Of a stretch of DNA of 46,180 bases, positions 1 to 46,180 are shown in pieces. Each line of letters begins with the position of its first letter. Position 1 is the stretch's first letter. The DNA comes from Lysobacterales bacterium. Lineage in GTDB: Bacteria; Pseudomonadota; Gammaproteobacteria; Xanthomonadales; SZUA-5. Under the pieces are notes generated by a model. The model had not been told where the DNA came from, did not search any database, and worked only from the letters and a program-made list of their open reading frames with translations. The position numbers and the translations under genes are program-made. Location of the stretch: positions 1-46,180 of the forward strand of contig JAGRJL010000025.1 in assembly GCA_020442775.1 (NCBI GenBank), in the 5' to 3' direction.

Positions 1-1
1 G

Positions 2-379
2 CGCCGGCCGAGCGCTCTGTCGGGTGGGCAGTGCCAGCGCGTAGCCCTGGCCAGGGCGCTGGTCGCCCAGCCGCAGCTATTGATCCTGGACGAATCGCTG
101 AGCGCGCTGGACCCACCGCTGAAGGTCGAGCTGATCGAGCAGCTGGAGCGATTGAGTACCGAGCTGGGCTTCGCGCTGCTGTTGATCACCCATGATTTCG
201 CCGAGGCCAGACGGCTATGCGCCCGCACCCTGATCATGGATGGCGGTCGGCTGGTGGAAGATGTCGATATGGCAACCGCAGCAAACGCGCCCGGGCACCC
301 CGCCACCGCAGCCCTGGTCGGCGCCTGGCGTGAGACCAGCGAGCGACTCGCGGCGTTGACTGCGGCACCTGAGTCCTAG
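2..379 (+). CDS. ABC transporter ATP-binding protein, C-terminal fragment (5' end outside window)
   Basis: The frame is open from the window edge. Translation from nt 2 reads RRPSALSGGQCQRVALARALVAQPQLLILDESLSALD, i.e. ABC signature LSGGQ, Walker B LLILDE and D-loop SALD. Stop at 377-379. Confidence 0.9.
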   Translation, partial: RRPSALSGGQCQRVALARALVAQPQLLILDESLSALDPPLKVELIEQLERLSTELGFALLLITHDFAEARRLCARTLIMDGGRLVEDVDMATAANAPGHPATAALVGAWRETSERLAALTAAPES

Positions 380-579
380 CCCGCACATTTCATGACTCTT
401 CTACTGCGGCCGCCGGAGAGCTGCGGTGGCGCGATCTGCTCCCTCCAATCGACTCGACGTACTGTTCAAGTACGCCTTCATCGATTTGCAGTCCGCGGAC
501 CGCATCACTGCAGCTCTCCGGCGCCCTCGCTACGAACACTCAGAAATATGCGGGCTTGCCCGCAGGGCCGGACCAAGTC

Positions 580-614
580 AAGAAAAGTCATCGGGCGCCG
601 CGAGGCGCCCGATG
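580..614 (-). terminator. Rho-independent terminator downstream of the 651..1466 gene
   Basis: Perfect 11-bp inverted repeat CATCGGGCGCC (589-599) / GGCGCCCGATG (604-614) around a GCGA loop. On the minus strand it is followed by ACTTTTCTT (588-580). It lies about 35 nt after the stop codon at 651-653. Confidence 0.7.
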
Positions 615-650
615 GGTGTTACTCAGCCCGCCACTCAGGCGGTTGCTGGA

Positions 651-1466
651 TCAGCTGCGCGGCCGTCCGATCTGGTCCCGATAGCGATATGGATAGGGAT
701 CCGGATCGGGCACGAAGCCGGGGAAGGCGCTCGGCCGCTGCGGGATCCCCGGTCGGTAGCGATAGGGATTGGGCATCAGGCCCATCGCGATCAGCCGCTG
801 CGGGTCGTCGTAGTACAGCCGCAGGATCTGTGACGGCCGGCTGGAGGCCCGCTCGAATTCCACGTAGCGGGCGCGATCACCCTCGCGTCGACCGTGGCCG
901 GTACCCAGCTCCTGGCGCCCGGCAAAGTCGTCTGCCTGGGTCGACGGTGCCGACTTGTCATAGCCACCCGGGTAGCCGGGCTCGGCCGCCGGACCGCGCG
1001 AGCGATAGTCTTCCAGGGCAATCGCCGGGCGGGTCCGTTCGGCGAACACGGCGACCCCGATCACCCCGACATTGTCCGGTCGCCCGGTTCGGGCCGCATA
1101 GCTGTCGGGCAGGGCGACAAACTCGAAGGCGGCCACATCACGCATGCTCTTGCGCCAGCCCTTGATCTCGGTGCTGGCCCATGGCTCCAGCACATAGCCG
1201 GATTGATCTGGACGGGCGGTGTCACCGGTGATCACGTTGACCCCGTCCACCGACACCACCGCCAGCACTCGCTGCGAGGAACGGTTGCGCAGGTTGATCG
1301 CGTAGCGGTGACCGGGGAGACCGGCAATCCAGCGCTCATCACCCTGGCGGTATTCGCGCAGGGTCTGACCAGTGTGGCGATCCACCACCTCCAGCTGAAC
1401 CTGGGCCTGTGCGACCGATGCGGCCGCGAACATCGAGATCACCAGCGATTGCAGCAGTCTTTTCAT
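651..1466 (-). CDS. Secreted hypothetical protein (271 aa) with Pro/Tyr/Arg-rich C-terminal tail
   Basis: From track ORF 651..1526. Start moved to ATG 1466 because MKRLLQSLVISMFAAASVAQA is a canonical Sec signal peptide. The C-terminus is low-complexity (PNPYRYRPGIP...PDPDPYPYRYRD). No family recognised by eye. Confidence 0.75.
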   Translation of the reverse strand: MKRLLQSLVISMFAAASVAQAQVQLEVVDRHTGQTLREYRQGDERWIAGLPGHRYAINLRNRSSQRVLAVVSVDGVNVITGDTARPDQSGYVLEPWASTEIKGWRKSMRDVAAFEFVALPDSYAARTGRPDNVGVIGVAVFAERTRPAIALEDYRSRGPAAEPGYPGGYDKSAPSTQADDFAGRQELGTGHGRREGDRARYVEFERASSRPSQILRLYYDDPQRLIAMGLMPNPYRYRPGIPQRPSAFPGFVPDPDPYPYRYRDQIGRPRS

Positions 1467-1736
1467 TTTCGTCTCCAGCTCCGTCGTCTGATTGACGACA
1501 ACACCTTTAACGGGCCGAGTGGGCAAAAGGGGTTGCTGAACGAAAATTTCTGCTTAGGTTCTGTTCAGTTAGTGGTGCATTGCGGACCCGCGACAGCGTG
1601 ATCGTCAAGCCGATCGACAAGGTAAGGTCGCCAGGGCGTCGCCGGTTTGCTACGCGCGGGTCGGCGACGCGAACGGACTCGTCACAGAGCGACAGAGCTG
1701 AGGTGCCAGGTGCTTCGGCACGAGGCGCATGGTCGA

Positions 1737-2042
1737 TTACTCGAACTGGTCGGCGAAAATGGGGTCGCCCAGATCTCCGCAGGCCGCGTCCGGCGCCTGG
1801 CGCTGCTTGATCGTGAAGCGATCCTGGCCAAATCTGGGGGGTGCGTTCGTGCGCAGCTCAGCGCTTAAGGCATAGCGCCCTTCGCCCGGGCGCAGCTGTG
1901 CATCGATGCGAAATCGCGCCGATCCGGTGTCTGCCTGGTCGGCCCAGGCATACGCACCGGGCAGCGTCAGCGCCAGCATGACCAGCCACCGCATGCCCAA
2001 CCGTGGACTGGAGTCTGCTGCCAGTGATCCCTGAGCGGCCAT
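1737..2042 (-). CDS. Small secreted hypothetical protein ending in IFADQFE
   Basis: ATG 2042 lies 2 nt after the TGA (2045-2047) of the upstream tail-fibre-like gene (TGAGCATG). Alternative start ATG 1994 gives MRWLVMLALTLPGAYA, a textbook signal peptide. The C-terminus is ...CGDLGDPIFADQFE. Confidence 0.6.
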   Translation of the reverse strand: MAAQGSLAADSSPRLGMRWLVMLALTLPGAYAWADQADTGSARFRIDAQLRPGEGRYALSAELRTNAPPRFGQDRFTIKQRQAPDAACGDLGDPIFADQFE

Positions 2043-2044
2043 GC

Positions 2045-3913
2045 TCAGCGCCCTCCCGGGGCAAGCATCGATTCCAGGCGTGCCAGTCTAGCCTCATTGC
2101 GCGCCGCCGCCTCGCGCAGCGCGGCGTTGTCGCCGGCCAGCTGCCGCAGCTGACCATCCAGCAGCTTGCGCTCGGCTTCCAGCCGCAGCGCCAGCTCCTG
2201 CACCGCGGCGATAGTCGTGATCAGTGCCGGATGGACATCGACCTGCTGGATCTCGTTGGCGGCGGTGCGCTCGGCGTTGGGCAGGTACTCGCCCGAACCC
2301 TGCACTGCCTCGGGGAAGACCCGCGCGAACTCCTGGGCGATGACGTTGTAATAGGTCTGGTCGGCGATACCGGGATGGGCGGCGCGATAGGCCGCCGTGT
2401 AGCGAAACGTCACCGGGCGCAGGCGCAGCAGTCGCGCCAGGGCGTCGTCGATCTCCTGGACCTCGGTCTTGATGCGGGCGTCGGAGTTGGCCAGCCAGCT
2501 GCCTGAGGTGGTCTTGGAGGCATTGCCCTCGACTTCCAGGGTGTTGGTCTGCGGGTCGCGCGCAATGCCCAATCGTGAACCGGTACCGGCATCCTCCACG
2601 CGCAGCAGCAGTTCGTCGCCGCCACTCTGCACTTCGAAGGCCGAACCCGCGCCGGCGGCGGGGCCGGCAATGCGCCAGCGCGTGACTGCGCCGGAGAATC
2701 CCAAGGCCAGGAAGTTGCTCGTTCCATCGTTCTTGCCGATGTTCACATGGGAGGGCAATGGCGTGTTGGTGTTGAGTCCGAAGCCGTTCGCCGCGCGAAC
2801 AAGAAACTGGTTGGGCCCGCTGGAGGTGAAAGCCGAACCGGATTGGTCCGACCAGACGAAGGTGCCTTCGTCACCCTCGGCTGTCGCCGTTGTTGTTACG
2901 GCGACGCAACCGCTGCCAACGGCGCCTGAACTGGTGCCCGGGCGGATCTTGGCGAGATGTCCGCCAGCCCAGGAAAAGGCGCCACCAGCGCAGTTCTGAG
3001 CGCCACTGGCGACGCTGAATACGCCGCTCGCGGTGTTGTCGGTGCCTCCGAGCACACTGCTGCCACTGCCGCTCGCCGTGTTCAAGAAGCCGCCTGACAC
3101 GCTTGAATCCGCCGCGACCGCGGTATTGAAAGCGCCACCACCGACCGAGCTGCGAGTCCCGGAGGCGAGATTGATCCGACCACCCGCGACGGTAGCGAAG
3201 GCACTATCTGTCGCGCTTCCGGCGCCGTCGCCAGATTGGTTGGCAAAGCCTCCACCGACGGTGCCATAGTGATCGGTCACGCTATTGGGTGCTTCGTTTG
3301 AGAACAGCGGATCACTGTTCCCAGAGGGCACACCACCGCCCGCAATGGTCGCCCCGCGCACCCCACTGGTGGCGAGGTTGGCGCTGCTGCCGGCGATGAC
3401 GTTGGCGGTGATCGGAATCGAGTTGAACAGTTCGGCGCTGGGTTCCAGGCGCAGGCTGGCGGCGTTGCGGGTACGCAACACCAGCGGCTGCGCATCGGTG
3501 GTGCCGAGGAAGTTGGTCGCCGGATTGCTGCCCGCATCCCCGGCCGTGCTCCAGCACTGCCCGATGGTGCCGCTGACCGCCTTGCTGCGGCCGGGGATCG
3601 CGCTGAAGTCGGTCCCGCCCTGTTCGCGCACCGCGGCTTCGATCCAGACGTCGTCGGTCTCGGCCAGCGGCAGCTCGACCTCGAGCCGGAACTGACCGTC
3701 GACGACCGGCACCGCGAAGAAGGTCGTAGGTGCCAGGACTATCGCGCCCAGGTGGCGTTCGCTGAAGGCGCCGACGCGCAGATCAAAGTGGCCGTTGGCC
3801 GGCTGACCGTAGTCATCCAGACGGCCTTCGTAGACGAAGGAGGCGGCCAGGGCCGGGCCTGCAGCGACGAACAGCATGGTGGAAGCGAGTGCGAGCTGAG
3901 GCGGTTGATACAT
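2045..3913 (-). CDS. Secreted tail-fibre-like protein with C-terminal peptidase S74 / intramolecular-chaperone autoprocessing domain (622 aa)
   Basis: From track ORF 2045..4039. Start set at ATG 3913 (MYQPPQLALASTMLFVAAGPALA, signal peptide). It contains FLGTTDAQPLVLRT and long Gly/Ser/Ala repeats (GG..N.ASG..S.V.GG) like fibre shafts. These are followed by NSDARIKTEV...LRPVTFRY...YNVIAQE...VDV, the hallmark of the endosialidase/tail-fibre chaperone domain, and then a terminal coiled coil. Confidence 0.85.
   Translation of the reverse strand: MYQPPQLALASTMLFVAAGPALAASFVYEGRLDDYGQPANGHFDLRVGAFSERHLGAIVLAPTTFFAVPVVDGQFRLEVELPLAETDDVWIEAAVREQGGTDFSAIPGRSKAVSGTIGQCWSTAGDAGSNPATNFLGTTDAQPLVLRTRNAASLRLEPSAELFNSIPITANVIAGSSANLATSGVRGATIAGGGVPSGNSDPLFSNEAPNSVTDHYGTVGGGFANQSGDGAGSATDSAFATVAGGRINLASGTRSSVGGGAFNTAVAADSSVSGGFLNTASGSGSSVLGGTDNTASGVFSVASGAQNCAGGAFSWAGGHLAKIRPGTSSGAVGSGCVAVTTTATAEGDEGTFVWSDQSGSAFTSSGPNQFLVRAANGFGLNTNTPLPSHVNIGKNDGTSNFLALGFSGAVTRWRIAGPAAGAGSAFEVQSGGDELLLRVEDAGTGSRLGIARDPQTNTLEVEGNASKTTSGSWLANSDARIKTEVQEIDDALARLLRLRPVTFRYTAAYRAAHPGIADQTYYNVIAQEFARVFPEAVQGSGEYLPNAERTAANEIQQVDVHPALITTIAAVQELALRLEAERKLLDGQLRQLAGDNAALREAAARNEARLARLESMLAPGGR
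2048..2485 (-). other. Peptidase S74 (intramolecular chaperone) domain; predicted self-cleavage at the Ser of SDARIK
   Basis: The Ser codon is at 2483-2485 (plus-strand gga). The 146 residues from SDARIKTEVQEIDD to the C-terminus carry the conserved S-D-x-R-x-K start and the downstream Lys context of S74 domains. Confidence 0.7.
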
Positions 3914-3999
3914 GGCGTCCTTGGTCTCCGGTTGGCGTTTGCCCGGCACGCTGTCGTGCAAGCGCCGGTTGCCGCTGATCATCGTTCGCTCAGGGCTGG

Positions 4000-4022
4000 C
4001 CGGGGTACCCCAAAACTTGGGT
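4000..4022 (-). promoter_or_regulatory. Dyad box copy 1, about 86 nt upstream of the tail-fibre-like gene
   Basis: The minus strand reads ACCCAAGTTTTGGGGTACCCCGG. It matches the copy at 6562-6584 at 21/23 positions and lies in non-coding DNA between 3913 and 4119. Confidence 0.55.
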
Positions 4023-4118
4023 GCCGTCGGTGGGTTCAAGCGCCGTCAGTGCGATGCGCTCCGGCTTCCGACTTGTTCAAGCCAGAAGGCTGAGATCACC
4101 GAGCGAACCGGCCTGGAC

Positions 4119-6500
4119 TCAGGGCAAACACTCCGGTCCCTCAAATCCATTGGCAAAGCGCTGGTCGCTCTGGCCGTCGAGAATCTCCACGTCGAGCTGG
4201 GCGAAGGGCAGCAGTGCCGCACCCATCACGTTGCTCAGGCTGACCCGGAAACGCTCTATCGGCTCGGGTAGCCCGTCTGCGGCAATTGGCACGTTGATCA
4301 GCTTGGCCGCGATGTCGCCTGGCGCCCACTGCAGCAGCTGATCGGGCGGCACCGTGTAGTCATCGCCTGGCGTGGCGCTGCCAGACGCGTGGGTGAAATC
4401 CACGCTGACGTCGGCCACCCCGCCGCTGGGACGCTCGACCCGGATCTGCGCGGTCTGCCCCTCCACCACGTTCTGGCGGCAGCGGGTAAAGCCGATTTGC
4501 TCCGGACCGGGTGCGGTCACCTCGTGCGGTTGGGTGATCACCACATCCTCCCCGGCGGCGCTGCCGAAGGCCCCCTGCAGGGTGCGGTAGCTGATGGTTA
4601 GCGTGCGGTTGCCGATCTGCACCGGCACCATTTGGCAACTGCCGCTGCTAGTGTTGGCAGTCATGGTTGGTGCCAGGGTCATGCTGCAGGTGGTCGGTGG
4701 CGAGGTGTTCATCGACACATCGACCACGCCATTGGGCTTGAACGGCCCGCTGGTGGCCAGCGCGGTGACCTCGATGGTGAAGGGCAGGCCGGCTGGATGT
4801 GGATCGGGCGTATCGACGGCGCTCAACGTGACCGTGTCGAAACTGAACTCACTGCTGCGGCCTTCGGCGTCGGTGGCGATGGCCACGATCACATCGTTGT
4901 TGCTCAGGGTGACACCGGGCGGAATGCTCAGCGTGACCGCCTTGTCCTGCTGCGCGTTCACCGAGGTGTAGACATCGCTGTCGAGCAGCACTTCGCCCTC
5001 GTCACCGAATGCCTTGTAGAAGTCCACGCGCAGTGGAAAAACGCTGTTGGCCGGGTCGGAATCGACCCGGTAGGTGACGCTGAACTGATTGACGTTGACG
5101 CTGTAGGCGGCGATGGTCGGGAAGTTCTGCAGATTGTTGGGCCCCACATCCGCATCGTCGGCATCGTTCGGAGTGCGCCCCAGCACCTGGTTGTTGCCGC
5201 CGTCAAGGGTCGGCAGATCCAGGCCGATGCCGTCGTTGCCGAGCATGCGGTTGCCGACGAATTCGATGAAAGTGGGCGCATTGCGGTCGAGCACATACAC
5301 CGCAGAACCGAGCGAAGTTGCCGTAGAGGAACGGCGCAAGCCACCGGCGAAGGTGTTGCCCTCGCCCGGAGCGAATCCGCCGATCAGCAGCCGCGCCTGG
5401 CGGCCACTGCCGGCCAGGACGACCCGGATATGGTCCTTCTCCACGCCGACCACGGAGCCGTCCACGCCGAGGCCAAAGACGTTGCCCTGGATCAAGGCGA
5501 AGTCGTCCATCACGCGACTGACCGAGACCTCCAGGGCGCTGCCGAAGTCGGCACTGCTGCGTTGCGCGCGCGCGAAGCGATTGTCCAGGATGCGCGTATC
5601 GGGGGTCTGGAAGGCGTCGTCACCGGGGTCGACAGCGAAGGGGTCGCGCATCGGCAAGGCGGTGATGCCATCGGGCGCCAACCCGATCAGATTGCCCTGC
5701 AGAATCAGCTGCCCGCGCTGGCCGGAACTGCTCCTGGCTCGTAGTCTGTTGGTGCCGCCGAAGGGCAGCCCGGCCCCATTGCGACCGCCGCCTGCAATGA
5801 CGTTGCGGTCGGACGGATCGGGGCCGCCCACGCGGACCGAGCGCATGCTCAAGCCACTCAGATCCAGCGCGCTGCAGGGCGGGCCGAAGTCCGGCGACTG
5901 ACCGAGTGCGTCGACGCAGAACCAGTTGCCACGGTGGTCATGGGCGAAGCCACCGGTGACGATGGCTGAAGTCGGCAGCGTGATGGCCAGACCGCGCAGA
6001 CTGAAGGGGCTGGCGCTGCTGCTGGTCAGGTTGAACAGAGCCAGACCGAAGTTGACAAAACCGGCGCTGACGATCTCGATCTTCAGCTGGGCGTTGTTGG
6101 CGCCTGGAGCGGGAATGCTGTTCGGCTGGGCGCCCGGTTGGGTATAGCCGTCGATGGTCAATCCCTGAGAGATCTGCAGCGTGCTGGCCACCTCGATACG
6201 GCAAATGCCGGTGACCGCGCTGCAGCCCGGCTCGCTGGTCGGGATGTTGAACTCAATGATGTCGGGGCCGGCCAGACCGTTGCTCGCGCTGATAGCCCCG
6301 CGCAGGGAGCAGTCGGCCGCAGCGGCAGTACAGGCGCTGAGGTTGAGCAGGTCCGAAGTGGTGTCGACGGTCAGCGTGGCGGCTGGGGTTGCGCTCGCAA
6401 GCATGATGCCAAGCACGACTGCACCAGCGGCCCTCTGTACGGACATTTGCCGAGGCCTCGACAACGCTCCCTGAAGCGAGCTGATGGATTTTCGGTTCAT
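4119..6500 (-). CDS. Secreted CSLREA-domain / parallel beta-helix protein with C-terminal Calx-beta domain (793 aa)
   Basis: From track ORF 4119..6575. Start set at ATG 6500 (MNRKSISS...VVLGIMLASATPAA signal region; ATG 6446 is also possible). The N-terminus TLTVDTTSD...CSLRGAISASN...IIEFNIP matches the CSLREA motif family. The C-terminus VDFTHASGSATPGDDYTV...INVPIAADGLPEPIERFRVSLS is Calx-beta. The protein ends in RFANGFEGPECLP. Confidence 0.85.
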   Translation of the reverse strand: MNRKSISSLQGALSRPRQMSVQRAAGAVVLGIMLASATPAATLTVDTTSDLLNLSACTAAAADCSLRGAISASNGLAGPDIIEFNIPTSEPGCSAVTGICRIEVASTLQISQGLTIDGYTQPGAQPNSIPAPGANNAQLKIEIVSAGFVNFGLALFNLTSSSASPFSLRGLAITLPTSAIVTGGFAHDHRGNWFCVDALGQSPDFGPPCSALDLSGLSMRSVRVGGPDPSDRNVIAGGGRNGAGLPFGGTNRLRARSSSGQRGQLILQGNLIGLAPDGITALPMRDPFAVDPGDDAFQTPDTRILDNRFARAQRSSADFGSALEVSVSRVMDDFALIQGNVFGLGVDGSVVGVEKDHIRVVLAGSGRQARLLIGGFAPGEGNTFAGGLRRSSTATSLGSAVYVLDRNAPTFIEFVGNRMLGNDGIGLDLPTLDGGNNQVLGRTPNDADDADVGPNNLQNFPTIAAYSVNVNQFSVTYRVDSDPANSVFPLRVDFYKAFGDEGEVLLDSDVYTSVNAQQDKAVTLSIPPGVTLSNNDVIVAIATDAEGRSSEFSFDTVTLSAVDTPDPHPAGLPFTIEVTALATSGPFKPNGVVDVSMNTSPPTTCSMTLAPTMTANTSSGSCQMVPVQIGNRTLTISYRTLQGAFGSAAGEDVVITQPHEVTAPGPEQIGFTRCRQNVVEGQTAQIRVERPSGGVADVSVDFTHASGSATPGDDYTVPPDQLLQWAPGDIAAKLINVPIAADGLPEPIERFRVSLSNVMGAALLPFAQLDVEILDGQSDQRFANGFEGPECLP

Positions 6501-6561
6501 TGTTCGAATCCTCGCGGCGCCGATGCCAGCAGATGCGCAATGCTGGGTTAGGCGACGGAGT

Positions 6562-6613
6562 CCGCGGTACCCCAAAACTGGGGTGTCGAACCCCTGGATT
6601 GGGGTATCCGCGG
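6562..6613. promoter_or_regulatory. Head-to-head double copy of the dyad box in the divergent promoter region (CSLREA gene / response-regulator operon)
   Basis: CCGCGGTACCCCAAAACTGGGGT (6562-6584), spacer GTCGA, then ACCCCTGGATTGGGGTATCCGCGG (6590-6613). Read toward its own gene, each copy is ACCCC-N6-GGGGTA(T)CCGCGG. Confidence 0.55.
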
Positions 6614-6661
6614 CACCGTCTGTGGGCGCACCATAGCGACGGCGCAGGAGCGGAGGGCTCC

Positions 6662-7339
6662 ATGGAGAGCGGTGTGACTGTGGCAGCGAATTCGGTGGGT
6701 GTGGTGGTGGTGGAAGACGAGCCGGGGACGCGCGAACGGCTGGCCTCGATCATTGCCGCGCAGACCGGCTTTCATCTGCTCGGCGCGGTCGGCTCCCTGA
6801 CTGCGGCGCGTCAGTTGCTGCAGCAAATCGAGCCCGATGTGGTGCTGCTTGATCTGGGACTCCCCGATGGCAGCGGGTTGGCATTGCTGGAGGACAAGCG
6901 CCGTCAGGGCCTGGTGTTCGAGGTGCTGGTGATCTCGGTACTGGGTGATGAGCGCAGCGTGCTGGCGGCGATTGAAGCCGGCGCCGGGGGCTACTTGCTC
7001 AAGGACGCTGACAACGCCGCGGTGGCTCGCGCAATCGTGCAGCTACGCGAGGGCGGTGCACCCTTGAGCCCGACCATTGCAGTCCACCTGATGCGCAGGC
7101 TGCAGGCGCCGGTTGGTCGCACGTCCGAGTCCGAGTCTCTGGGCCTGAGCCCGCGTGAGCTGGAACTGCTGCGCCTGATCGCCAAGGGCCTGTCCTACGA
7201 GGAGGTCGCTCAGGTGTTGGGTCTGCGCTACAACACCATCACCTCCTACGCCAAGGAGCTCTATCGCAAGCTGCAGGTGCATTCCCGCGCGGAAGCGGTT
7301 TTCGAGGCACAGCAGCTGGGGCTGGTCGGGGATCGATGA
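6662..7339 (+). CDS. NarL/FixJ (LuxR-type HTH) response regulator (225 aa)
   Basis: ATG 6662 is preceded by GGAGCGGAGGG. Receiver motifs: VVVVEDEPG...VVLLDLGLPDGSG. C-terminal LuxR HTH: LSPRELELLRLIAKGLSYEEVAQVLGLRYNTITSYAKELYRKL. Confidence 0.9.
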   Translation: MESGVTVAANSVGVVVVEDEPGTRERLASIIAAQTGFHLLGAVGSLTAARQLLQQIEPDVVLLDLGLPDGSGLALLEDKRRQGLVFEVLVISVLGDERSVLAAIEAGAGGYLLKDADNAAVARAIVQLREGGAPLSPTIAVHLMRRLQAPVGRTSESESLGLSPRELELLRLIAKGLSYEEVAQVLGLRYNTITSYAKELYRKLQVHSRAEAVFEAQQLGLVGDR

Positions 7340-7361
7340 AGTTCGGGATGAGGGTGCGCAC

Positions 7362-9218
7362 TTGAGGCTGGCTGCGTTGCGGGCTCAGCTGTGGTGGCTG
7401 GTGCCGGCGCTGCTCGCGCTGACGCTGGCCAGCCTCCGCGATCATCGTCTGCTGGACCGGTGGCTGCTTTCTGCAGGGCAATTCACCGATTGCGAAGGCG
7501 CCGCTGAGTGGCAGGACAGCGCGGTGCCGCGACTATTGCCGGGACAGGAATGTCGGCTCTGGCGGCTACCTTTTGAACTGGACCCGGCAGATTCGGCTGA
7601 GCAGCTGCTGGTGCTGACCGGATTTGGTCGGGATGCGCGGATCTGGATCAACGGCCAGCCCCTGCGTGATTTCGATTCCGGCTGGGGAGTGGACTACACC
7701 TCCATTCCGCAACGGCTGGCATTGCCGCCGGCGTGGCTGCGCAGTGGCCAAAACGAGCTGCGCCTGGAGTTGCACAGCGGCAGCAGCGATTACGACCGCA
7801 GCTACGTCGGCCGGGTGCTGCTGGGTCCGGCGAGCGTGCTCGAGGCACGCTTCGCGCAAATGCGCCGGCTCGGTCAGCAGGCCGCCCAGGTGTCGATCGT
7901 CTTCGCCATAGCAATTGCGCTGATGGTGCTGCCTATTGCCTGGTCCCGGCCCAGGCAGCGCAGCTATCGCTGGTTCGCGCTGGCGGTGCTGAGCAGCCAG
8001 CTGTTCGTATGGAACATGGGCTGGCCGCTGCGCCCCTTGCCGCACTTGCTGTGGCACACGGTGGCGCACGCCGGGCTCGCTATCGCGCTGTGGGCCCTGC
8101 TGCGCTACACGCTGTCGGTGAGCGATGCTCCCCGGGCGGCTGAGCGGCGGGTCAATCGGATCAGCGCGCTGGCGCTTGCGGCTCTGCTCTTGCGCTTGCT
8201 CGATCCGCGCGGCGAATGGGCCATGCTCTCGGTTGCGGGCGATTCGATTTACAGAATCGTCCTGCTGCTGCAGTTGCTGCAGCTGGGCTGGCTGTGGTGG
8301 CGCCAGCGCGGTCCAGCAAATCCGGTGGCGCGCTGGCTGGCGGCGGGCGCCGGTCTGACCCTGCTGGTCGGGATTGCCGACAGTCTGCGCGCCTACGGGA
8401 TCTACACCGGCGCGCTGACGCCCTACCTGCAGCACTGGGGGATCATGTATGTGCTGATCACCCTGCTGGTGGAACAGCTGCGGCAAGTGCTGGCCGCATT
8501 GTCGGCCGCCGAGGATGCCAAGATCCATCTGGGCGCAGCGCTGGCCCAACGCAGCGCCGAACTGCAGCACGAGTTCGCCCTGCGCCAGCAGGCCGAGCAG
8601 GCGCGCACCCTGGCCGAGGAACGGCAGCGACTGATGCGCGACATGCATGACGGCGTCGGTGGTCATCTGGTCGCGCTGATCGGCCAGCTGGAGGCGGGGC
8701 GCTCGGAGCCTGAGATTCTCAAGCCGCAACTGCGCAGTACGCTGGACGACCTGCGCCTGATGATCGACTCGCTCGACGATGCCTGCGCCGACCTCAGCGT
8801 AGCCCTCGGGATGCTGCGTCAGCGCCTGCAGCCGGGGCTCACCGGCCTCGATCTGCAGGTGCGCTGGAACACCGCTCACCTGCCTGATCTGGCACCGTGC
8901 TCTCCGGACGTGGTGCTGCAGGTGCTCAGGATCCTGCAGGAGGCGATCACCAACGCGGTCAAGCACGCGCGCTGCCGGCAGATCGAGATCGATGCCGCCT
9001 GGGTCAACGGCGAACTCAATCTGAGCGTCAGCGACGACGGCGCCGGACTCGACCCCGCGGCTGAGCCGGGGCGTGGGGTTCCCGGCATGCGCCAGCGTGC
9101 GGCACGGATCGGCGCTCGGCTGAGCTGGTCGACCCAAGACCCGGGTACCCGGGTGACGCTGGTCTTGCCTGGCGTCATCCCGGTGCAAATCGACGGTTGC
9201 CGACAGGCGCAAGCCTGA
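7362..9218 (+). CDS. Sensor histidine kinase: periplasmic domain + ~7 TM helices + HisKA_3 + HATPase_c
   Basis: TTG start at 7362 (no in-frame ATG nearby, so the start is uncertain). Order of elements: signal/TM, extracytoplasmic domain, about seven hydrophobic helices, H-box MRDMHDGVGGHLVAL (HisKA_3 type that pairs with NarL regulators), then ILQEAITNAVKHA...VSDDGAGL ATPase motifs. Confidence 0.85.
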   Translation: MRLAALRAQLWWLVPALLALTLASLRDHRLLDRWLLSAGQFTDCEGAAEWQDSAVPRLLPGQECRLWRLPFELDPADSAEQLLVLTGFGRDARIWINGQPLRDFDSGWGVDYTSIPQRLALPPAWLRSGQNELRLELHSGSSDYDRSYVGRVLLGPASVLEARFAQMRRLGQQAAQVSIVFAIAIALMVLPIAWSRPRQRSYRWFALAVLSSQLFVWNMGWPLRPLPHLLWHTVAHAGLAIALWALLRYTLSVSDAPRAAERRVNRISALALAALLLRLLDPRGEWAMLSVAGDSIYRIVLLLQLLQLGWLWWRQRGPANPVARWLAAGAGLTLLVGIADSLRAYGIYTGALTPYLQHWGIMYVLITLLVEQLRQVLAALSAAEDAKIHLGAALAQRSAELQHEFALRQQAEQARTLAEERQRLMRDMHDGVGGHLVALIGQLEAGRSEPEILKPQLRSTLDDLRLMIDSLDDACADLSVALGMLRQRLQPGLTGLDLQVRWNTAHLPDLAPCSPDVVLQVLRILQEAITNAVKHARCRQIEIDAAWVNGELNLSVSDDGAGLDPAAEPGRGVPGMRQRAARIGARLSWSTQDPGTRVTLVLPGVIPVQIDGCRQAQA

Positions 9219-9304
9219 GCTCAGGCTCTTTGGGTCGCGGCGTCAGCGCCGGTTGCGATGACGCGCCTTCCGGCATGTCGATTCCGAACGACTCTGCGCA
9301 GGCC

Positions 9305-12220
9305 TCAGGCGGCCTCCACCACCACCCGGTTCTTTCCCTGGGCCTTGCCGTGCAGCAGGCATTCGTCCGCGCGATTGATCGCCTGAATCGCATCTTCGCC
9401 GGGGCGTCGGCGTGACAGACCGATGGTGACGGTGATCTTGGGCAGCGGCCGGGTGGCAGCCAGCGGTTGGCTGGAAACGGCCTGGCGCACACGCTCGGCA
9501 ACTTCCAGTGCTTCCGCGTCGGTGGCGTCACGGACACAGAAGATGAACTCCTCGCCACCCCAGCGAGCGGCCAGATCCTCATCCTCACGGACCGCGCCGC
9601 GCAGACAGTCGGCCAGATGCTTGAGCACCAGATCGCCGACGTCGTGGCCGTAGATGTCGTTGAAGGACTTGAAATTATCGGCGTCGATGAGTGCGTAATG
9701 TTCTTCTTCGGGCGCCGGCGACTCGTCGATTCGGCTGAGGAATCCGCGGCGGTTGAGCAGCCCGGTGAGGTAGTCGGTGAAGGCAGCGACCGCGAGTGAG
9801 GCATTGGCCTCGCGCAGGGCTTCGGTCTGCCGTTCCACCTCACCCTGCAACATCCGGTTGCGCATCCGGATCCGCTGGGTGTGCCACATGGTCCAGAGCC
9901 AGCCAATGATCAGGACCGAGAATGCCCCGGCGATCTGGCCCCAGGCGGTTTGCCACCAGGCCGGCAGCACGTCGATGGGGAGCTGGGTCACTTCTCTGCC
10001 CCACAGGCCGTTGCCGCTGGCGGCCTGCAGTTCGAACAGGTAGTGACCGGGCTTGAGACCACTGAGCAGCGCCTCCGGGGTGGCGCTCACCCGACTCCAG
10101 TCCTTGCCGGAATCGCCCTGCAGACGCCAGCGGAAGCGGTTGGCGCTGGCGTGGCGGTAATCGGCGGCGATGTAGCGCAGACGCAGGCTGGCGACGCCGG
10201 AGGGAACCTGCAGGGCTTGCTCGGGGTTCAGCGCCAGCGGATTGCCGTCGGCCCAGGCGCCCACCACGGCTGCCGAGGGCGGTTTCAGCGACAGCGCAAC
10301 CTGCTCGGGCTCGAAACTGACAAAGCCACCCAGTCCACCGAAATAGATTCGCCCATCGGCCCCTTCGTCGCCGGAGCGCGCGTAGAACTCGTCCACCACC
10401 AGGCCGTCAGTGGTGCCGAACCGGGTGGTAGAGCGGTGGTCCAGATCGATCGCGATCACTCCACGGGTGGTGGCCGCCCACAGTCGTCCGCCGCCGAGGG
10501 CCAGACGCTGCACCGCGGTGTTGGGATAGTCCGGGATCAGCACCAGCTGCTCGTTGCTTTCCTGCTTGAGATCGAATGCCGTCAGCCCGAAGCTGGTCGC
10601 GGCCCAGATCAAATCCCCGGACAGCAGCAGGTCGTGCAGGGTGCCGTCGATGCCCAGCTTGTCGCGATCGAGTGCTTCGCGCTGACCATCGGCGCGAATG
10701 TGTACCGCGCCGGCCTCCCACAGTGCCAGCCAGATGCCGCCGTTGCCGTCCGCTTCGATGTCGGCAATCGAAGTGGCCGGGAGCTCGGCCGCAGCGCCGG
10801 CAGTCAGATGCGCGCGCAGCCCTTCCGGGCCATAGCGGAACAACCCGTCGGCCCAGGTTCCCACATCAATCTGACCGTCCTCACTTACCCTGAGCGCAGT
10901 GACCATCAGCTCCCGAACTTCGGCAAAGCGTGGGTCCGGCGCGAGGGTCCCGGTCGCCGGATCGAAGCGAAAAATGCCCATGCCGGTGCCCACCAGTACC
11001 CGGTCGCCTTCGCGACGCATGCGGATCACCGGATTGGCATCCGAACCGGAGATATGCTCGAAGCGATTCTCGCCGTCGATCTGGCGCAGGCGCCACAGTC
11101 CGCGGCGGGAACCAATCAGAATGTCGTCGCTGGCCAGTTCCAGCATCGCGTCAACCGTATCGAGTTCCGAGTCCAGACGATAGCCGTCAAATCCGGACAC
11201 CGTGGGCTGAACCTTGATTGCGCCCGCTTCGCGGGTGGCGAGCCAGCTGACGCCCCCCTCATCGACATGAAAGGCGCGAATGTTTCGTTCAGGGAACATC
11301 ACCGGATCGCTGCTGCCGAAGGGACCGATGATCCGTCCCTCGGGGCTGACCGAGCGGACCCCGGCGAGGGTGCCGATCAGGATCTCGCCGTCCGGGCCCT
11401 GCGCCAGGGTGTTCACCAGGGGCAGATCGCTGATCACCCGCTTCGGCACCTGCCCCGGCACCGCCCCGTAGACCGCGCCTTCGTCGCCCACCCACAGCTG
11501 CTCGGCGGCAAACACCAGCGCGCGCGGGTGATTGAGCCAGCCCTCGGCAGGCGCCGGCAACAGCCTGCCGCTGTGCACCTCGTGCACGCCTTCCGCATCG
11601 GCCAGCCAGAGTTGCCCCGAAGGCCCGGTAGACAACGACCAGACCCGGGAAAACGGGCGCCCATCGGGCCGGTTGACCGGCGTCGCCTCGCTGCCGCCCG
11701 GTTCCAGGCGAAACAGGCCTGCATCGGCCGAACCGACCCAGATGCTGCCGCTGGCATCCTCGGTCATGATCTGGATGTTTCTCGGTGCGGCGTTCGGATT
11801 CAGGTGTTCAAAGCTGCCGTCCAGGTCGGTGAGGCGATTCAGTCCGCCGCCCCAGGTGCCGATCAGCACCTCGCCCCGGGAGGTCGCCAGCACCTGCCCG
11901 GCAGCAGAATTGGTCAGCGACAGCGGATCCTGCGGCTGGTGGACGAAGAACTGGATCTGATAACCGTCGTAGACATTGGCGCCGCCGGCCGCGCTGCCCA
12001 GCCAGATCCGTCCCAGTTGATCCTGGCTGATGCTGAAGATGGTCGAATCGGAGAGTCCATCGGACAGGCTCAGGCTTTCCACATGAGTGGTGCTACGGGC
12101 GGTCCAGATCGGCGGCTCCGCCGATGCGGGCGAGAGCGTCGGCAGGCCGGCCACAAGCAGCCAGCAGAGCAGGGTCTGCAGCAATCGATTGGCTGATGTG
12201 GCGCTCACTCGCTCGCTCAC
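9305..12220 (-). CDS. Periplasmic two-component-regulator-propeller / Y_Y_Y sensor diguanylate cyclase (971 aa)
   Basis: GTG start at 12220 with a signal peptide (LLCWLLVAGLPTLSPASA). Repeated W.G...GL propeller blades, then a Y_Y_Y-like segment (LRLRYIAADYRH...GHYLFELQA), one TM helix and a GGDEF domain with an intact active site (ARWGGEEFIF). The I-site position reads EDED rather than RxxD. Confidence 0.9.
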   Translation of the reverse strand: MSERVSATSANRLLQTLLCWLLVAGLPTLSPASAEPPIWTARSTTHVESLSLSDGLSDSTIFSISQDQLGRIWLGSAAGGANVYDGYQIQFFVHQPQDPLSLTNSAAGQVLATSRGEVLIGTWGGGLNRLTDLDGSFEHLNPNAAPRNIQIMTEDASGSIWVGSADAGLFRLEPGGSEATPVNRPDGRPFSRVWSLSTGPSGQLWLADAEGVHEVHSGRLLPAPAEGWLNHPRALVFAAEQLWVGDEGAVYGAVPGQVPKRVISDLPLVNTLAQGPDGEILIGTLAGVRSVSPEGRIIGPFGSSDPVMFPERNIRAFHVDEGGVSWLATREAGAIKVQPTVSGFDGYRLDSELDTVDAMLELASDDILIGSRRGLWRLRQIDGENRFEHISGSDANPVIRMRREGDRVLVGTGMGIFRFDPATGTLAPDPRFAEVRELMVTALRVSEDGQIDVGTWADGLFRYGPEGLRAHLTAGAAAELPATSIADIEADGNGGIWLALWEAGAVHIRADGQREALDRDKLGIDGTLHDLLLSGDLIWAATSFGLTAFDLKQESNEQLVLIPDYPNTAVQRLALGGGRLWAATTRGVIAIDLDHRSTTRFGTTDGLVVDEFYARSGDEGADGRIYFGGLGGFVSFEPEQVALSLKPPSAAVVGAWADGNPLALNPEQALQVPSGVASLRLRYIAADYRHASANRFRWRLQGDSGKDWSRVSATPEALLSGLKPGHYLFELQAASGNGLWGREVTQLPIDVLPAWWQTAWGQIAGAFSVLIIGWLWTMWHTQRIRMRNRMLQGEVERQTEALREANASLAVAAFTDYLTGLLNRRGFLSRIDESPAPEEEHYALIDADNFKSFNDIYGHDVGDLVLKHLADCLRGAVREDEDLAARWGGEEFIFCVRDATDAEALEVAERVRQAVSSQPLAATRPLPKITVTIGLSRRRPGEDAIQAINRADECLLHGKAQGKNRVVVEAA

Positions 12221-12398
12221 TCCTTTGTCGTCCGCATCCTGGTGTTGCTGAACATCGGTCCTTGCCAGCGTTGGTTGCCGGCACCTGCGGATGCCTGGTC
12301 TGTTAGCGGACTGCCCCCATTAGACCCAATTTTTTCGCCTCAAGTGGGGAGAATCCGTGAAACTGCGTGACCGCACGGTTTCGGTACCTCGGCGGGTG

Positions 12399-13631
12399 TC
12401 AGCTGCAGACGCAGTCTCGTCCCGCGTCCTTGGCTCTGTAGAGGGCCGCATCGGCGTCGCGGAGCAGCTGTTCAAGATCTATCGGCGCCGGATCACAGTC
12501 CGCCGCGCCGATCGATACGCTGCGGGCGACCGCTTCGCCGTCTGCATCAATCACCGTGTCCCGGGCAGCCGCGCGCAGCCGTTCGGCGATCTGCAGGGCC
12601 TCCGGCAGCGGCGTCTGAGTCAGCAACGCGGCGAACTCCTCACCACCGATGCGCGCCAGCAGGTCACTGCCGCGCAATTCCTGGCGGAATCGGTTGCTGA
12701 GTTCCCGCAGCAGCTGATCGCCGCTCAGATGACCGTGCTCATCGTTGACCGACTTGAAGTAGTCGATGTCGATCATCAGCAGGGTCAGCGGCGCCGGGTA
12801 GCGTCTGCTGCGGGCCAACTCCGCCCGGGCATCGCTGAAAAAGGCGCGGCGATTGAGCAGGCCGGTGAGCGGATCCACTCTGGAGAGCTTGCGCAGCGAC
12901 TGGCGTGACTGCTCGAGCTCGCTTTCCAGCCGGGCGGTGCACAGCATCATGAAACCAAAACCCCACAAGGTGGCGAACACCGCGTTGGCGGCATAGCTCA
13001 GGATCGACGAGATCTGTGGCGCGAGCACGTCAAAACCCGATCCGGCCAGGGTGAACTGAAGGCCGCGGGCGAAACGAATCAGACCGAAACTGCCCAGCAG
13101 CAGGGCGCACCAGCGACCGGAACGGCGCAGCGCCGCGGGCGTCAGCGTGAGCAACTGCCAGCCCACCACGATTCCCAACAGGCCCACTCCGCAGGCGCCG
13201 ATCGCGCGGTGGCGCAGGGGGTTTGCCGGATCGTGCAGCGCAGTCATCAGAGTCAGGGTGATCAGCGCGACCGCGATTGGCAGCAGCGGGGCCTGGCTGG
13301 CGCCGCTGAATCGACGGTGTCCTTCGGCGATCGCCAGCAGACTGGCCATCCCCAGCGCGGTGGGGCCGACCAGCGCGACCCAGGGCGGCACCAGTCCGCG
13401 CAGACCGATGCTGCTGATCGCCAGTGCGAACAGCAGCAGCGAAGCCACCCACCAGTGGTACCCGGGGTAGACCCGGCGAGCATGGCCGAACGCATAGGCG
13501 AGCGCCGCCAGCAGCAGGCTGATGGCGGTGGTGTAGATCGCCAGGGTGCGCGGGTCCAGTTCCACGCCGAGTTCTCCGGCGCCAGCGACAACGCCATTGT
13601 GCCAAGCGCGTCGCTCGACACCACGCCGCAA
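12399..13631 (-). CDS. Multi-pass membrane diguanylate cyclase (GGDEF), 410 aa
   Basis: About 6-7 N-terminal hydrophobic helices followed by DPLTGLLNRRAF...DIDYFKSVNDEHGH...RGSDLLARIGGEEFAAL. This gives an intact GGEEF active site with an RGSD I-site in register. Confidence 0.9.
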   Translation of the reverse strand: MRRGVERRAWHNGVVAGAGELGVELDPRTLAIYTTAISLLLAALAYAFGHARRVYPGYHWWVASLLLFALAISSIGLRGLVPPWVALVGPTALGMASLLAIAEGHRRFSGASQAPLLPIAVALITLTLMTALHDPANPLRHRAIGACGVGLLGIVVGWQLLTLTPAALRRSGRWCALLLGSFGLIRFARGLQFTLAGSGFDVLAPQISSILSYAANAVFATLWGFGFMMLCTARLESELEQSRQSLRKLSRVDPLTGLLNRRAFFSDARAELARSRRYPAPLTLLMIDIDYFKSVNDEHGHLSGDQLLRELSNRFRQELRGSDLLARIGGEEFAALLTQTPLPEALQIAERLRAAARDTVIDADGEAVARSVSIGAADCDPAPIDLEQLLRDADAALYRAKDAGRDCVCS

Positions 13632-13807
13632 TCTTCAAGCATTGCAGCGCTGGCGCGAACTTCTATCCGCAACGCAGTGGGCCAATCCAGAACGGGCTGT
13701 GCTCGTCGAGACGGAAGATTTGCCCCCGATCCCGCTTTGCTGCAATCTTGCCGGCCCTTTTTCGCGACCGCGGCCCCAAGCCGTGGTCCTCCCTTGAATC
13801 GAGAGCC

Positions 13808-16717
13808 ATGGACAAGAGTTTTGACCCCAAAGCCGTTGAGGCGCGCTGGTATCCACAGTGGGAGCAGTCCGGTGCCTTTGCACCGACTGCGCAGGCCGAA
13901 GCCTTCTGCATCCTGCTGCCGCCGCCCAACGTCACCGGCACCCTGCACATGGGGCACGCCTTCCAGCAGACCCTGATGGATCTGATGGTGCGCTACCAGC
14001 GCATGCGCGGGCGCAGCGTGCTGTGGCAGTGCGGTACCGACCACGCCGGTATCGCTACCCAGAAAATCGTTGAAAATCAATTGGCTGCTGTGGGGGAGAG
14101 TCGCCATGATCTGGGTCGGGAGGGCTTTATCGACCGGGTCTGGCAATGGAAGGAGCAGTCCGGCTCGCAGATCACCCAGCAGATGCGTCGGCTCGGCGCC
14201 TCCTGCGACTGGTCGCGCGAGCGCTTCACCATGGATGAGGGGCTTTCGGCGGCGGTACGCAAGGTGTTTGTGGACTGGTACCGCGATGGCCTGATCTACC
14301 GGGGCAAGCGCCTGGTGCACTGGGATCCGGTGCTGATGACCGCGGTCTCCGATCTGGAGGTCAACAACGAAGAGCGCAACGGCCACCTGTGGTCGATCCG
14401 CTATCCCACCGCCGACGGGGGCGAAGGCGTGGTGGTGGCCACCACCCGACCGGAAACCATGCTCGGCGACGTCGCTGTCGCGGTGCACCCCAGCGACGAG
14501 CGCTACGCGCATCTGGTCGGCACCCAGCTGGTGCTGCCGCTGACCGGGCGCACCATCCCGGTGATCGCCGACGCCTACGTCGATCGCGAATTCGGCACTG
14601 GCTGCGTGAAGATCACTCCGGCGCACGACTTCAACGACTATCAGATCGGTCAGCGTCATCGGATCGAGCCGATGTCGATCTTCACACTGGACGGCAGGGT
14701 CAACGAGCTGGCCCCGGAGGTCTATCAGGGGCTGGACCGCTTCGAGGCGCGCAAGCGGGTGCTGGCCGACCTAGAGGCCCAGGGCCTGCTGGTGGAGACC
14801 AAACCGCACAAGCTCAGCATCCCGATCAGCCAGCGCACCGACGCGGTGATTGAACCGATGCTCACCGATCAGTGGTTTGTGGACCTGACCAGTGAAACGC
14901 AGCCGGACGGTCGTCCCGGCGGCAAGACCGCGATCACCGACCCGGCGCTCAATGCGGTGCTGGATGGACAGATCCGGTTTGTGCCGGAGAACTGGAGCAC
15001 CACCTATCGCCAGTGGCTGGAGAACATCCAGGACTGGTGCGTCTCCCGGCAGCTTTGGTGGGGTCACCAGATTCCGGCCTGGTATGACGAGGCCGGCACC
15101 ATCTTCGTCGGTCATGATCAGGAAGAAGCGGTGGCCTGGGCCGCTGCTCAGGGCCTTCCCGCACCGCAGGGCGAACTGACTCGCGATCCGGACGTGCTCG
15201 ATACCTGGTTCAGTTCAGCGCTGTGGCCCTTCTCGACCCTGGGCTGGCCCGGCGATAGCCCGGAGCGAGCCGCCGAATGGGCCGACTTCCAGCGCTTTGT
15301 ACCCTCGTCGGTGATGGTCACCGGCTTCGACATCATCTTTTTCTGGGTCGCGCGGATGGTGATGGCGACCACCTATTTCGTCGGTCGCCAGCCCGACGGC
15401 AGCTATAGCCCCGAACGATCACAGCTGGCCCAGCGGATTCCCTTCGAGACGGTCTATATCAACGCCATCGTGCGTGATGCCGAAGGGCAGAAGATGAGCA
15501 AGTCCAAGGGCAATACGATTGATCCGCTGGACCTGATCGACGGCATCAGCCTGGACACGCTGGTCGCCAAATCCACCGCCTCGCTGCTGATCCCGCAGCT
15601 GAAGGAAAAGGTGGAAAAGCGAATCCGCCGCGATTATCCGGAGGGAATCACCCCGGTGGGCGCCGATGCGCTGCGCTTCACCTTTGCCGCGCTGGCCACC
15701 CACGGGCGCACCATCAATTTCGACATGCAGCGCTGCGAGGGCTACAAGAACTTCTGCAACAAGCTGTGGAATGCGGCGAGATTTGTTGCCATGAATCTGG
15801 AGGGCCTAGGGCCCGGGGCTCAGGGCCCAGGAGGATGTCGCGCGCTGCCGTCTGCGGAGAGTGCGGCCGAGCGCTGGATACTTGGGCGGCTGGTGCAGAC
15901 CTGTGCCGAGTATCACCAGCATATCGCCGAGTACCGCTTTGATCTGGCCGCGCAGGCGGTTTATGCCTTTGTCTGGGACGAGTACTGCGACTGGTTCCTG
16001 GAGTTGGCCAAGCCGGCGATGCAGGGCGATGACGCCGCGCGCAAGGCGTCGACCACCCACACCCTGCTGCACGTACTCGAAGCGGTGCTGCGTCTGCTGC
16101 ACCCGATCACGCCGTTCATCACCGAGGAGATCTGGCAGCATCTGAAGCCGCATTTCGGGGTCACCGAGGCGTTCCTCGGCGAGGCGCCGCAGCCCTATGC
16201 CGAGGCTGATCAGCCGCGTCCTGCCGTCGATGCCGATGCCGATGCCGATGTGCAGTGGCTGCAGGCCTGCCTTAGCGGAATCCGCAAGATCCGCGGCGAG
16301 ATGAATCTGTCACCGGGCAAGCCGCTGGACCTGCTGCTGACTGGCGGCGGCAGCGTCGACCGCGAGCGCATCGAACACTATACCGACGCCTTCGCCCTGT
16401 TGGCCCGAATTCAAAGCCACGCCTGGCTGGAATCGGGCGTCGAACCGCCGGCTTCGGCGATGGCGCTGGTGGGCGAGTTGAAGCTGCTGGTCCCGCTGGC
16501 CGGTCTGATCGACGTGGACGCCGAATTGAAGCGGCTGGACAAGGAGATCGGCAAGGTTGCCGCTGATCTGGCCAAGGCCGAGGCCAAGCTGGCCAACCCC
16601 AAGTTCGTCGGCGGTGCGCCCGAGGCGGTAATCAACCAGGAACGTCAGCGAGTGAGCGAGTTTGGCGCACGCAAGGCGGAGTTGGAGGCGCAGCGGGGCA
16701 AGCTGGCGGCTGGCTAG
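13808..16717 (+). CDS. valS: Valine--tRNA ligase
   Basis: MDKSFDPKAVEARWYPQWEQ..., HIGH-type motif PPPNVTGTLHMGHAF, KMSKS present (GQKMSKSKGNTIDP), C-terminal coiled coil. Start set at ATG 13808 rather than the track start 13748. Confidence 0.97.
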   Translation: MDKSFDPKAVEARWYPQWEQSGAFAPTAQAEAFCILLPPPNVTGTLHMGHAFQQTLMDLMVRYQRMRGRSVLWQCGTDHAGIATQKIVENQLAAVGESRHDLGREGFIDRVWQWKEQSGSQITQQMRRLGASCDWSRERFTMDEGLSAAVRKVFVDWYRDGLIYRGKRLVHWDPVLMTAVSDLEVNNEERNGHLWSIRYPTADGGEGVVVATTRPETMLGDVAVAVHPSDERYAHLVGTQLVLPLTGRTIPVIADAYVDREFGTGCVKITPAHDFNDYQIGQRHRIEPMSIFTLDGRVNELAPEVYQGLDRFEARKRVLADLEAQGLLVETKPHKLSIPISQRTDAVIEPMLTDQWFVDLTSETQPDGRPGGKTAITDPALNAVLDGQIRFVPENWSTTYRQWLENIQDWCVSRQLWWGHQIPAWYDEAGTIFVGHDQEEAVAWAAAQGLPAPQGELTRDPDVLDTWFSSALWPFSTLGWPGDSPERAAEWADFQRFVPSSVMVTGFDIIFFWVARMVMATTYFVGRQPDGSYSPERSQLAQRIPFETVYINAIVRDAEGQKMSKSKGNTIDPLDLIDGISLDTLVAKSTASLLIPQLKEKVEKRIRRDYPEGITPVGADALRFTFAALATHGRTINFDMQRCEGYKNFCNKLWNAARFVAMNLEGLGPGAQGPGGCRALPSAESAAERWILGRLVQTCAEYHQHIAEYRFDLAAQAVYAFVWDEYCDWFLELAKPAMQGDDAARKASTTHTLLHVLEAVLRLLHPITPFITEEIWQHLKPHFGVTEAFLGEAPQPYAEADQPRPAVDADADADVQWLQACLSGIRKIRGEMNLSPGKPLDLLLTGGGSVDRERIEHYTDAFALLARIQSHAWLESGVEPPASAMALVGELKLLVPLAGLIDVDAELKRLDKEIGKVAADLAKAEAKLANPKFVGGAPEAVINQERQRVSEFGARKAELEAQRGKLAAG
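16229..16250 (+). repeat. (GATGCC)3.7 hexanucleotide microsatellite inside valS
   Basis: gatgcc gatgcc gatgcc gatg, encoding DADADAD in the linker before the C-terminal coiled coil. It is in frame. Confidence 0.9.
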
Positions 16718-16897
16718 CGAGCGGGCTGGCAGGCGAGTTTCCAAAGGCCCAGATACACGACCTATCCAGCCAGGCGAAATACCGGTCGCCTGCAGGCAGG
16801 CTCCTAAAAATGCGTCTGGGGCAGCGGCCACGGCGAATCATCCCGCCAGCCGCCGTGCTTTTCCCTGGCTACTGGAACTGGCTACTGGCACTCGCTT

Positions 16898-17650
16898 TCA
16901 AAACTCATCCAGATCGCCGCTGAGTTCCTTTTCCAGGTCGTCGGCGGCAATCAGCACATGCTCCACCGCGCTGATCAGCACGTCGCGCCTGGCGCTGGCC
17001 GGGACCCTCGCCTCGGCCAGCCAATAGCCGCGATCCCAGCTCCAGTTGCTCAGGGTTGATCGGGCGTTGGCGGCGATCAGCCGCGCGGCCAGTCCGGGAT
17101 CGATGCTGGGGCTGCGCTGGGCGATGGCGTACACGGTACGCCAGTCCTTGCCGGCGAATCGGCTCACTGAACTCTCTACCAGAGCGACCTGGCTGCGGCC
17201 ACCCTGCCACTGCCGCTGCACCCGCAGATTGCCGCTGTGGCGGAGCACTTCCGGATTGAGGCCGGCTTCGTGCAGTGCGCTAATCATTTCGGGATCGGGA
17301 TTGGTGAAGCGCGGTGGGGTGGTCCAGTCGGCGGGCTTGGATTGCTCCAGCGAATCACCCGGTCGCCAGCGTTCACCCTTTTCCAGCGAGCGTTCCGGCT
17401 TGGGCAGCAGTTCCGGGTGATTGGGCAACGCCGGGCTGGGTGCTGGCGTCACCTTGGCCGCGGGGGGCAACACCGTGGCGGTCTGGGCCGCCGGCATCTG
17501 CTGCGCAGCATTTTCCAGCGCCGACTGCTGCGCCAGCCACAGGCGCGAGGAGATCAGCGCAACCACCAGCATGGCCGCCAGCGCCCATAGTGCCCACTGC
17601 CGGTGGCGGTGGGAGCGGGAGCGGTGGGTTCGGCGTCGGTGGCTGCTCAT
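16898..17650 (-). CDS. Hypothetical membrane-anchored protein (250 aa)
   Basis: Arg/His-rich N-terminus (MSSHRRRTHRSRSHRHRQW), one TM helix (ALWALAAMLVVALISS), a Pro/Ala-rich linker and a globular C-terminal domain. No family recognised. It sits 7 nt downstream of the DUF192 gene, so the two are probably co-transcribed. Confidence 0.65.
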   Translation of the reverse strand: MSSHRRRTHRSRSHRHRQWALWALAAMLVVALISSRLWLAQQSALENAAQQMPAAQTATVLPPAAKVTPAPSPALPNHPELLPKPERSLEKGERWRPGDSLEQSKPADWTTPPRFTNPDPEMISALHEAGLNPEVLRHSGNLRVQRQWQGGRSQVALVESSVSRFAGKDWRTVYAIAQRSPSIDPGLAARLIAANARSTLSNWSWDRGYWLAEARVPASARRDVLISAVEHVLIAADDLEKELSGDLDEF

Positions 17651-17657
17651 CGCTCGG

Positions 17658-18104
17658 TCAGTTCAACTCCGCCGGCAAGGTCAGGCTGTCGCCACGAGAT
17701 ATACCCAGCCGCTTGGCAACTCCGGCGTTGAGCTCAAGAATGTAGCGGGCCGCTGCCCCGCCGCCATCATAGGTGGGGCATTGGGAGGCGTTGCAGGGAG
17801 GTACGCCGAGCGCTTCCCCGACCAGCTTGGCGTTCTCGTCAAAATACAGAATATCCAGTGGAATCCGGCAGTTGCGCATCCAGAAGGTGCGCCTTGCCGA
17901 GTCGTTGTAGACAAAGAGCATGCCTGCATCAGGATCCATGCGGTCGCGAAACATCAGCCCCCGCGCCTGCTCTTCGGCGTCGTCGGCAATCTCGATGCGA
18001 AATCGCTCTCCCTTCAACTCGACGGTGGGCTCGGCGCCGGCGCAGCCGCCAAGGGTTAACATCGCGAGCGTAATTGCAGCGGACTTGAATAGCGGGTTGG
18101 ACAT
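17658..18104 (-). CDS. DUF192 (COG1430) family periplasmic protein
   Basis: Lipoprotein-like signal (LAMLTLGGCAG), then RGLMFR...GMLFVY......FWMRNCRIPLDILYFD...YILELNAG, which is the conserved DUF192 pattern. Confidence 0.8.
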   Translation of the reverse strand: MSNPLFKSAAITLAMLTLGGCAGAEPTVELKGERFRIEIADDAEEQARGLMFRDRMDPDAGMLFVYNDSARRTFWMRNCRIPLDILYFDENAKLVGEALGVPPCNASQCPTYDGGGAAARYILELNAGVAKRLGISRGDSLTLPAELN

Positions 18105-18245
18105 CCGGCGAGGGTCCCGAGTCGATAAATCCCGATCCTAACCCAGTGGCTCCGCCGCAGGTACGCAGGAAGCGCACTTTCACAATCTGGCATCCTGCCG
18201 GTGACCCGAGCATGCTAATGCCCACCCGGCGTTTCGGATTCAACG

Positions 18246-19418
18246 ATGACAGTTACCAGGCCAGCCAACCGGATCCCGCGCAATCTCTGGCTGGTCGGGT
18301 TGATCAGTCTATTCACCGACTGGTCCAGCCAGATGATCTTTCCGTTGCTGCCGTTGTTTCTGACCCAGTCGCTGGGTGCGGGTGCAGCGGTGGTGGGTCT
18401 GGTGGAAGGGGCGGCCGAGAGCGTGGCGGCGCTGCTCAAGCTGTGGTCAGGGGGGCTTTCGGACCGGATGGCCAGGCGCAAGCCCTTCGTGGTGGCGGGC
18501 TACGCGGCCTCCAGCCTGGCCAAGGCGCTGTTCGTGCTGGCCAATGGTTGGGCTACGGTGCTGCTGGCGCGAGTCGTTGAACGGATCGGCAAGGGGGTGC
18601 GCTCTGCGCCCAGAGATGCACTTGTGGCGGATACCGTGCCGGCCAGCGAGCGCGGAGGCGCCTACGGCTGGCAGCGGGCGATGGACGGTGCCGGCTCGAT
18701 GCTGGGGGCACTCACTGCGCTGCTGCTGATCGGATTTTTTTCCTACAAGACGGTTTTCGCACTGGCATTGATTCCGGCGGTTGTCGCGCTCTTTCTCACC
18801 ACTCGACTGCAGGAGCCAGCCGAAGCGTCTGCTCGTTCCGCTTCCCGGGCACTCAGTCTGCCCCGCCTTGACCGCGGCACCGCCGCCGCGGTGTGGGCCG
18901 CTGCCGCCTTTGCCTTCTCGCGCCTGAGCTTCGCCTTTCTGCTCCTGGCGGGGCTGGATCGCGGCGCGGGCGCCCAGGGGGTGCTGGCGGCCTACGCGCT
19001 ATATCAGGCGGTCTACACGCTGAGCAGTCCACGCGCCGGCAAGGCTTCTGACCGCTGGGGCAGGCGGCCGGTGCTGCTGACGGGCTACGGGCTGCAGCTG
19101 CTGATGCTGCTGGTGCTGGCCGAGGGCAGTCTGTTGTCGGTGGTGATCGCGGGGATGATCTACGGCGTTTCCGAGGCGGCAGTGGACGGCACTCAGCGCG
19201 CCTGGATTGTCGATCACGCCGCGGGTGAAGGGCGCGGCGGTGCGCTGGGTTGGTATCACGCCGCGATCGCTGCCACCGCATTACCCGGCGCCTGGCTGCT
19301 GGGATTGATCTGGCAGGACCATGGCGCTCCCACCGCCTGCGCCCTGTCTGCCGCGCTGACCCTGATCGCGGCGCTGGCGCTGTGGCGGGTGCCGTCACCG
19401 CGGCAAAATCCCGGCTAA
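18246..19418 (+). CDS. MFS transporter (390 aa)
   Basis: About 12 hydrophobic segments. MFS loop 2-3 signature GGLSDRMARRKPF and its repeat GKASDRWGRRPVL in the second half. Confidence 0.85.
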   Translation: MTVTRPANRIPRNLWLVGLISLFTDWSSQMIFPLLPLFLTQSLGAGAAVVGLVEGAAESVAALLKLWSGGLSDRMARRKPFVVAGYAASSLAKALFVLANGWATVLLARVVERIGKGVRSAPRDALVADTVPASERGGAYGWQRAMDGAGSMLGALTALLLIGFFSYKTVFALALIPAVVALFLTTRLQEPAEASARSASRALSLPRLDRGTAAAVWAAAAFAFSRLSFAFLLLAGLDRGAGAQGVLAAYALYQAVYTLSSPRAGKASDRWGRRPVLLTGYGLQLLMLLVLAEGSLLSVVIAGMIYGVSEAAVDGTQRAWIVDHAAGEGRGGALGWYHAAIAATALPGAWLLGLIWQDHGAPTACALSAALTLIAALALWRVPSPRQNPG

Positions 19419-19441
19419 TTGCCTCCGTTACGCGACCGGAT

Positions 19442-20050
19442 TCAGCGGCCGAGGATCTGACGGAAGGTCAGATTGATCCGTTCGCGGTCAACGCCGCGTT
19501 CCTTGGGCAGGGCGTGCCGCCAATGTCGCTGGGTCTGCCCCGCCATCAGCAACAGGGACCCGTGGGCCAGGGTCAGCTGCAGCCGTTGACCGGTGCCTTG
19601 GTGCTTCAGACAGAAACGTCTGGGTGCCCCGAGGCTGATCGAGGCAATCAGTGGCTCGGGGCCCAACTCCGGCTCGTTGTCGGCGTGCCAGCCCATGCTG
19701 TCGTTGCCGTCCCTGTAGCGATTGACCAGCACGCCGTTGAAGCGCTGACCCAAGGTTTCCTGTAGCGAATCGGCAATTTGGCTGAGGACTGGGGTCCATG
19801 GATGGGGTTGATGTCGGGTTCCCGAATAGGCGTAGCTGGCGTCCGGGTCGCCGTGCCAACTCGATAGCCTGGGCGAGGTGATCGAGCGTCCGTAGATACG
19901 CACCTGGTGGGTGGACCAGGGAATCTCCGCGCGCAGCGCTGTCAGCCATTGGTCAGCCGCGACGGGCGTTTGCCAGGTGGCCAGATAGCCCAGGTCGCCG
20001 CCATCCAGGGTGATTCGTTCCAGGCCGTCAATCTGCGCCATCAACAGCAA
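19442..20050 (-). CDS. alkB: Fe(II)/2-oxoglutarate-dependent DNA/RNA demethylase AlkB
   Basis: VLVNRYRDGNDSMGWHADNEPELG...IASISLGAPRRFCLKH...LAHGSLLLMAGQTQRHWRHALPK carries the HxD...H iron triad and the RxxxxxR motif of AlkB. Confidence 0.9.
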   Translation of the reverse strand: MLLMAQIDGLERITLDGGDLGYLATWQTPVAADQWLTALRAEIPWSTHQVRIYGRSITSPRLSSWHGDPDASYAYSGTRHQPHPWTPVLSQIADSLQETLGQRFNGVLVNRYRDGNDSMGWHADNEPELGPEPLIASISLGAPRRFCLKHQGTGQRLQLTLAHGSLLLMAGQTQRHWRHALPKERGVDRERINLTFRQILGR

Positions 20051-20146
20051 AGATCACCTCGACCGGCGATGGGAAGGGGGTCGCCGGGGCCGGGCGTGGG
20101 CGACTTGCAGGGACTATACTTAGGATGTTGATTTGGAGAAGTGCTG

Positions 20147-21559
20147 ATGGCCGACACCCCGCAACCGTCGATGTACAGCGCACTGGAGCGTCAGCGTGCG
20201 GCGCACCTGCAGGCGCCCTTTGATTATGCCGAAAGGGTCCGCTTGCTGAAGGCCCTGCGAGCCGCCGTGCGCTCCCGCAAGGAAGCATTCGCTGCGGCGA
20301 TCTCGGCTGATTTCGGGCGTCGCTCCCGACACGAGACCATGATCGCCGAGGTGATGATGATCCTCGGCGACATCGATCACCATCTGCGCTTTTTGCGTCG
20401 CTGGATGCGCCCGCGTCCGGTCCCTGCCGATGCCCTGTTTCAACCCGGGCGCTGCGAGATTCGGCCCCAGGCACTGGGCGTGATCGGCGTGATTTCACCG
20501 TGGAATTATCCCGCGCAGCTGGCGCTGATGCCGATCACGGCGGCGCTGGCGGCCGGCAACCGGGTGATGCTCAAGCCCTCAGAGCTGACCCCGCGGACCT
20601 CGGAACTGCTGGCCGAGTTGATCCAGTCCTGCTTCCAGCCGACCGAGGTGGAATGCGTGCTGGGCGGTGCGGAGGTCGCTGCCGCCTTCTCGGCGCTGCC
20701 CTTCGATCACCTGGTGTTTACCGGTTCGACCGCTGTCGGTCGGGTGGTGATGCAGGCGGCGGCCCGCAATCTGACCCCGGTGACCCTGGAACTAGGTGGC
20801 AAGTCGCCGGCGCTGGTGGCCGAGAACTTCCCGATGGCCGAAGCGGTGGATCGCCTGGTGGCGGGCAAGTTCATGAATGCCGGGCAGACCTGCATCGCGC
20901 CGGACTATGTGCTGGTGCCGCAAGCGCAGCGGGAAAGCTTCGTGCGGACCATGATGGCCGAGATCGAACGTCGCTACCCCAGCCTGATGCAGTCGCCGGA
21001 CTACACCACCATCGTCAGCGACCGCCACTACCAGCGTCTGCAAACCCTGGTCGAGGAAGCCGAACAAGGCGGCGCGCGGGTGTTCCGTGCCAATCCCGCG
21101 GGCGAACCGATCCCGGCGGAAAGTCGGGTATTCCCGCCCACCCTGCTGCTCGATACGCCGGCCGATTGCGGGCTGATGCGTGAGGAGATCTTCGGACCGG
21201 TGCTGCCGGTGCTTGGCTACACCAGCCTGGAAGGCGCCATCGCCCACATCAACGGTCAGGACCGACCATTGGCGCTCTATCTGTTTGACCGCGATCCGGC
21301 GCGCGCAGAAAAGGTGCTGGGGGCGACCATTTCCGGTGGCGTGTCGATCAACGACACCCTGTTCCATATTGCTCAGAGCGGCTTGCCCTTCGGCGGCGTG
21401 GGGCCTTCGGGGATTGGTCACTACCACGGACCCTACGGCTTCGATGCCCTGTCCAAGCTCAAGCCGGTGTTCAAACAGGCGCGCTGGCACAGCATGGGGC
21501 TGCTCAATCCACCCTATCGGCGTCTGGCCGATTTTCTGGCCGGCTTCCTGACCCGCTAG
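20147..21559 (+). CDS. NAD(P)-dependent aldehyde dehydrogenase (coniferyl-aldehyde dehydrogenase-like)
   Basis: ATG 20147 lies 6 nt after GGAGAA. ALDH motifs: ISPWNYP, FTGSTAVGR, LELGGKSP, catalytic Cys context GQTCIAPDY, EEIFGPVLP. Confidence 0.9.
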   Translation: MADTPQPSMYSALERQRAAHLQAPFDYAERVRLLKALRAAVRSRKEAFAAAISADFGRRSRHETMIAEVMMILGDIDHHLRFLRRWMRPRPVPADALFQPGRCEIRPQALGVIGVISPWNYPAQLALMPITAALAAGNRVMLKPSELTPRTSELLAELIQSCFQPTEVECVLGGAEVAAAFSALPFDHLVFTGSTAVGRVVMQAAARNLTPVTLELGGKSPALVAENFPMAEAVDRLVAGKFMNAGQTCIAPDYVLVPQAQRESFVRTMMAEIERRYPSLMQSPDYTTIVSDRHYQRLQTLVEEAEQGGARVFRANPAGEPIPAESRVFPPTLLLDTPADCGLMREEIFGPVLPVLGYTSLEGAIAHINGQDRPLALYLFDRDPARAEKVLGATISGGVSINDTLFHIAQSGLPFGGVGPSGIGHYHGPYGFDALSKLKPVFKQARWHSMGLLNPPYRRLADFLAGFLTR

Positions 21560-21640
21560 CGATAGTGCGTCGGCACAGACCGGTTATGCGTTTCCGCAGC
21601 CGCCGTTGTTCGGCGGCCGCGGAGACACGGTATGCAGCGA

Positions 21641-22066
21641 TCAGTCCTTGCGCAGGCTGTCGCGGATCTCGGTGAGCAGCTTCACTTCGGCAGAGGGCTC
21701 CGGCGGCGCGGCCGGCGCGGCCTCTTCCTTGCGCTTCATGCTGTTGATCGCCTTGACCACCATGAAGATGGCGAAAGCGACGATCAGGAAATCAAAGGCG
21801 GCCTGTACGAACAAGCCGTACTGCAGCAGGACCGCCGGCGCGCTTTCGCTGCCGTCAGCAGCCACCTCCGCTGCCTTGAGTACGATTGCCTGATCGGAAA
21901 AATCAACGCCGCCCACCAGCAGCCCCAACAGCGGCATCACGATCCCCGACACCAGCGAGGAGACGATCTTGCCGAAGGCCGCGCCGATCACCACACCCAC
22001 GGCAAGGTCGACCACATTGCCGCGCATCGCGAATTCCTTGAACTCCCCCATCATGCCCATGCTCAT
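21641..22066 (-). CDS. mscL: Large-conductance mechanosensitive channel
   Basis: [43 protein letters not shown]...[25 protein letters not shown] is near-identical in pattern to E. coli MscL. Start is one of the ATGs at 22066/22060/22054. The 148-aa N-terminal extension of track ORF 21641..22510 is not coding. Confidence 0.95.
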
Positions 22067-22235
22067 TCCCCAATGGCCAATGCCGATCCGTCTGGTCGGT
22101 GCGCTGGAGGTTAGCAGAGCCGGTCGTTGATCTGACGTGCATGGGGTCGCGCGATGTGGCGTGCGGGTCACGAATTGCCGGGTGCGCGTCGAAAATGGGG
22201 TAAGGTCACCCCGGGGGCAGGCAAAAGGGGTGGCG

Positions 22236-22706
22236 ATGGCAGAGGGAATCCTGGGGTGGCGCGAGTGGGTCAGCTTGCCCGCATTGGGGGTGTCAGCGGT
22301 CAAGGCCAAGGTGGATACCGGGGCTCGCTCCTCGGCGCTGCATGTGTTGTGGCAGGAGCGCTTTGAGGCTGCCGGGCAGCCCTGGGTGAGGTTCGAAGTG
22401 GAGTCGATGGGTGCCGGAACCGAGCGGATTCGCTGCGAAGCTCCGGTAGAGGACGAACGTCCGGTCACCGATTCGGGCGGGCACACCATCCTCAGGCCGT
22501 TTATACGCACCGAATTGCTGGTCGGAGAGCGCCGCTATCCGATCGAGCTGAACCTGGTCGAGCGCCACCGAATGCGCTTTGCGATGTTGCTGGGGCGAAC
22601 CGCGCTGGAGGGCAATTTTCTGGTCGATCCCGGACGCTCCTATGTGTCCGGCAGAACTCACGCGCCGCCCAGAAAGGCGCGCAAGCGGCTGGCGACCGGC
22701 TCCTGA
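22236..22706 (+). CDS. Retropepsin-like aspartic protease (RimK-associated 'ATP-dependent zinc protease' family, DUF785/COG4067)
   Basis: [30 protein letters not shown] (D-T-G active-site motif) ...RPVTDSGGH...RPFI...[22 protein letters not shown]. No rimK gene is adjacent. Confidence 0.75.
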
Positions 22707-22931
22707 GCGGCGCTGCTGGTGACCGCCGCGGTGGCGATGGCGTCGCTGTCGAGCGATCACGGAGCGCATCATTGGCTCTGTGCGATTTGACCCCTCGTTC
22801 ATTCTTGTCGATCGATTTCAGGTTAATCTTGCGCCTCAACAAGGCACGTACCCCGAGTGCGTCGCCCGATCGCCAGGAGCGATCAACCACGCTGGTTCTC
22901 TATTCGAAATTTGCCTGGAGGCAATGACCTG

Positions 22932-23939
22932 ATGCGCGCATCTCAGAGTTGGCTCTCGCTCGTTTTGCTGCTGCTCGCCGCCCCTGCTATCGCGGGCGGA
23001 ATTGCGCACAACTTCAACGGTCGCTGGGGCGACATGGAGATCTACGACGCCGAGAGCACGCTCTCGTTCCGGGTCAATCTCCCGCGCCTGTCCGAGCGCG
23101 TCGCGCCCTGTTCCACCTTCTACATCCCGGCAGCGGTAATCGCCCTCAAGTCGGGCTTGATCAAGCCGGCGGTCACCGAGATCAGCCGGGCCCAGTCGGA
23201 CATCCCGCCGACCCACTATTGGCCCAGCGCCTGGCGCGCGCAGAAACACAATCTGCGCAGCGCCGCGGAAAACTCGGTGCCCTGGTATCTGGCCGACATC
23301 ACCAACAAGCGCGGCGCAGTCAAGCTCAAGGCGGATCTGGCCGCGCTCAAGTATGGCAATGCGGACATCAGCGGCGGCCTGGACGGATTCTGGCGCTCCA
23401 GCAGCCTGCGCATCTCCGGACTTGAGCAGGTGGACTTCCTGCGCAGCGTGCGCGAAGGAAGGGTCGGTCTGAATCGGCAGCAAACCCAGGTGTTGCTGGA
23501 CTCGCTGCGGCTGATGAGCGAGGGCGAGCACGTGCTCTACGGCAAGACCGGTTCCTGCGTACGCGGCGAGGATGATCTCTACGGATTGTTCGTCGGATTC
23601 GTCGAGCAGGCGGGCAAGCCGCGGGCCTATTTCTCGCTCACCGTGGACGGCACTTCGGTCGCCGATGTGGCCACGGTGAGACGGCAGATCGTGATCAACA
23701 GCCTGATCGAACTGGGGTTCTGGCCCGCTCCGCCGGAGCCGGTGACCACCCTGGTTGCCGACAGTGGCGAACTCTCTGGAACGGCACCGGTGACTGACGC
23801 CGGCGTCGTTGTGGCTGCGCCGACGGACACCGCCGAAAGTGCCCCGGCGGCACCGATGGCCGAACCCGCAGCGGTCACCCCGATCGCCGAAGGCGAGCCG
23901 CAGCCCGCACCAGTCGCCCCGGTGGTCGAGGGCGATTGA
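22932..23939 (+). CDS. Secreted class-D beta-lactamase / penicillin-binding-fold protein with non-canonical active site (STFY) and Pro/Ala-rich tail (335 aa)
   Basis: GGAGG at 22917-22921, 10 nt before the ATG. Signal peptide LSLVLLLLAAPAIAG. OXA-like blocks: PCSTFYIPAAVIAL, ENSVPWY, KYGNADISGG, FWRSSSLRISGLEQVDFL, YGKTGS, LFVGFVE. The codon at 23121-23123 is TAC (Tyr) where class D enzymes have the carbamylated Lys. Confidence 0.8.
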   Translation: MRASQSWLSLVLLLLAAPAIAGGIAHNFNGRWGDMEIYDAESTLSFRVNLPRLSERVAPCSTFYIPAAVIALKSGLIKPAVTEISRAQSDIPPTHYWPSAWRAQKHNLRSAAENSVPWYLADITNKRGAVKLKADLAALKYGNADISGGLDGFWRSSSLRISGLEQVDFLRSVREGRVGLNRQQTQVLLDSLRLMSEGEHVLYGKTGSCVRGEDDLYGLFVGFVEQAGKPRAYFSLTVDGTSVADVATVRRQIVINSLIELGFWPAPPEPVTTLVADSGELSGTAPVTDAGVVVAAPTDTAESAPAAPMAEPAAVTPIAEGEPQPAPVAPVVEGD

Positions 23940-24372
23940 TCCACCGCGGCGCGATTCCCGATCGCCTGCCCAAGGACCCTCTGTACAAGTCGCGTGAGCC
24001 GCGTTGTGACCCAGCTCGTTCGCAGCAAGTCGTCGTTTCGGCAAACCCCAGTCGTTCTACCGCACGAAAAACGCAACGCCGCTGTGGGCGATCTGGGCCG
24101 CAACCCTTCGGGACGGGGCTCCATTTCTGGATAGGAAATGGGGCCACCAGCGGCGTCAGTCACCTCGCCCTTAAGCGCAGGCCATGACCTTCAGCGCCTT
24201 CCTGCCTGGCGACCCGCGTCGCGGCCAAGGGACTTGTTCAGAGGGTCCTTAACGGTCAGCCAATTCCTTCTTAACGGCAATTTAAGTCGCCGCTCGGCAT
24301 CATGCGGACCGTGTAGTCCTGCATGGCACTCCGAAATCGTCAGCGCAGATTGCAGTAATCGGGGCAACTTAC

Positions 24373-24425
24373 GGCCCAAGCGAGGTGGATTCCCCCAACG
24401 CCATCCCGCTTGGGCCTTTCTTTTT
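24373..24425 (+). terminator. Strong intrinsic terminator in the 630-nt intergenic region (no annotated gene immediately upstream)
   Basis: Perfect 10-bp stem GGCCCAAGCG (24373-24382) / CGCTTGGGCC (24407-24416) with a 24-nt loop, followed directly by TTTCTTTTT (24417-24425). Confidence 0.6.
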
Positions 24426-24570
24426 GTGGCGATCGTGCATCGCCGGCATAAACGCAGGAAGCAGGAAACTGCTTTCGGTGATACTTGTGATCGGGGCGGT
24501 GGCCCCCATCAGCTCAATCTGAGGCAGCATCAGTAACTGCCGCGACCATCAGCAGCGAGTGTTGAAGCCT

Positions 24571-25254
24571 ATGCGCGTTCTGGTAATTGAAGACAATCCT
24601 GATATCGCGGCCAACATCGGCGATTTTCTGGAAGATCGTGGTCACGTTGTCGATTTCGGTGCCGATGGTGTGACCGGGCTGCATCTGGCGGTAGTCAATG
24701 ACTACGACGTGCTGGTGCTGGATCTGATGCTGCCGGGCATGGACGGGCTGGAGCTTTGTCGCAAGCTGCGTCAGGAAGCGCGCAAGCACACCCCGGTGCT
24801 GATGCTGACCGCGCGCGACAGCCTCCATCAGAAGCTGGCCGGCTTTGAAACCGGTGCAGATGACTACATGGTCAAACCCTTCGCGCTGCAGGAGCTGGAG
24901 GCGCGACTGCAGGTGCTGGTCCGACGCAGCAAGCCGCAGCAGGCGCGGATCCTGCACGTGGCCGATCTAAGCTTCAACCTCGATACCCTGGTGGTCACCC
25001 GCCAGGAAAAGGCGATCCAGCTCAACCCGATTGCGCTGAAGATCCTTCAGTGTCTGATGGAGGCCAGTCCCTCGGTGGTGACCCGCCAGGAACTGGAGAT
25101 GCGCGTGTGGGGTGAGGAACTGCCCGACAGCGATTCGCTGCGAGTGCATATCCACACCCTGCGCTCGGCCATCGACAAGCCCTTCGACGTTTCCCTGCTG
25201 CAGACCCGTCACGGCATTGGCTACCGCCTCGTCGACCCCCAAGCGGCATCGTAG
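24571..25254 (+). CDS. OmpR/PhoB-family response regulator (227 aa)
   Basis: MRVLVIEDNPDI...VLVLDLMLPGMDGLELC...LMLTARD...GADDYMVKPF receiver, plus a winged-helix output domain (...RVHIHTLRSAIDKPF...LLQTRHGIGYRL). Confidence 0.92.
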   Translation: MRVLVIEDNPDIAANIGDFLEDRGHVVDFGADGVTGLHLAVVNDYDVLVLDLMLPGMDGLELCRKLRQEARKHTPVLMLTARDSLHQKLAGFETGADDYMVKPFALQELEARLQVLVRRSKPQQARILHVADLSFNLDTLVVTRQEKAIQLNPIALKILQCLMEASPSVVTRQELEMRVWGEELPDSDSLRVHIHTLRSAIDKPFDVSLLQTRHGIGYRLVDPQAAS

Positions 25255-26533
25255 ACGCCTACGCAGCCGAATCATCATTTCATCGCTGCTGCTGGGCTCG
25301 CTGCTGGCGATCCTGTTTGCAGTGGCGGTGCTGGTGCTGCGCGACTGGCTGGAAAACCGCCTGATCGATGACACCCTCAGCCGAGAGCTGGCCAACTACG
25401 CGCAGCAGTTTCGCGCCGATCCTACCAACGATCTGGGGACCTATTCCAAGATCGAGGGCTACGTCATCAGCAAGCGCAATTTCGGCAACGTGCAGCTGGA
25501 GTGGCGCTATCTGGACAACGGCGTTCATCGGATCGTCGAAAACGGCAGCCACGAAGGGCACGCTGCCTACAAGCTGGCGGTGCTCAAGGACGACGACTAC
25601 TGGTTTTTTCTGCGCTACGACGTGACCCAGGAGGAGCAGGGGCGGATCGCGCTGTCGATCGCGCTGGTGGTCACCGTGGTGGTGTTCTCCGGACTGGCCT
25701 GGCTGCTGGGGGTGTGGTCATCGTCGCGGGTGATGGCGCCGGTGTCGGAGCTGGCGCAGCGGATCGAGCAGCTCGGCAGTCGCGGCGAGACCGAGGCGCT
25801 AGCCGGTCATTTTGCCGACGATGAAGTGGGTCAGGTGGCCAGCGCGCTGGATGACTACGCATTGCGGCTCACTCAGCTGGTTGCGCGCGACCGCGAGTTC
25901 AATTCCGACGTCAGCCACGAGCTGCGCACGCCGCTGGCGGTGATTCTGTCCACCGTGGAACTGCTGCTGGCGATGCCCGACCTCAGCGACCGGGCGCGTG
26001 ACCGCCTGCGTCGGATCGAGCGTGCGGCGAAGCAATCAACCGAACTCACCACCGCGCTGCTGCACCTGTCCCGCGGCGAACGTCAGGCACCCTCGGAAGG
26101 TGAAACCACCGAGGTCGGCAAGGTGCTCGACCAGTTGCTGGAGACCCATCGTTCGCAGCTGGGGCGCAAGCCGCTGACCCTGGAGCTGATCAAGGAGGCC
26201 GAAGTCCAGGTGGATGCGCCGCAGTCGGTCATTGCAGTGGCGGTGGGCAACCTCTTGGGCAACGCAATCAAGTACACCAGCGAAGGAGTGGTGCGGGTCC
26301 GGCTGGAGGCCGATCGGGTGCTGGTCGAAGACACCGGGCCGGGAATCAGCCAGCACGAAGCCGACCGCCTGTTCGAGCGTAATTATCGCGGCGTGGGCGC
26401 TACCGGGTCGGGTGCCGGCCTGGGGTTGGCCATCGTCTCCCGGCTGTGCGATCTGTACGGCTGGCGGGCCTCGATGGAGCCGCGCGAAGGCGGTGGCGCA
26501 AGGGCAATGCTGGACTTCTCGCCGCCGCCGTGA
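25217..26533 (+). CDS. Membrane sensor histidine kinase (HisKA + HATPase_c), cognate of the 24571..25254 regulator; start codon uncertain
   Basis: Two TM helices (IIISSLLLGSLLAILFAVAVLVL; IALSIALVVTVVVFSGLAWLLGVW), a HAMP-like linker, H-box FNSDVSHELRTPLAVI, and NLLGNAIKYT / EDTGPGI / GSGAGLGLAIV. There is no in-frame ATG or GTG between the upstream stop and the first TM. TTG 25217 is the only classical start I see and overlaps the regulator gene by 38 nt. Confidence 0.8.
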   Translation: MATASSTPKRHRRRLRSRIIISSLLLGSLLAILFAVAVLVLRDWLENRLIDDTLSRELANYAQQFRADPTNDLGTYSKIEGYVISKRNFGNVQLEWRYLDNGVHRIVENGSHEGHAAYKLAVLKDDDYWFFLRYDVTQEEQGRIALSIALVVTVVVFSGLAWLLGVWSSSRVMAPVSELAQRIEQLGSRGETEALAGHFADDEVGQVASALDDYALRLTQLVARDREFNSDVSHELRTPLAVILSTVELLLAMPDLSDRARDRLRRIERAAKQSTELTTALLHLSRGERQAPSEGETTEVGKVLDQLLETHRSQLGRKPLTLELIKEAEVQVDAPQSVIAVAVGNLLGNAIKYTSEGVVRVRLEADRVLVEDTGPGISQHEADRLFERNYRGVGATGSGAGLGLAIVSRLCDLYGWRASMEPREGGGARAMLDFSPPP

Positions 26534-26561
26534 GCGAACGCGGGTCAGCGTGAGCCGGCTT

Positions 26562-27017
26562 TCAGCCGGTCTGGCGACGGCGGGCCGGCCGAGTTGCGCG
26601 CTTCGGCCGCCGGGTCGAGATCCCATAGCCCATCCACAGCGCAAGAGCTGCACCGCCGACAAAGCACGCCAATTCCAGCCAGCCCACCCGGGCGCGACTG
26701 ACCGCGAACGCCATTTCCGGGCCGATGTCAAAGATCCAGGGCCATAGTCCCTTGCCCAGATGCGCAGCCACAATCGCGGCGCCGATCAGGAAACTCGCCT
26801 GAGCCAGCGCAATCAGATAGCCACCGAGGCCCAGCAGGGCCCGCCACCAGCCGGCCGGATGCTGGTTGAACATGAGCAGCCAGGTCAGCGGCAGCGGCAC
26901 CAGCAGGGCCAACCAGGGACCTCGATCGCCCAGCAGCAGCGCCAGCAGCGCCCATAATCCGCCCAGCGCATTGCCGGCCAGAATCACCGCGACGATTCCC
27001 AGAACCCAATTGAGCAC
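26562..27017 (-). CDS. Hypothetical inner-membrane protein (151 aa, 4 predicted TM helices)
   Basis: Hydrophobic throughout (MLNWVLGIVAVILAGNALGGLWALLALLLG...), with a basic C-terminal tail RRPKRATRPARRRQTG. No family recognised. Confidence 0.6.
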   Translation of the reverse strand: MLNWVLGIVAVILAGNALGGLWALLALLLGDRGPWLALLVPLPLTWLLMFNQHPAGWWRALLGLGGYLIALAQASFLIGAAIVAAHLGKGLWPWIFDIGPEMAFAVSRARVGWLELACFVGGAALALWMGYGISTRRPKRATRPARRRQTG

Positions 27018-27338
27018 GCGATCTTCCCCGAATCAGACAACTGCCGCATGCGTGGAGGCCGCCGTCCTGTGGCGATCTTCGATCATGCGCATGGCGGACA
27101 ATGACACATTCCGGGTGAACAGTGGCGGAGTGGGCGAGGTGGGCCAGCGCGCCGCTCCGATCGCGCGGCCCAACCCGGATATTTCACCAGTCGTCGCGCG
27201 ACTGCCCAAAGGTCTGTCGTACCGCGATCTACTCTCTCCGATCGGCTCGAGGTCGTGTTCAATTACGCCCTCGCCAATTCCGCTCCGCCGGCCGCAGCTT
27301 GGCGCCTCTGCGATACCCGCGCGACGAACAGTGATGAG

Positions 27339-30300
27339 CTATCCCGGCTGGTCGCTGCTGCGCTGCCAGTTGGCCAGACCGCCGCCGATGATTTGCTCGA
27401 CGCCATGACCAACCCCCGCGGAGAAGTCGCTGTGACGAGCATGCGACGCCGGGAGCAGGCGGTTCCAGCCGTCGCGGCCATGGGTCTTGACCCAGTAGAG
27501 CGCAACGTCGGCCAACTCCATGGCCATGGCCCAATCGGCGATATCGCTGCGGTCCGCCATCGCCGGATAAGGGCAAACCCCCATCGACACGCTCATCGCC
27601 ACGCGCTCGACTTCATTGGCCCGAAAGTCGGCCCGGCGCACCGCCTTGACCACTCTTTCGGCAAAGCGCTCTGGTGAGCCGACCGCCGATTCCGGAACCA
27701 GCAGCAGGAACTCCTCGCCGCCCCAGCGAAAGGCGTGCCCCTGGTCTCCCGCCAGCCGCAGCATCAGTTGCGAGAACTGCTTGAGGATGTCGTCGCCGAC
27801 CAGATGGCCGAGGCGGTCATTGATCGCCTTGAAATGGTCCAGATCCATCAGGAAAAGCCACAGGCGCTCCTGGTCGGTTTCGCCGAGCAGACTTCGGCGC
27901 CGCCAGTCGGCGAGGAACTTGGCCAGAAAGCGACGATTCTTCAGGCCGGTGAGGCCATCGGTGAAACTTTCCTGGGCCAGGGCCTGGTTGGCATTGCGCA
28001 ATCGCTCATTGGCCCGGCGCAGTTCCTCGGTGCGCTGGTCAACAACCCGTTGCAGGCGCTGCTCCCGACTCAGGCTGCGGATCCGCAGCAGGTAGGTCAA
28101 TCCAGCCAGGCTCGCCAGCGCCAGCACTCCTGCCAGCAGCCTGAACCACAGGGTCTCGCTGGGCCAGGCGGGGACCACAATACGGGTTGGACTGGCCTTG
28201 ACGAAGCGGTCGGTGGCGCCACCCTGGGCCGACAGCTCGAACTGATAATGCCCCGGCGCCAGATTGGTGTAGCGAACGCTGCGCTGATCAGTCAGTGATT
28301 GCCAGTCGCTTTCATAGCCGACCATGCGGTAGCGGAAACGGACCGATTCGGGGTCGCGAAAAGCCAACGCCGTGTACTCGATGGTAATGTCGCGCAGCCC
28401 CCGGGGCAGCTCCATAGACGCACTACCCGGCCACTGTTGGCCGCCCTCGGCGATGATTCGCTCGACCATGACGCGATCGGGTTGTTGCGGCGCCTCCACG
28501 TCTTCGGGGTCGACCCGCACCAGTCCATTGAGGCTGGGAAACCAGAGCTTCCCGCGCCAGTAAAGTCCGCGACTGGTGGCGCCCGCATTGCAGCAGCGCA
28601 GGCGCTGGCCGCCGCGGGCGTTGCGACCCTCATTGAGTACCGGTTCCGGACTCACCCGCCCACCGTTGAGCAGGAAGTTCTCGATCTGGGCGACGCTGAG
28701 CCTGTAGACCCCGCGAGGGCTGCTGACCCACAGGTAGCTGCTGTCGGCCTGCAGGTTGGCCACCGAGTTCCAGGGCAGTCCCTGCGCCCCGCCCAGGGTG
28801 CTGTAGCCGGTCAGGTCGCGAATGTAGATGCCGTCGTTGAAGGTGCCAATGACCAGCTTGCCACCGGCCATCGGCAGCAGTGCGGTGACCAGGGCGGCAT
28901 CCAGCCCAGAGCCGGTGCGGATGTGCTTGAACTGACCTTCGAGGCCGGCGTACAGGCCTTGTTCGGTGCCCACGTAGAGCTGTTCCTCGAACTGCACCAG
29001 ACTGCGCACCGCGGCGACTGACAGACCCTCGTTGCTCCCGTAGCGCTTGAATAGCCCGTTGCTCTGCAGATAGAGCCCGTCGCTGGTGCCGATCCAGTAG
29101 GTGCTCGGGTTGATCTCCAGGACCGCATTGATCTGCAGTCCGCTCAGCGGGCTCCACAAGGCCGGCTCGTCCAGCGTTGTCCCGTTCCACCGCGCCATAC
29201 CTGCTCGGGTGCCGATCCAGGCGCCGCCGGTGCTGGGGAAAAACAGGTTGTAAACGGCGCTGTTGCGCAGTGATTGCGTTGAAATCACCTCCACGGCCTG
29301 ATCTTGCGCATCCAGCTGCCAGACGCCGGTCGCGGTCCCCAGCCAGACCCGCTGATCGGGTCCGCGTGCCACGCTCCACACGAAGGGATCGCTCAGGCCA
29401 CGCTGCGGACCAATCCGCGCGGCCCAGCCATTCCACCAGCGTGACAGGCCGGTGGTGTAGCTGCCGATCCACAGGTCGCCCTGAGGGTCTTCGAAAATGC
29501 TTGCAATCCAGGCGCGCACGCTGTCGTGTTCGGTCAGCGCCCATTCCAGGCCGCGCTCAGCGTTGTAGCGCATCAGCCCGTCAATCAGGCCGATCCACAG
29601 ATTGCCGTCACGATCAGCGTGGAGCGCCTCGATGGATGCCTCCGCCAGCGGTGCAGCCCAGGCTGGTTGGCGCAATTTGCCATCGACGAATTCGAACAAG
29701 CCGCGGGAGCTGCCGACATACATCCGGCCTGCGCGGGAGGCGAGGTGGGTGAATCGCAATTGGCCCAAGTTACGATCTGCCGGAACCGCCGCAGCCATCC
29801 CCCCGCTGACTTCGTAGACTGCGCCATCGCTGCCGGCATAGATCCGGCTGCCGACGCTGAGCAGCGCATAGACCTTTGAATCTGCCAGGCCCAGGCGGGT
29901 CGCGTGACCCTTGCTGTAGCCGAACACCCCGCGGTCGGTGCCGATCAGTACGCTGCCGCCCGGTGCCATGGCAAATCCGTGGACTTGACCAACATTGGCG
30001 CCCAGCCCTTCAACCGGGTGCAGGCCCGCCTGGTCCAAAAGAGCGGCGCCGTGCGGTGTACCCAGCCAGAGGTCGCCCTGATCGTCGCGCCATACCCGAT
30101 CGGTGATCGAAGGCTGGTAGCCGTTCAGATCAGACGCGCCGTAGCTGGTGAAGCGGAGTCCGTCGAAGCGTGCCAGGCCGCCCTGGGTACTCATCCACAG
30201 ATATCCCATCCGGTCATGGGCGATGGAGGTCACCGAGACCTGCGGCAGACCATCGGGAAAGCCCCAATGGTCGATCACGTATTCATCCGGGGCGCGCTGG

Positions 30301-30497
30301 AGGTCGAGTGCCCAGCAGTGACTGGCCCAGGCCGTCAGCGCTAGCGCGAGCGGCCGCACCCAGCGGGCGAGGGAGGTCCGCGAGGTCAAACGGGACTTCA
30401 ACACGGTATTGCCCAAAACATATAGCCTTCGGTCCGGCGTGAAGAATGATCCTGTGCGCTGTTTTGCCTTGGCACCACGACTTCGCCCCACGCGCAT
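27339..30497 (-). CDS. Periplasmic propeller / Y_Y_Y sensor diguanylate cyclase, paralogue of 9305..12220
   Basis: Same architecture as 9305..12220: signal peptide (LALALTAWASHCWA), propeller repeats, Y_Y_Y (IEYTALAFRDPESVRFRYRMVGYESDW...GHYQFELSA), TM helix, coiled coil, GGDEF (FRWGGEEFLLLV). First ATG is 30497. GTG 30404 would give a more typical signal-peptide length, and the track start 30545 is TTG. Confidence 0.88.
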   Translation of the reverse strand: MRVGRSRGAKAKQRTGSFFTPDRRLYVLGNTVLKSRLTSRTSLARWVRPLALALTAWASHCWALDLQRAPDEYVIDHWGFPDGLPQVSVTSIAHDRMGYLWMSTQGGLARFDGLRFTSYGASDLNGYQPSITDRVWRDDQGDLWLGTPHGAALLDQAGLHPVEGLGANVGQVHGFAMAPGGSVLIGTDRGVFGYSKGHATRLGLADSKVYALLSVGSRIYAGSDGAVYEVSGGMAAAVPADRNLGQLRFTHLASRAGRMYVGSSRGLFEFVDGKLRQPAWAAPLAEASIEALHADRDGNLWIGLIDGLMRYNAERGLEWALTEHDSVRAWIASIFEDPQGDLWIGSYTTGLSRWWNGWAARIGPQRGLSDPFVWSVARGPDQRVWLGTATGVWQLDAQDQAVEVISTQSLRNSAVYNLFFPSTGGAWIGTRAGMARWNGTTLDEPALWSPLSGLQINAVLEINPSTYWIGTSDGLYLQSNGLFKRYGSNEGLSVAAVRSLVQFEEQLYVGTEQGLYAGLEGQFKHIRTGSGLDAALVTALLPMAGGKLVIGTFNDGIYIRDLTGYSTLGGAQGLPWNSVANLQADSSYLWVSSPRGVYRLSVAQIENFLLNGGRVSPEPVLNEGRNARGGQRLRCCNAGATSRGLYWRGKLWFPSLNGLVRVDPEDVEAPQQPDRVMVERIIAEGGQQWPGSASMELPRGLRDITIEYTALAFRDPESVRFRYRMVGYESDWQSLTDQRSVRYTNLAPGHYQFELSAQGGATDRFVKASPTRIVVPAWPSETLWFRLLAGVLALASLAGLTYLLRIRSLSREQRLQRVVDQRTEELRRANERLRNANQALAQESFTDGLTGLKNRRFLAKFLADWRRRSLLGETDQERLWLFLMDLDHFKAINDRLGHLVGDDILKQFSQLMLRLAGDQGHAFRWGGEEFLLLVPESAVGSPERFAERVVKAVRRADFRANEVERVAMSVSMGVCPYPAMADRSDIADWAMAMELADVALYWVKTHGRDGWNRLLPASHARHSDFSAGVGHGVEQIIGGGLANWQRSSDQPG

Positions 30498-30580
30498 GGG
30501 AGATTCGCAGGCCTTGCATGGTATCGTCGCGCCCCCATCACACAAGCGTTGCTGATCACCGCAGCGCCTGGAACAGATCC

Positions 30581-31135
30581 ATGTACAGTTCTACCAGTGA
30601 ACCCTTCTCCCTGAACCGTGATTGTCATGCGGTGATGGTTCCCGGCGGCGAGGAAGTCAAACTCCCCGCAGGTTCGATTGGATACATTACCCAATCATTG
30701 GGAGGCAGCTTCACCATCTATCTGGACGGTAATCTGTTTCGGATCGCCGGTAGTGATGCGGACGCGCTCGGCAAGCCGGTCCCCGAGCCACCCACGCTGC
30801 CGGAGGATGCCACCGAGGCGGATGTCGAAGATCTGGTCTGGCAGCAGATGCGCACCTGTTTCGACCCCGAGATCCCGGTCAACATTGTCGATCTGGGTTT
30901 GATCTACGAATGCGTGATCTCCGGTGATCGCGACCAGGGTCGTCAGGTCGCGGTGAAGATGACCCTGACCGCGCCGGGTTGCGGGATGGGCGAGATCCTG
31001 GTCAGCGATGTGCGTGAGAAGATCGAGGCGATTCCCACCATCGCCGAGGCCGACGTCGAGCTGGTATTCGATCCGCCCTGGAACTCCACCATGATGACCG
31101 AGGCCGCACGGCTGGAAACGGGGATGATGTACTAA
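30581..31135 (+). CDS. sufT: SufT-like Fe-S cluster assembly protein (DUF59/MIP18 domain), 184 aa
   Basis: The N-terminal extension (...VKLPAGSIGYITQSLGGSFTIYLDGNLFRI) followed by a DUF59 core (VWQQMRTCFDPEIPVNIVDLGLIY...VKMTLTAPGCGMG...VELVFDPPWN) is the SufT arrangement. No other suf genes are in the window. Confidence 0.8.
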   Translation: MYSSTSEPFSLNRDCHAVMVPGGEEVKLPAGSIGYITQSLGGSFTIYLDGNLFRIAGSDADALGKPVPEPPTLPEDATEADVEDLVWQQMRTCFDPEIPVNIVDLGLIYECVISGDRDQGRQVAVKMTLTAPGCGMGEILVSDVREKIEAIPTIAEADVELVFDPPWNSTMMTEAARLETGMMY

Positions 31136-31224
31136 GAGCAGGGTATAGGGCCCAGGGCACAGGAGCCATGGGCTTCGCCGCCGCCGTTGCTGCCTAGGCC
31201 CTGAGCCCTCTTCGCGCCTGCTCT
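31135..31224. repeat. Long imperfect inverted repeat (about 90 nt) filling the sufT - SLC13 intergenic region
   Basis: Outer stem AGAGCAGG (31135-31142) / CCTGCTCT (31217-31224). Inner stem AGGGCCCAGGGC (31147-31158) / GCCCTGAGCCCT (31198-31209, 11/12 complementary). It starts at the sufT stop codon and has no U-tract. Confidence 0.6.
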
Positions 31225-31265
31225 AAGCTAGAATGATCGCCCGCTCTTTCCCGGCCTAGGCGTGA

Positions 31266-33032
31266 ATGGGTTTTGAGGCCTATCTGGTACTGGCCGTTGT
31301 CATTGCGGCGGTCATTGCCTTCATCAGCGAACGATTTCCAGTGGAGGGCGTGGCGCTGGCGTCCCTGCTGGCGTTGCTGGTTGGCGGGGTGCTCACGGTC
31401 GATCAGGGCTTCAAGGGCTTCGCCAATGAGGCAGTCATTACGGTGGCAGCGATGTTCGTGCTGTCTGCCGGACTCCAGCGCAGCGGAGCGCTCAATACCC
31501 TCGCGCGCTGGCTGGTGATCTATGGAACATCGCCGGCCAGACTGCTGTTGCTGGTGGTTCTGGCGGGCGGACTGTCCAGCGGCATTGTCAACAATACTGC
31601 GATTGTCGCGGTCTTCATTCCCTTGGTGCTGGCCGCTGCCCAGAGCAACAAGCTATCGCCCTCCAAGCTGCTGATCCCGCTGTCCTACGCCAGCCAGTTG
31701 GGTGGGGTGTGCACCCTGTTGGGCACCTCCACCAACCTGCTGGTGGCCTCGATTGCGATCGGCGCGGGCGTGGGTCAGATGGGCGTGTTCGCACCCACCC
31801 CCTACGGTCTGATCGTGTTTGCGGTGGGCGGGCTGTACCTGATGTTGATCAGTCCCTGGCTGCTGCCGGCCACCCGCGTGACCGAACTGACCGAGACCTA
31901 CAGTCTGGGCGACTACATCAGCGAGCTGCGGGTGGACGCCGGCAGTCCGCTGGTCGGACGGCGCATCCGGGTCCAGGAGTGGGAGAGCGAAAGCGGAATT
32001 ACCGTGCTCGAAGTCATCCGTGACAAGGGCAAGCTGTTCTCGCCGCTGGACGTGACCGTGCGCCCCGACGACGTCTTGCTGGTCAAGGGCAAGGTCGAGA
32101 GCCTGATGGGCTTCCGGGATCGCTACAAGCTGATGATTGCGCCCGACTTCTCGCTCAGCGATGAAGAGCTGGTGGGCAACAACATCGTCCTGGTCGAGGC
32201 CCTGGTCGCACCCAGTTCGCGCTTTGCCGGCGAGACCCTGGCCTCGCTGGACTTTTATCGCCACTACAACACCCTGGTGCTGGCGATCCAGCGTCGCGGG
32301 CAGGTGCTGCGCGACAAGCTCAAGGAAGTCACCCTGACCTTCGGTGACTCGCTGCTGCTGCTCGCTCGCCAGGAGGACCTTCCACAGCTGCGTCGCAGCC
32401 AGGACCTGATCATGCTCGAACGCGGTGAGCGCATGCGCACGCCGAAGCGCGCCCGAATGGCGCTGATCATCATGACTCTGGTGGTGGGGCTTGCTGCGTT
32501 CAAGGTGCTGCCGATCATCGTGACCGCGCTGTTGGGGGTGATGGCGATGCTGCTGGCGCGCTGCCTGACCATTGACGAGGCTTATCTGGCGGTGGAGTGG
32601 CGGGTAATCCTGCTGCTGGCCTGCATGATTCCGCTGGGTACCGCGATGCAGGACACCGGTCTGGCGCGCTGGGTTTCGGACAACGTGATCGGCGTGGTCT
32701 CGCCGCTGGGCGCAGTCGCCACCCTGAGTGCGGTGTATCTGCTCACCGCGATCCTGACCGAGCTGATGTCGAACAACGCGGCCGCGGTGCTGATGGCGCC
32801 GATTGCGATCACCAGCGCGCGCACCATGGACGCCGACCCGCTGCCCTTCCTGCTGGCGGTTATGTTCGCCGCCTCCACCGCCTTCTCGACCCCGCTGGGC
32901 TACCAGACCAACACCATGGTCTACAACACCGGCGGCTATCGCTTCCGCGACTTTCTGCAGGTCGGTCTGCCGCTGAACTTCCTGCTCTGGATCATGGCGA
33001 CCATTGTGATCCCGCTGATCTGGCCGCTGTAG
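31266..33032 (+). CDS. SLC13/DASS-family permease with two central TrkA-C (RCK_C) domains (588 aa)
   Basis: N- and C-terminal multi-TM halves (…VTVAAMFVLSAGLQRSGAL… / …LTELMSNNAAAVLMAPIAI…). These flank a soluble insert with two TrkA-C-like repeats (GSPLVGRRIRV...GITVLEVIRD; SRFAGETLASLDF...NTLVLAIQRRG). Confidence 0.88.
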   Translation: MGFEAYLVLAVVIAAVIAFISERFPVEGVALASLLALLVGGVLTVDQGFKGFANEAVITVAAMFVLSAGLQRSGALNTLARWLVIYGTSPARLLLLVVLAGGLSSGIVNNTAIVAVFIPLVLAAAQSNKLSPSKLLIPLSYASQLGGVCTLLGTSTNLLVASIAIGAGVGQMGVFAPTPYGLIVFAVGGLYLMLISPWLLPATRVTELTETYSLGDYISELRVDAGSPLVGRRIRVQEWESESGITVLEVIRDKGKLFSPLDVTVRPDDVLLVKGKVESLMGFRDRYKLMIAPDFSLSDEELVGNNIVLVEALVAPSSRFAGETLASLDFYRHYNTLVLAIQRRGQVLRDKLKEVTLTFGDSLLLLARQEDLPQLRRSQDLIMLERGERMRTPKRARMALIIMTLVVGLAAFKVLPIIVTALLGVMAMLLARCLTIDEAYLAVEWRVILLLACMIPLGTAMQDTGLARWVSDNVIGVVSPLGAVATLSAVYLLTAILTELMSNNAAAVLMAPIAITSARTMDADPLPFLLAVMFAASTAFSTPLGYQTNTMVYNTGGYRFRDFLQVGLPLNFLLWIMATIVIPLIWPL

Positions 33033-33083
33033 ACGGTCACCAAAGCAGGCTGGAGCGTTCGCGCGAATCAGGTGGGCGAGGCG

Positions 33084-33815
33084 CTATTCCAGGCCCAGCG
33101 CGACGAATCGGTATGGCGGATAGGGCGCGCTCAGTTCCAGCACCAGATCCGCCTCTGCGCCGTCCGGGAGGGTTTCAGCCTGAGCGCGGAGTCGGTCAAT
33201 CTGTGCGCGTGAAACCAGTAGTGCGAGCTTGGCCCAGCAGCGCTCGTCGTCAAAGACTGCGGTCGCGAAATCCAGACAAAGATCACTCAATCTGTCGATC
33301 AGCTGCTGCTGGCAGCGCCTGCGCTCGGCGTGCAGGACTCGCTGCAGGGTCTGGCCGAGGTGGATTCGTTCAGACGCGGTGGGCGTCCTCCCGGCCGCGA
33401 GGTACTGACGGCAGAGCTCTCTGAGCTCGCTGCAGTTTTCAAAAAAGTGGCTGTACAGGTTCTCACCACGCCAGCTTAGCCTGACCGTGAACTCCACTCT
33501 ATCGGCTATCGCATCCAGCCGTGCGCACAGCCGATTGCGCAAGGGCAGCAGCTCCTTGCGCAGCGTCTCTTCGTCCGGAGCCACCATTCCAAATGACATG
33601 GGCAGAACGTCCGCGGATGCGGTCAGCTGCTGCAGCAGCGCCTGGAAGTCCGCCAGGTTGGTCTGGCCCGGGAGCACATGGGCGATGCTGCAGTCGCTTA
33701 CGATCACCCGAAAATCGGCGACTTCCACAGCACGAACCGGATTGCCGAATAGTCCGGTCAGTGAGGGCGAATCGTCGAGCCCTCTGCGGTTGATGCCATA
33801 CAGAATCAACGCCAT
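33084..33815 (-). CDS. GvpL/GvpF-family gas-vesicle-associated protein (243 aa)
   Basis: Family hallmarks in the expected order: N-terminal MALILYGI, VLPMSFGMV (LP.RFG block), RVEFTVRLSW (EV.VK..W block), C-terminal LSAPYPPYRFV. The in-frame upstream region has a stop and no alternative start, so ATG 33815 is the start. Confidence 0.8.
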   Translation of the reverse strand: MALILYGINRRGLDDSPSLTGLFGNPVRAVEVADFRVIVSDCSIAHVLPGQTNLADFQALLQQLTASADVLPMSFGMVAPDEETLRKELLPLRNRLCARLDAIADRVEFTVRLSWRGENLYSHFFENCSELRELCRQYLAAGRTPTASERIHLGQTLQRVLHAERRRCQQQLIDRLSDLCLDFATAVFDDERCWAKLALLVSRAQIDRLRAQAETLPDGAEADLVLELSAPYPPYRFVALGLE

Positions 33816-34001
33816 CGGACGTCGCTGCCGCGGGCGGTCTGCGCCGCTGCGAAGTCGATCTTTCTTTCGACCAGAAACCTGATCGACTCGGCGACGCCGG
33901 CCGGGCGTTTAACACGATCCCCGCAGTTCTTCGAAGCGATACCGTCAGACCGTCCGGAGCCGGCGCAGTACAGTGCTGGATGAGCGACCGAAGCCACCGA
34001 A

Positions 34002-34190
34002 CTATTCGCGATCAGCCGCCGCTGCGGCGAGCAGGATGAATTCCGCGTACTGCTGGAAGCTTTCTCGGGTGGCGCCGGAAACTTGTGCCTCGACCTGGAC
34101 CAGCTCAATGCTGTCCAGCGAAATCTCCGCGAAGGCGTCGATGACCACGCCATGGTCCAGCGAGTAGCTGACGATTTCCTTCAGTCTCAT
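34002..34190 (-). CDS. GvpA/GvpJ/GvpM-family gas-vesicle shell-type protein (62 aa)
   Basis: LKEIVSYSLDHGVVIDAFAEISLDSIELVQVEAQVSGATRESFQQYAE aligns without gaps to the canonical GvpA core [48 protein letters not shown]. Identities include L.E, LD.G.VIDA, SL..IEL, EA and YAE. Confidence 0.8.
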   Translation of the reverse strand: MRLKEIVSYSLDHGVVIDAFAEISLDSIELVQVEAQVSGATRESFQQYAEFILLAAAAADRE

Positions 34191-34225
34191 CGGCGGCGCC
34201 TGTGCTCGCTGTCAGGTGGCCAGTC

Positions 34226-34264
34226 AGAAATAATCCAACACACTGTACAATATACTTACACAAG
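34226..34264. promoter_or_regulatory. AT-rich patch in the divergent gvpA-like / response-regulator intergenic region (promoter-like)
   Basis: agaaataatccaacacactgtacaatatacttacacaag stands out against the GC-rich surroundings. It lies 36-74 nt upstream of the gvpA-like ATG (34190). I cannot assign hexamers confidently. Confidence 0.3.
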
Positions 34265-34403
34265 TCAGGCTGGCCGAGCCGACGGCATGATCTTCAATGC
34301 AGGTCGACAGCGGCAGCGGGAACGCCCACAATCGCGGCTTGGTCGATTGCGGCGGGCATGAACCAAGGGGTTCGTTCACGCTGGCAACCATCGAATACCT
34401 ACT

Positions 34404-34411
34404 GGGGGGGG
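34404..34411. repeat. G8 homopolymer tract in the same intergenic region
   Basis: actGGGGGGGGtatg. This is the longest homopolymer run I found in non-coding DNA of the window. Confidence 0.9.
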
Positions 34412-34548
34412 TATGAGGGAATTCGCAGGGGTGATGACAACTTCAGCCAATCGGTGGCAATTCCGACCCGAGGCTGAAAGCTTGGACTTCCGAAAGGCAA
34501 TCGGTCGCTGTCCCGCTGCCAGCCGGTCTGGAACGATCTGGTGATCCG

Positions 34549-35328
34549 ATGGCTTCGTTCGAAACGATCGTGCCCCATGGGCACACGAACGTGATGACAA
34601 ACGATGGCTTGCTGAATACCGAGCAGGCGCAGATCAAAGTGATCTTCGTCGATGACGATCGTGCGCTGGTCGGACTGGCTGCCGAGTTCTGCAAGTCGCA
34701 CGGGATTGATGTGATCTGGGCCGGAGACGCTGCGGTGCTGGAAGAACTCCTGGCTGCGCGTACGGTGGATCTGATTCTGCTCGACGTGGGACTACCGGGG
34801 GAAGACGGCTTCAGTATCTGTCGCCGACTGCGGGTGACGCGACCTGGTCTGCCGATCATCGTCGTGTCCGGGCGCACCGACGACATGGACCGGATCCTGG
34901 GTCTGGAATTGGGCGCCGACGATTACATCACCAAGCCTTTCGTACCCAGAGAGCTGGTTGCACGAATTCGCTCGCTCCATCGGCGCAGCCAGCTGCACAC
35001 CATGGCGCCAGCGCAGGCGGCAACTGAGTGCGTGCCATTCGGGCAGTTTGAACTTGATCTGGGGCGGCGTGAGCTGCGTCGCCAGGGCGAACCACAGCCG
35101 CTCACCAATGCTGAGTATGATCTGCTGGCAGTCCTTTGCCAGAATCCGGGCCAGGCGCTGAGCCGCGCCGAGATTCTCAATCTGATCGAAGACGGCGGCG
35201 AATCCACCGCGTCTGAACGCGGGATCGACGTCACCATCGTCAAATTGCGCAAGCTGATCGAGGACGAACCCAAATCACCCAAGTACATCAAGACCGTTTG
35301 GGGGATTGGCTACATCTTCACCCCGTGA
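34549..35328 (+). CDS. OmpR/PhoB-family response regulator
   Basis: Receiver IKVIFVDDDRAL...LILLDVGLPGEDGFSIC...IIVVSGR...GADDYITKPF, plus winged helix (LTNAEYDLLAVLCQNPGQALSRAEIL...IDVTIVKLRKLIE...IKTVWGIGYIF). ATG 34549 is preceded by GGTGAT; ATG 34594 is an alternative start. Confidence 0.9.
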   Translation: MASFETIVPHGHTNVMTNDGLLNTEQAQIKVIFVDDDRALVGLAAEFCKSHGIDVIWAGDAAVLEELLAARTVDLILLDVGLPGEDGFSICRRLRVTRPGLPIIVVSGRTDDMDRILGLELGADDYITKPFVPRELVARIRSLHRRSQLHTMAPAQAATECVPFGQFELDLGRRELRRQGEPQPLTNAEYDLLAVLCQNPGQALSRAEILNLIEDGGESTASERGIDVTIVKLRKLIEDEPKSPKYIKTVWGIGYIFTP

Positions 35329-35951
35329 AGGCGCAGGCGCCCGCCACCTACAGTAGCGCCGAGCTGCTGCGCAGCCTTGGCCACGACGTCCGTGGGCATC
35401 TGGCCAGGCTGCATCTGCGGCTGAGTCTGTTCAAACTGCCGCAGGCCACCCTGCAGGAAGCGCTGGACGAGCTGGCCAACATCGATATTTGCGTGCGCAG
35501 CCACCTCGATCTGGTGCGCGAGGCCCCGCAGCGGGAACCCACAGCTCTGCCCATCCGGGATCTGGCGCAGCAGCTTCTGGCCGAGCTTCCGGATGGGGAT
35601 CGGGTGGTCCTGGATCCGTCCCTGAAACTGGAAGTACGGAGCTGGCCAGAGCTGTTGCAAGGCGTGTTGCGGGCGATTGTTTGCAATGCCCTGACCCACG
35701 GCAAGCCACCGGTTAGCCTGCATGCGGAACAGTGCGTAGACAGCTGGCGCCTGAGCGTGGTTGATCACGGTAATGGTTTCGTTCGCCCCAGGGCCGATGA
35801 GCAAAGTGCGAGATCACCACTGGCCAGCGGGGTTGGGCTGCTTGCTGCTGACCATCTGGCGAGACTGTTGGGCGGAACGATTGAGGTCCGTTGCGAGGTC
35901 GGGATTTGCACGGTCAGCTTGCATTGTCCGAACCAGCCCAAGCCCGTTTGA
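35325..35951 (+). CDS. Minimal soluble histidine kinase (DHp + CA only, 208 aa), translationally coupled to the regulator
   Basis: GTG 35325 overlaps the regulator stop (GTGA). H-box LLRSLGHDVRGHL, N-box IVCNALTHG, G1 VVDHGNGF, G2 ASGVGLLAADHLARLLGG. The H-box begins about 17 residues from the start, so there is no TM segment and no sensor domain. Confidence 0.75.
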   Translation: MKAQAPATYSSAELLRSLGHDVRGHLARLHLRLSLFKLPQATLQEALDELANIDICVRSHLDLVREAPQREPTALPIRDLAQQLLAELPDGDRVVLDPSLKLEVRSWPELLQGVLRAIVCNALTHGKPPVSLHAEQCVDSWRLSVVDHGNGFVRPRADEQSARSPLASGVGLLAADHLARLLGGTIEVRCEVGICTVSLHCPNQPKPV

Positions 35952-35970
35952 GTTGGTGAAGGCACTGGAC

Positions 35971-36000
35971 TTAGTTACTAAAATATATTAAAAAGTATGT
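35971..36000 (+). promoter_or_regulatory. AT-rich promoter-like island upstream of the PAS-GGDEF-EAL operon
   Basis: ttagttactaaaatatattaaaaagtatgt is almost pure A/T within GC-rich DNA and lies 47-76 nt upstream of ATG 36047. Confidence 0.35.
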
Positions 36001-36046
36001 CAGCTTGGGTTGATCAAGCGCCGTGCGCCAGCCACGCGGGCTACAC

Positions 36047-37825
36047 ATGCAGTTCGGTTCGCCAGAATGCTTCGTTTCCGCCTCATCGGTAGCAAACATT
36101 GCTGCAGACGGGAAGCAGTCTGGTGGGAACCCCCGGCCAGCCCAGGAAGCCTTCGGGTCGCATCGATTTCTGGACCAGATCCCGGCAGCGGCGGTTCTGA
36201 TTGATCAGCGGGGGCGGATCGTCGCCAGCAATCGATCACTGAACGATTACCTCGATTACAGCCCCGGCGAGCTCTACGCAGCCCCGCTGTCGATACTGGG
36301 CCCCGATGCCGCGCGCTTGCTCGGCAGTATCAAAGAGATTGATGGTGGTCAGTCCCCTCGGCTGGTACGACTGCAGTCCCGGCGCGGTGAAATGCGCGCC
36401 TGTCTGGCCAATGCCTGCTGGTGGAGCGGTGATCCCGAGGGTGCGCGGCTAATGTGCGCGCTGGATTGCCGCGATCAGGTCGCCAGCGAGCAGATTCTCG
36501 GCAGGATCGCCTATATCGACGGCCTCACCGGGCTTCCCAATCGCGCGGCATTCCTTCGTCAGCTGCAATCGCGCTGTGAAGCCATATCGGCTGGCGAGGG
36601 CGCATTCGCGGTGGCCCGCGTGGACCTGGACCGCTTTCGTCTGGTCAACGATACGCACGGTCATCACACCGGCGATGGCTTGCTGGAGCGGATCGCGAAG
36701 CAGTTGCGCGAAAGCGTCAACGCTGAAGCGTTCGTTGCCCGGATGGGCGGCGATGAGTTCGCTCTGCTGATGGATGACCGAGGCTCAGAGCGCGAGTTGC
36801 GTGACCGTCTGGAGCGGCTGTCGCAGGCGTTGACCGGCCCCTTCGATCTGGAACAGCGGCGAATCTATCTGACTGCCAGCGTCGGACTGGTTCGAGTGAG
36901 CGACAACGAGCGGAGCGCTCAAGAGATCCTGAACAACGCCGAGTCTGCATTGTTCAGGGCCAAGGACGAGGGGCGCAACCGGGTCACCGTGTTTGCTCCG
37001 GCCCTGCAGGAACAGGCGCGCTCCCGGCTGATCGTCTTCAGCGCTCTCCAGCGTGCGTTGCGCGACAGCGAACTGGAGATCCATCTGCAGCCGATAGTGG
37101 AAGGGCGCAGCCAGGCACTGGTGACGATGGAGGCGCTGGTGCGCTGGCCCGACTGCTATGAGGGTGCCTGTCAGCCGTCGCAGTTCATCCCCATTTCCGA
37201 AGAGCTGGGGATCGCGCCGGAGCTTGATCGTCTGGTGATCGAGGAATCCGCGCGCTGGCTCGCCTACCTTCGCGAGGCACATCCGGCCTTGCGCGGCGTG
37301 CCGATCAACATCAACGTGTCGGCGGTAACCCTGCGCAATGAGGCCATTGTTGATCTGCTGGCCGCAGCCAGACAGCAATATGGATTGGAGCCAGAGGCGC
37401 TGCGGGTGGAGATCACCGAGACCGCACTGCTTTCAGACTCCGAGCATGTCCAGAACGTCTTGTGCAATCTGGCAAGGAGCGGAACCCCGCTGGTGCTCGA
37501 TGACTTTGGCACCGGTTACTCGTCCTTGCGCCACGTCTATGACCTGCCGATCTGTGCGCTGAAGATCGACAAATATTTCGTGCACAGGGCCCTGCGTGAT
37601 CCGCGCAGTCTGGCGCTGGTCAGCACCATCCTCTCGCTGGCCAGGGCCTTGGGCATCTCCACCACCGCGGAGGGGATTGAAACCGAGCGGCAGCGCTCGA
37701 CGCTGGTGCGACTGGGTTGCGAGAACCTGCAGGGATATCTGTTTGCCAAGCCGATGCCACCGGCTGAGCTGCCTGCATGGGTGGAGCGGATGGCGGCGAC
37801 CTTGGATGCGACCGGCGATGGATAA
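36047..37825 (+). CDS. Cytoplasmic PAS-GGDEF-EAL protein (592 aa)
   Basis: PAS-like N-terminus (FLDQIPAAAVLIDQRGRIVASNRSLNDYL), GGDEF (DGLTGLPNRAAF...RVDLDRFRLVNDTHGH...ARMGGDEFALL), EAL (LQPIV...MEALVRW...ISEELG...INISA...EITE...LDDFGTGYSSL...LKIDK...EGIE...QGYLFAKP). Both catalytic motifs look intact. Confidence 0.9.
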   Translation: MQFGSPECFVSASSVANIAADGKQSGGNPRPAQEAFGSHRFLDQIPAAAVLIDQRGRIVASNRSLNDYLDYSPGELYAAPLSILGPDAARLLGSIKEIDGGQSPRLVRLQSRRGEMRACLANACWWSGDPEGARLMCALDCRDQVASEQILGRIAYIDGLTGLPNRAAFLRQLQSRCEAISAGEGAFAVARVDLDRFRLVNDTHGHHTGDGLLERIAKQLRESVNAEAFVARMGGDEFALLMDDRGSERELRDRLERLSQALTGPFDLEQRRIYLTASVGLVRVSDNERSAQEILNNAESALFRAKDEGRNRVTVFAPALQEQARSRLIVFSALQRALRDSELEIHLQPIVEGRSQALVTMEALVRWPDCYEGACQPSQFIPISEELGIAPELDRLVIEESARWLAYLREAHPALRGVPININVSAVTLRNEAIVDLLAAARQQYGLEPEALRVEITETALLSDSEHVQNVLCNLARSGTPLVLDDFGTGYSSLRHVYDLPICALKIDKYFVHRALRDPRSLALVSTILSLARALGISTTAEGIETERQRSTLVRLGCENLQGYLFAKPMPPAELPAWVERMAATLDATGDG

Positions 37826-38273
37826 TCCTCCCCCGGGCGCCAACCGCACATCGATCGACTCGACGCCGGACGGTGGCCGGTCCTGGTCCAGCAGCCTGAG
37901 CCTTGGAGAGCTGGCGCAGTTGGCGAAGATCGAACGGCTGGAGCAGGCCAACGCCAGACTGGAGCGCGAGTTGCGCCAGCTTCGATCAGCGCTGGCGACC
38001 GCTGAAAGCGAAGTTGGCAGCCTGCGGCGTTCCCAGGCAGCAGTGGATTCGGTGCTTGAGCAGGAGCGCGCATTCAGAATGGATCTGCAGGAGGAGTTGG
38101 CGGAATCTCGCGCGGCACTCGCCAGGCAGCAGAGTGACCCGCTGCGCGCGGATCAGTGGGAAAATCCCGCAACGCTGATCAGAGCGGAGCTGGCGCCAGC
38201 CAATCAGGCGGAGTCTGCCGATTCGGGAAGCCTGTCGACCGGTTCGCAGGGTGTCAGACGACATGGTGGTTGA
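37818..38273 (+). CDS. Hypothetical coiled-coil protein (151 aa)
   Basis: ATG 37818 overlaps the upstream stop (ATGGATAA, 8-nt overlap). The central segment LAQLAKIERLEQANARLERELRQLRSALATAESEVGSLRR...LQEELAESRAALARQQ has heptad character, and both ends look disordered. Confidence 0.55.
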   Translation: MDNPPPGANRTSIDSTPDGGRSWSSSLSLGELAQLAKIERLEQANARLERELRQLRSALATAESEVGSLRRSQAAVDSVLEQERAFRMDLQEELAESRAALARQQSDPLRADQWENPATLIRAELAPANQAESADSGSLSTGSQGVRRHGG

Positions 38274-38318
38274 CCCTTCAATCTGCGCTGGCAGCTCCGG
38301 GTTGCCCGTGGCGATGAC

Positions 38319-41300
38319 ATGAACGGGGAAATGTCCGCCGATATCCACCCGATACCGGCGGCAAGGGTTGAGCGCGTCAGTCTGCTGGAATCCGAAGATG
38401 CGCTGATCGTGGTGGACACCCATAGCCGCATCCATGCGATCAGCGACGGGCTGTGCCAACGGCTGGGGCTCACCGTCGCCACCTTTCAGGGCAAGTCCCT
38501 GGACCAGATCGAGCGCCAGTGGCGCAAGGTCGCGATACTCAGCCGGATCGATTCCGGCAGTGAATCGGTGCAGGGCGGTTTCCTCTGGCCCAGCGAGCTT
38601 TCGGCGTTTCGCGTATTGCCCCGCATTGATGTACTGCTGCAGGGCAGCACGCCGGGCTTGCCGCAGACCCTGACTTGCGATCACGCAGGGCAGATCAAGG
38701 GCGCATCCGCGAGCCTGCTCAGCCGACCGGGCGGGGGGCTGCTGCTGGGCAGGCTGAAGATCTTCGACCTGCTGCCGTCGGCGACAAAGAAGTTAGGGAA
38801 CCTGATTCGGGATAGTGCCCAGCGTCAGGGAGTGCCCAGCACGATGGGTCTGCAAGTGCCAAACATGGGCTTGTTCAGGCTGCTGTCGCTGGCATATGAC
38901 GAATGGGTGGAGCTGAGCTTCCTTCGGCCGCAGTCCGATGTGCTCTCGCTGAGCGAACTGGTCCGCCATCCAGTGTTCTCTCGCACCATCGACATGATGG
39001 AGGACGCCGTCTCGGTACACGATCTGGACGGTGCCACGGTGGAGATCAACCAGGCTGGCTTCGCGCTACTCGATGCCGAACCCTCTGCGGCGGGTGTGCC
39101 GCAGCTGGTCGAAGCGATCCATCCCGAGGATCGTTCGGTGTTCGCAGGCGCGCTGGCAGCGGGATTGCGCGGTGCGACCACGCGCGCCACATTGCGCCTG
39201 CTGGTAGGCGTGGATGATCGAGAAGCTCGCGTGCGAATTCTGGTCCGGCCGATCAGGCGGGAAGACGGAGAACTCGATCGTTTGCTGATTCAGACCCGCA
39301 CCTCCGCCTTTCCAGCGCCTCCCGCGACCGGCACGGCGGCGCGCGTTGGGGTGCCGCTGGAGCAGCCGGCGTCGCTGACCGACCCGAATGAGACCGGGGC
39401 CAGGGTGGATGCTGCAGCAACCAGCGCGGGGGTTGCCAGGCTGGTTCCCCGCCCATCCCCGCCGGCGGGCGCACAGGGCTACGCGTGGTCCTGCGAGCTG
39501 GAAGATGCGCGGCTGGTCAAGCTGCAACTGCGTGGCGAGGGTTTCGAACAGCTGCATGGCTTTCCTTTTTGCGAACTGGTTCTGGCCGGCGGGGAGCGAA
39601 TCGCGATGCCGCATGGCGAAGCGGAGAGAGTGCGCTCGGTGATCCTCGAGGCGGCGCGCCGCGGCGGGGGCTTCGAGCTGGAGTTCTCCCGCTACGACGG
39701 CCACAGCGCGCTGCGCTGGACCCTGGTGCGCGGCACCGTGTATCGCGATCGAGAGGGCCGCTCCCTGGTGGAGGCGGTCACAATGGATTTGGAGCCTCGC
39801 CGCCTGGCACAAGTGGCGAATGATCAGCACCACCGGTTCCTGCTCGACCTGCTCGAGCTGGTCCCTGATGCCGGAGGCTGCCAGCTGCGCTATGACTGGC
39901 AGGCCAGGGTGGAAATCCTGTACGCCAACGATCGCCTGCGCGAGCTTTGTCCCAGCCTGCGCTCGTCGGGAGGAAGTGCGGCGGAGCTGTTGTTTCCCAA
40001 TCTCGAGGCGCCCACCGTAGCCGCAATCGATCAGCGGCTCCGCCAATCTGCTGAGACCGGCGAACTGGTTGATCTGGAGTTCAACATGGGAGCGGGCGAA
40101 GGCGCCCGCTGGTTCAGCCTGCGCGCCTGCCGAGCGGATGCCGCGAACGGGCTGGGCGTGGTTTGCCTGCTTATGGAGATCACCCGGCAGCGGCGCGCAG
40201 TACAGACTTTGCTGGAGCGGGAACAGCTGCTGCAGCGCATCGGTAACAACATGCCCAACGGTTTCGTTTTTCAAATGATCCAGCAGGCCGACAAGAGCGC
40301 GCATCTAAGCTATGTCTCCGCCGGTTTTGAGCGTTTGACCGGCATCAGCAGACGGGATGTGGCCATCAATCTGGCGCCCCTGTTGCAGCTGATGTCTGCC
40401 ACCGATGCGATGAATTTCGAAGCACGCATGAGCGAGTCGGCGCGGCGAATGGTGCTGCTGGAGTGCGAATTCGGTTTGAACAGCGAGCGACGGGAGGCCT
40501 TCAGGCACCTGATGCTCAGCGCCCGGCCACGACCCTTCGACGGCGGTGCCACGCTGTGGGAGGGCGTCGCCACAGACATCACCCAGCGACACAACACTGG
40601 AGAGGAGAAGCGTCGACTGATACTGCGCCTGGAGCACCAGATCACCGAGCTGGAGAGCGTCAACTTTGCACTCTCGCATGATCTCAAGGGTGCGGTTCTG
40701 GGGCTTCGCGGCCAGCTTGATCTCGCGTTGGATCTGTCAGAGATGGGGGAACATGAAGGTGTCCATGAGCGGCTGAACCGCAGCATCGGGGTCACAGAGC
40801 GGATGTGGCAACTGCTCGCTCAGATGCTGGAGTTGTCCCGACTGGAGCGGGCAGAGCTGGTCGTGCGCCGCTTGACGATGCTCGAGCTGGTGCAGCCGAC
40901 GTTGGACCTGCTGAGCGGCCTGTCGGAAAAGTCGGGGGTCAGAGTCGAGCTTGAGACCCCCGAGCTGGAGCTGGATTGTGACGTACTGCGGCTGCAGTCG
41001 GTGTTGGTCAATCTGATTGGAAACGCGCTGAAATTCTCGCCGCCGGGTAGCGAGTCGGTGCTGATTCGCGGTACCGAGGGCATTGGCGAGGTGCTGATAT
41101 CGATTACCGATCACGGAATCGGCATCGCTCCCCAACATCTGGAAAAGGTCTTCGGGCTATTCGAGCGTGTCGATCAGGCTGTGGAAGGATCAGGGGTTGG
41201 CCTGGCGCTGGTCCGTCGGGTGATCCAGATGCACGGCGGCAGGGTATGGGCGACCTCGCCCGGCGTGGGTCAGGGTACGACCATCTGGCTGTCGCTGCCG

Positions 41301-41339
41301 AGAATGTCAGTGGAAACCGGGATGTTGCGCAGTGGCTGA
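38319..41339 (+). CDS. Cytoplasmic multi-PAS sensor histidine kinase (1006 aa)
   Basis: No TM segments. Several PAS-like repeats (e.g. MMEDAVSVHDLDGATVEINQAGFALL; ...VFQMIQQADKSAHLSYVSAGFERLTGISRRDV), H-box FALSHDLKGAVLGL, N-box NLIGNALKFSPPG, ITDHGIGIAPQHLEKVFGLFER, GSGVGLALVRRVIQMHGGRVW. Confidence 0.9.
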   Translation: MNGEMSADIHPIPAARVERVSLLESEDALIVVDTHSRIHAISDGLCQRLGLTVATFQGKSLDQIERQWRKVAILSRIDSGSESVQGGFLWPSELSAFRVLPRIDVLLQGSTPGLPQTLTCDHAGQIKGASASLLSRPGGGLLLGRLKIFDLLPSATKKLGNLIRDSAQRQGVPSTMGLQVPNMGLFRLLSLAYDEWVELSFLRPQSDVLSLSELVRHPVFSRTIDMMEDAVSVHDLDGATVEINQAGFALLDAEPSAAGVPQLVEAIHPEDRSVFAGALAAGLRGATTRATLRLLVGVDDREARVRILVRPIRREDGELDRLLIQTRTSAFPAPPATGTAARVGVPLEQPASLTDPNETGARVDAAATSAGVARLVPRPSPPAGAQGYAWSCELEDARLVKLQLRGEGFEQLHGFPFCELVLAGGERIAMPHGEAERVRSVILEAARRGGGFELEFSRYDGHSALRWTLVRGTVYRDREGRSLVEAVTMDLEPRRLAQVANDQHHRFLLDLLELVPDAGGCQLRYDWQARVEILYANDRLRELCPSLRSSGGSAAELLFPNLEAPTVAAIDQRLRQSAETGELVDLEFNMGAGEGARWFSLRACRADAANGLGVVCLLMEITRQRRAVQTLLEREQLLQRIGNNMPNGFVFQMIQQADKSAHLSYVSAGFERLTGISRRDVAINLAPLLQLMSATDAMNFEARMSESARRMVLLECEFGLNSERREAFRHLMLSARPRPFDGGATLWEGVATDITQRHNTGEEKRRLILRLEHQITELESVNFALSHDLKGAVLGLRGQLDLALDLSEMGEHEGVHERLNRSIGVTERMWQLLAQMLELSRLERAELVVRRLTMLELVQPTLDLLSGLSEKSGVRVELETPELELDCDVLRLQSVLVNLIGNALKFSPPGSESVLIRGTEGIGEVLISITDHGIGIAPQHLEKVFGLFERVDQAVEGSGVGLALVRRVIQMHGGRVWATSPGVGQGTTIWLSLPRMSVETGMLRSG

Positions 41340-41436
41340 ATTCAACCGTTGTCCTCGCTGCGCGAGCAGCCTTCGGGGACAGTGTTGCCCAATCGAAGTA
41401 CCATAATCCCCTCGGGGTAGATGCTGGAGCAGAAGA

Positions 41437-41880
41437 ATGCAGGCACGGCCCAAACTGGCAGCCTCCATCCTGGCGATTGAGGATGACCCCAACCAGCTCG
41501 AGCTACTCGAGTTGGCAATCGGAGCATTGCCTGTGGAGGTTCCGGTCACCTGTGCTGACAACGGTATGGAGGCCCTGCATCTGATTCAGATGGCGGCGAT
41601 GGAGCGCTTCGAGGGGCAAGTGGCGATGGTGCTGCTGGACCTACGTTTGCCGCGAATGCACGGGATGGATGTGCTCACCCGGGCCAATGAGCTGGGGCTC
41701 ACCGGCAAGGCGCCGTTCATCGTGTTCACATCATCGGACTCCAGTGCCGAGCGTGATCAGGCGCTGGCACTGGGAGCGCGCGACTATCTGGTCAAACCCC
41801 TGGGTTTCAAGCCGCTCAGGCTGCTGATCTCCAGCCTCTATGAGCGCTGGATCGCCTCCAATCCGGCGTTGTCCGGCTAG
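41437..41880 (+). CDS. Single-domain CheY-like response regulator (147 aa)
   Basis: ILAIEDDPNQLE...MVLLDLRLPRMHGMDVL...FIVFTSS...GARDYLVKPL, with no output domain. Confidence 0.88.
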   Translation: MQARPKLAASILAIEDDPNQLELLELAIGALPVEVPVTCADNGMEALHLIQMAAMERFEGQVAMVLLDLRLPRMHGMDVLTRANELGLTGKAPFIVFTSSDSSAERDQALALGARDYLVKPLGFKPLRLLISSLYERWIASNPALSG

Positions 41881-42326
41881 CCGGCACCGCCTGCTTCCAG
41901 GGCGAAGGCACTCCGCACGCTGGCATTGAGCCGTTCACCAATGGCATCGGCACATTCGTGCAGATTCCAAAGCAGCTTGCCCAGCGTGGTGTCGCTGCCG
42001 CTGATCGCGGTCAGCAGCAGTCGCTGGCGGCGATTGGGGATATCCATCACCAGAATGTTTCCCTGGCCCGCCTCGATCACGATGTTCTTGCAGGTGTTGA
42101 CCCGAGTTTCCGCACACAAGGCTTCGGCCAGCGCCAGCTGCGAACTGGCCATCGCCGAGAGCTTGCTGGCGCTGATGGTCGGCGGCAGCTGGGCGGCGAT
42201 GTCAAAGCCGTCGATGGTGGAGACCAGTGCGCCTTCGATCTCCGGAGTGTTTTCGATCAACACCGCCAACTGCTTCAGGCACATCATGCGCTCGGTGTTG
42301 CCGAAGGGGTCGACCTCTTGATTCAT
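41877..42326 (-). CDS. Roadblock/LC7 (MglB-like) domain protein (149 aa)
   Basis: LKQLAVLIENTPEIEGALVSTIDGFDIAAQL......LSAMASSQLALAEAL......NIVIEAGQGNILVMDI...LLLTAISGSDTTLGKLLWNL follows the Roadblock/LC7 pattern. The ATG overlaps the GTPase stop (ATGA at 42323-42326). Confidence 0.8.
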   Translation of the reverse strand: MNQEVDPFGNTERMMCLKQLAVLIENTPEIEGALVSTIDGFDIAAQLPPTISASKLSAMASSQLALAEALCAETRVNTCKNIVIEAGQGNILVMDIPNRRQRLLLTAISGSDTTLGKLLWNLHECADAIGERLNASVRSAFALEAGGAG

Positions 42327-42895
42327 CGGGCGATCTCCATCTGGGTGGGCGAGCGCTCCATCTGGATGTCCTGTTCAATCTGGTGAAAGAGCACGTCCAG
42401 CAGCAGCAGTACGTCGTCGCGGCGACGCACGTCGACCGAGAACATGGGGACCTGCAGGCCCATCGAGTCGGCGATCTCGTGGAACTCATGCAATCCTGGC
42501 TGTGGGTGGGTCTCGGTGTGGCCAACCCCGATCACCGCTCGATAGCCGCGGACCACATCCGAGAATGCATTCAGATAGTGGCGCACGTCGGCAATCGGGT
42601 CCGGCCGAGAGTTGTCGATCAGGATCACCACGCCGAGCGCCCCGGCGCCGAGGATCTTCCACATGAAGTCGAAGCGTTCCTGTCCTGGTGTTCCGTACAG
42701 GCGCAGCTTGTCGCCGTTGCCGAGGGTGACTTCGCCATAATCCATGGCGGCGGTCGTGGTTGCCTTGGCGTGGGTTTGCGTATCGTTATTCTGAACTTCG
42801 GTGGAAACCGGTGGAATCTCGCTGATCGCGGCGATGGCGGTTGTCTTGCCCGCGCCCATCGTCCCCGCAAAGATCAACTTGTGTTCAGAAGCCAC
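42323..42895 (-). CDS. Small Ras-like GTPase of the CvnD/MglA-related 'ATP/GTP-binding protein' group (COG2229), 190 aa
   Basis: GTG start at 42895. P-loop FAGTMGAGKTT, switch region TTTAAMDYGEVTL, LYGTPGQERF (G3), VVILIDNS. The NKxD position reads GVGHTE, as I recall for this subgroup. It abuts the upstream gene with no intergenic nucleotide. Confidence 0.85.
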   Translation of the reverse strand: MASEHKLIFAGTMGAGKTTAIAAISEIPPVSTEVQNNDTQTHAKATTTAAMDYGEVTLGNGDKLRLYGTPGQERFDFMWKILGAGALGVVILIDNSRPDPIADVRHYLNAFSDVVRGYRAVIGVGHTETHPQPGLHEFHEIADSMGLQVPMFSVDVRRRDDVLLLLDVLFHQIEQDIQMERSPTQMEIAR

Positions 42896-43936
42896 CTAAG
42901 CCGCCCGAGCTTCCATTCCCAGCGCAGAGCGCATGATCCGCACCAGCCCCGACCAACGACTGGGCTGCACCTTGACCGATTGATAGGTCTCGGTGCCGGC
43001 ATCGTTGAAAGTTTGGCAATCCAGCAGGCTGCAATAGGCGCAGGCATTGAGGAACGCACTGACTTCCGCCATCGGCTGCCCGGACAGCTGAACGATTTCC
43101 TCAACCGAATGCGCGCCGCGGGTGAGCAGAGCGGCGAAGCCGAAATGCGAGCGACGAGCCCCCAGCCGGCCGAAATCGGGCCAGCGCAGCAGCTTGATAC
43201 GGGATGCTGTCGCCACCGACTCCTGAAGCTTGCCTTCCGGGTAGTTCATGCCCAGATTCCACAGCAACTCGTCGATCGGTCGTGGAGCCAGTTCCTTGCG
43301 CAGACCGTTGCCCACGATTGCCCCTACTCGACGCAGCGCCGGGGCCTTCTGCGACCGCACCAGATCCGCCAAACGCTGCTCGGTCAATTCGGTGGATGCA
43401 GCAAAACTGCGCTCGGGCTCGAAAACGTAGATGCACTTGCCATCCAGATTCACTTGCCAAACCGCCTGTTCGTCGCTGCGCCGGCGCGCCAACGCCATCA
43501 GCAACTCGGTCAGGGTCTGGTGGTTGTGCAGATCAGCCGGAACATCGCGGACATCGGCAGCTGGACCTTCGCTCGGCTGAGCTTGCGCTGCTGTGTGGGC
43601 AATCGGGTGTTCGATCTCATCAGCGGCGGTATCCAGGACCCCAATGACTTCGCTGGCGCGCAGCGGGAAGTGGATGAAATGGGTCAGCTGCCCGCGGCTT
43701 TGACCCGCCTTCAAGACCTCGACACAAACCGGACGTCCGGTGTTATGAAACTGCTTGTGGGCAATCCGGGTCAGCGCAGCATCCGGGTCGCACAGCACCA
43801 GATCAGCCTGGAAACTCTCGGTGTACTCCCACTTTTCACGAGTGCTTCCCTCGATCAGATGGAGTACGGAGCGGACGATGGTCTCATCGTGGGCGGAGAG
43901 GCCGACAGTCGTGACGGTATAGGCGGATTTGTTCAT
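42896..43936 (-). CDS. Uncharacterised 346-aa protein, first gene of the GTPase/Roadblock operon (pseudo-receiver-like N-terminus; possible DUF4388/PATAN-like middle)
   Basis: Long ORF that stands against the spurious GC-driven antisense ORF. N-terminus TVTTVGLSAHDETIVRSVLHLIEG...ADLVLCDPD resembles a receiver strand-helix pattern without an obvious acidic pocket. The middle LTELLMALARRRSDEQAVWQVNLDGKCIYVFEPE resembles the DUF4388 core (L.DLLQ.L...G.L.V...G.IYF..G). The family call is tentative. Confidence 0.7.
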   Translation of the reverse strand: MNKSAYTVTTVGLSAHDETIVRSVLHLIEGSTREKWEYTESFQADLVLCDPDAALTRIAHKQFHNTGRPVCVEVLKAGQSRGQLTHFIHFPLRASEVIGVLDTAADEIEHPIAHTAAQAQPSEGPAADVRDVPADLHNHQTLTELLMALARRRSDEQAVWQVNLDGKCIYVFEPERSFAASTELTEQRLADLVRSQKAPALRRVGAIVGNGLRKELAPRPIDELLWNLGMNYPEGKLQESVATASRIKLLRWPDFGRLGARRSHFGFAALLTRGAHSVEEIVQLSGQPMAEVSAFLNACAYCSLLDCQTFNDAGTETYQSVKVQPSRWSGLVRIMRSALGMEARAA

Positions 43937-43950
43937 GGCTGCAGTCTACA

Positions 43951-43996
43951 ACAGAAAATGAATAGGTGTATTTAATTATTAAGATTGGTTTGTAAC
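43951..43996 (-). promoter_or_regulatory. AT-rich promoter-like island upstream of the 346-aa/GTPase/Roadblock operon
   Basis: The minus strand reads TTACAAACCAATCTTAATAATTAAATACACCTATTCATTTTCTGT, 15-60 nt upstream of ATG 43936. It contains TTACAA and TAAATA-type hexamers, but the spacing is not ideal. Confidence 0.35.
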
Positions 43997-44165
43997 GGAT
44001 CGTTTGGGGTCATGTGCCGCATCTTGCTCGCGCGGCTGAGCGCGGGTGTCGCCGCATTTGGCAAGACGGCTATCAGCGTCACGGCTCCAAGTGTTGGACA
44101 GCAGGGAGACCCACGCTGCTGCCGAAAGTCACCCGCAGCGGGGGGCATTTGCCGAATCAGAAGAT

Positions 44166-45143
44166 TCAGGTCGTCGCCGGCCCGAGTGGTACCAGCAGCC
44201 CCTTGGCCAGAATGTCCTCGACCAGAGGATCGGTATGGGCGCCAGCTGCAGCGCCGGTGAGCGGGGTCGGCTCTGTGGCCGCCTCGCCGAAAACCTGCAG
44301 CGCGGCGCGGACCGAGTTGGCGTTGAGCTGCGCGACCTGCTCCGGCTGTTGATAGCCACCAGCCACCACAAACACGATCGGAACGGTCAGTTCCCTGGCC
44401 ATGCCGAACACCCTCAGATCTCGCCGGAACATCTGATCGGCGCTGATTCTGGCCAGGCTCTTGGGGTCGTTTTCATGGCAGTCCGCGCCGGACTGGTAAA
44501 GAATCAAGTCCGGTCGATGTTCCCGGATCAGGTCGTCTACCTCGTCCAGCGCCGCATCGTATTGCGCAGCGGCATTGCGTCCGCGAATGTGAAAGGTCCA
44601 GGAGCGCGGACCGCCGAGGCAGCCGAAACGGGTGCCAAAGATCGATGCCTGATAGAGATTGGGCAGCTGGGCGATGAAACTCTCGGTGCCGTTGCCGCCG
44701 TGTTCATCGCAGTCGATCACAAAGACCCGCAGGTCAGGCCGAGCGTGTGCGACCAGTGCCAGGCCGTTCAACGCACAGTAGGCCGACCCGCGTTCGGCGA
44801 CGGCGTGATGAAAGCCGCAGGCCAGATTCAGGCAGACCCCGCTGCTCTGCGCCCGTTCAACCGCGGCGAGCTGGCCGGACAGCATCGCGTAGGTGGCATC
44901 GCGCACGGCAGTGGACCAGGGTATCCCCAGCGTCGAGGCCAACGGTTCAATGCCCTGATCGAAATGGGTCAGATAGCGCTCGCTATGAAGTCCGCTCAGC
45001 GCACTGGTATCGAAAGGGGGTGGCTCGATCATCTCAACGAGACCGAGCTTCTGCATGAGGTCGGCAGCGACCGACAGGCGCCAGAACCTTGGGGTTTCCG
45101 GCGGCGCGTAGACGGATGAGAAATAGGTCGGCAGAACCTTCAC
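44166..45143 (-). CDS. Histone-deacetylase-family (arginase/deacetylase superfamily) Zn-dependent amidohydrolase, 325 aa
   Basis: LNLACGFHHA (catalytic His pair), VFVIDCDEHGGNGT (D-x-H zinc ligands), YQSGADCHENDP (third zinc ligand Asp), VVAGGY (catalytic Tyr). The GTG start overlaps the upstream stop (GTGA at 45140-45143). Confidence 0.85.
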   Translation of the reverse strand: MKVLPTYFSSVYAPPETPRFWRLSVAADLMQKLGLVEMIEPPPFDTSALSGLHSERYLTHFDQGIEPLASTLGIPWSTAVRDATYAMLSGQLAAVERAQSSGVCLNLACGFHHAVAERGSAYCALNGLALVAHARPDLRVFVIDCDEHGGNGTESFIAQLPNLYQASIFGTRFGCLGGPRSWTFHIRGRNAAAQYDAALDEVDDLIREHRPDLILYQSGADCHENDPKSLARISADQMFRRDLRVFGMARELTVPIVFVVAGGYQQPEQVAQLNANSVRAALQVFGEAATEPTPLTGAAAGAHTDPLVEDILAKGLLVPLGPATT

Positions 45144-46078
45144 GCGGCACTCCGCAGCACGCGCGCCGAGGAGTTGCGCAGATCATCCAGAGTGGTGGTC
45201 AGCGGAGACACCATGTTCAGCCGGACCTGCGCATCCATTTGCGCAGAGAATGCCCGGCGCCGAATCTCCGGTGGGACGGCCAGGGTGGTCAACCTCAGAA
45301 AGCGTGCCGCCTGGATATCGGCAAGCGAGAGAATCAGGCCGGATTCGCTGGCGGCGGCGGCATTCGCCGACTCGGCGTGTTCCAGCGCAAACAGCCCACC
45401 CGGCGGTATCGTGACCTGATTGACGGTTGCCGGTGAGAGCAGCATCGCCGAGTGTGACTCGCCGAGATTCATCTTTTCGATCAGCAGTGGCTTGCCGGTT
45501 TCATCCAGTATCAGGTTGACGCTGCCGCCCCGGCGGATCTTTCCGTGGGCGATCTCCAGAAAGAACTCCTCGGCCTGGGAACAGCTGCCAATCTCGGGCT
45601 TGACCGGCATCGGCGCCAGTACCGGCAGCGCCTGCCGGGTGCCGTCAATGATGTCCACGATCATCGAGAACAGCAGGCGGGCCTCGAAACTGTGTTCGTG
45701 CTTGGCCAGCTCGGAGAGCTTCTGATCGAGTCCGATCAGGAGCGACAGACCGTCCGATTCCAGTCCGCGCAGCAGTTCTGCCGGCGCTTGCGCAGCCCGG
45801 CGCCAGCCAGCCTCCCAGCCATGCTGAATCAGTCGCCTGGCCAGCTGCTCGATCTCGCTGATCATTGATGACCAGTCGGCAAACAGCGAAAGGTCCGTGG
45901 CGACATCGGGGGATCGGGGGCAATTGATAAACTCGGCCAGGAATCGGGTGGCCTGGGTGTAGCCGCAGCCCCGGCGTTCGGTCTGGTGGCTGGGGTCTTC
46001 TTCCAGCATCGGCACCAGCTTGGCCGAAAACGACAGTCCCGCCTGGGCAAAGCTACGCCGCAGTTCATGCATCGCCAT
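45140..46078 (-). CDS. Uncharacterised 312-aa protein translationally coupled to the HDAC-family gene
   Basis: ATG 46078 (MAMHELRRSF...). Continuous ORF with no recognisable motif, predicted helical N-terminal half and beta-rich C-terminal half (SVNLILDETGKPLLIEKMNLGESHSAMLLSPATVNQVTIPPGGLFALEH). Confidence 0.65.
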   Translation of the reverse strand: MAMHELRRSFAQAGLSFSAKLVPMLEEDPSHQTERRGCGYTQATRFLAEFINCPRSPDVATDLSLFADWSSMISEIEQLARRLIQHGWEAGWRRAAQAPAELLRGLESDGLSLLIGLDQKLSELAKHEHSFEARLLFSMIVDIIDGTRQALPVLAPMPVKPEIGSCSQAEEFFLEIAHGKIRRGGSVNLILDETGKPLLIEKMNLGESHSAMLLSPATVNQVTIPPGGLFALEHAESANAAAASESGLILSLADIQAARFLRLTTLAVPPEIRRRAFSAQMDAQVRLNMVSPLTTTLDDLRNSSARVLRSAA

Positions 46079-46180
46079 CCTCTCCCAAGGCTTGATTCGG
46101 TGCTTGGATCAGTGGGTCAGCGGGGTAGCTGCGCTCGCGGGGTCAATGCGCCGGACTACGGTTCGTTGTCGTGCGGCCTG

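Follow-up and report, generated by a model that had tools for sequence, protein, structure and literature searches.

A palindromic box predicted to be the operator of a NarL/FixJ-type two-component system at surface-protein genes in uncultured Lysobacterales

It is common for NarL-type systems to be autoregulated and to have palindromic boxes. DevR/DosR of M. tuberculosis and VraR of S. aureus are NarL-family regulators of this kind, with palindromic boxes, autoregulated two-component operons and a small dedicated regulon. LuxR/TraR-type activators work at lux and tra boxes from class II-type sites near -42.5; their palindromic box of 16-20 bp replaces the -35 element, and positive autoregulatory loops are common. 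On the sensor side, the LadS/RetS 7TMR-DISM proteins of P. aeruginosa control surface and biofilm traits. The closest described geometry is that of E. coli NarL, whose 7-2-7 sites at yeaR and ogt are centred at -43.5 and -44.5 (PMC10853779, PMC7419079). At yeaR, the 16-bp site centred at -43.5 serves activation, with the alpha-CTD seated in the A/T minor groove at its centre (PMC10853779).

The locus described here lies in a 46,180-nucleotide stretch of a Lysobacterales genome assembly (the window). Its regulator belongs with NarL, its best PDB match, in the family that joins a REC domain to a GerE HTH, and the partner kinase is likewise of the HisKA_3 type. Like NarL sites, the box is a 16-bp inverted repeat with C-rich half-sites and an A/T centre, and it would sit just upstream of the -35 region as at yeaR and ogt, judging its position from a -10-like hexamer. 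Unlike NarL, the system has a 7TMR-DISM kinase in place of NarX/NarQ, surface-protein targets instead of respiration genes, the half-site ACCCCAG rather than TACYYMT, and the recognition helix ITSYAK rather than VKVHVK. The NarL contact residues Lys188, Val189 and Lys192 are not kept as a set, reading T, S and K in the regulator (tVKVHVK vs tITSYAK), and the half-site similarity may therefore be convergent. The DNA-binding fold is the HTH_LuxR fold of LuxR/TraR, and the inner core of the box, CAG-NN-CTG, resembles the tra box core; the box sequence nevertheless differs, the N-terminus is a receiver domain with no autoinducer-binding domain of the kind found in LuxR-type quorum-sensing regulators, and control would run through REC phosphorylation. 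DevR/DosR and VraR are the second- and third-best structural relatives of the regulator by sequence (identity ~30%), with different box sequences, signals and regulons. The kinase shares with LadS/RetS a seven-helix membrane module behind a periplasmic domain (PF07695), but those are hybrid kinases feeding Gac/Rsm, whereas the kinase here is of the plain HisKA_3 type and has a DNA-binding regulator as its partner. Literature searches on CSLREA proteins, on 7TMR-DISM with NarL and on the box half-site turned up no account of the system.

From sequence comparison, we consider it most probable that the box is the operator of the adjacent NarL/FixJ-type regulator, whose phosphorylated dimer would activate its own operon and the surface-protein genes from a class II-like position.

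Regulator, kinase and target genes

The features of the locus are collected in Table 1. In the regulator, the receiver domain (PF00072, 66 bits, residues 14-124) and the HTH (PF00196, 54.3 bits, residues 162-214) are both recognised. Alignment to NarL 1a04, the closest solved structure, shows that EDE...LLDLGLP...KD is retained, comprising the acidic pocket and the phospho-acceptor Asp. The protein does not score as NarL proper (NCBIfam equivalog NF007935, 111 bits, cutoff 250), as NarP (107 bits, cutoff 343) or as MadR (115.6 bits, cutoff 300). Its HTH segment GL(R/K)YNT(I/V)(T/A)SYAKELYRKLQVHSR, which contains the recognition helix, is near-invariant among orthologs and different in paralogs. 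The kinase gene starts 23 nt downstream of the regulator, and the pair is present at all orthologous loci. The periplasmic domain of the kinase has no significant Pfam match; a galactose-binding fold was considered and set aside, the match being weak and not significant (E = 0.24). The small gene directly downstream of the S74 gene is probably co-transcribed with it, and the same gene occupies the same place in two related genomes (G009 and G022).

Table 1. Coordinates of the genes, boxes and predicted promoter elements in the window
Feature	Position	Strand	Description
Small exported protein	1737..2042	-	101 aa; directly downstream of the S74 gene
Target gene 1	2045..3913	-	Secreted protein, 622 aa; Gly-rich shaft; C-terminal Peptidase_S74 chaperone domain (PF13884, 50.6 bits)
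Predicted -10 GATGAT, S74 promoter	3978..3983	-	24 nt past the box; predicted transcription start near 3971
Box 1	4007..4022	-	ACCCAAGTTTTGGGGT toward the gene; predicted operator of the S74-type gene; leave-out matrix score 28.9
Target gene 2	4119..6500	-	Exported protein, 793 aa; CSLRGA motif; C-terminal Calx-beta domain (PF03160, 35.2 bits)
Predicted -10 CAGCAT, Calx-beta promoter	6540..6545	-	Predicted transcription start near 6533
Box 2	6569..6584	-	ACCCCAGTTTTGGGGT; predicted operator of the Calx-beta gene; matrix score 29.0
Box 3	6590..6605	+	ACCCCTGGATTGGGGT; predicted operator of the regulator-kinase operon (autoregulation); matrix score 18.4-20.4
Predicted -10 CACCAT, regulator promoter	6629..6634	+	Predicted transcription start near 6641
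NarL/FixJ-family response regulator	6662..7339	+	225 aa; REC and GerE/LuxR HTH; proposed box binder
Cognate sensor kinase	7362..9218	+	Periplasmic domain, 7TMR-DISM seven-helix membrane module, HisKA_3, HATPase_c (PF07695, PF07730, PF02518)

The box and its promoters

The window contains three copies of the 16-bp palindrome ACCCC-N6-GGGGT. Read toward their genes, the extended copies are ACCCAAGTTTTGGGGTACCCCGG (4022-4000), ACCCCAGTTTTGGGGTACCGCGG (6584-6562) and ACCCCTGGATTGGGGTATCCGCGG (6590-6613), lying 86, 61 and 48 nt from the ATGs at 3913, 6500 and 6662; sequences, coordinates and distances are exactly those of the first-pass annotation. Boxes 2 and 3 stand head-to-head around GTCGA (6585-6589), as had also been described, which places the box centres 21 bp apart; this pair arose by local rearrangement. 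The consensus ACCCCAG-TT-CTGGGGT has a 7-2-7 layout, with an A/T-rich centre carrying an oriented TT, and the information profile spans exactly positions 1-16 plus A17. An alternative 7-4-7 reading (TACCCCA-N4-TGGGGTA) was dropped, since conservation does not reach the distal flanking T, and the 16-bp 7-2-7 register is a better fit.

The recurrence of the flank CCGTCGGTGGG (4024-4034) at 6616-6626 as CCGTCTGTGGG is real, but it does not support the ~30-nt inverted duplication that had been read from it: seen from the gene, one copy is on the near side of its box and the other on the far side, at distances that differ (1 versus 10 nt), and the boxes are ancient orthologous elements. CCGTCGGTGGG is not conserved at orthologous S74 promoters. 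We treat the recurrence as coincidence or as a piece of the regulator's core promoter (GTGGGCGCACCAT).

The box is specific within the genome. The assembly scanned comprises 5.16 Mb in 856 contigs and is 84% complete. Searching with the bare ACCCC-N6-GGGGT pattern proved unspecific, returning chance copies with G+C-rich spacers at 0-7 per genome, like the backwards control, and an 18-mer and a matrix were therefore used instead. Within the window, ACCC-N7-GGGGTA with at most one mismatch gives 9 strand-hits against 1.35 expected, a number reached by 0 of 100 shuffles. Across the whole assembly, the 19-nt consensus with up to three mismatches finds boxes 1 and 2 only, box 3 matching at four mismatches. 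A matrix trained solely on sites from other genomes ranks the three loci of the window at the top of the 5.16 Mb, the next match, at 17.9, falling inside the range of the reversed-genome control (maximum 19.6). The earlier count of no fourth copy in the window thus extends to the assembly, and REP/MITE-type spread was not seen: there are three copies here and one to six per related genome, all at the regulon.

The box also keeps a fixed distance to a promoter-like element. On the gene side, an nAnnnT hexamer (consensus CAGCAT) begins 23-24 nt past the box at all 34 collected sites; on the mirror side 2 of the 34 have one, and other offsets yield 0-7. With starts predicted from this -10-like hexamer, the spacing places the centre of the box at about -42.5/-43.5. 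The hexamer retains A-11 and T-7, the hallmarks of sigma-70. No canonical sigma-70 promoter is found in 3880-6700; the target promoters have no match to a -35 element, and their -10 is weak, with C at -12. Reading the conserved TGGCGCAGCAT in regulator promoters as a sigma-54 element was rejected because the GG-N10-GC spacing is absent, and RpoH and ECF readings were rejected on spacing and box symmetry.

The box and the regulator across the family

The 201-nt intergenic region gave nothing useful in a BLAST search against 40 relatives; the region is too diverged, and the conserved box stands out against it. The box is present, with 0-2 mismatches, in front of the regulator ortholog (63-72% identity) in ten other Lysobacterales MAGs (G007, G009, G012, G015, G016, G020, G022, G042, L031 and L032), where the adjoining intergenic bases have diverged. 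It also precedes orthologs of the Calx-beta gene in G009, G018, G022, G007 (two genes), G012 and G042; those in G009, G018, G022 and G007 are 75-78% identical to the gene in the window, and all carry the box. In G022 and G007 it stands before the S74 orthologs as well, and in G016, G018 and G041 before giant Calx-beta/Big/FG-GAP proteins that are unrelated. The first-pass annotation had placed two large secreted proteins under the regulator's control; boxes do stand before both genes, but the regulon is wider in relatives.

Box and regulator occur together. Among 27 genomes of the family, 11 with the regulator ortholog and 16 without, the 18-mer with at most two mismatches is found in 10 of the 11 and in none of the 16, a count that overstates the support in that related genomes are not independent. 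The eleventh ortholog-bearing genome, G016, has perfect 16-mers, and the 16 include two same-genus genomes and two of the nine of genus g8. Box and ortholog have been gained or lost jointly in at least three places within the family. In G024, a Calx ortholog is kept (62%) with neither regulator nor box. Distant homologs of the regulator (<=53% identity; Rubrivivax, Burkholderiales, Actinoplanes and others) have no box. A look-alike near a 47% homolog (G005:C64:11110) was rejected, being a terminator-like hairpin that sits between an A-run and a T-run. The neighbours in the cluster are TPR, PD40 and surface proteins.

Proposed mechanism, alternatives and meaning

What we infer from these observations is which protein binds the box, whether it activates or represses, where transcription starts and what the signal is. 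In the proposed mechanism, the kinase would phosphorylate the regulator, and the phosphorylated dimer would bind the 16-bp box, centred ~42.5-43.5 bp upstream of the start at weak sigma-70 promoters that have a CAGCAT-like -10 and no usable -35. Recruitment of RNA polymerase by the bound dimer would then be class II-like and follow the example of E. coli NarL at yeaR. Three promoters may be driven in this way: that of the regulator-kinase operon, giving positive feedback, that of the CSLREA/Calx-beta gene, and that of the S74-type fibre-like gene with the small gene behind it. Other giant Calx-beta/Ig-like/FG-GAP surface proteins would also be driven by the same box in relatives. The first-pass annotation had already assigned the box to the adjacent NarL/LuxR regulator as an autoregulatory operator, and comparative footprinting, co-occurrence in the 27 genomes, the invariant recognition helix, the fixed distance to the -10-like hexamer and the absence of the box elsewhere argue for that assignment.

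Could the box be the operator of another transcription factor encoded elsewhere, with the adjacent regulator merely a co-regulated target? Adjacency and co-occurrence are correlative. The gene of the G018 regulator ortholog is not itself preceded by a recognisable box, and G023, a MAG that is 72% complete, has a plausible box with a correctly placed hexamer before a Calx paralog and no regulator ortholog of at least 60% identity; the 45% homologs in that MAG resemble the regulator in their recognition helix. We nevertheless judge this reading unlikely. The joint gains and losses of box and ortholog argue against it, a 16-bp 7-2-7 palindrome at -43.5 is the site of a GerE/NarL-type dimer, and no second DNA-binding gene is conserved in the clusters.

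Slightly less probable again is that the adjacent regulator binds the box as a repressor or autorepressor and so keeps RNA polymerase off the -35 region. A box lying, as this one does, against or across the -35 position could repress rather than activate. In several relatives, a TTGCCT or TTT -35-like hexamer follows the box directly in the regulator promoter, so these promoters could fire without an activator. The target promoters, however, lack a -35 match and have a weak -10 (C at -12), as promoters that depend on an activator typically do; the fixed gap of 22-23 nt between box and hexamer is needed for face-of-helix-dependent activation and not for occlusion; and NarL at -43.5 activates.

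That the palindrome is an RNA hairpin in the 5' leaders, acting in stability, attenuation or processing, or else a REP-type or terminator element, is very improbable, even though ACCCCAGUUUUGGGGU folds as a 6-bp hairpin and the G005 look-alike is a true terminator-like hairpin. Covariation scores 0.043, where the shuffles average 0.052; pairing is broken by changes at 5/12 (6 of 23 distinct sequences) and at 6/11 (12 of 23). Fold z-scores are unremarkable (-1.95 to +0.11), no T-tract follows the copies in the window, where a terminator scan returned nothing, and the genome has three copies only. Since the conserved -10-like hexamer is downstream, the box would lie upstream of the predicted transcription start and should not be transcribed. 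A bipartite promoter of box and hexamer, read by an alternative (e.g. ECF) sigma factor, is just as improbable: two conserved elements at a fixed distance without a sigma-70 consensus promoter would suit it, but sigma -35 elements are not symmetric 16-bp palindromes as the upstream element here is, the 22-23 nt from GGGGT to the hexamer exceed the shorter spacers of sigma-70-family promoters, the clusters share no conserved sigma or anti-sigma gene, and A-11 and T-7 of the hexamer are those of sigma-70. Hairpin and specialised promoter had both been named as alternatives in the first-pass annotation, and both come out as the weaker readings.

Activation by the adjacent regulator thus remains the preferred reading, and the switch that it describes is of an ordinary kind, well supported, and changes no concept. 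A more tentative picture, which we regard as possible but doubtful, is that kinase, regulator and box form a dedicated, self-amplifying surface-coat switch, patchily inherited in this uncultured Lysobacterales family. Such a switch might activate giant Calx-beta/Ig-like adhesins in an all-or-none way, and with them a secreted protein resembling a phage tail fibre that has been domesticated along with its S74 self-cleaving chaperone. Extracellular carbohydrate or calcium would perhaps be the signal, and one tetramer on the back-to-back boxes (21 bp, two helical turns) might fire both divergent promoters.

For the NarL/FixJ family, the unusual NarL geometry (7-2-7 at a predicted -43.5) appears to be reused here with another half-site and other recognition-helix residues, which may be useful for understanding NarL/FixJ specificity and for orthogonal synthetic promoters. 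For the organisms themselves, uncultured Lysobacterales of soil and water, the analysis proposes a precise wiring, with a 16-bp operator, three promoters and predicted starts, for an uncharacterised two-component system whose regulon, beside positive autoregulation, would consist of large secreted or surface proteins only.

Box copies in the window and the assembly

The three copies of the 16-bp palindrome ACCCC-N6-GGGGT (7-2-7 layout) were re-read from the window sequence in exact agreement with the first-pass annotation, whose distances to the start codons (86, 61 and 48 nt) were also correct, as was GTCGA as the sequence that separates boxes 2 and 3; these two lie 21 bp apart centre to centre. 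Across the two strands of the window, ACCC-N7-GGGGTA with at most one mismatch scores 9 hits versus 1.35 expected, and 100 shuffles all stay below 9. The source MAG, of which the window forms contig C141, measures 5.16 Mb in 856 contigs, at 63.6% G+C and 84% completeness. Across this whole assembly, a 19-nt consensus with up to three mismatches finds boxes 1 and 2 only, and box 3 appears at four mismatches beside six other such hits. An element so rare is not REP-like; the spread against which the annotation had cautioned does not appear. The annotation had also proposed a matrix scan. Run over the assembly with a weight matrix from 31 sites of other genomes only, with the window's sites left out, such a scan places the window's three sites on top (29.0, 28.9 and 18.4-20.4; next-best hit 17.9). 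Reversed-genome scores reach 19.6, so that box 3, taken without context, would not be significant.

Features of the window around the three boxes, with counterparts in loci cut from related genomes (L)
Feature	Position	Strand	Counterparts
101-aa exported protein, no family match	1737-2042	-	L015:2635-2940, L016:2280-2585
Exported protein, Peptidase_S74 chaperone domain	2045-3913	-	
Box 1, conserved 16-bp palindrome core	4007-4022		
Exported protein, CSLRGA motif and Calx-beta domain	4119-6500	-	
Box 2, conserved 16-bp palindrome core	6569-6584		
Box 3, conserved 16-bp palindrome core	6590-6605		
TGGCGCA(G/C)CAT element	6619-6634		L015, L016, L025, L031, L035, L142, L007
Response regulator, REC and GerE	6662-7339	+	
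Kinase, 7TMR-DISM / HisKA_3 / HATPase	7362-9218	+	
Reg_prop/Y_Y_Y GGDEF protein	9305-12220	-	

The Calx-beta gene had been labelled CSLREA. The motif reads CSLRGA and no NCBIfam model, the CSLREA domain model included, reaches E <= 0.001, so the label was by motif only. The 101-aa protein gene lies directly 3' of the S74-type gene, after a 2-nt gap, here and in the relatives G009 and G022, and its product may work together with the fibre-like S74-type protein.

Conservation of the box and its link to the regulator

Regulator orthologs (63-72% identity) are present in the family outside the window's genus, and none was found in the two same-genus genomes. A box with zero to two mismatches to ACCCC-N6-GGGGT lies a few tens of bases 5' of the regulator in G007, G009, G012, G015 and G016, and such a box also precedes the gene in G020, G022, G042 and the loci L031 and L032; it is absent at regulator homologs of at most 53% identity (Rubrivivax, other Burkholderiales, actinomycetes and others). 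All Calx-beta orthologs (75-78% identity; G009, G018, G022, G007) carry a box, as do homologous genes in G012 and G042, and the S74-type gene has its own in G022 and G007. Genes for other large proteins of surface type also have boxes in front of them: Calx-beta/Ig-like/FG-GAP proteins of 1239, at least 1718, at least 1478 and 2547 aa (G018, G016, G041) and a conserved ~940-aa protein with no Pfam match (G007, G009, G042). When orthologous intergenic regions are aligned on the box, a check that the annotation had suggested, the flanking positions carry almost zero information; the box is therefore, judged from this alignment, a genuine phylogenetic footprint.

Two loci show further changes. 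A second Calx-beta paralog of G007 (C3:277686-280011, L138) is split by an in-frame TGA near query residue 600, which could reflect a pseudogene, a frameshift or an assembly error, and retains its box. In G018 (C1), giant-protein genes 8.4 kb apart (L017:5320 and L017:13746) have near-identical promoter regions (box, spacer and leader) and N-termini, a sign that a putatively box-controlled gene was recently duplicated in tandem.

Among 27 family genomes, which are not independent, a regulator ortholog occurs in 11: G000 (the window's genome), 7/9 of genus g8 and 3/3 of g6. ACCCCAGTTTTGGGGTAC, at up to two mismatches, is found in 10 of these 11 and in none of the 16 without an ortholog; the eleventh, G016, has perfect 16-mers and stands at three mismatches to ACCCCAGTTTTGGGGTAC through two flank positions. 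The pattern shifts inside genera (G000 versus G001/G002; G013/G024 versus the rest of g8), so the co-occurrence rests on more than one evolutionary event. G024 keeps a 62% Calx-beta ortholog, yet neither regulator ortholog nor box was found there. The HTH segment GL(R/K)YNT(I/V)(T/A)SYAKELYRKLQVHSR is near-invariant among regulator orthologs and different in paralogs from the same genomes. Independent computational lines support the central proposal of the first-pass annotation, that the box is probably the operator of the adjacent NarL/LuxR regulator; that it serves another transcription factor is unlikely.

A related site, ACCCCAGTAACGGGGT, in G023:C75 (L117:3474-3489 / L145:5532-5547), precedes a Calx-beta paralog of 40% identity by ~87 nt and is followed after 23 nt by the hexamer CAAGCT. 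Regulator homologs in that genus reach 45% only, with a similar recognition helix (YSTVVSYVRDIYRKL). A box of this kind may serve a diverged sister system.

Promoter layout and proposed mechanism

We oriented 34 sites toward their genes. An nAnnnT hexamer begins 23 or 24 nt past the last base of the box in 34/34, versus 2/34 on the mirror side and 0-7/34 at other offsets. Its consensus is CAGCAT, with variants including CAACAT, CAAGAT, CACGAT, GATGAT and TAAACT; A at the second and T at the sixth position are the hallmarks of a sigma-70 -10 element. With the hexamer taken as -12 to -7 of a predicted start, the box spans -51/-50 to -36/-35, centred at -43.5 or -42.5. A scan of 3880-6700 detected no canonical sigma-70 promoter, and target promoters have no -35 match. 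In several relatives, TTGCCT or TTT immediately follows the box at the regulator promoter and would allow basal regulator expression. The box is slightly directional: read on the coding strand, its central dinucleotide is mostly TT, and 22/34 sites have A after the proximal half-site.

Around the regulator's predicted -10 hexamer, conservation exceeds that of target promoters. TGGCGCA(G/C)CAT (about -17 to -7) is conserved 5' of the gene, well past the hexamer, in 9 of 11 genomes, and may represent either an extended core promoter or the site of a second factor; a sigma-54 reading was rejected on spacing.

The predicted geometry equals that reported for E. coli NarL at yeaR, where a 16-bp 7-2-7 site centred at -43.5 lies just 5' of the -35 element and activation is non-canonical class II, with alpha-CTD placed between the two NarL monomers, in the minor groove at the centre of the site; the NarL sites of ogt lie at -44.5 and -77.5 (PMC10853779). 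NarL is the closest solved relative of the regulator, but the recognition-helix contact residues differ, and orthology to a curated equivalog was ruled out (NarL, 111 bits versus a cutoff of 250; MadR, 115.6 versus 300). The regulator would act in a NarL-like, class II-type manner from the box, activate its own promoter and control a small set of genes for giant secreted proteins. Repression from the box by the same protein is quite improbable.

An RNA hairpin in the 5' leaders, another suggestion of the annotation, or a REP-type or terminator element is very improbable: the 23 distinct box sequences show no covariation (0.043 versus a shuffled mean of 0.052), one-sided changes break the pairing of position 5 with 12 and of 6 with 11, fold z-scores are unremarkable, the -10-like hexamer sits downstream of the box, and there are three copies only, without a following T-tract or any hit in a terminator scan. 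The annotation's specialised promoter element, read as box plus hexamer serving an alternative sigma factor, has scarcely any likelihood, given a symmetric element and too long a distance to the hexamer. One look-alike, G005:C64:11110 (L144:5111-5126; GAAAAA-ACCCCGAATTTGGGGT-TTTAGG), shares the core, has A and T runs at its flanks in a genus of 55% G+C, and was rejected as a bidirectional terminator-like hairpin; the bare pattern therefore yields false positives.

Locus arrangement and standing of the system

In four relatives (L015, L016, L025 and L142 from G009, G022, G007 and G042), the operon of regulator and kinase shares one region with the Calx-beta cluster, co-directional, with 1-3 genes between them (a TPR protein included) and a box of its own for each. 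In the window the operon is inverted and directly adjoins the Calx-beta gene, which brought two old boxes head to head within 6562-6626; by this comparison, the pair is a lineage-specific rearrangement. The ~30-nt inverted duplication proposed earlier is unneeded because each box has orthologous counterparts. Orthologous S74 promoters do not keep the shared CCGTC(G/T)GTGGG flank.

No description of this kinase-regulator-box system was found in the searchable literature. The sequence evidence supports a mechanism of well-precedented kind, in which a class II-type, NarL-like activator site, positive autoregulation and a small regulon encoding giant secreted proteins would be combined, and the finding thus adds a member to a known class of system.

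Follow-up and report, generated by a model that had tools for sequence, protein, structure and literature searches.

The locus consists of two genes of gas-vesicle type, designated gvpA' and gvpF', which lie on the minus strand of the window (the whole 46,180-nt stretch of DNA analysed). The first, gvpA' (34002..34190; NCBI MCB1605625.1, 'gas vesicle protein'), encodes a divergent GvpA-derived protein of 62 aa, and the second, gvpF' (33084..33815; NCBI MCB1605624.1), a full-length protein of the GvpF/L family (243 aa). They are separated by a 186-nt spacer (33816..34001) at the place occupied in full clusters by gvpC, gvpN, and two small genes. The left neighbour of the pair is a permease gene (31266-33032) with Pfam domains CitMHS, Na_sulph_symp, and TrkA_C. 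On the right, transcribed divergently from gvpA', is the gene for an OmpR-type response regulator (34549..35328, plus strand; Pfam Response_reg and Trans_reg_C), followed on the same strand by genes for a small, sensor-less cytoplasmic histidine kinase of 208 aa (35325..35951; HATPase_c is its only Pfam domain) and for a GGDEF-EAL protein (36023..37825; Pfam GGDEF and EAL), the latter part of the ancestral flank of the gvp locus. Further to the right, Pfam identifies a PAS kinase and a receiver protein. The mini-kinase ORF has an alternative TTG start at 35298 and begins before the regulator ORF has ended, running across its stop codon.

A first-pass annotation, based on the DNA alone, had already given the position of the pair and placed both ORFs on the same strand, together with motifs in the longer (LILYGI, LPMSFG, EFTVRLSW, SAPYPPYRF) and the shorter protein (LD.G.VIDA...SL..IEL...EA...YAE), and had placed a transporter to the left and two-component and c-di-GMP genes to the right. 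All of these details were verified, the neighbours by Pfam. The 358-nt intergenic region described there corresponds to positions 34191-34548, with its AT-rich patch at ~34225-34265 and its G8 tract at 34404-34411, and the spacer, described as 186 nt long with no ORF in the gvpF frame, has that length and contains neither a hidden ORF nor an RNA element.

Results

Absence of further gvp genes

Four types of search agree with the earlier claim that no other gvp gene is present in the 46 kb. None was found by Pfam analysis of the ~40 longest ORFs covering the window, by tblastn with 50 proteins from four full clusters, by phmmer comparison of all ORFs of at least 40 aa with GvpA, GvpJ, and GvpS, or by nine custom profile HMMs run against every six-frame segment of at least 25 aa, the last of which detected no relics either. 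One weak GvpG tblastn match at 37932-38078 (E 0.002) was rejected as compositional; it falls in a coiled-coil ORF that gave nothing with Pfam or the GvpG profile HMM. Genes conserved in all known clusters are gvpA, C, F, G, K, L, and N plus two GvpA paralogues (PMC9501494). Of the conserved core made up of gvpA, gvpF, gvpG, gvpK, gvpL, gvpN, and two GvpA paralogues, the 46-kb window holds only gvpA' and gvpF'.

Spacer and upstream region

The predicted RNA folding of the spacer is no better than that of shuffled sequence (z = 0.19), no promoter-like site was found within it, tblastn and the custom profile HMMs revealed no gvp-gene relics, and no alignment could be obtained with the 167-nt spacer at the orthologous locus described below (L011). 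The sole terminator-like match (33824-33807) overlaps the start of gvpF' and is at chance level. Both genes have weak ribosome-binding sites.

Upstream of gvpA', the 16-mer TTGTGTAAGTATATTG (34248..34263, minus strand) is a candidate promoter or operator. It occurs once in the window, with 0.07 chance matches expected, and lies 57 and 56 nt from the start codon in the window and L011, respectively, while the intergenic DNA around it is poorly conserved between the two. This 16-mer may thus represent a regulatory element of the pair. A simple promoter scan found no sigma-70 consensus promoter on the gvp strand. The 55-aa ORF called by some pipelines 5' of gvpA' (34224-34391, minus strand) is probably spurious, with no Pfam match and no called counterpart in L011.

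GvpF' is a full-length GvpF/L protein

The assignment of the two proteins to the GvpA and GvpF/L families, proposed in the first-pass annotation, proved right. GvpF' scores 152.4 bits with Pfam GvpL_GvpF (PF06386; cut-off 23.6), covering profile positions 2-244 of 245. The AF2 model of GvpF' (pLDDT 86.1, pTM 0.76) matched GvpF crystal structures in Foldseek over ~240 columns (6l5d_B, E 1e-15, TM 0.78; 4qsg, E 2e-15, TM 0.73). As modelled, GvpF' is structurally intact, with the two-domain GvpF fold.

GvpA' derives from GvpA and lacks shell-specific features

The match of GvpA' to Pfam Gas_vesicle (PF00741) is borderline: it covers profile positions 10-36 of 39 with 27.7 bits (cut-off 25, E 3e-6). 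No Pfam match is recorded for the L011 orthologue. GvpA' is hit by the GvpA-specific models as well, but its scores lie far below the cut-offs of these NCBIfam models (PRK09371 / halo_gas_GvpA; 47.6 vs 100, 38.9 vs 112, and 32 vs 151 bits). In phmmer comparisons its coil-helix-strand-strand-helix core is collinear with solved GvpA chains: the gapless alignment to 8gbs pairs residues 3-59 with 12-68 (E 4e-8), and that to 7r1c pairs residues 3-54 with 12-63 (E 3.5e-7). The protein is matched by GvpA, not by GvpJ or GvpS, and, judged by this difference, its ancestry is in GvpA itself rather than in either paralogue. Its identity to the canonical GvpA of related full clusters is 45-47%. An AF2 model of GvpA', built from a 3-sequence alignment, reached a pLDDT of 51 and was discarded and left out of the fold search.

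The divergence affects positions with known roles in the vesicle wall. In GvpA, adjacent ribs touch through the polar N-terminus (I3, S6, T7, S9), the seam is sealed by V35 and I37, and aliphatic residues occupy the gas-facing side (PMC9994262). GvpA' has no N-terminal arm (12 residues), and in the numbering of B. megaterium GvpA2 its first residue corresponds to position 10; a TGA in the same frame, 24 nt 5' of the ATG with no start codon between, rules out a longer form, so the arm is truly absent. At the hairpin tip, position 35 carries D (window) or E (L011) instead of V, and position 36 carries S or H instead of G, while I37 is retained as I or V. Further changes in the same numbering are R31 to E or Q and R45 to Q. 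The end of strand 2 has become polar (VVIASV to VSGATR or ATTTTP), and hairpin GRAVY is 0.66 and 0.33 in the two GvpA' orthologues vs 1.61-1.84 in four canonical GvpA proteins. Given the absent arm, acidic tip, polar strand 2 end, and less hydrophobic hairpin, GvpA' would not be expected to build a gas-tight wall. The luminal face of strand 1 is still hydrophobic (V15, I17, A19, A21, I23, L25), and with such a face GvpA' may retain some capacity for self-assembly.

Across four full clusters, canonical GvpA shows 89-97% identity between species and the accompanying GvpF just 39-43%; identity between the two GvpA' orthologues is 55%, although that of the adjoining transporter is 93%. Set against each other, these identities show GvpA' to have been freed from the extreme constraint acting on shell-forming GvpA. 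Conservation within GvpA' is patterned: the orthologues agree at 18 of 21 positions (86%) in residues 1-21, which span helix 1 and the beginning of strand 1, and at 16 of 41 (39%) in the remainder. The best conserved stretch of GvpA' is, in this alignment, the part of GvpA known to bind GvpF (helix 1/strand 1).

An orthologous pair under purifying selection

The same pair, in the same synteny, is present in one relative, GCA_030430155.1 (L011/L013), establishing that the two genes are conserved as a unit. In the 20.7 kb of the 41.8-kb L011 contig surrounding the orthologous pair, no gvp genes other than the pair were found. Both proteins have equal lengths in the window and L011 and align without gaps (62 and 243 aa). 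GvpA' and its orthologue share 54.8% identity (dN/dS ~0.30, Fisher p = 1e-4), and the two GvpF' proteins 53% (dN/dS ~0.20, Fisher p = 1e-19). These are rough estimates, obtained by the Nei-Gojobori method at saturated dS (1.0 to >2) and with approximate site counts in the Fisher test. Among the neighbours, the OmpR regulator is 72% identical to its L011 counterpart, and the transporter and an Fe-S assembly protein 92-93%. Because both reading frames are gapless, equal in length, and at a dN/dS of 0.2-0.3 on either side of an unalignable spacer, the comparison shows purifying selection to be keeping gvpA' and gvpF' intact, as functional genes. In a further set of contigs (L001-L010) all strain-level differences in gvpF' are synonymous; these contigs had been picked by exact identity of the GvpF' protein, and this biased set was therefore left unused.

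The pair descends from a full cluster at the same locus

The nearest placeable non-orthologous relatives of GvpF' (P0006-P0009; 40, 38, 37, and 34% identity) are each encoded by gene 6 of one type of full cluster (L017, L018, L029, L031-33), in which the order is gvpA-gvpC-gvpN-x-x-gvpF-gvpG-gvpS-gvpK-gvpJ-...-CDC48-like ATPase. The same layout, with gvpF as gene 6, recurs in the more distant alphaproteobacterial L034 and L035. The surroundings correspond as well. The OmpR regulator of the window is 54-55% identical (E ~1e-80) to the regulator beside the L017 full cluster and 45% to that of L018; the mini-kinase matches those adjoining the same two clusters (L017, 30%, E 5e-15; L018, 29%, E 2e-11); and the GGDEF-EAL protein shares 48% identity (E 7e-138) with a GGDEF-EAL protein encoded next to the regulators and gvp cluster of L017. 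The window and L017 share the same order and orientation: regulators, divergent gvpA, then gvpF. A second GvpF/L gene is present in L017.

Gene order and protein relationships together show the pair to be a reduced descendant of a canonical proteobacterial gvp cluster of ~12 genes at this same locus, in which genes 1 (gvpA) and 6 (gvpF) survive in their ancestral order and all other gvp genes have been deleted. The losses comprise genes 2-5, everything 3' of gvpF, the second gvpF/L gene, and a heme-oxygenase gene. The suggestion that this could be a minimal module of independent origin is thereby rejected, with GvpF relatives that are gene 6 of full clusters and an L017 cluster that stands beside orthologous regulators. 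The proposed link of the pair to the divergent OmpR regulator and mini-kinase, on the other hand, is real and ancestral, their orthologues flanking full clusters in both L017 and L018. The reduced pair is known in two related uncultured lineages (a comparative sample of n = 2), so its reduction was probably a single event.

Discussion

We favour as the best explanation, and as a fairly probable one, that gvpA' and gvpF' are the remnant of a reduced cluster, retained by selection as a GvpA'-GvpF' binding pair with a role other than buoyancy. In known systems GvpF binds helix 1 of GvpA and is its primary partner without need of any other Gvp protein; this is the one contact among Gvp proteins known to form alone (PMC10903477; PMC11445434; PMC9501494). 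The ancestral cluster sat beside the OmpR-type regulator, the mini histidine kinase, and the GGDEF-EAL gene, and in the lineage of the window and GCA_030430155.1 every gvp gene but gvpA and gvpF was deleted, as comparative synteny shows. GvpF' could then bind and solubilise the small amphipathic GvpA' as a heterocomplex, with the promoter of the pair still answering to the ancestral regulator and mini-kinase, and the pair would now serve in a residual or new role, not in buoyancy.

A more specific possibility, which we consider tentative and rather unlikely, is that the two proteins were co-opted after the loss of the assembly machinery: GvpF' would load the amphipathic, acidic GvpA' into a gas-free assembly (a sheet, filament, or interface coat), or the complex would act as an adaptor in the adjacent block of OmpR/mini-kinase and c-di-GMP genes. 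The first-pass annotation had raised a so far undescribed use of this fold by GvpA and a single GvpF, which is compatible with the purifying selection estimated here. If such co-option were true, no earlier case of the GvpA fold being used outside gas vesicles would be on record.

The first-pass annotation had also considered a satellite pair. If the genome carried a complete gvp cluster at another site, GvpA' and GvpF' could be accessory paralogues in normal assembly, for example a minor wall component similar to GvpJ or GvpS with its own GvpF. Several GvpA-family and GvpF/L-family paralogues are usual in gvp clusters (PMC9501494), the second GvpF/L in L017 is an example, and purifying selection on the pair would fit any function. 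The L017 cluster, however, stands beside orthologous regulators and marks the same locus, so that a second cluster has to be assumed; GvpA' derives from GvpA rather than GvpJ or GvpS; its N-terminal arm and hydrophobic hairpin tip are lost; and no further gvp gene occurs in the 46-kb window or in the 20.7 kb of the L011 contig. With the main cluster once at this very locus and the shell-specific features gone from GvpA', the satellite arrangement becomes less likely, and we judge it improbable.

It is very doubtful that GvpA' and GvpF' alone could build a gas-filled or otherwise hollow nanostructure of the GvpA type, even though GvpA' retains the helix-strand-strand-helix layout and the hydrophobic face of strand 1, GvpF is the primary chaperone of GvpA, and the pair is under selection. 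The essential assembly genes are missing from the 46 kb, where the set conserved in all known clusters (PMC9501494) is represented by gvpA' and gvpF' alone; H. salinarum cannot do without GvpF, G, J, K, L, M, and O, and enlargement of the bicones needs GvpN (PMC9501494). Within GvpA' itself, the rib-linking N-terminus is missing, the seam-sealing V35 is replaced by a charged residue, and hairpin hydropathy has fallen from 1.8 to 0.3-0.7. Scarcely credible, finally, is a non-functional relic in which both ORFs are leftovers of cluster decay awaiting inactivation: the pair does evolve much faster (53-55% identity) than its housekeeping neighbours (92-93%), GvpA' barely exceeds the Pfam threshold while its L011 orthologue has no recorded match, and the ribosome-binding sites are weak, but the ORFs are gapless, stop-free, and equal in length at dS ~1-2 per site next to a spacer that is unalignable and differs in length, dN/dS is 0.2-0.3 (Fisher p 1e-4 or lower), conservation in GvpA' is patterned (86% in residues 1-21 vs 39% elsewhere), and all other gvp genes have gone without detectable trace, so that neutral DNA does not persist at this locus.

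How gas vesicles are assembled is poorly understood, and what the accessory proteins do is a matter of debate. A selected remnant pair, the reading we prefer, has a bearing on both matters: a ~12-gene cluster cut down to GvpA and GvpF and then held by selection offers independent comparative support for GvpF as the primary, self-sufficient partner of GvpA through helix 1, and a naturally simplified system in which to study a GvpA-type protein that is chaperoned but unassembled. Should the pair have taken on a task that has nothing to do with buoyancy, more uses of the GvpA fold would be known than at present. Literature searches on gvpA/gvpF pairs occurring as orphans or remnants yielded no description of such a two-gene remnant. 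As the case involves just two related uncultured lineages, its general importance is modest.

Comparison with known systems

Among characterised proteobacterial clusters, that of Serratia sp. ATCC 39006 (gvpA1-C-N-V-F1-G-W-A2-K-X-A3-Y, plus gvpH-Z-F2-F3 and regulators) is close to the ancestral order deduced here. In order and orientation, gvpA' and gvpF' correspond to the first gene and first gvpF of this type, whose architecture is complete in relatives L017, L018, L029, L033, L034, and L035, and two-component regulators adjoin the cluster in either case. Unlike the Serratia type, the window is missing at least ten genes (gvpC, gvpN, two small genes, gvpG, gvpS, gvpK, gvpJ, a ~160-aa gene, the CDC48-like ATPase, and the second gvpF/L), and GvpA' is only 45-47% identical to the GvpA of those clusters, themselves 89-97% alike.

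In non-planktonic bacteria such as Streptomyces coelicolor (gvpOAFG-JLSK), as here, gvp genes are kept where buoyancy is no obvious need and other roles are possible, but clusters of that type still have some eight genes, with gvpG, J, L, S, and K among them (PMC9501494), as opposed to two at this locus. A further parallel is the client-chaperone pair of GvpA and GvpF in Halobacterium salinarum and Bacillus megaterium, which involves the same two families and in which helix 1 directly binds GvpF (PMC11445434, PMC10903477, PMC9501494), helix 1 and strand 1 being the best conserved parts of GvpA'. There, the complex is transient: GvpG displaces GvpF, and GvpA enters the growing vesicle. At the locus described here, by contrast, there is no GvpG, GvpN, or nucleation set, and a GvpA'-GvpF' complex, if formed, would have no known downstream acceptor.

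Family assignment of the two ORFs

Both genes lie on the minus strand, where the first-pass annotation had placed them, and their products are true members of the Pfam families that it had proposed, each scoring above threshold. The 62-aa GvpA′ (34002-34190) passes narrowly, scoring 27.7 bits on Gas_vesicle, where the cut-off is 25, while the 243-aa GvpF′ (33084-33815) gives a full-length GvpL_GvpF match of 152 bits. GvpA′ aligns without gaps to GvpA of solved structure from Anabaena (8gbs, E 4e-8) and B. megaterium (7r1c, E 3.5e-7); it matches the GvpA-specific NCBIfam models, but far under their cut-offs. The GvpF′ sequence matches two GvpF crystal structures, to which its AF2 model (pLDDT 86) shows Foldseek TM scores of 0.78 and 0.73. 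NCBI already lists the two products, in a Xanthomonadales MAG, as "gas vesicle protein" (GvpA′) and "GvpL/GvpF family gas vesicle protein" (GvpF′). The 186-nt spacer between the genes, the 358-nt intergenic region toward the regulator with its AT-rich patch and G8 run, and the neighbouring genes as identified by Pfam all agree with the earlier description.

The claim that no other gvp genes occur in these 46 kb held up in four agreeing searches. Pfam searching of the ~40 longest ORFs, which cover the window, returned zero gvp families, and what it identified instead were transporters, a Val-tRNA synthetase, a Roadblock protein together with a small GTPase, and numerous two-component and GGDEF/EAL proteins. 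With 50 proteins of four complete clusters as queries, tblastn matches in the window were limited to gvpA′, gvpF′, the regulator and the mini-kinase, and phmmer detected just one ORF of the GvpA family there. A set of nine custom HMMs (GvpC, N, G, K, J, S, two small proteins and one ~160-aa protein) was searched through all six-frame segments both of the window and of its orthologous locus in a relative; as gvpA′ alone fell under E 0.03, there are no recognisable gvp relics.

Origin from a full gas-vesicle cluster

An exhaustive HMMER search of 1.8 billion cluster representatives returned very few close relatives of GvpF′. For the best four outside its own group (P0006-P0009; identity 40, 38, 37 and 34%), gvpF in every case takes sixth place in one conserved type of cluster: gvpA (72 aa), gvpC-like, gvpN (AAA_5), a ~98-aa gene, a ~90-128-aa gene and gvpF, followed by gvpG, gvpS, gvpK, gvpJ, a ~160-aa gene and a CDC48-like double AAA ATPase. 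This order is shared by two alphaproteobacterial clusters, from Bradyrhizobium and Methyloferula, that are more distantly related.

The decisive locus for the origin of the pair is L017, a full cluster adjoined by counterparts of the window's OmpR-type regulator (34549-35328(+); 54-55% identity, E about 1e-80), mini-kinase (35325-35951(+); 30%, E 5e-15) and GGDEF-EAL gene (36023-37825(+); 48%, E 7e-138), in an arrangement matching the window's. A second full cluster, L018, has the regulator and mini-kinase too. By this comparison the regulators are ancestral neighbours of the gvp cluster, and because these flanks are shared, the window is the orthologous locus of a full cluster. It keeps only genes 1 and 6, in ancestral order and orientation; the four genes between them, everything downstream of gvpF, and the second gvpF/L and heme-oxygenase genes found around the regulators in L017 are gone. 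Since core genes are absent from the 46 kb, the locus does not qualify as a functional gas-vesicle cluster. Given the orthology with a complete cluster, we consider it unlikely that this is a satellite pair accompanying a full cluster elsewhere in the genome. The reduction itself probably reflects one deletion event, sampled in two lineages.

Conservation and regulation of the pair

In line with the proposal that the genes form a unit, the pair recurs in the same synteny in a second genome, a Gammaproteobacteria MAG (GCA_030430155.1, L011/L013). Amino acid identity between the window and L011 is 93% for the transporter (CitMHS family), 92% for an Fe-S assembly protein, 72% for the OmpR regulator and 66% for the GGDEF-EAL protein, and falls to 54.8% for GvpA′ (dN 0.30, dS 1.0) and 53.1% for GvpF′ (dN 0.42, dS 2.1), with dS saturated and dN/dS ratios accordingly rough. 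Both proteins nevertheless have equal lengths and align without gaps, whereas the spacer (186 nt against 167 nt in L011) is not alignable. Synonymous change is significantly commoner than non-synonymous in gvpA′ (p = 1e-4) and gvpF′ (p = 1e-19), on approximate site counts. These patterns indicate that the pair is maintained by selection. Neutral decay is ruled out, as the ORFs are intact at this divergence while no trace is left of any other gvp gene.

Within otherwise poorly conserved intergenic DNA, the 16-mer TTGTGTAAKTATRTTG is shared by the window (34248-34263, minus strand) and L011 (9573-9588), where it precedes the gvpA′ start codon by 57 and 56 nt, respectively. This candidate promoter or operator, possibly a site for the OmpR regulator, is present in a single copy in the window; a simple sigma-70 scan gave no match on the gvp strand.

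Divergence of GvpA′ from shell GvpA

Among four full clusters, GvpA is 89-97% identical and GvpF 39-43%, whereas GvpA′ of the reduced lineage is only 55% identical between two fairly close relatives, a sharp shift in its rate of change relative to canonical GvpA. GvpA′ retains 39-47% identity to canonical GvpA and scores 43 bits against a gammaproteobacterial GvpA, below haloarchaeal GvpA proteins (~80 bits). Its ancestor is GvpA itself, not GvpJ or GvpS, and its first-gene position agrees.

In B. megaterium GvpA2 numbering (query residue i = chain residue i+9), GvpA′ lacks the 12-residue N-terminus, and an in-frame stop 24 nt upstream precludes a longer form. V35 is replaced by D or E, G36 by S or H, R31 by E or Q, R45 by Q and K22 by H; the end of strand 2 changes from VVIASV to VSGATR or ATTTTP. 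Hairpin hydropathy falls from ~1.8 to 0.66 and 0.33 in the two orthologues, and net charge shifts toward more negative values. Strand 1 still has its presumed luminal face, and helix 2 its YAE motif. According to Huber et al. 2023 (PMC9994262), GvpA uses its N-terminus for contacts between ribs and V35 and I37 to seal the seam, and its gas-facing side is lined with aliphatic residues. The lost N-terminal, seam and hairpin features therefore argue against a gas-tight wall built from GvpA′. It is no longer a typical shell protein, departing from shell GvpA in four respects: NCBIfam cut-offs, N-terminal arm, hydrophobic hairpin tip and extreme conservation.

Conservation is concentrated in residues 1-21 of GvpA′, which span helix 1 and the first part of strand 1 and where 18/21 are identical between the orthologues, against 16/41 in the rest. 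In H. salinarum, GvpA is bound by no Gvp protein other than GvpF, for which helix 1 of GvpA suffices; in B. megaterium, GvpA2 and GvpF interact strongly without any other Gvp protein, and GvpG displaces GvpF (PMC9501494, PMC10903477, PMC11445434). On this published binding, the two surviving genes encode the one binary module of the gas-vesicle system that is able to form alone. The conserved part of GvpA′ points to the GvpA-GvpF contact, and the working unit is most likely a GvpA′-GvpF′ complex.

Other features of the window and related loci

Between the GGDEF-EAL gene and a PAS kinase lies a 152-aa coiled-coil ORF (37815-38273(+)), the fastest-evolving gene of the block, with only 36% identity to its L011 orthologue. 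Its weak tblastn likeness to GvpG (E 0.002) was confirmed by neither Pfam nor the GvpG HMM. A Roadblock/LC7 protein, a small GPN/MglA-like GTPase and a 346-aa protein without Pfam match (41877-43936(-)) adjoin a large multi-PAS histidine kinase and single-domain receiver (38319-41880(+)), arranged identically in L011. The window holds four two-component pairs and is unusually dense in c-di-GMP genes (9305-13631(-), 27339-30545(-), 36023-37825(+)): two large Reg_prop/Y_Y_Y-GGDEF, one GGDEF and one GGDEF-EAL. Two large adjacent ORFs (2045-6575(-)), of 664 aa ending in Peptidase_S74, a domain that serves endosialidase and tail-fibre proteins as intramolecular chaperone, and of 818 aa with a Calx-beta domain, may encode secreted or surface proteins. 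The longest MscL-containing ORF (21641-22510(-), 289 aa) has its domain at residues 153-286 only, and translation probably begins a good deal further downstream.

Full clusters of relatives adjoin light-sensing genes (L031/L032 2558-7303; L017 6529-7266; L018 2208-2819), which suggests light-controlled buoyancy there. Directly upstream of gvpA, L031/L032 carry a bacteriophytochrome kinase (PAS_2-GAF-PHY-HisKA), a LuxR-type regulator and a heme oxygenase; in L017 and L018 a heme-oxygenase gene, lost from the window lineage too, stands between the OmpR regulator and gvpA. The Bradyrhizobium and Methyloferula loci (L034 11167-11787; L035 11020-11634) encode a GvpA-family domain fused to GvpK (204-206 aa), resembling the Anabaena GvpK with a GvpA-like domain noted in the literature.

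Discussion

Our literature search turned up no account of a gvpA/gvpF pair that survives under selection as a two-gene remnant. The case is informative on the GvpA-GvpF partnership, though derived from a known system and confined to two lineages. The closest known system is the proteobacterial cluster architecture, which resembles the gas-vesicle cluster of Serratia sp. ATCC 39006.

Follow-up and report, generated by a model that had tools for sequence, protein, structure and literature searches.

Wuichet and Søgaard-Andersen (2014, Genome Biol Evol 7:57) described the Group 3 MglA systems of beta- and gammaproteobacteria, in which the genes are arranged as DUF>MglA>MglB (PMC4316618). The Group 3 operon encodes a conserved DUF protein of unknown function, a MglA homologue, and one or two MglB homologues, and the text and Table S2 of that study list members from Stenotrophomonas, Xanthomonas, Neisseria, Acinetobacter, Acidithiobacillus, and others, with the Table S2 entry for Stenotrophomonas and others reading 'DUF>MglA>MglB>' (PMC4316618). 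The DUF protein has no Pfam model, and for it a receiver-like N-terminus joined by a variable linker to a winged-helix C-terminus was predicted (PMC4316618). In Groups 2-5 the Arg finger of G2 is replaced by Thr and G3 reads GTPGQ, and it was predicted that these groups use a different catalytic mechanism (PMC4316618). Additionally, the Group 3 G4 motif deviates from [NT]KxD, often with no Lys, the G5 motif is of the D-A-R type, and the coupled MglB bears a conserved Asp-Gly pair (PMC4316618). Literature searches by locus tag and organism returned the Snodgrassella mglB study (PMC11112851) as the only experimental work on Group 3, and they turned up nothing on the biochemistry or genetics of the Group 3 DUF partner.

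Other described systems also combine a small GTPase of this kind with a Roadblock protein. The conservon, or AGPS (Group 2), consists of CvnA-CvnB-CvnC-CvnD, with MfpE-D-C-B as the mycobacterial counterpart, and it was demonstrated in mycobacteria that MfpD (Roadblock) is a GAP and MfpC (DUF742) is a GEF (PMC11343762). CvnD9, which has a deviant G4, was reported to be an active GTPase (PMC4316618). The Group 1 system of Myxococcus xanthus, MglA/MglB/RomR-RomX, uses a Ras-like GTPase with a G3 of the T-x-P-G-Q type and a Roadblock GAP, and RomR is a receiver-domain protein that is part of the GEF. Group 5 MglA/MglB neighbourhoods associated with PATAN (DUF4388) were described by Makarova (2006, cited in PMC4316618).

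The window analysed here is a stretch of 46,180 nucleotides from a Lysobacterales bacterium (GCA_020442775.1 JAGRJL010000025.1:1-46180). The host is a member of the Xanthomonadales, as proteins encoded in the window are identical to NCBI entries labelled 'MAG: Xanthomonadales bacterium', and belongs to the beta-/gammaproteobacteria in which Group 3 systems are found. Three minus-strand genes encode a large first protein (referred to as X), a small GTPase, and a Roadblock/LC7 protein (Table 1), and their spacing, taken from the ORF listing and the sequence, is as given in a preliminary description of this DNA. The TAG of X (42898-42896) abuts the GTG of the GTPase gene (42895-42893) with a 0-nt gap, and an ATGA (42326-42323) is common to the TGA of the GTPase gene and the ATG of the Roadblock gene, resulting in a 4-nt overlap. 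The GTPase gene has to start at this GTG, since the next ATG falls within the P-loop, and in the alignment the GTPase homologues begin at the same position. The three genes form one operon and are translationally coupled. The A/T-rich stretch upstream of X had been called promoter-like; the composition is as described (GC of 0.41 across 43900-43999 vs ~0.6 in the surroundings) but a sigma-70 consensus scan of the island gave no promoter match, and the label therefore reflects composition and position alone. At the other end, the response regulator gene is convergent with the Roadblock gene and their 3' ends overlap by 4 nt. The nearest kinase is, as previously noted, a convergent cytoplasmic PAS kinase; no LOV signature was found in it. 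PADLOC matched neither the trio nor the two genes upstream of it, and an anti-phage defence system was dismissed.

Table 1. Features of the operon and its surroundings, in positions of the window.
Feature	Position	Strand	Basis
X, 346 aa, Group 3 'DUF' partner	42896..43936	-	ATG start; ORF listing
X residues 1-110, pseudo-receiver domain	43607..43936	-	Foldseek REC matches
X residues 134-215, alpha/beta middle domain, fold class without assignment	43292..43537	-	confident AF2 model
X residues 221-320, winged-helix-like domain	42977..43276	-	weak Foldseek/Pfam winged-helix matches
Small GTPase, 190 aa, MglA-family (Group 3)	42323..42895	-	GTG start; Pfam ATP_bind_1
Roadblock/LC7 (MglB-type) protein, 149 aa, presumed GAP	41877..42326	-	ATG start; Pfam Robl_LC7
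A/T-rich stretch, possible promoter region	43951..43996	-	inside 229-nt gap upstream of X
Stand-alone response regulator, context only	41437..41880	+	Pfam Response_reg, E 4e-16
Cytoplasmic multi-PAS histidine kinase, context only	38319..41339	+	PAS/PAS_3/PAS_4, HisKA, HATPase_c matches

The operon combines a GTPase of the CvnD/MglA type (Pfam ATP_bind_1, E 1.7e-12) with a Roadblock protein of the MglB/CvnB type (Pfam Robl_LC7, E 2.8e-9), as had been proposed. The GTPase motifs read earlier (GAGKTT, TPGQ, and GVGHTE) are all present, within a G1 of GTMGAGKTT, a G3 of LYGTPGQ, and a G4 region of VIGVGHTE. Both G2 (K44-A-T-T47-T48) and G3 (Y-G-T-P-G-Q72) are invariant in 121 relatives, and judged by its sequence the GTPase carries the catalytic signature of Groups 2-5, TT in G2 and GTPGQ with the catalytic Gln in G3. 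The G4 motif, G125-H-T-E128, has no Lys and differs from NKxD at 3/4 positions; the consensus of the relatives is G-R-x-[E/D], and the window has H where 113/121 relatives carry R. As a result of these deviations guanine specificity is not assured. The G5 motif is S-V-D-V-R-x-R, and among the 121 relatives the middle residue of D155-V-R157 is V in 116 cases and A in 4. The Neisseria Group 3 GTPase aligns TKMD (G4) and DAR (G5) at the same columns, and the TKMD indicates that the site is homologous to the guanine-binding G4. Compared motif by motif, the G4 that lacks Lys and the D-V-R of G5 are guanine-site variants of the Group 2/3 type. The GTPase is 60-75% identical to the proteins from Rudaea, Dokdonella, and Dyella, and an unrooted NJ tree, which lacked Group 1, 4, and 5 sequences, places it with the Neisseria Group 3 protein and apart from seven CvnD proteins. 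In the Roadblock protein, S36-T-x-D39-G40-F41 is invariant in seven Roadblock partners, and the family profile finds solved Roadblock structures, Rv3364c/MfpD and CvnB5 among them.

X gave no Pfam, NCBIfam, or PADLOC match and no match in a PDB sequence search. A word-indexed search returned 32 matches, and the idea of a rare orphan family that this suggested was rejected as an artefact of fast divergence, since the profile search gives 3511 cluster representatives at E<=1e-3. X is 31% identical to the product of the first gene of the Rudaea operon (E 3e-52) and matches the Dyella first gene at hhalign 100%. The X-family profile also gives an end-to-end alignment with the Neisseria Group 3 DUF (283 columns; hhalign probability 94%, E 1.1e-7), for which the N. 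gonorrhoeae gene upstream of the Group 3 GTPase, a hand-stitched sequence from a frameshifted locus, was used. On these profile comparisons X is homologous to the Group 3 'DUF' along its whole length. The X searches gave no match to RomR or RomX.

The AF2 model of full-length X has a pLDDT of 82.8; Foldseek with this model returned the REC domain only, and residues 130-346 were modelled separately (pLDDT of 89.4). The N-terminal domain matches the REC domains of NtrX, PhoP, DesR, and YycF (Foldseek probability 0.94-1.0, E 0.005-0.1). The phospho-acceptor position D50 varies between D, E, G, A, N, and S, with D/E in 12 of 21 family members, GLS is found instead of DD after beta1, and in the K-P motif the K is mostly absent and P91 is invariant in the 21 members. 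Because the acidic pocket, the phospho-acceptor, and the Lys are not conserved and Response_reg of Pfam matches neither X nor its family members, the domain is regarded as a pseudo-receiver, in agreement with the preliminary description. A linker that is disordered in the model (residues 113-128) is followed by the middle domain, which has a pLDDT of about 88-97 in the C-terminal model and no PDB fold match by Foldseek. The PATAN/DUF4388 segment that had been suggested for X was rejected, as 0/21 family members match PF14332 at E<=5 and the middle domain has no such fold match. The winged-helix domain carries the family signatures LLWxxG, RWPDFG, and FLNACA, its invariant columns are W226, G229, R251-F255, and A298, and a basic helix follows at the C-terminus. 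Weak winged-helix matches recur in Pfam searches of the family, and the Foldseek matches to the ArsR/SmtB-type proteins BigR, NolR, and CzrA are also weak (E 0.5-2, probability 0.4-0.8). With a net charge of ~0 and a predicted recognition helix that ranges from neutral to acidic, the domain is unlikely to bind DNA. DUF742 matched neither X nor any of 21 relatives, and the X profile reached an hhalign probability of 9% (P 0.004) against a 7-sequence DUF742 alignment, in the generic HTH region only; homology between the X winged helix and DUF742 is not demonstrated by these alignments.

Eight GTPase homologues, looked up via X or the GTPase, were sampled for synteny. At seven of the eight an X homologue is directly upstream with a 0-5 nt gap and a Roadblock gene is downstream with a 4-nt overlap; locus L007 carries the trio too. 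The eighth, L043, has the layout of the window and the X-GTPase-Roadblock order, its downstream gene being identified as Roadblock by an in-house profile only (no precomputed Pfam match; 45% identical to the Roadblock protein of the window). The expected conservation of the trio is therefore borne out at all eight loci, with this proviso for L043. The flanking contexts differ among the seven loci carrying the trio, and the recurrence of the order at related loci in differing contexts indicates that the arrangement is not due to chance. The neighbourhood of PAS kinase, response regulator, and c-di-GMP genes is common to one close relative only (L001, 68-84% identical). More distant trios are in unrelated neighbourhoods in which the response regulator and the PAS kinase are not kept nearby, and compared with other Group 3 loci the neighbours in the window (an HDAC-like gene, the response regulator, and the PAS kinase) are specific to its lineage. 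The proposed link to the surrounding c-di-GMP and two-component network was dropped, since synteny with L001 alone is uninformative. In Rudaea and Dyella a 119-aa gene, which the window lacks, follows the Roadblock gene; it was considered as a Roadblock homologue and rejected, as no relation was detectable (hhalign 0.3%). A match on a Ralstonia megaplasmid was rejected as the same module because it has another architecture and no X. X is also found by itself. Many X homologues lack a GTPase gene in flanks of about 4-6 kb, and in a motif-biased metagenome sample with flanks covered to at most about 4 kb on each side, 62/69 X homologues had no GTPase or Roadblock gene in the flanks. The X fold therefore does not strictly depend on a neighbouring GTPase, and it may also serve a function that involves none. 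Orphan X homologues are located in operons after MBL-rhodanese genes.

The locus is very probably an ordinary member of the Group 3 module catalogued in 2014 and adds nothing new in kind. It shares the DUF>MglA>MglB order, a host order that holds the listed Stenotrophomonas and Xanthomonas, a GTPase of 190 aa (172-188 aa in listed members), TT in G2, GTPGQ in G3, a G4 without Lys, a D-[A/V]-R G5, the Roadblock D-G pair, and, in X, the receiver-like N-terminus, linker, and winged-helix-like C-terminus of the DUF. The locus has a single MglB, and the differences are minor: G4 is GHTE vs GRx[E/D] in most close relatives and TKMD in Neisseria. The preliminary description had held the arrangement, with its non-canonical first component, to be uncharacterised in gammaproteobacteria, a view that the earlier listing as a Group 3 MglA system overturns (PMC4316618). 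The locus resembles the Group 1 system of M. xanthus in its Ras-like GTPase, Roadblock partner, and type of G3, and X is receiver-related like RomR, whereas in Group 1 the Arg finger is intrinsic and lies in G2, the NKxD is canonical, and the partners are encoded elsewhere. A receiver-related accessory protein next to the MglA/MglB genes is likewise a feature of the Group 5 PATAN neighbourhoods, which differ in that the X family has no DUF4388 match.

It is very probable, by analogy with characterised systems, that this is a standard Group 3 system with one MglB, a GTP/GDP switch, a Roadblock GAP, and X as a third partner. The GTPase would cycle between GTP and GDP by analogy with CvnD9 and MfpB, both of which are active with a deviant G4, and the Roadblock dimer would act as its GAP, the part that MglB plays for MglA and MfpD plays for MfpB. 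X would set or read the nucleotide state, with exchange factor or adaptor as its likeliest role and effector as another; it may dock on the GTPase via its uncharged winged helix as a functional analogue of the HTH-type DUF742 GEF MfpC, with the pseudo-receiver as a possible input site for upstream sensor proteins (PAS/LOV in some relatives). The preliminary description had called the module conservon-like, and the two have in common a GTPase of the same Pfam family (ATP_bind_1, as in CvnD), a non-canonical G4, a D-x-R G5, a Roadblock partner (here resembling CvnB5 and MfpD), and a third HTH-type partner, which in the conservon/AGPS is DUF742/MfpC; plasmid-borne CvnD proteins share 30-35% identity with the GTPase. 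It is very improbable, however, that the module derives from an actinobacterial conservon (Group 2/AGPS), by degeneration or horizontal acquisition, with CvnA and CvnC replaced. Neither a membrane kinase-like CvnA nor a DUF742 protein is encoded in the window according to the ORF listing and Pfam, as was already stated, and X is three times larger than the DUF742 protein with two extra domains. The G4 is GHTE rather than the N-x-F-[D/A/P] of seven CvnD proteins, G1 and G2 are not separated by the 10-12-residue insert seen in CvnD, the order is X-G-R vs A-B-C-D, and the host phylum differs. With no CvnA, no DUF742, no NxFD G4, and a NJ tree that sets all seven CvnD apart from the proteobacterial clade, membership in the conservons was rejected. 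The deviant G4 (no Lys, Glu for Asp, and His where most relatives have Arg) and the name of the best Pfam match, 'conserved hypothetical ATP binding protein', would also suit a P-loop protein that is not a GTPase, with a changed base specificity (e.g. ATP) or a nucleotide-independent scaffold role. This is quite improbable, as G1, G2, G3 with its catalytic Gln, and the D-V-R-x-R of G5 (its V/A position aside) are invariant across the 121 relatives, CvnD9 is reported active with a deviant G4 too (PMC4316618), and Neisseria has TKMD at the aligned position.

The role of X itself can be read differently. According to Wuichet and Søgaard-Andersen (PMC4316618), X would be a DNA-binding transcription factor gated by the GTPase, and hence the output and not a GTPase regulator, which would make the module a route from a small GTPase to transcription. 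This is possible but on the doubtful side. The layout, a receiver-like N-terminus and a winged-helix C-terminus, is that of a response regulator, and the nearest fold matches of the C-terminus are DNA-binding ArsR/SmtB repressors. The position of the orphan X genes after MBL-rhodanese genes resembles that of the repressor BigR, which is located likewise. The E-values of these weak fold matches are 0.5-2, however, and xxVSAFLNACAxCxLL, the predicted recognition helix, is hydrophobic with a mean net charge of -0.5. Together with an acidic wing (-1.5) of variable length and a domain that is about neutral as a whole, this is unusual for a DNA-reading winged helix, and the invariant W226, RWPDFG, and FLNACA resemble a protein interface or core and not base contacts. 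A further reading, compatible with a standard Group 3 switch, is that the module controls polarity or motility like Myxococcus MglA/MglB (type IV pili, twitching, biofilm). To our knowledge, all characterised Group 1 MglA systems act on polarity or type IV pili. In the Group 3 host Snodgrassella, the mglB genes were reported to be beneficial for gut colonisation and mutation of an orphan mglB altered colony-edge motility (PMC11112851). The motility role is nevertheless unlikely: no pilus, gliding, or chemosensory genes are beside any trio inspected, the GTPase has TT in G2 where Group 1 carries its intrinsic arginine finger, a different catalytic mechanism is predicted for Groups 2-5, and characterised Group 2 systems control metabolism or antibiotic resistance and not motility.

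Group 3 MglA modules are found in many beta- and gammaproteobacteria, including the pathogens Neisseria, Stenotrophomonas, Xanthomonas, and Acinetobacter, and the first-gene family, with thousands of cluster representatives, is annotated as 'hypothetical' and has no Pfam or NCBIfam model. The domain map of X, the argument that its winged helix is unlikely to be a DNA reader, and the recurrent PAS-LOV gene at the operon front together provide testable hypotheses for the input into Group 3 switches. A tentative and rather doubtful proposal is that X is not a regulator that binds DNA but a single-polypeptide exchange factor or adaptor for Group 3 GTPases, in which the uncharged winged helix (conserved Cys, FLNAC) would grip the GTPase and the pseudo-receiver would dock sensors; the orphan X proteins would then represent a branch of this fold that works without a GTPase and possibly senses thiols or persulfides. 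In some relatives PAS-LOV photoreceptor genes are located directly upstream of X, at the front of the operon, and in some Xanthomonadales-like relatives this short photoreceptor would be the docking sensor. For experiments the LOV-linked relatives would offer the best starting point, since their stimulus is known to be blue light, and if X does act as such an adaptor they would contain a natural bacterial pathway from blue light to a small GTPase.

The three minus-strand ORFs of the trio, which encode X (the 346-aa first protein), the GTPase and the Roadblock protein, lie exactly where the preliminary description had placed them, as do their junctions and the quoted motifs. The TAG stop of X is directly abutted by the GTG start of the GTPase gene, the stop of the latter overlaps the start of the Roadblock gene in an ATGA, and the GTPase sequence contains GAGKTT, TPGQ and GVGHTE. 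The genes are translationally coupled, their order is conserved in relatives, and the catalytic motifs of the GTPase are intact. X gave no Pfam matches, and searches of NCBIfam and PADLOC returned nothing beyond the Pfam assignments. The gap 5' of X contains an A/T-rich island that had been called promoter-like; its low GC content was confirmed (0.41 vs. ~0.6 nearby) but its promoter character was not, as a consensus scan of the island yielded no sigma-70 match and the label therefore reflects composition alone.

Wuichet and Søgaard-Andersen divided the prokaryotic MglA-family GTPases into five groups (2014, PMC4316618). Group 2 corresponds to the actinobacterial conservon, and Group 3, to which Neisseria, Stenotrophomonas and Xanthomonas belong, is "almost exclusively" beta/gammaproteobacterial (PMC4316618). 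Group 3 GTPases are accompanied by an unknown protein that has no Pfam model and for which Phyre2 gave a receiver-like N-terminus and a winged-helix-like C-terminus; the order 'DUF>MglA>MglB>' is listed in Table S2 of that study for Stenotrophomonas, Acinetobacter, Nitrosococcus, Citrobacter rodentium, Variovorax and others (PMC4316618). Across 121 relatives of the window GTPase, G2 (TT) and G3 (GTPGQ) are invariant. The family G4 follows G-[R/H]-x-[E/D] and reads GHTE in the window, without Lys; G5, D-V-R-x-R, is of the 'DAR' type. The Roadblock protein has the conserved D-G pair, and among the solved Roadblock structures matched by its family profile are Rv3364c/MfpD and CvnB5. The Group 3 locus of N. 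gonorrhoeae was reached via a tblastn match, and its frameshifted upstream gene was stitched before comparison; the X-family profile aligned with the stitched product over 283 columns (hhalign 94%, E 1e-7), which has recognizable versions of the WxxG, RWPDF and FLNACA signatures. An unrooted NJ tree placed the window GTPase with Rudaea and Dyella, next Neisseria and next Ralstonia, and well apart from seven plasmid-borne CvnD proteins. Two features of these CvnD proteins of the conservon, a 10-12-residue insert and an N-x-F-[D/A/P] G4, are missing from the window GTPase. These features, the insert, G4 and tree separation among them, make the locus a one-MglB Group 3 system rather than a variant conservon. 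The earlier statement that the operon is not a conservon is thus upheld, and the novelty claimed for the arrangement is superseded by the 2014 classification: the class is already known and has been characterized only bioinformatically.

The trio is invariant when approached from the GTPase. Eight GTPase loci were looked up (L001, L003, L040, L041, L042, L043, Rudaea L026-28 and Dyella L029/30), and in all except L043 an unannotated protein of 316-346 aa is encoded 0-5 nt upstream of the GTPase, a Robl_LC7 gene follows with a 4-nt overlap, and the flanking genes are unrelated. The layout at L043 is the same, with an X homologue of 353 aa and a downstream gene that is Roadblock by alignment with the other partners and has no precomputed Pfam match; a further contig, L007, carries the same trio. 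The GTPase is 60-75% identical to those of Rudaea, Dokdonella and Dyella and its search gave more than 6,000 matches at E<=1e-10. X is only ~30% identical between the same genomes; this fast divergence explains why a word-indexed search recovered no more than 32 relatives, whereas 1.84 billion representatives searched with a profile gave 3511 at E<=1e-3 and 1784 at E<=1e-10.

X was modelled using AlphaFold2 with family alignments (pLDDT 82.8 for the full length; pLDDT 89.4 and pTM 0.83 for residues 130-346). The N-terminal domain is a pseudo-receiver, as had been proposed: its modelled fold is REC-like, GLS replaces the DD pair, the phospho-acceptor position varies across the family alignment, and most members have lost the K-P Lys. 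The DUF4388/PATAN-like segment that had also been proposed was rejected, with no signal in any of 21 X-family members; the compact domain that follows the linker had no PDB match. The C-terminal end is a basic amphipathic helix in which R336 is invariant. The predicted recognition helix, VSAFLNACAxCxLL, contains a near-invariant Cys, C299, and about half of the members have a second Cys, C302, three residues on. This CxxC-like pair within a hydrophobic helix may be structural or thiol-sensing.

Features of the window and of homologous contigs (L handles; L027, Rudaea; L029, Dyella). Residue numbers refer to X.
Feature	Position	Strand	Description	Basis
X	42896-43936	minus	346 aa	ORF listing and sequence
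GTPase	42323-42895	minus	190 aa, GTG start	Pfam ATP_bind_1, E 1.7e-12
Roadblock	41877-42326	minus	149 aa	Pfam Robl_LC7, E 2.8e-9
X, N-terminal domain	residues 1-110		(beta-alpha)5 fold	Foldseek matches to REC domains of NtrX, PhoP, DesR, YycF
X, linker	residues 113-128		disordered	AlphaFold2
X, middle domain	residues 134-215		compact alpha/beta	AlphaFold2
X, C-terminal unit	residues 221-320		three helices and hairpin	weak ArsR/SmtB winged-helix matches; weak recurring Pfam winged-helix matches
FLNAC site with C299	43033-43050 (residues 296-301)		predicted recognition helix	family alignment
Response regulator	41437-41880	plus	convergent with Roadblock gene
312-aa protein and 325-aa histone-deacetylase-family gene	44166-46078	minus	4-nt overlap, just upstream of trio
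Peptidase_S74, Calx-beta, Reg_prop/Y_Y_Y-GGDEF and GGDEF-EAL genes, collectively	2045-6575, 9305-12220, 27339-30545
Two-PAS genes	L003:7217-7993, L007:5217-5990, L040:2223-2999, L043:2118-2954		258-278 aa
119-aa gene	L027:6054-6413, L029:6041-6400, L041:5055-5414, L042:5064-5423, L043:5084-5443

Characterized relatives offer precedents for how the trio might work. MglB is the GAP of MglA, and RomR, a receiver protein, is part of the MglA GEF. In the mycobacterial system, MfpD is the GAP of MfpB and MfpC, an HTH-type DUF742 protein, is its GEF (PMC11343762). Given these GAP and GEF precedents, we favor a GTP/GDP switch at the GTPase in which a Roadblock dimer would act as GAP and X as exchange factor, adaptor or effector, with its pseudo-receiver as a putative input-docking domain; the GTPase/Roadblock switch of the preliminary description is retained. 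A direct homology test of X against a DUF742 alignment gave P 0.004 but a probability of only 9%. It was suggested in 2014 that the Group 3 protein is a classical DNA-binding winged-helix protein (PMC4316618), and weak winged-helix matches do recur at the C-terminal unit of X. The predicted recognition helix, however, is neutral to acidic as well as hydrophobic, and the wing, whose length varies, is acidic. The winged-helix domain as a whole is uncharged, and this charge pattern makes DNA binding less likely and leaves the DNA-binding reading rather improbable.

The GTP/GDP switch may not be the only setting in which X operates. In L003/L007/L040 and in L043, which represent two lineages, the gene for a two-PAS protein immediately precedes X on its strand, with a 7-nt gap or an overlap. 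The two-PAS proteins of the two lineages are 43% identical and the second PAS domain bears the LOV flavin-cysteine signature GRNC[K/R]FLQ, which suggests that blue light may feed into some Group 3 GTPase modules; the literature searched contained no report of such a pairing. The window differs from the LOV-linked relatives in that an HDAC-like gene takes the PAS-LOV position. Additionally, in a metagenomic and motif-biased sample of X homologues (retrieved via FLNACA), GTPase and Roadblock genes lay within the flanks, ~4 kb at most, in only 7 of 69 cases and were absent from 62. Homologues with no GTPase or Roadblock gene in the flanks covered (~4-6 kb) include most of L008-L025 and L049-L123 (e.g. 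L021:3788-6870 and L024:3244-6393). In Burkholderiales MAGs such an orphan X comes after SelU-like rhodanese/P-loop and MBL-rhodanese genes, spaced 15-23 nt apart, and precedes MoxR-DUF58-TgpA genes. Together, the PAS-LOV adjacency, the orphan homologues and the conserved FLNAC Cys leave room for a GTPase-independent sensing role of the X fold.

Several proteins encoded in the window are identical to NCBI entries labelled 'MAG: Xanthomonadales bacterium'. Outside the trio, the sequence is chromosomal and has many signalling genes (ValRS, GGDEF/EAL proteins, kinases); the proposed link of the trio to neighboring kinases found no support. Two large Reg_prop/Y_Y_Y-GGDEF proteins and one GGDEF-EAL protein make the region dense in c-di-GMP signalling genes, and the left end encodes an endosialidase-chaperone (Peptidase_S74) domain protein and a Calx-beta protein. 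The 312-aa protein next to the HDAC-family gene had no family matches, and the pair is kept in the close relative L001. The response regulator and Roadblock genes overlap at their 3' ends by 4 nt (41877-41880), so that a terminator has no room between them. In Rudaea, Dyella and related contigs the Roadblock gene is followed by a gene for a 119-aa protein (84% mean column identity) that has no Pfam matches and that profile comparison does not relate to the Roadblock partner; the window lacks it and has the convergent response regulator gene in that place.

A related GTPase (41% identity) adjoins hrpG on the Ralstonia solanacearum megaplasmid (L032, AP024102.1 1707153-1714569), in the order 124-aa protein, GTPase, 436-aa ABC-ATPase fused to a PTP/DSP phosphatase, 135-aa protein and Roadblock; this operon has no X homologue. 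In N. gonorrhoeae 2022NG-0076 (L031, NZ_CP119140.1 1382757-1389202) the Group 3 DUF and GTPase genes contain frameshifts and stop codons, which could be pseudogenization or assembly error; the 2.17 Mb record is filed as a plasmid and is evidently the chromosome. Downstream of the L043 trio, a 509-aa protein (L043:5952-7481) with a weak Arf-family match may be a second GTPase of that locus.
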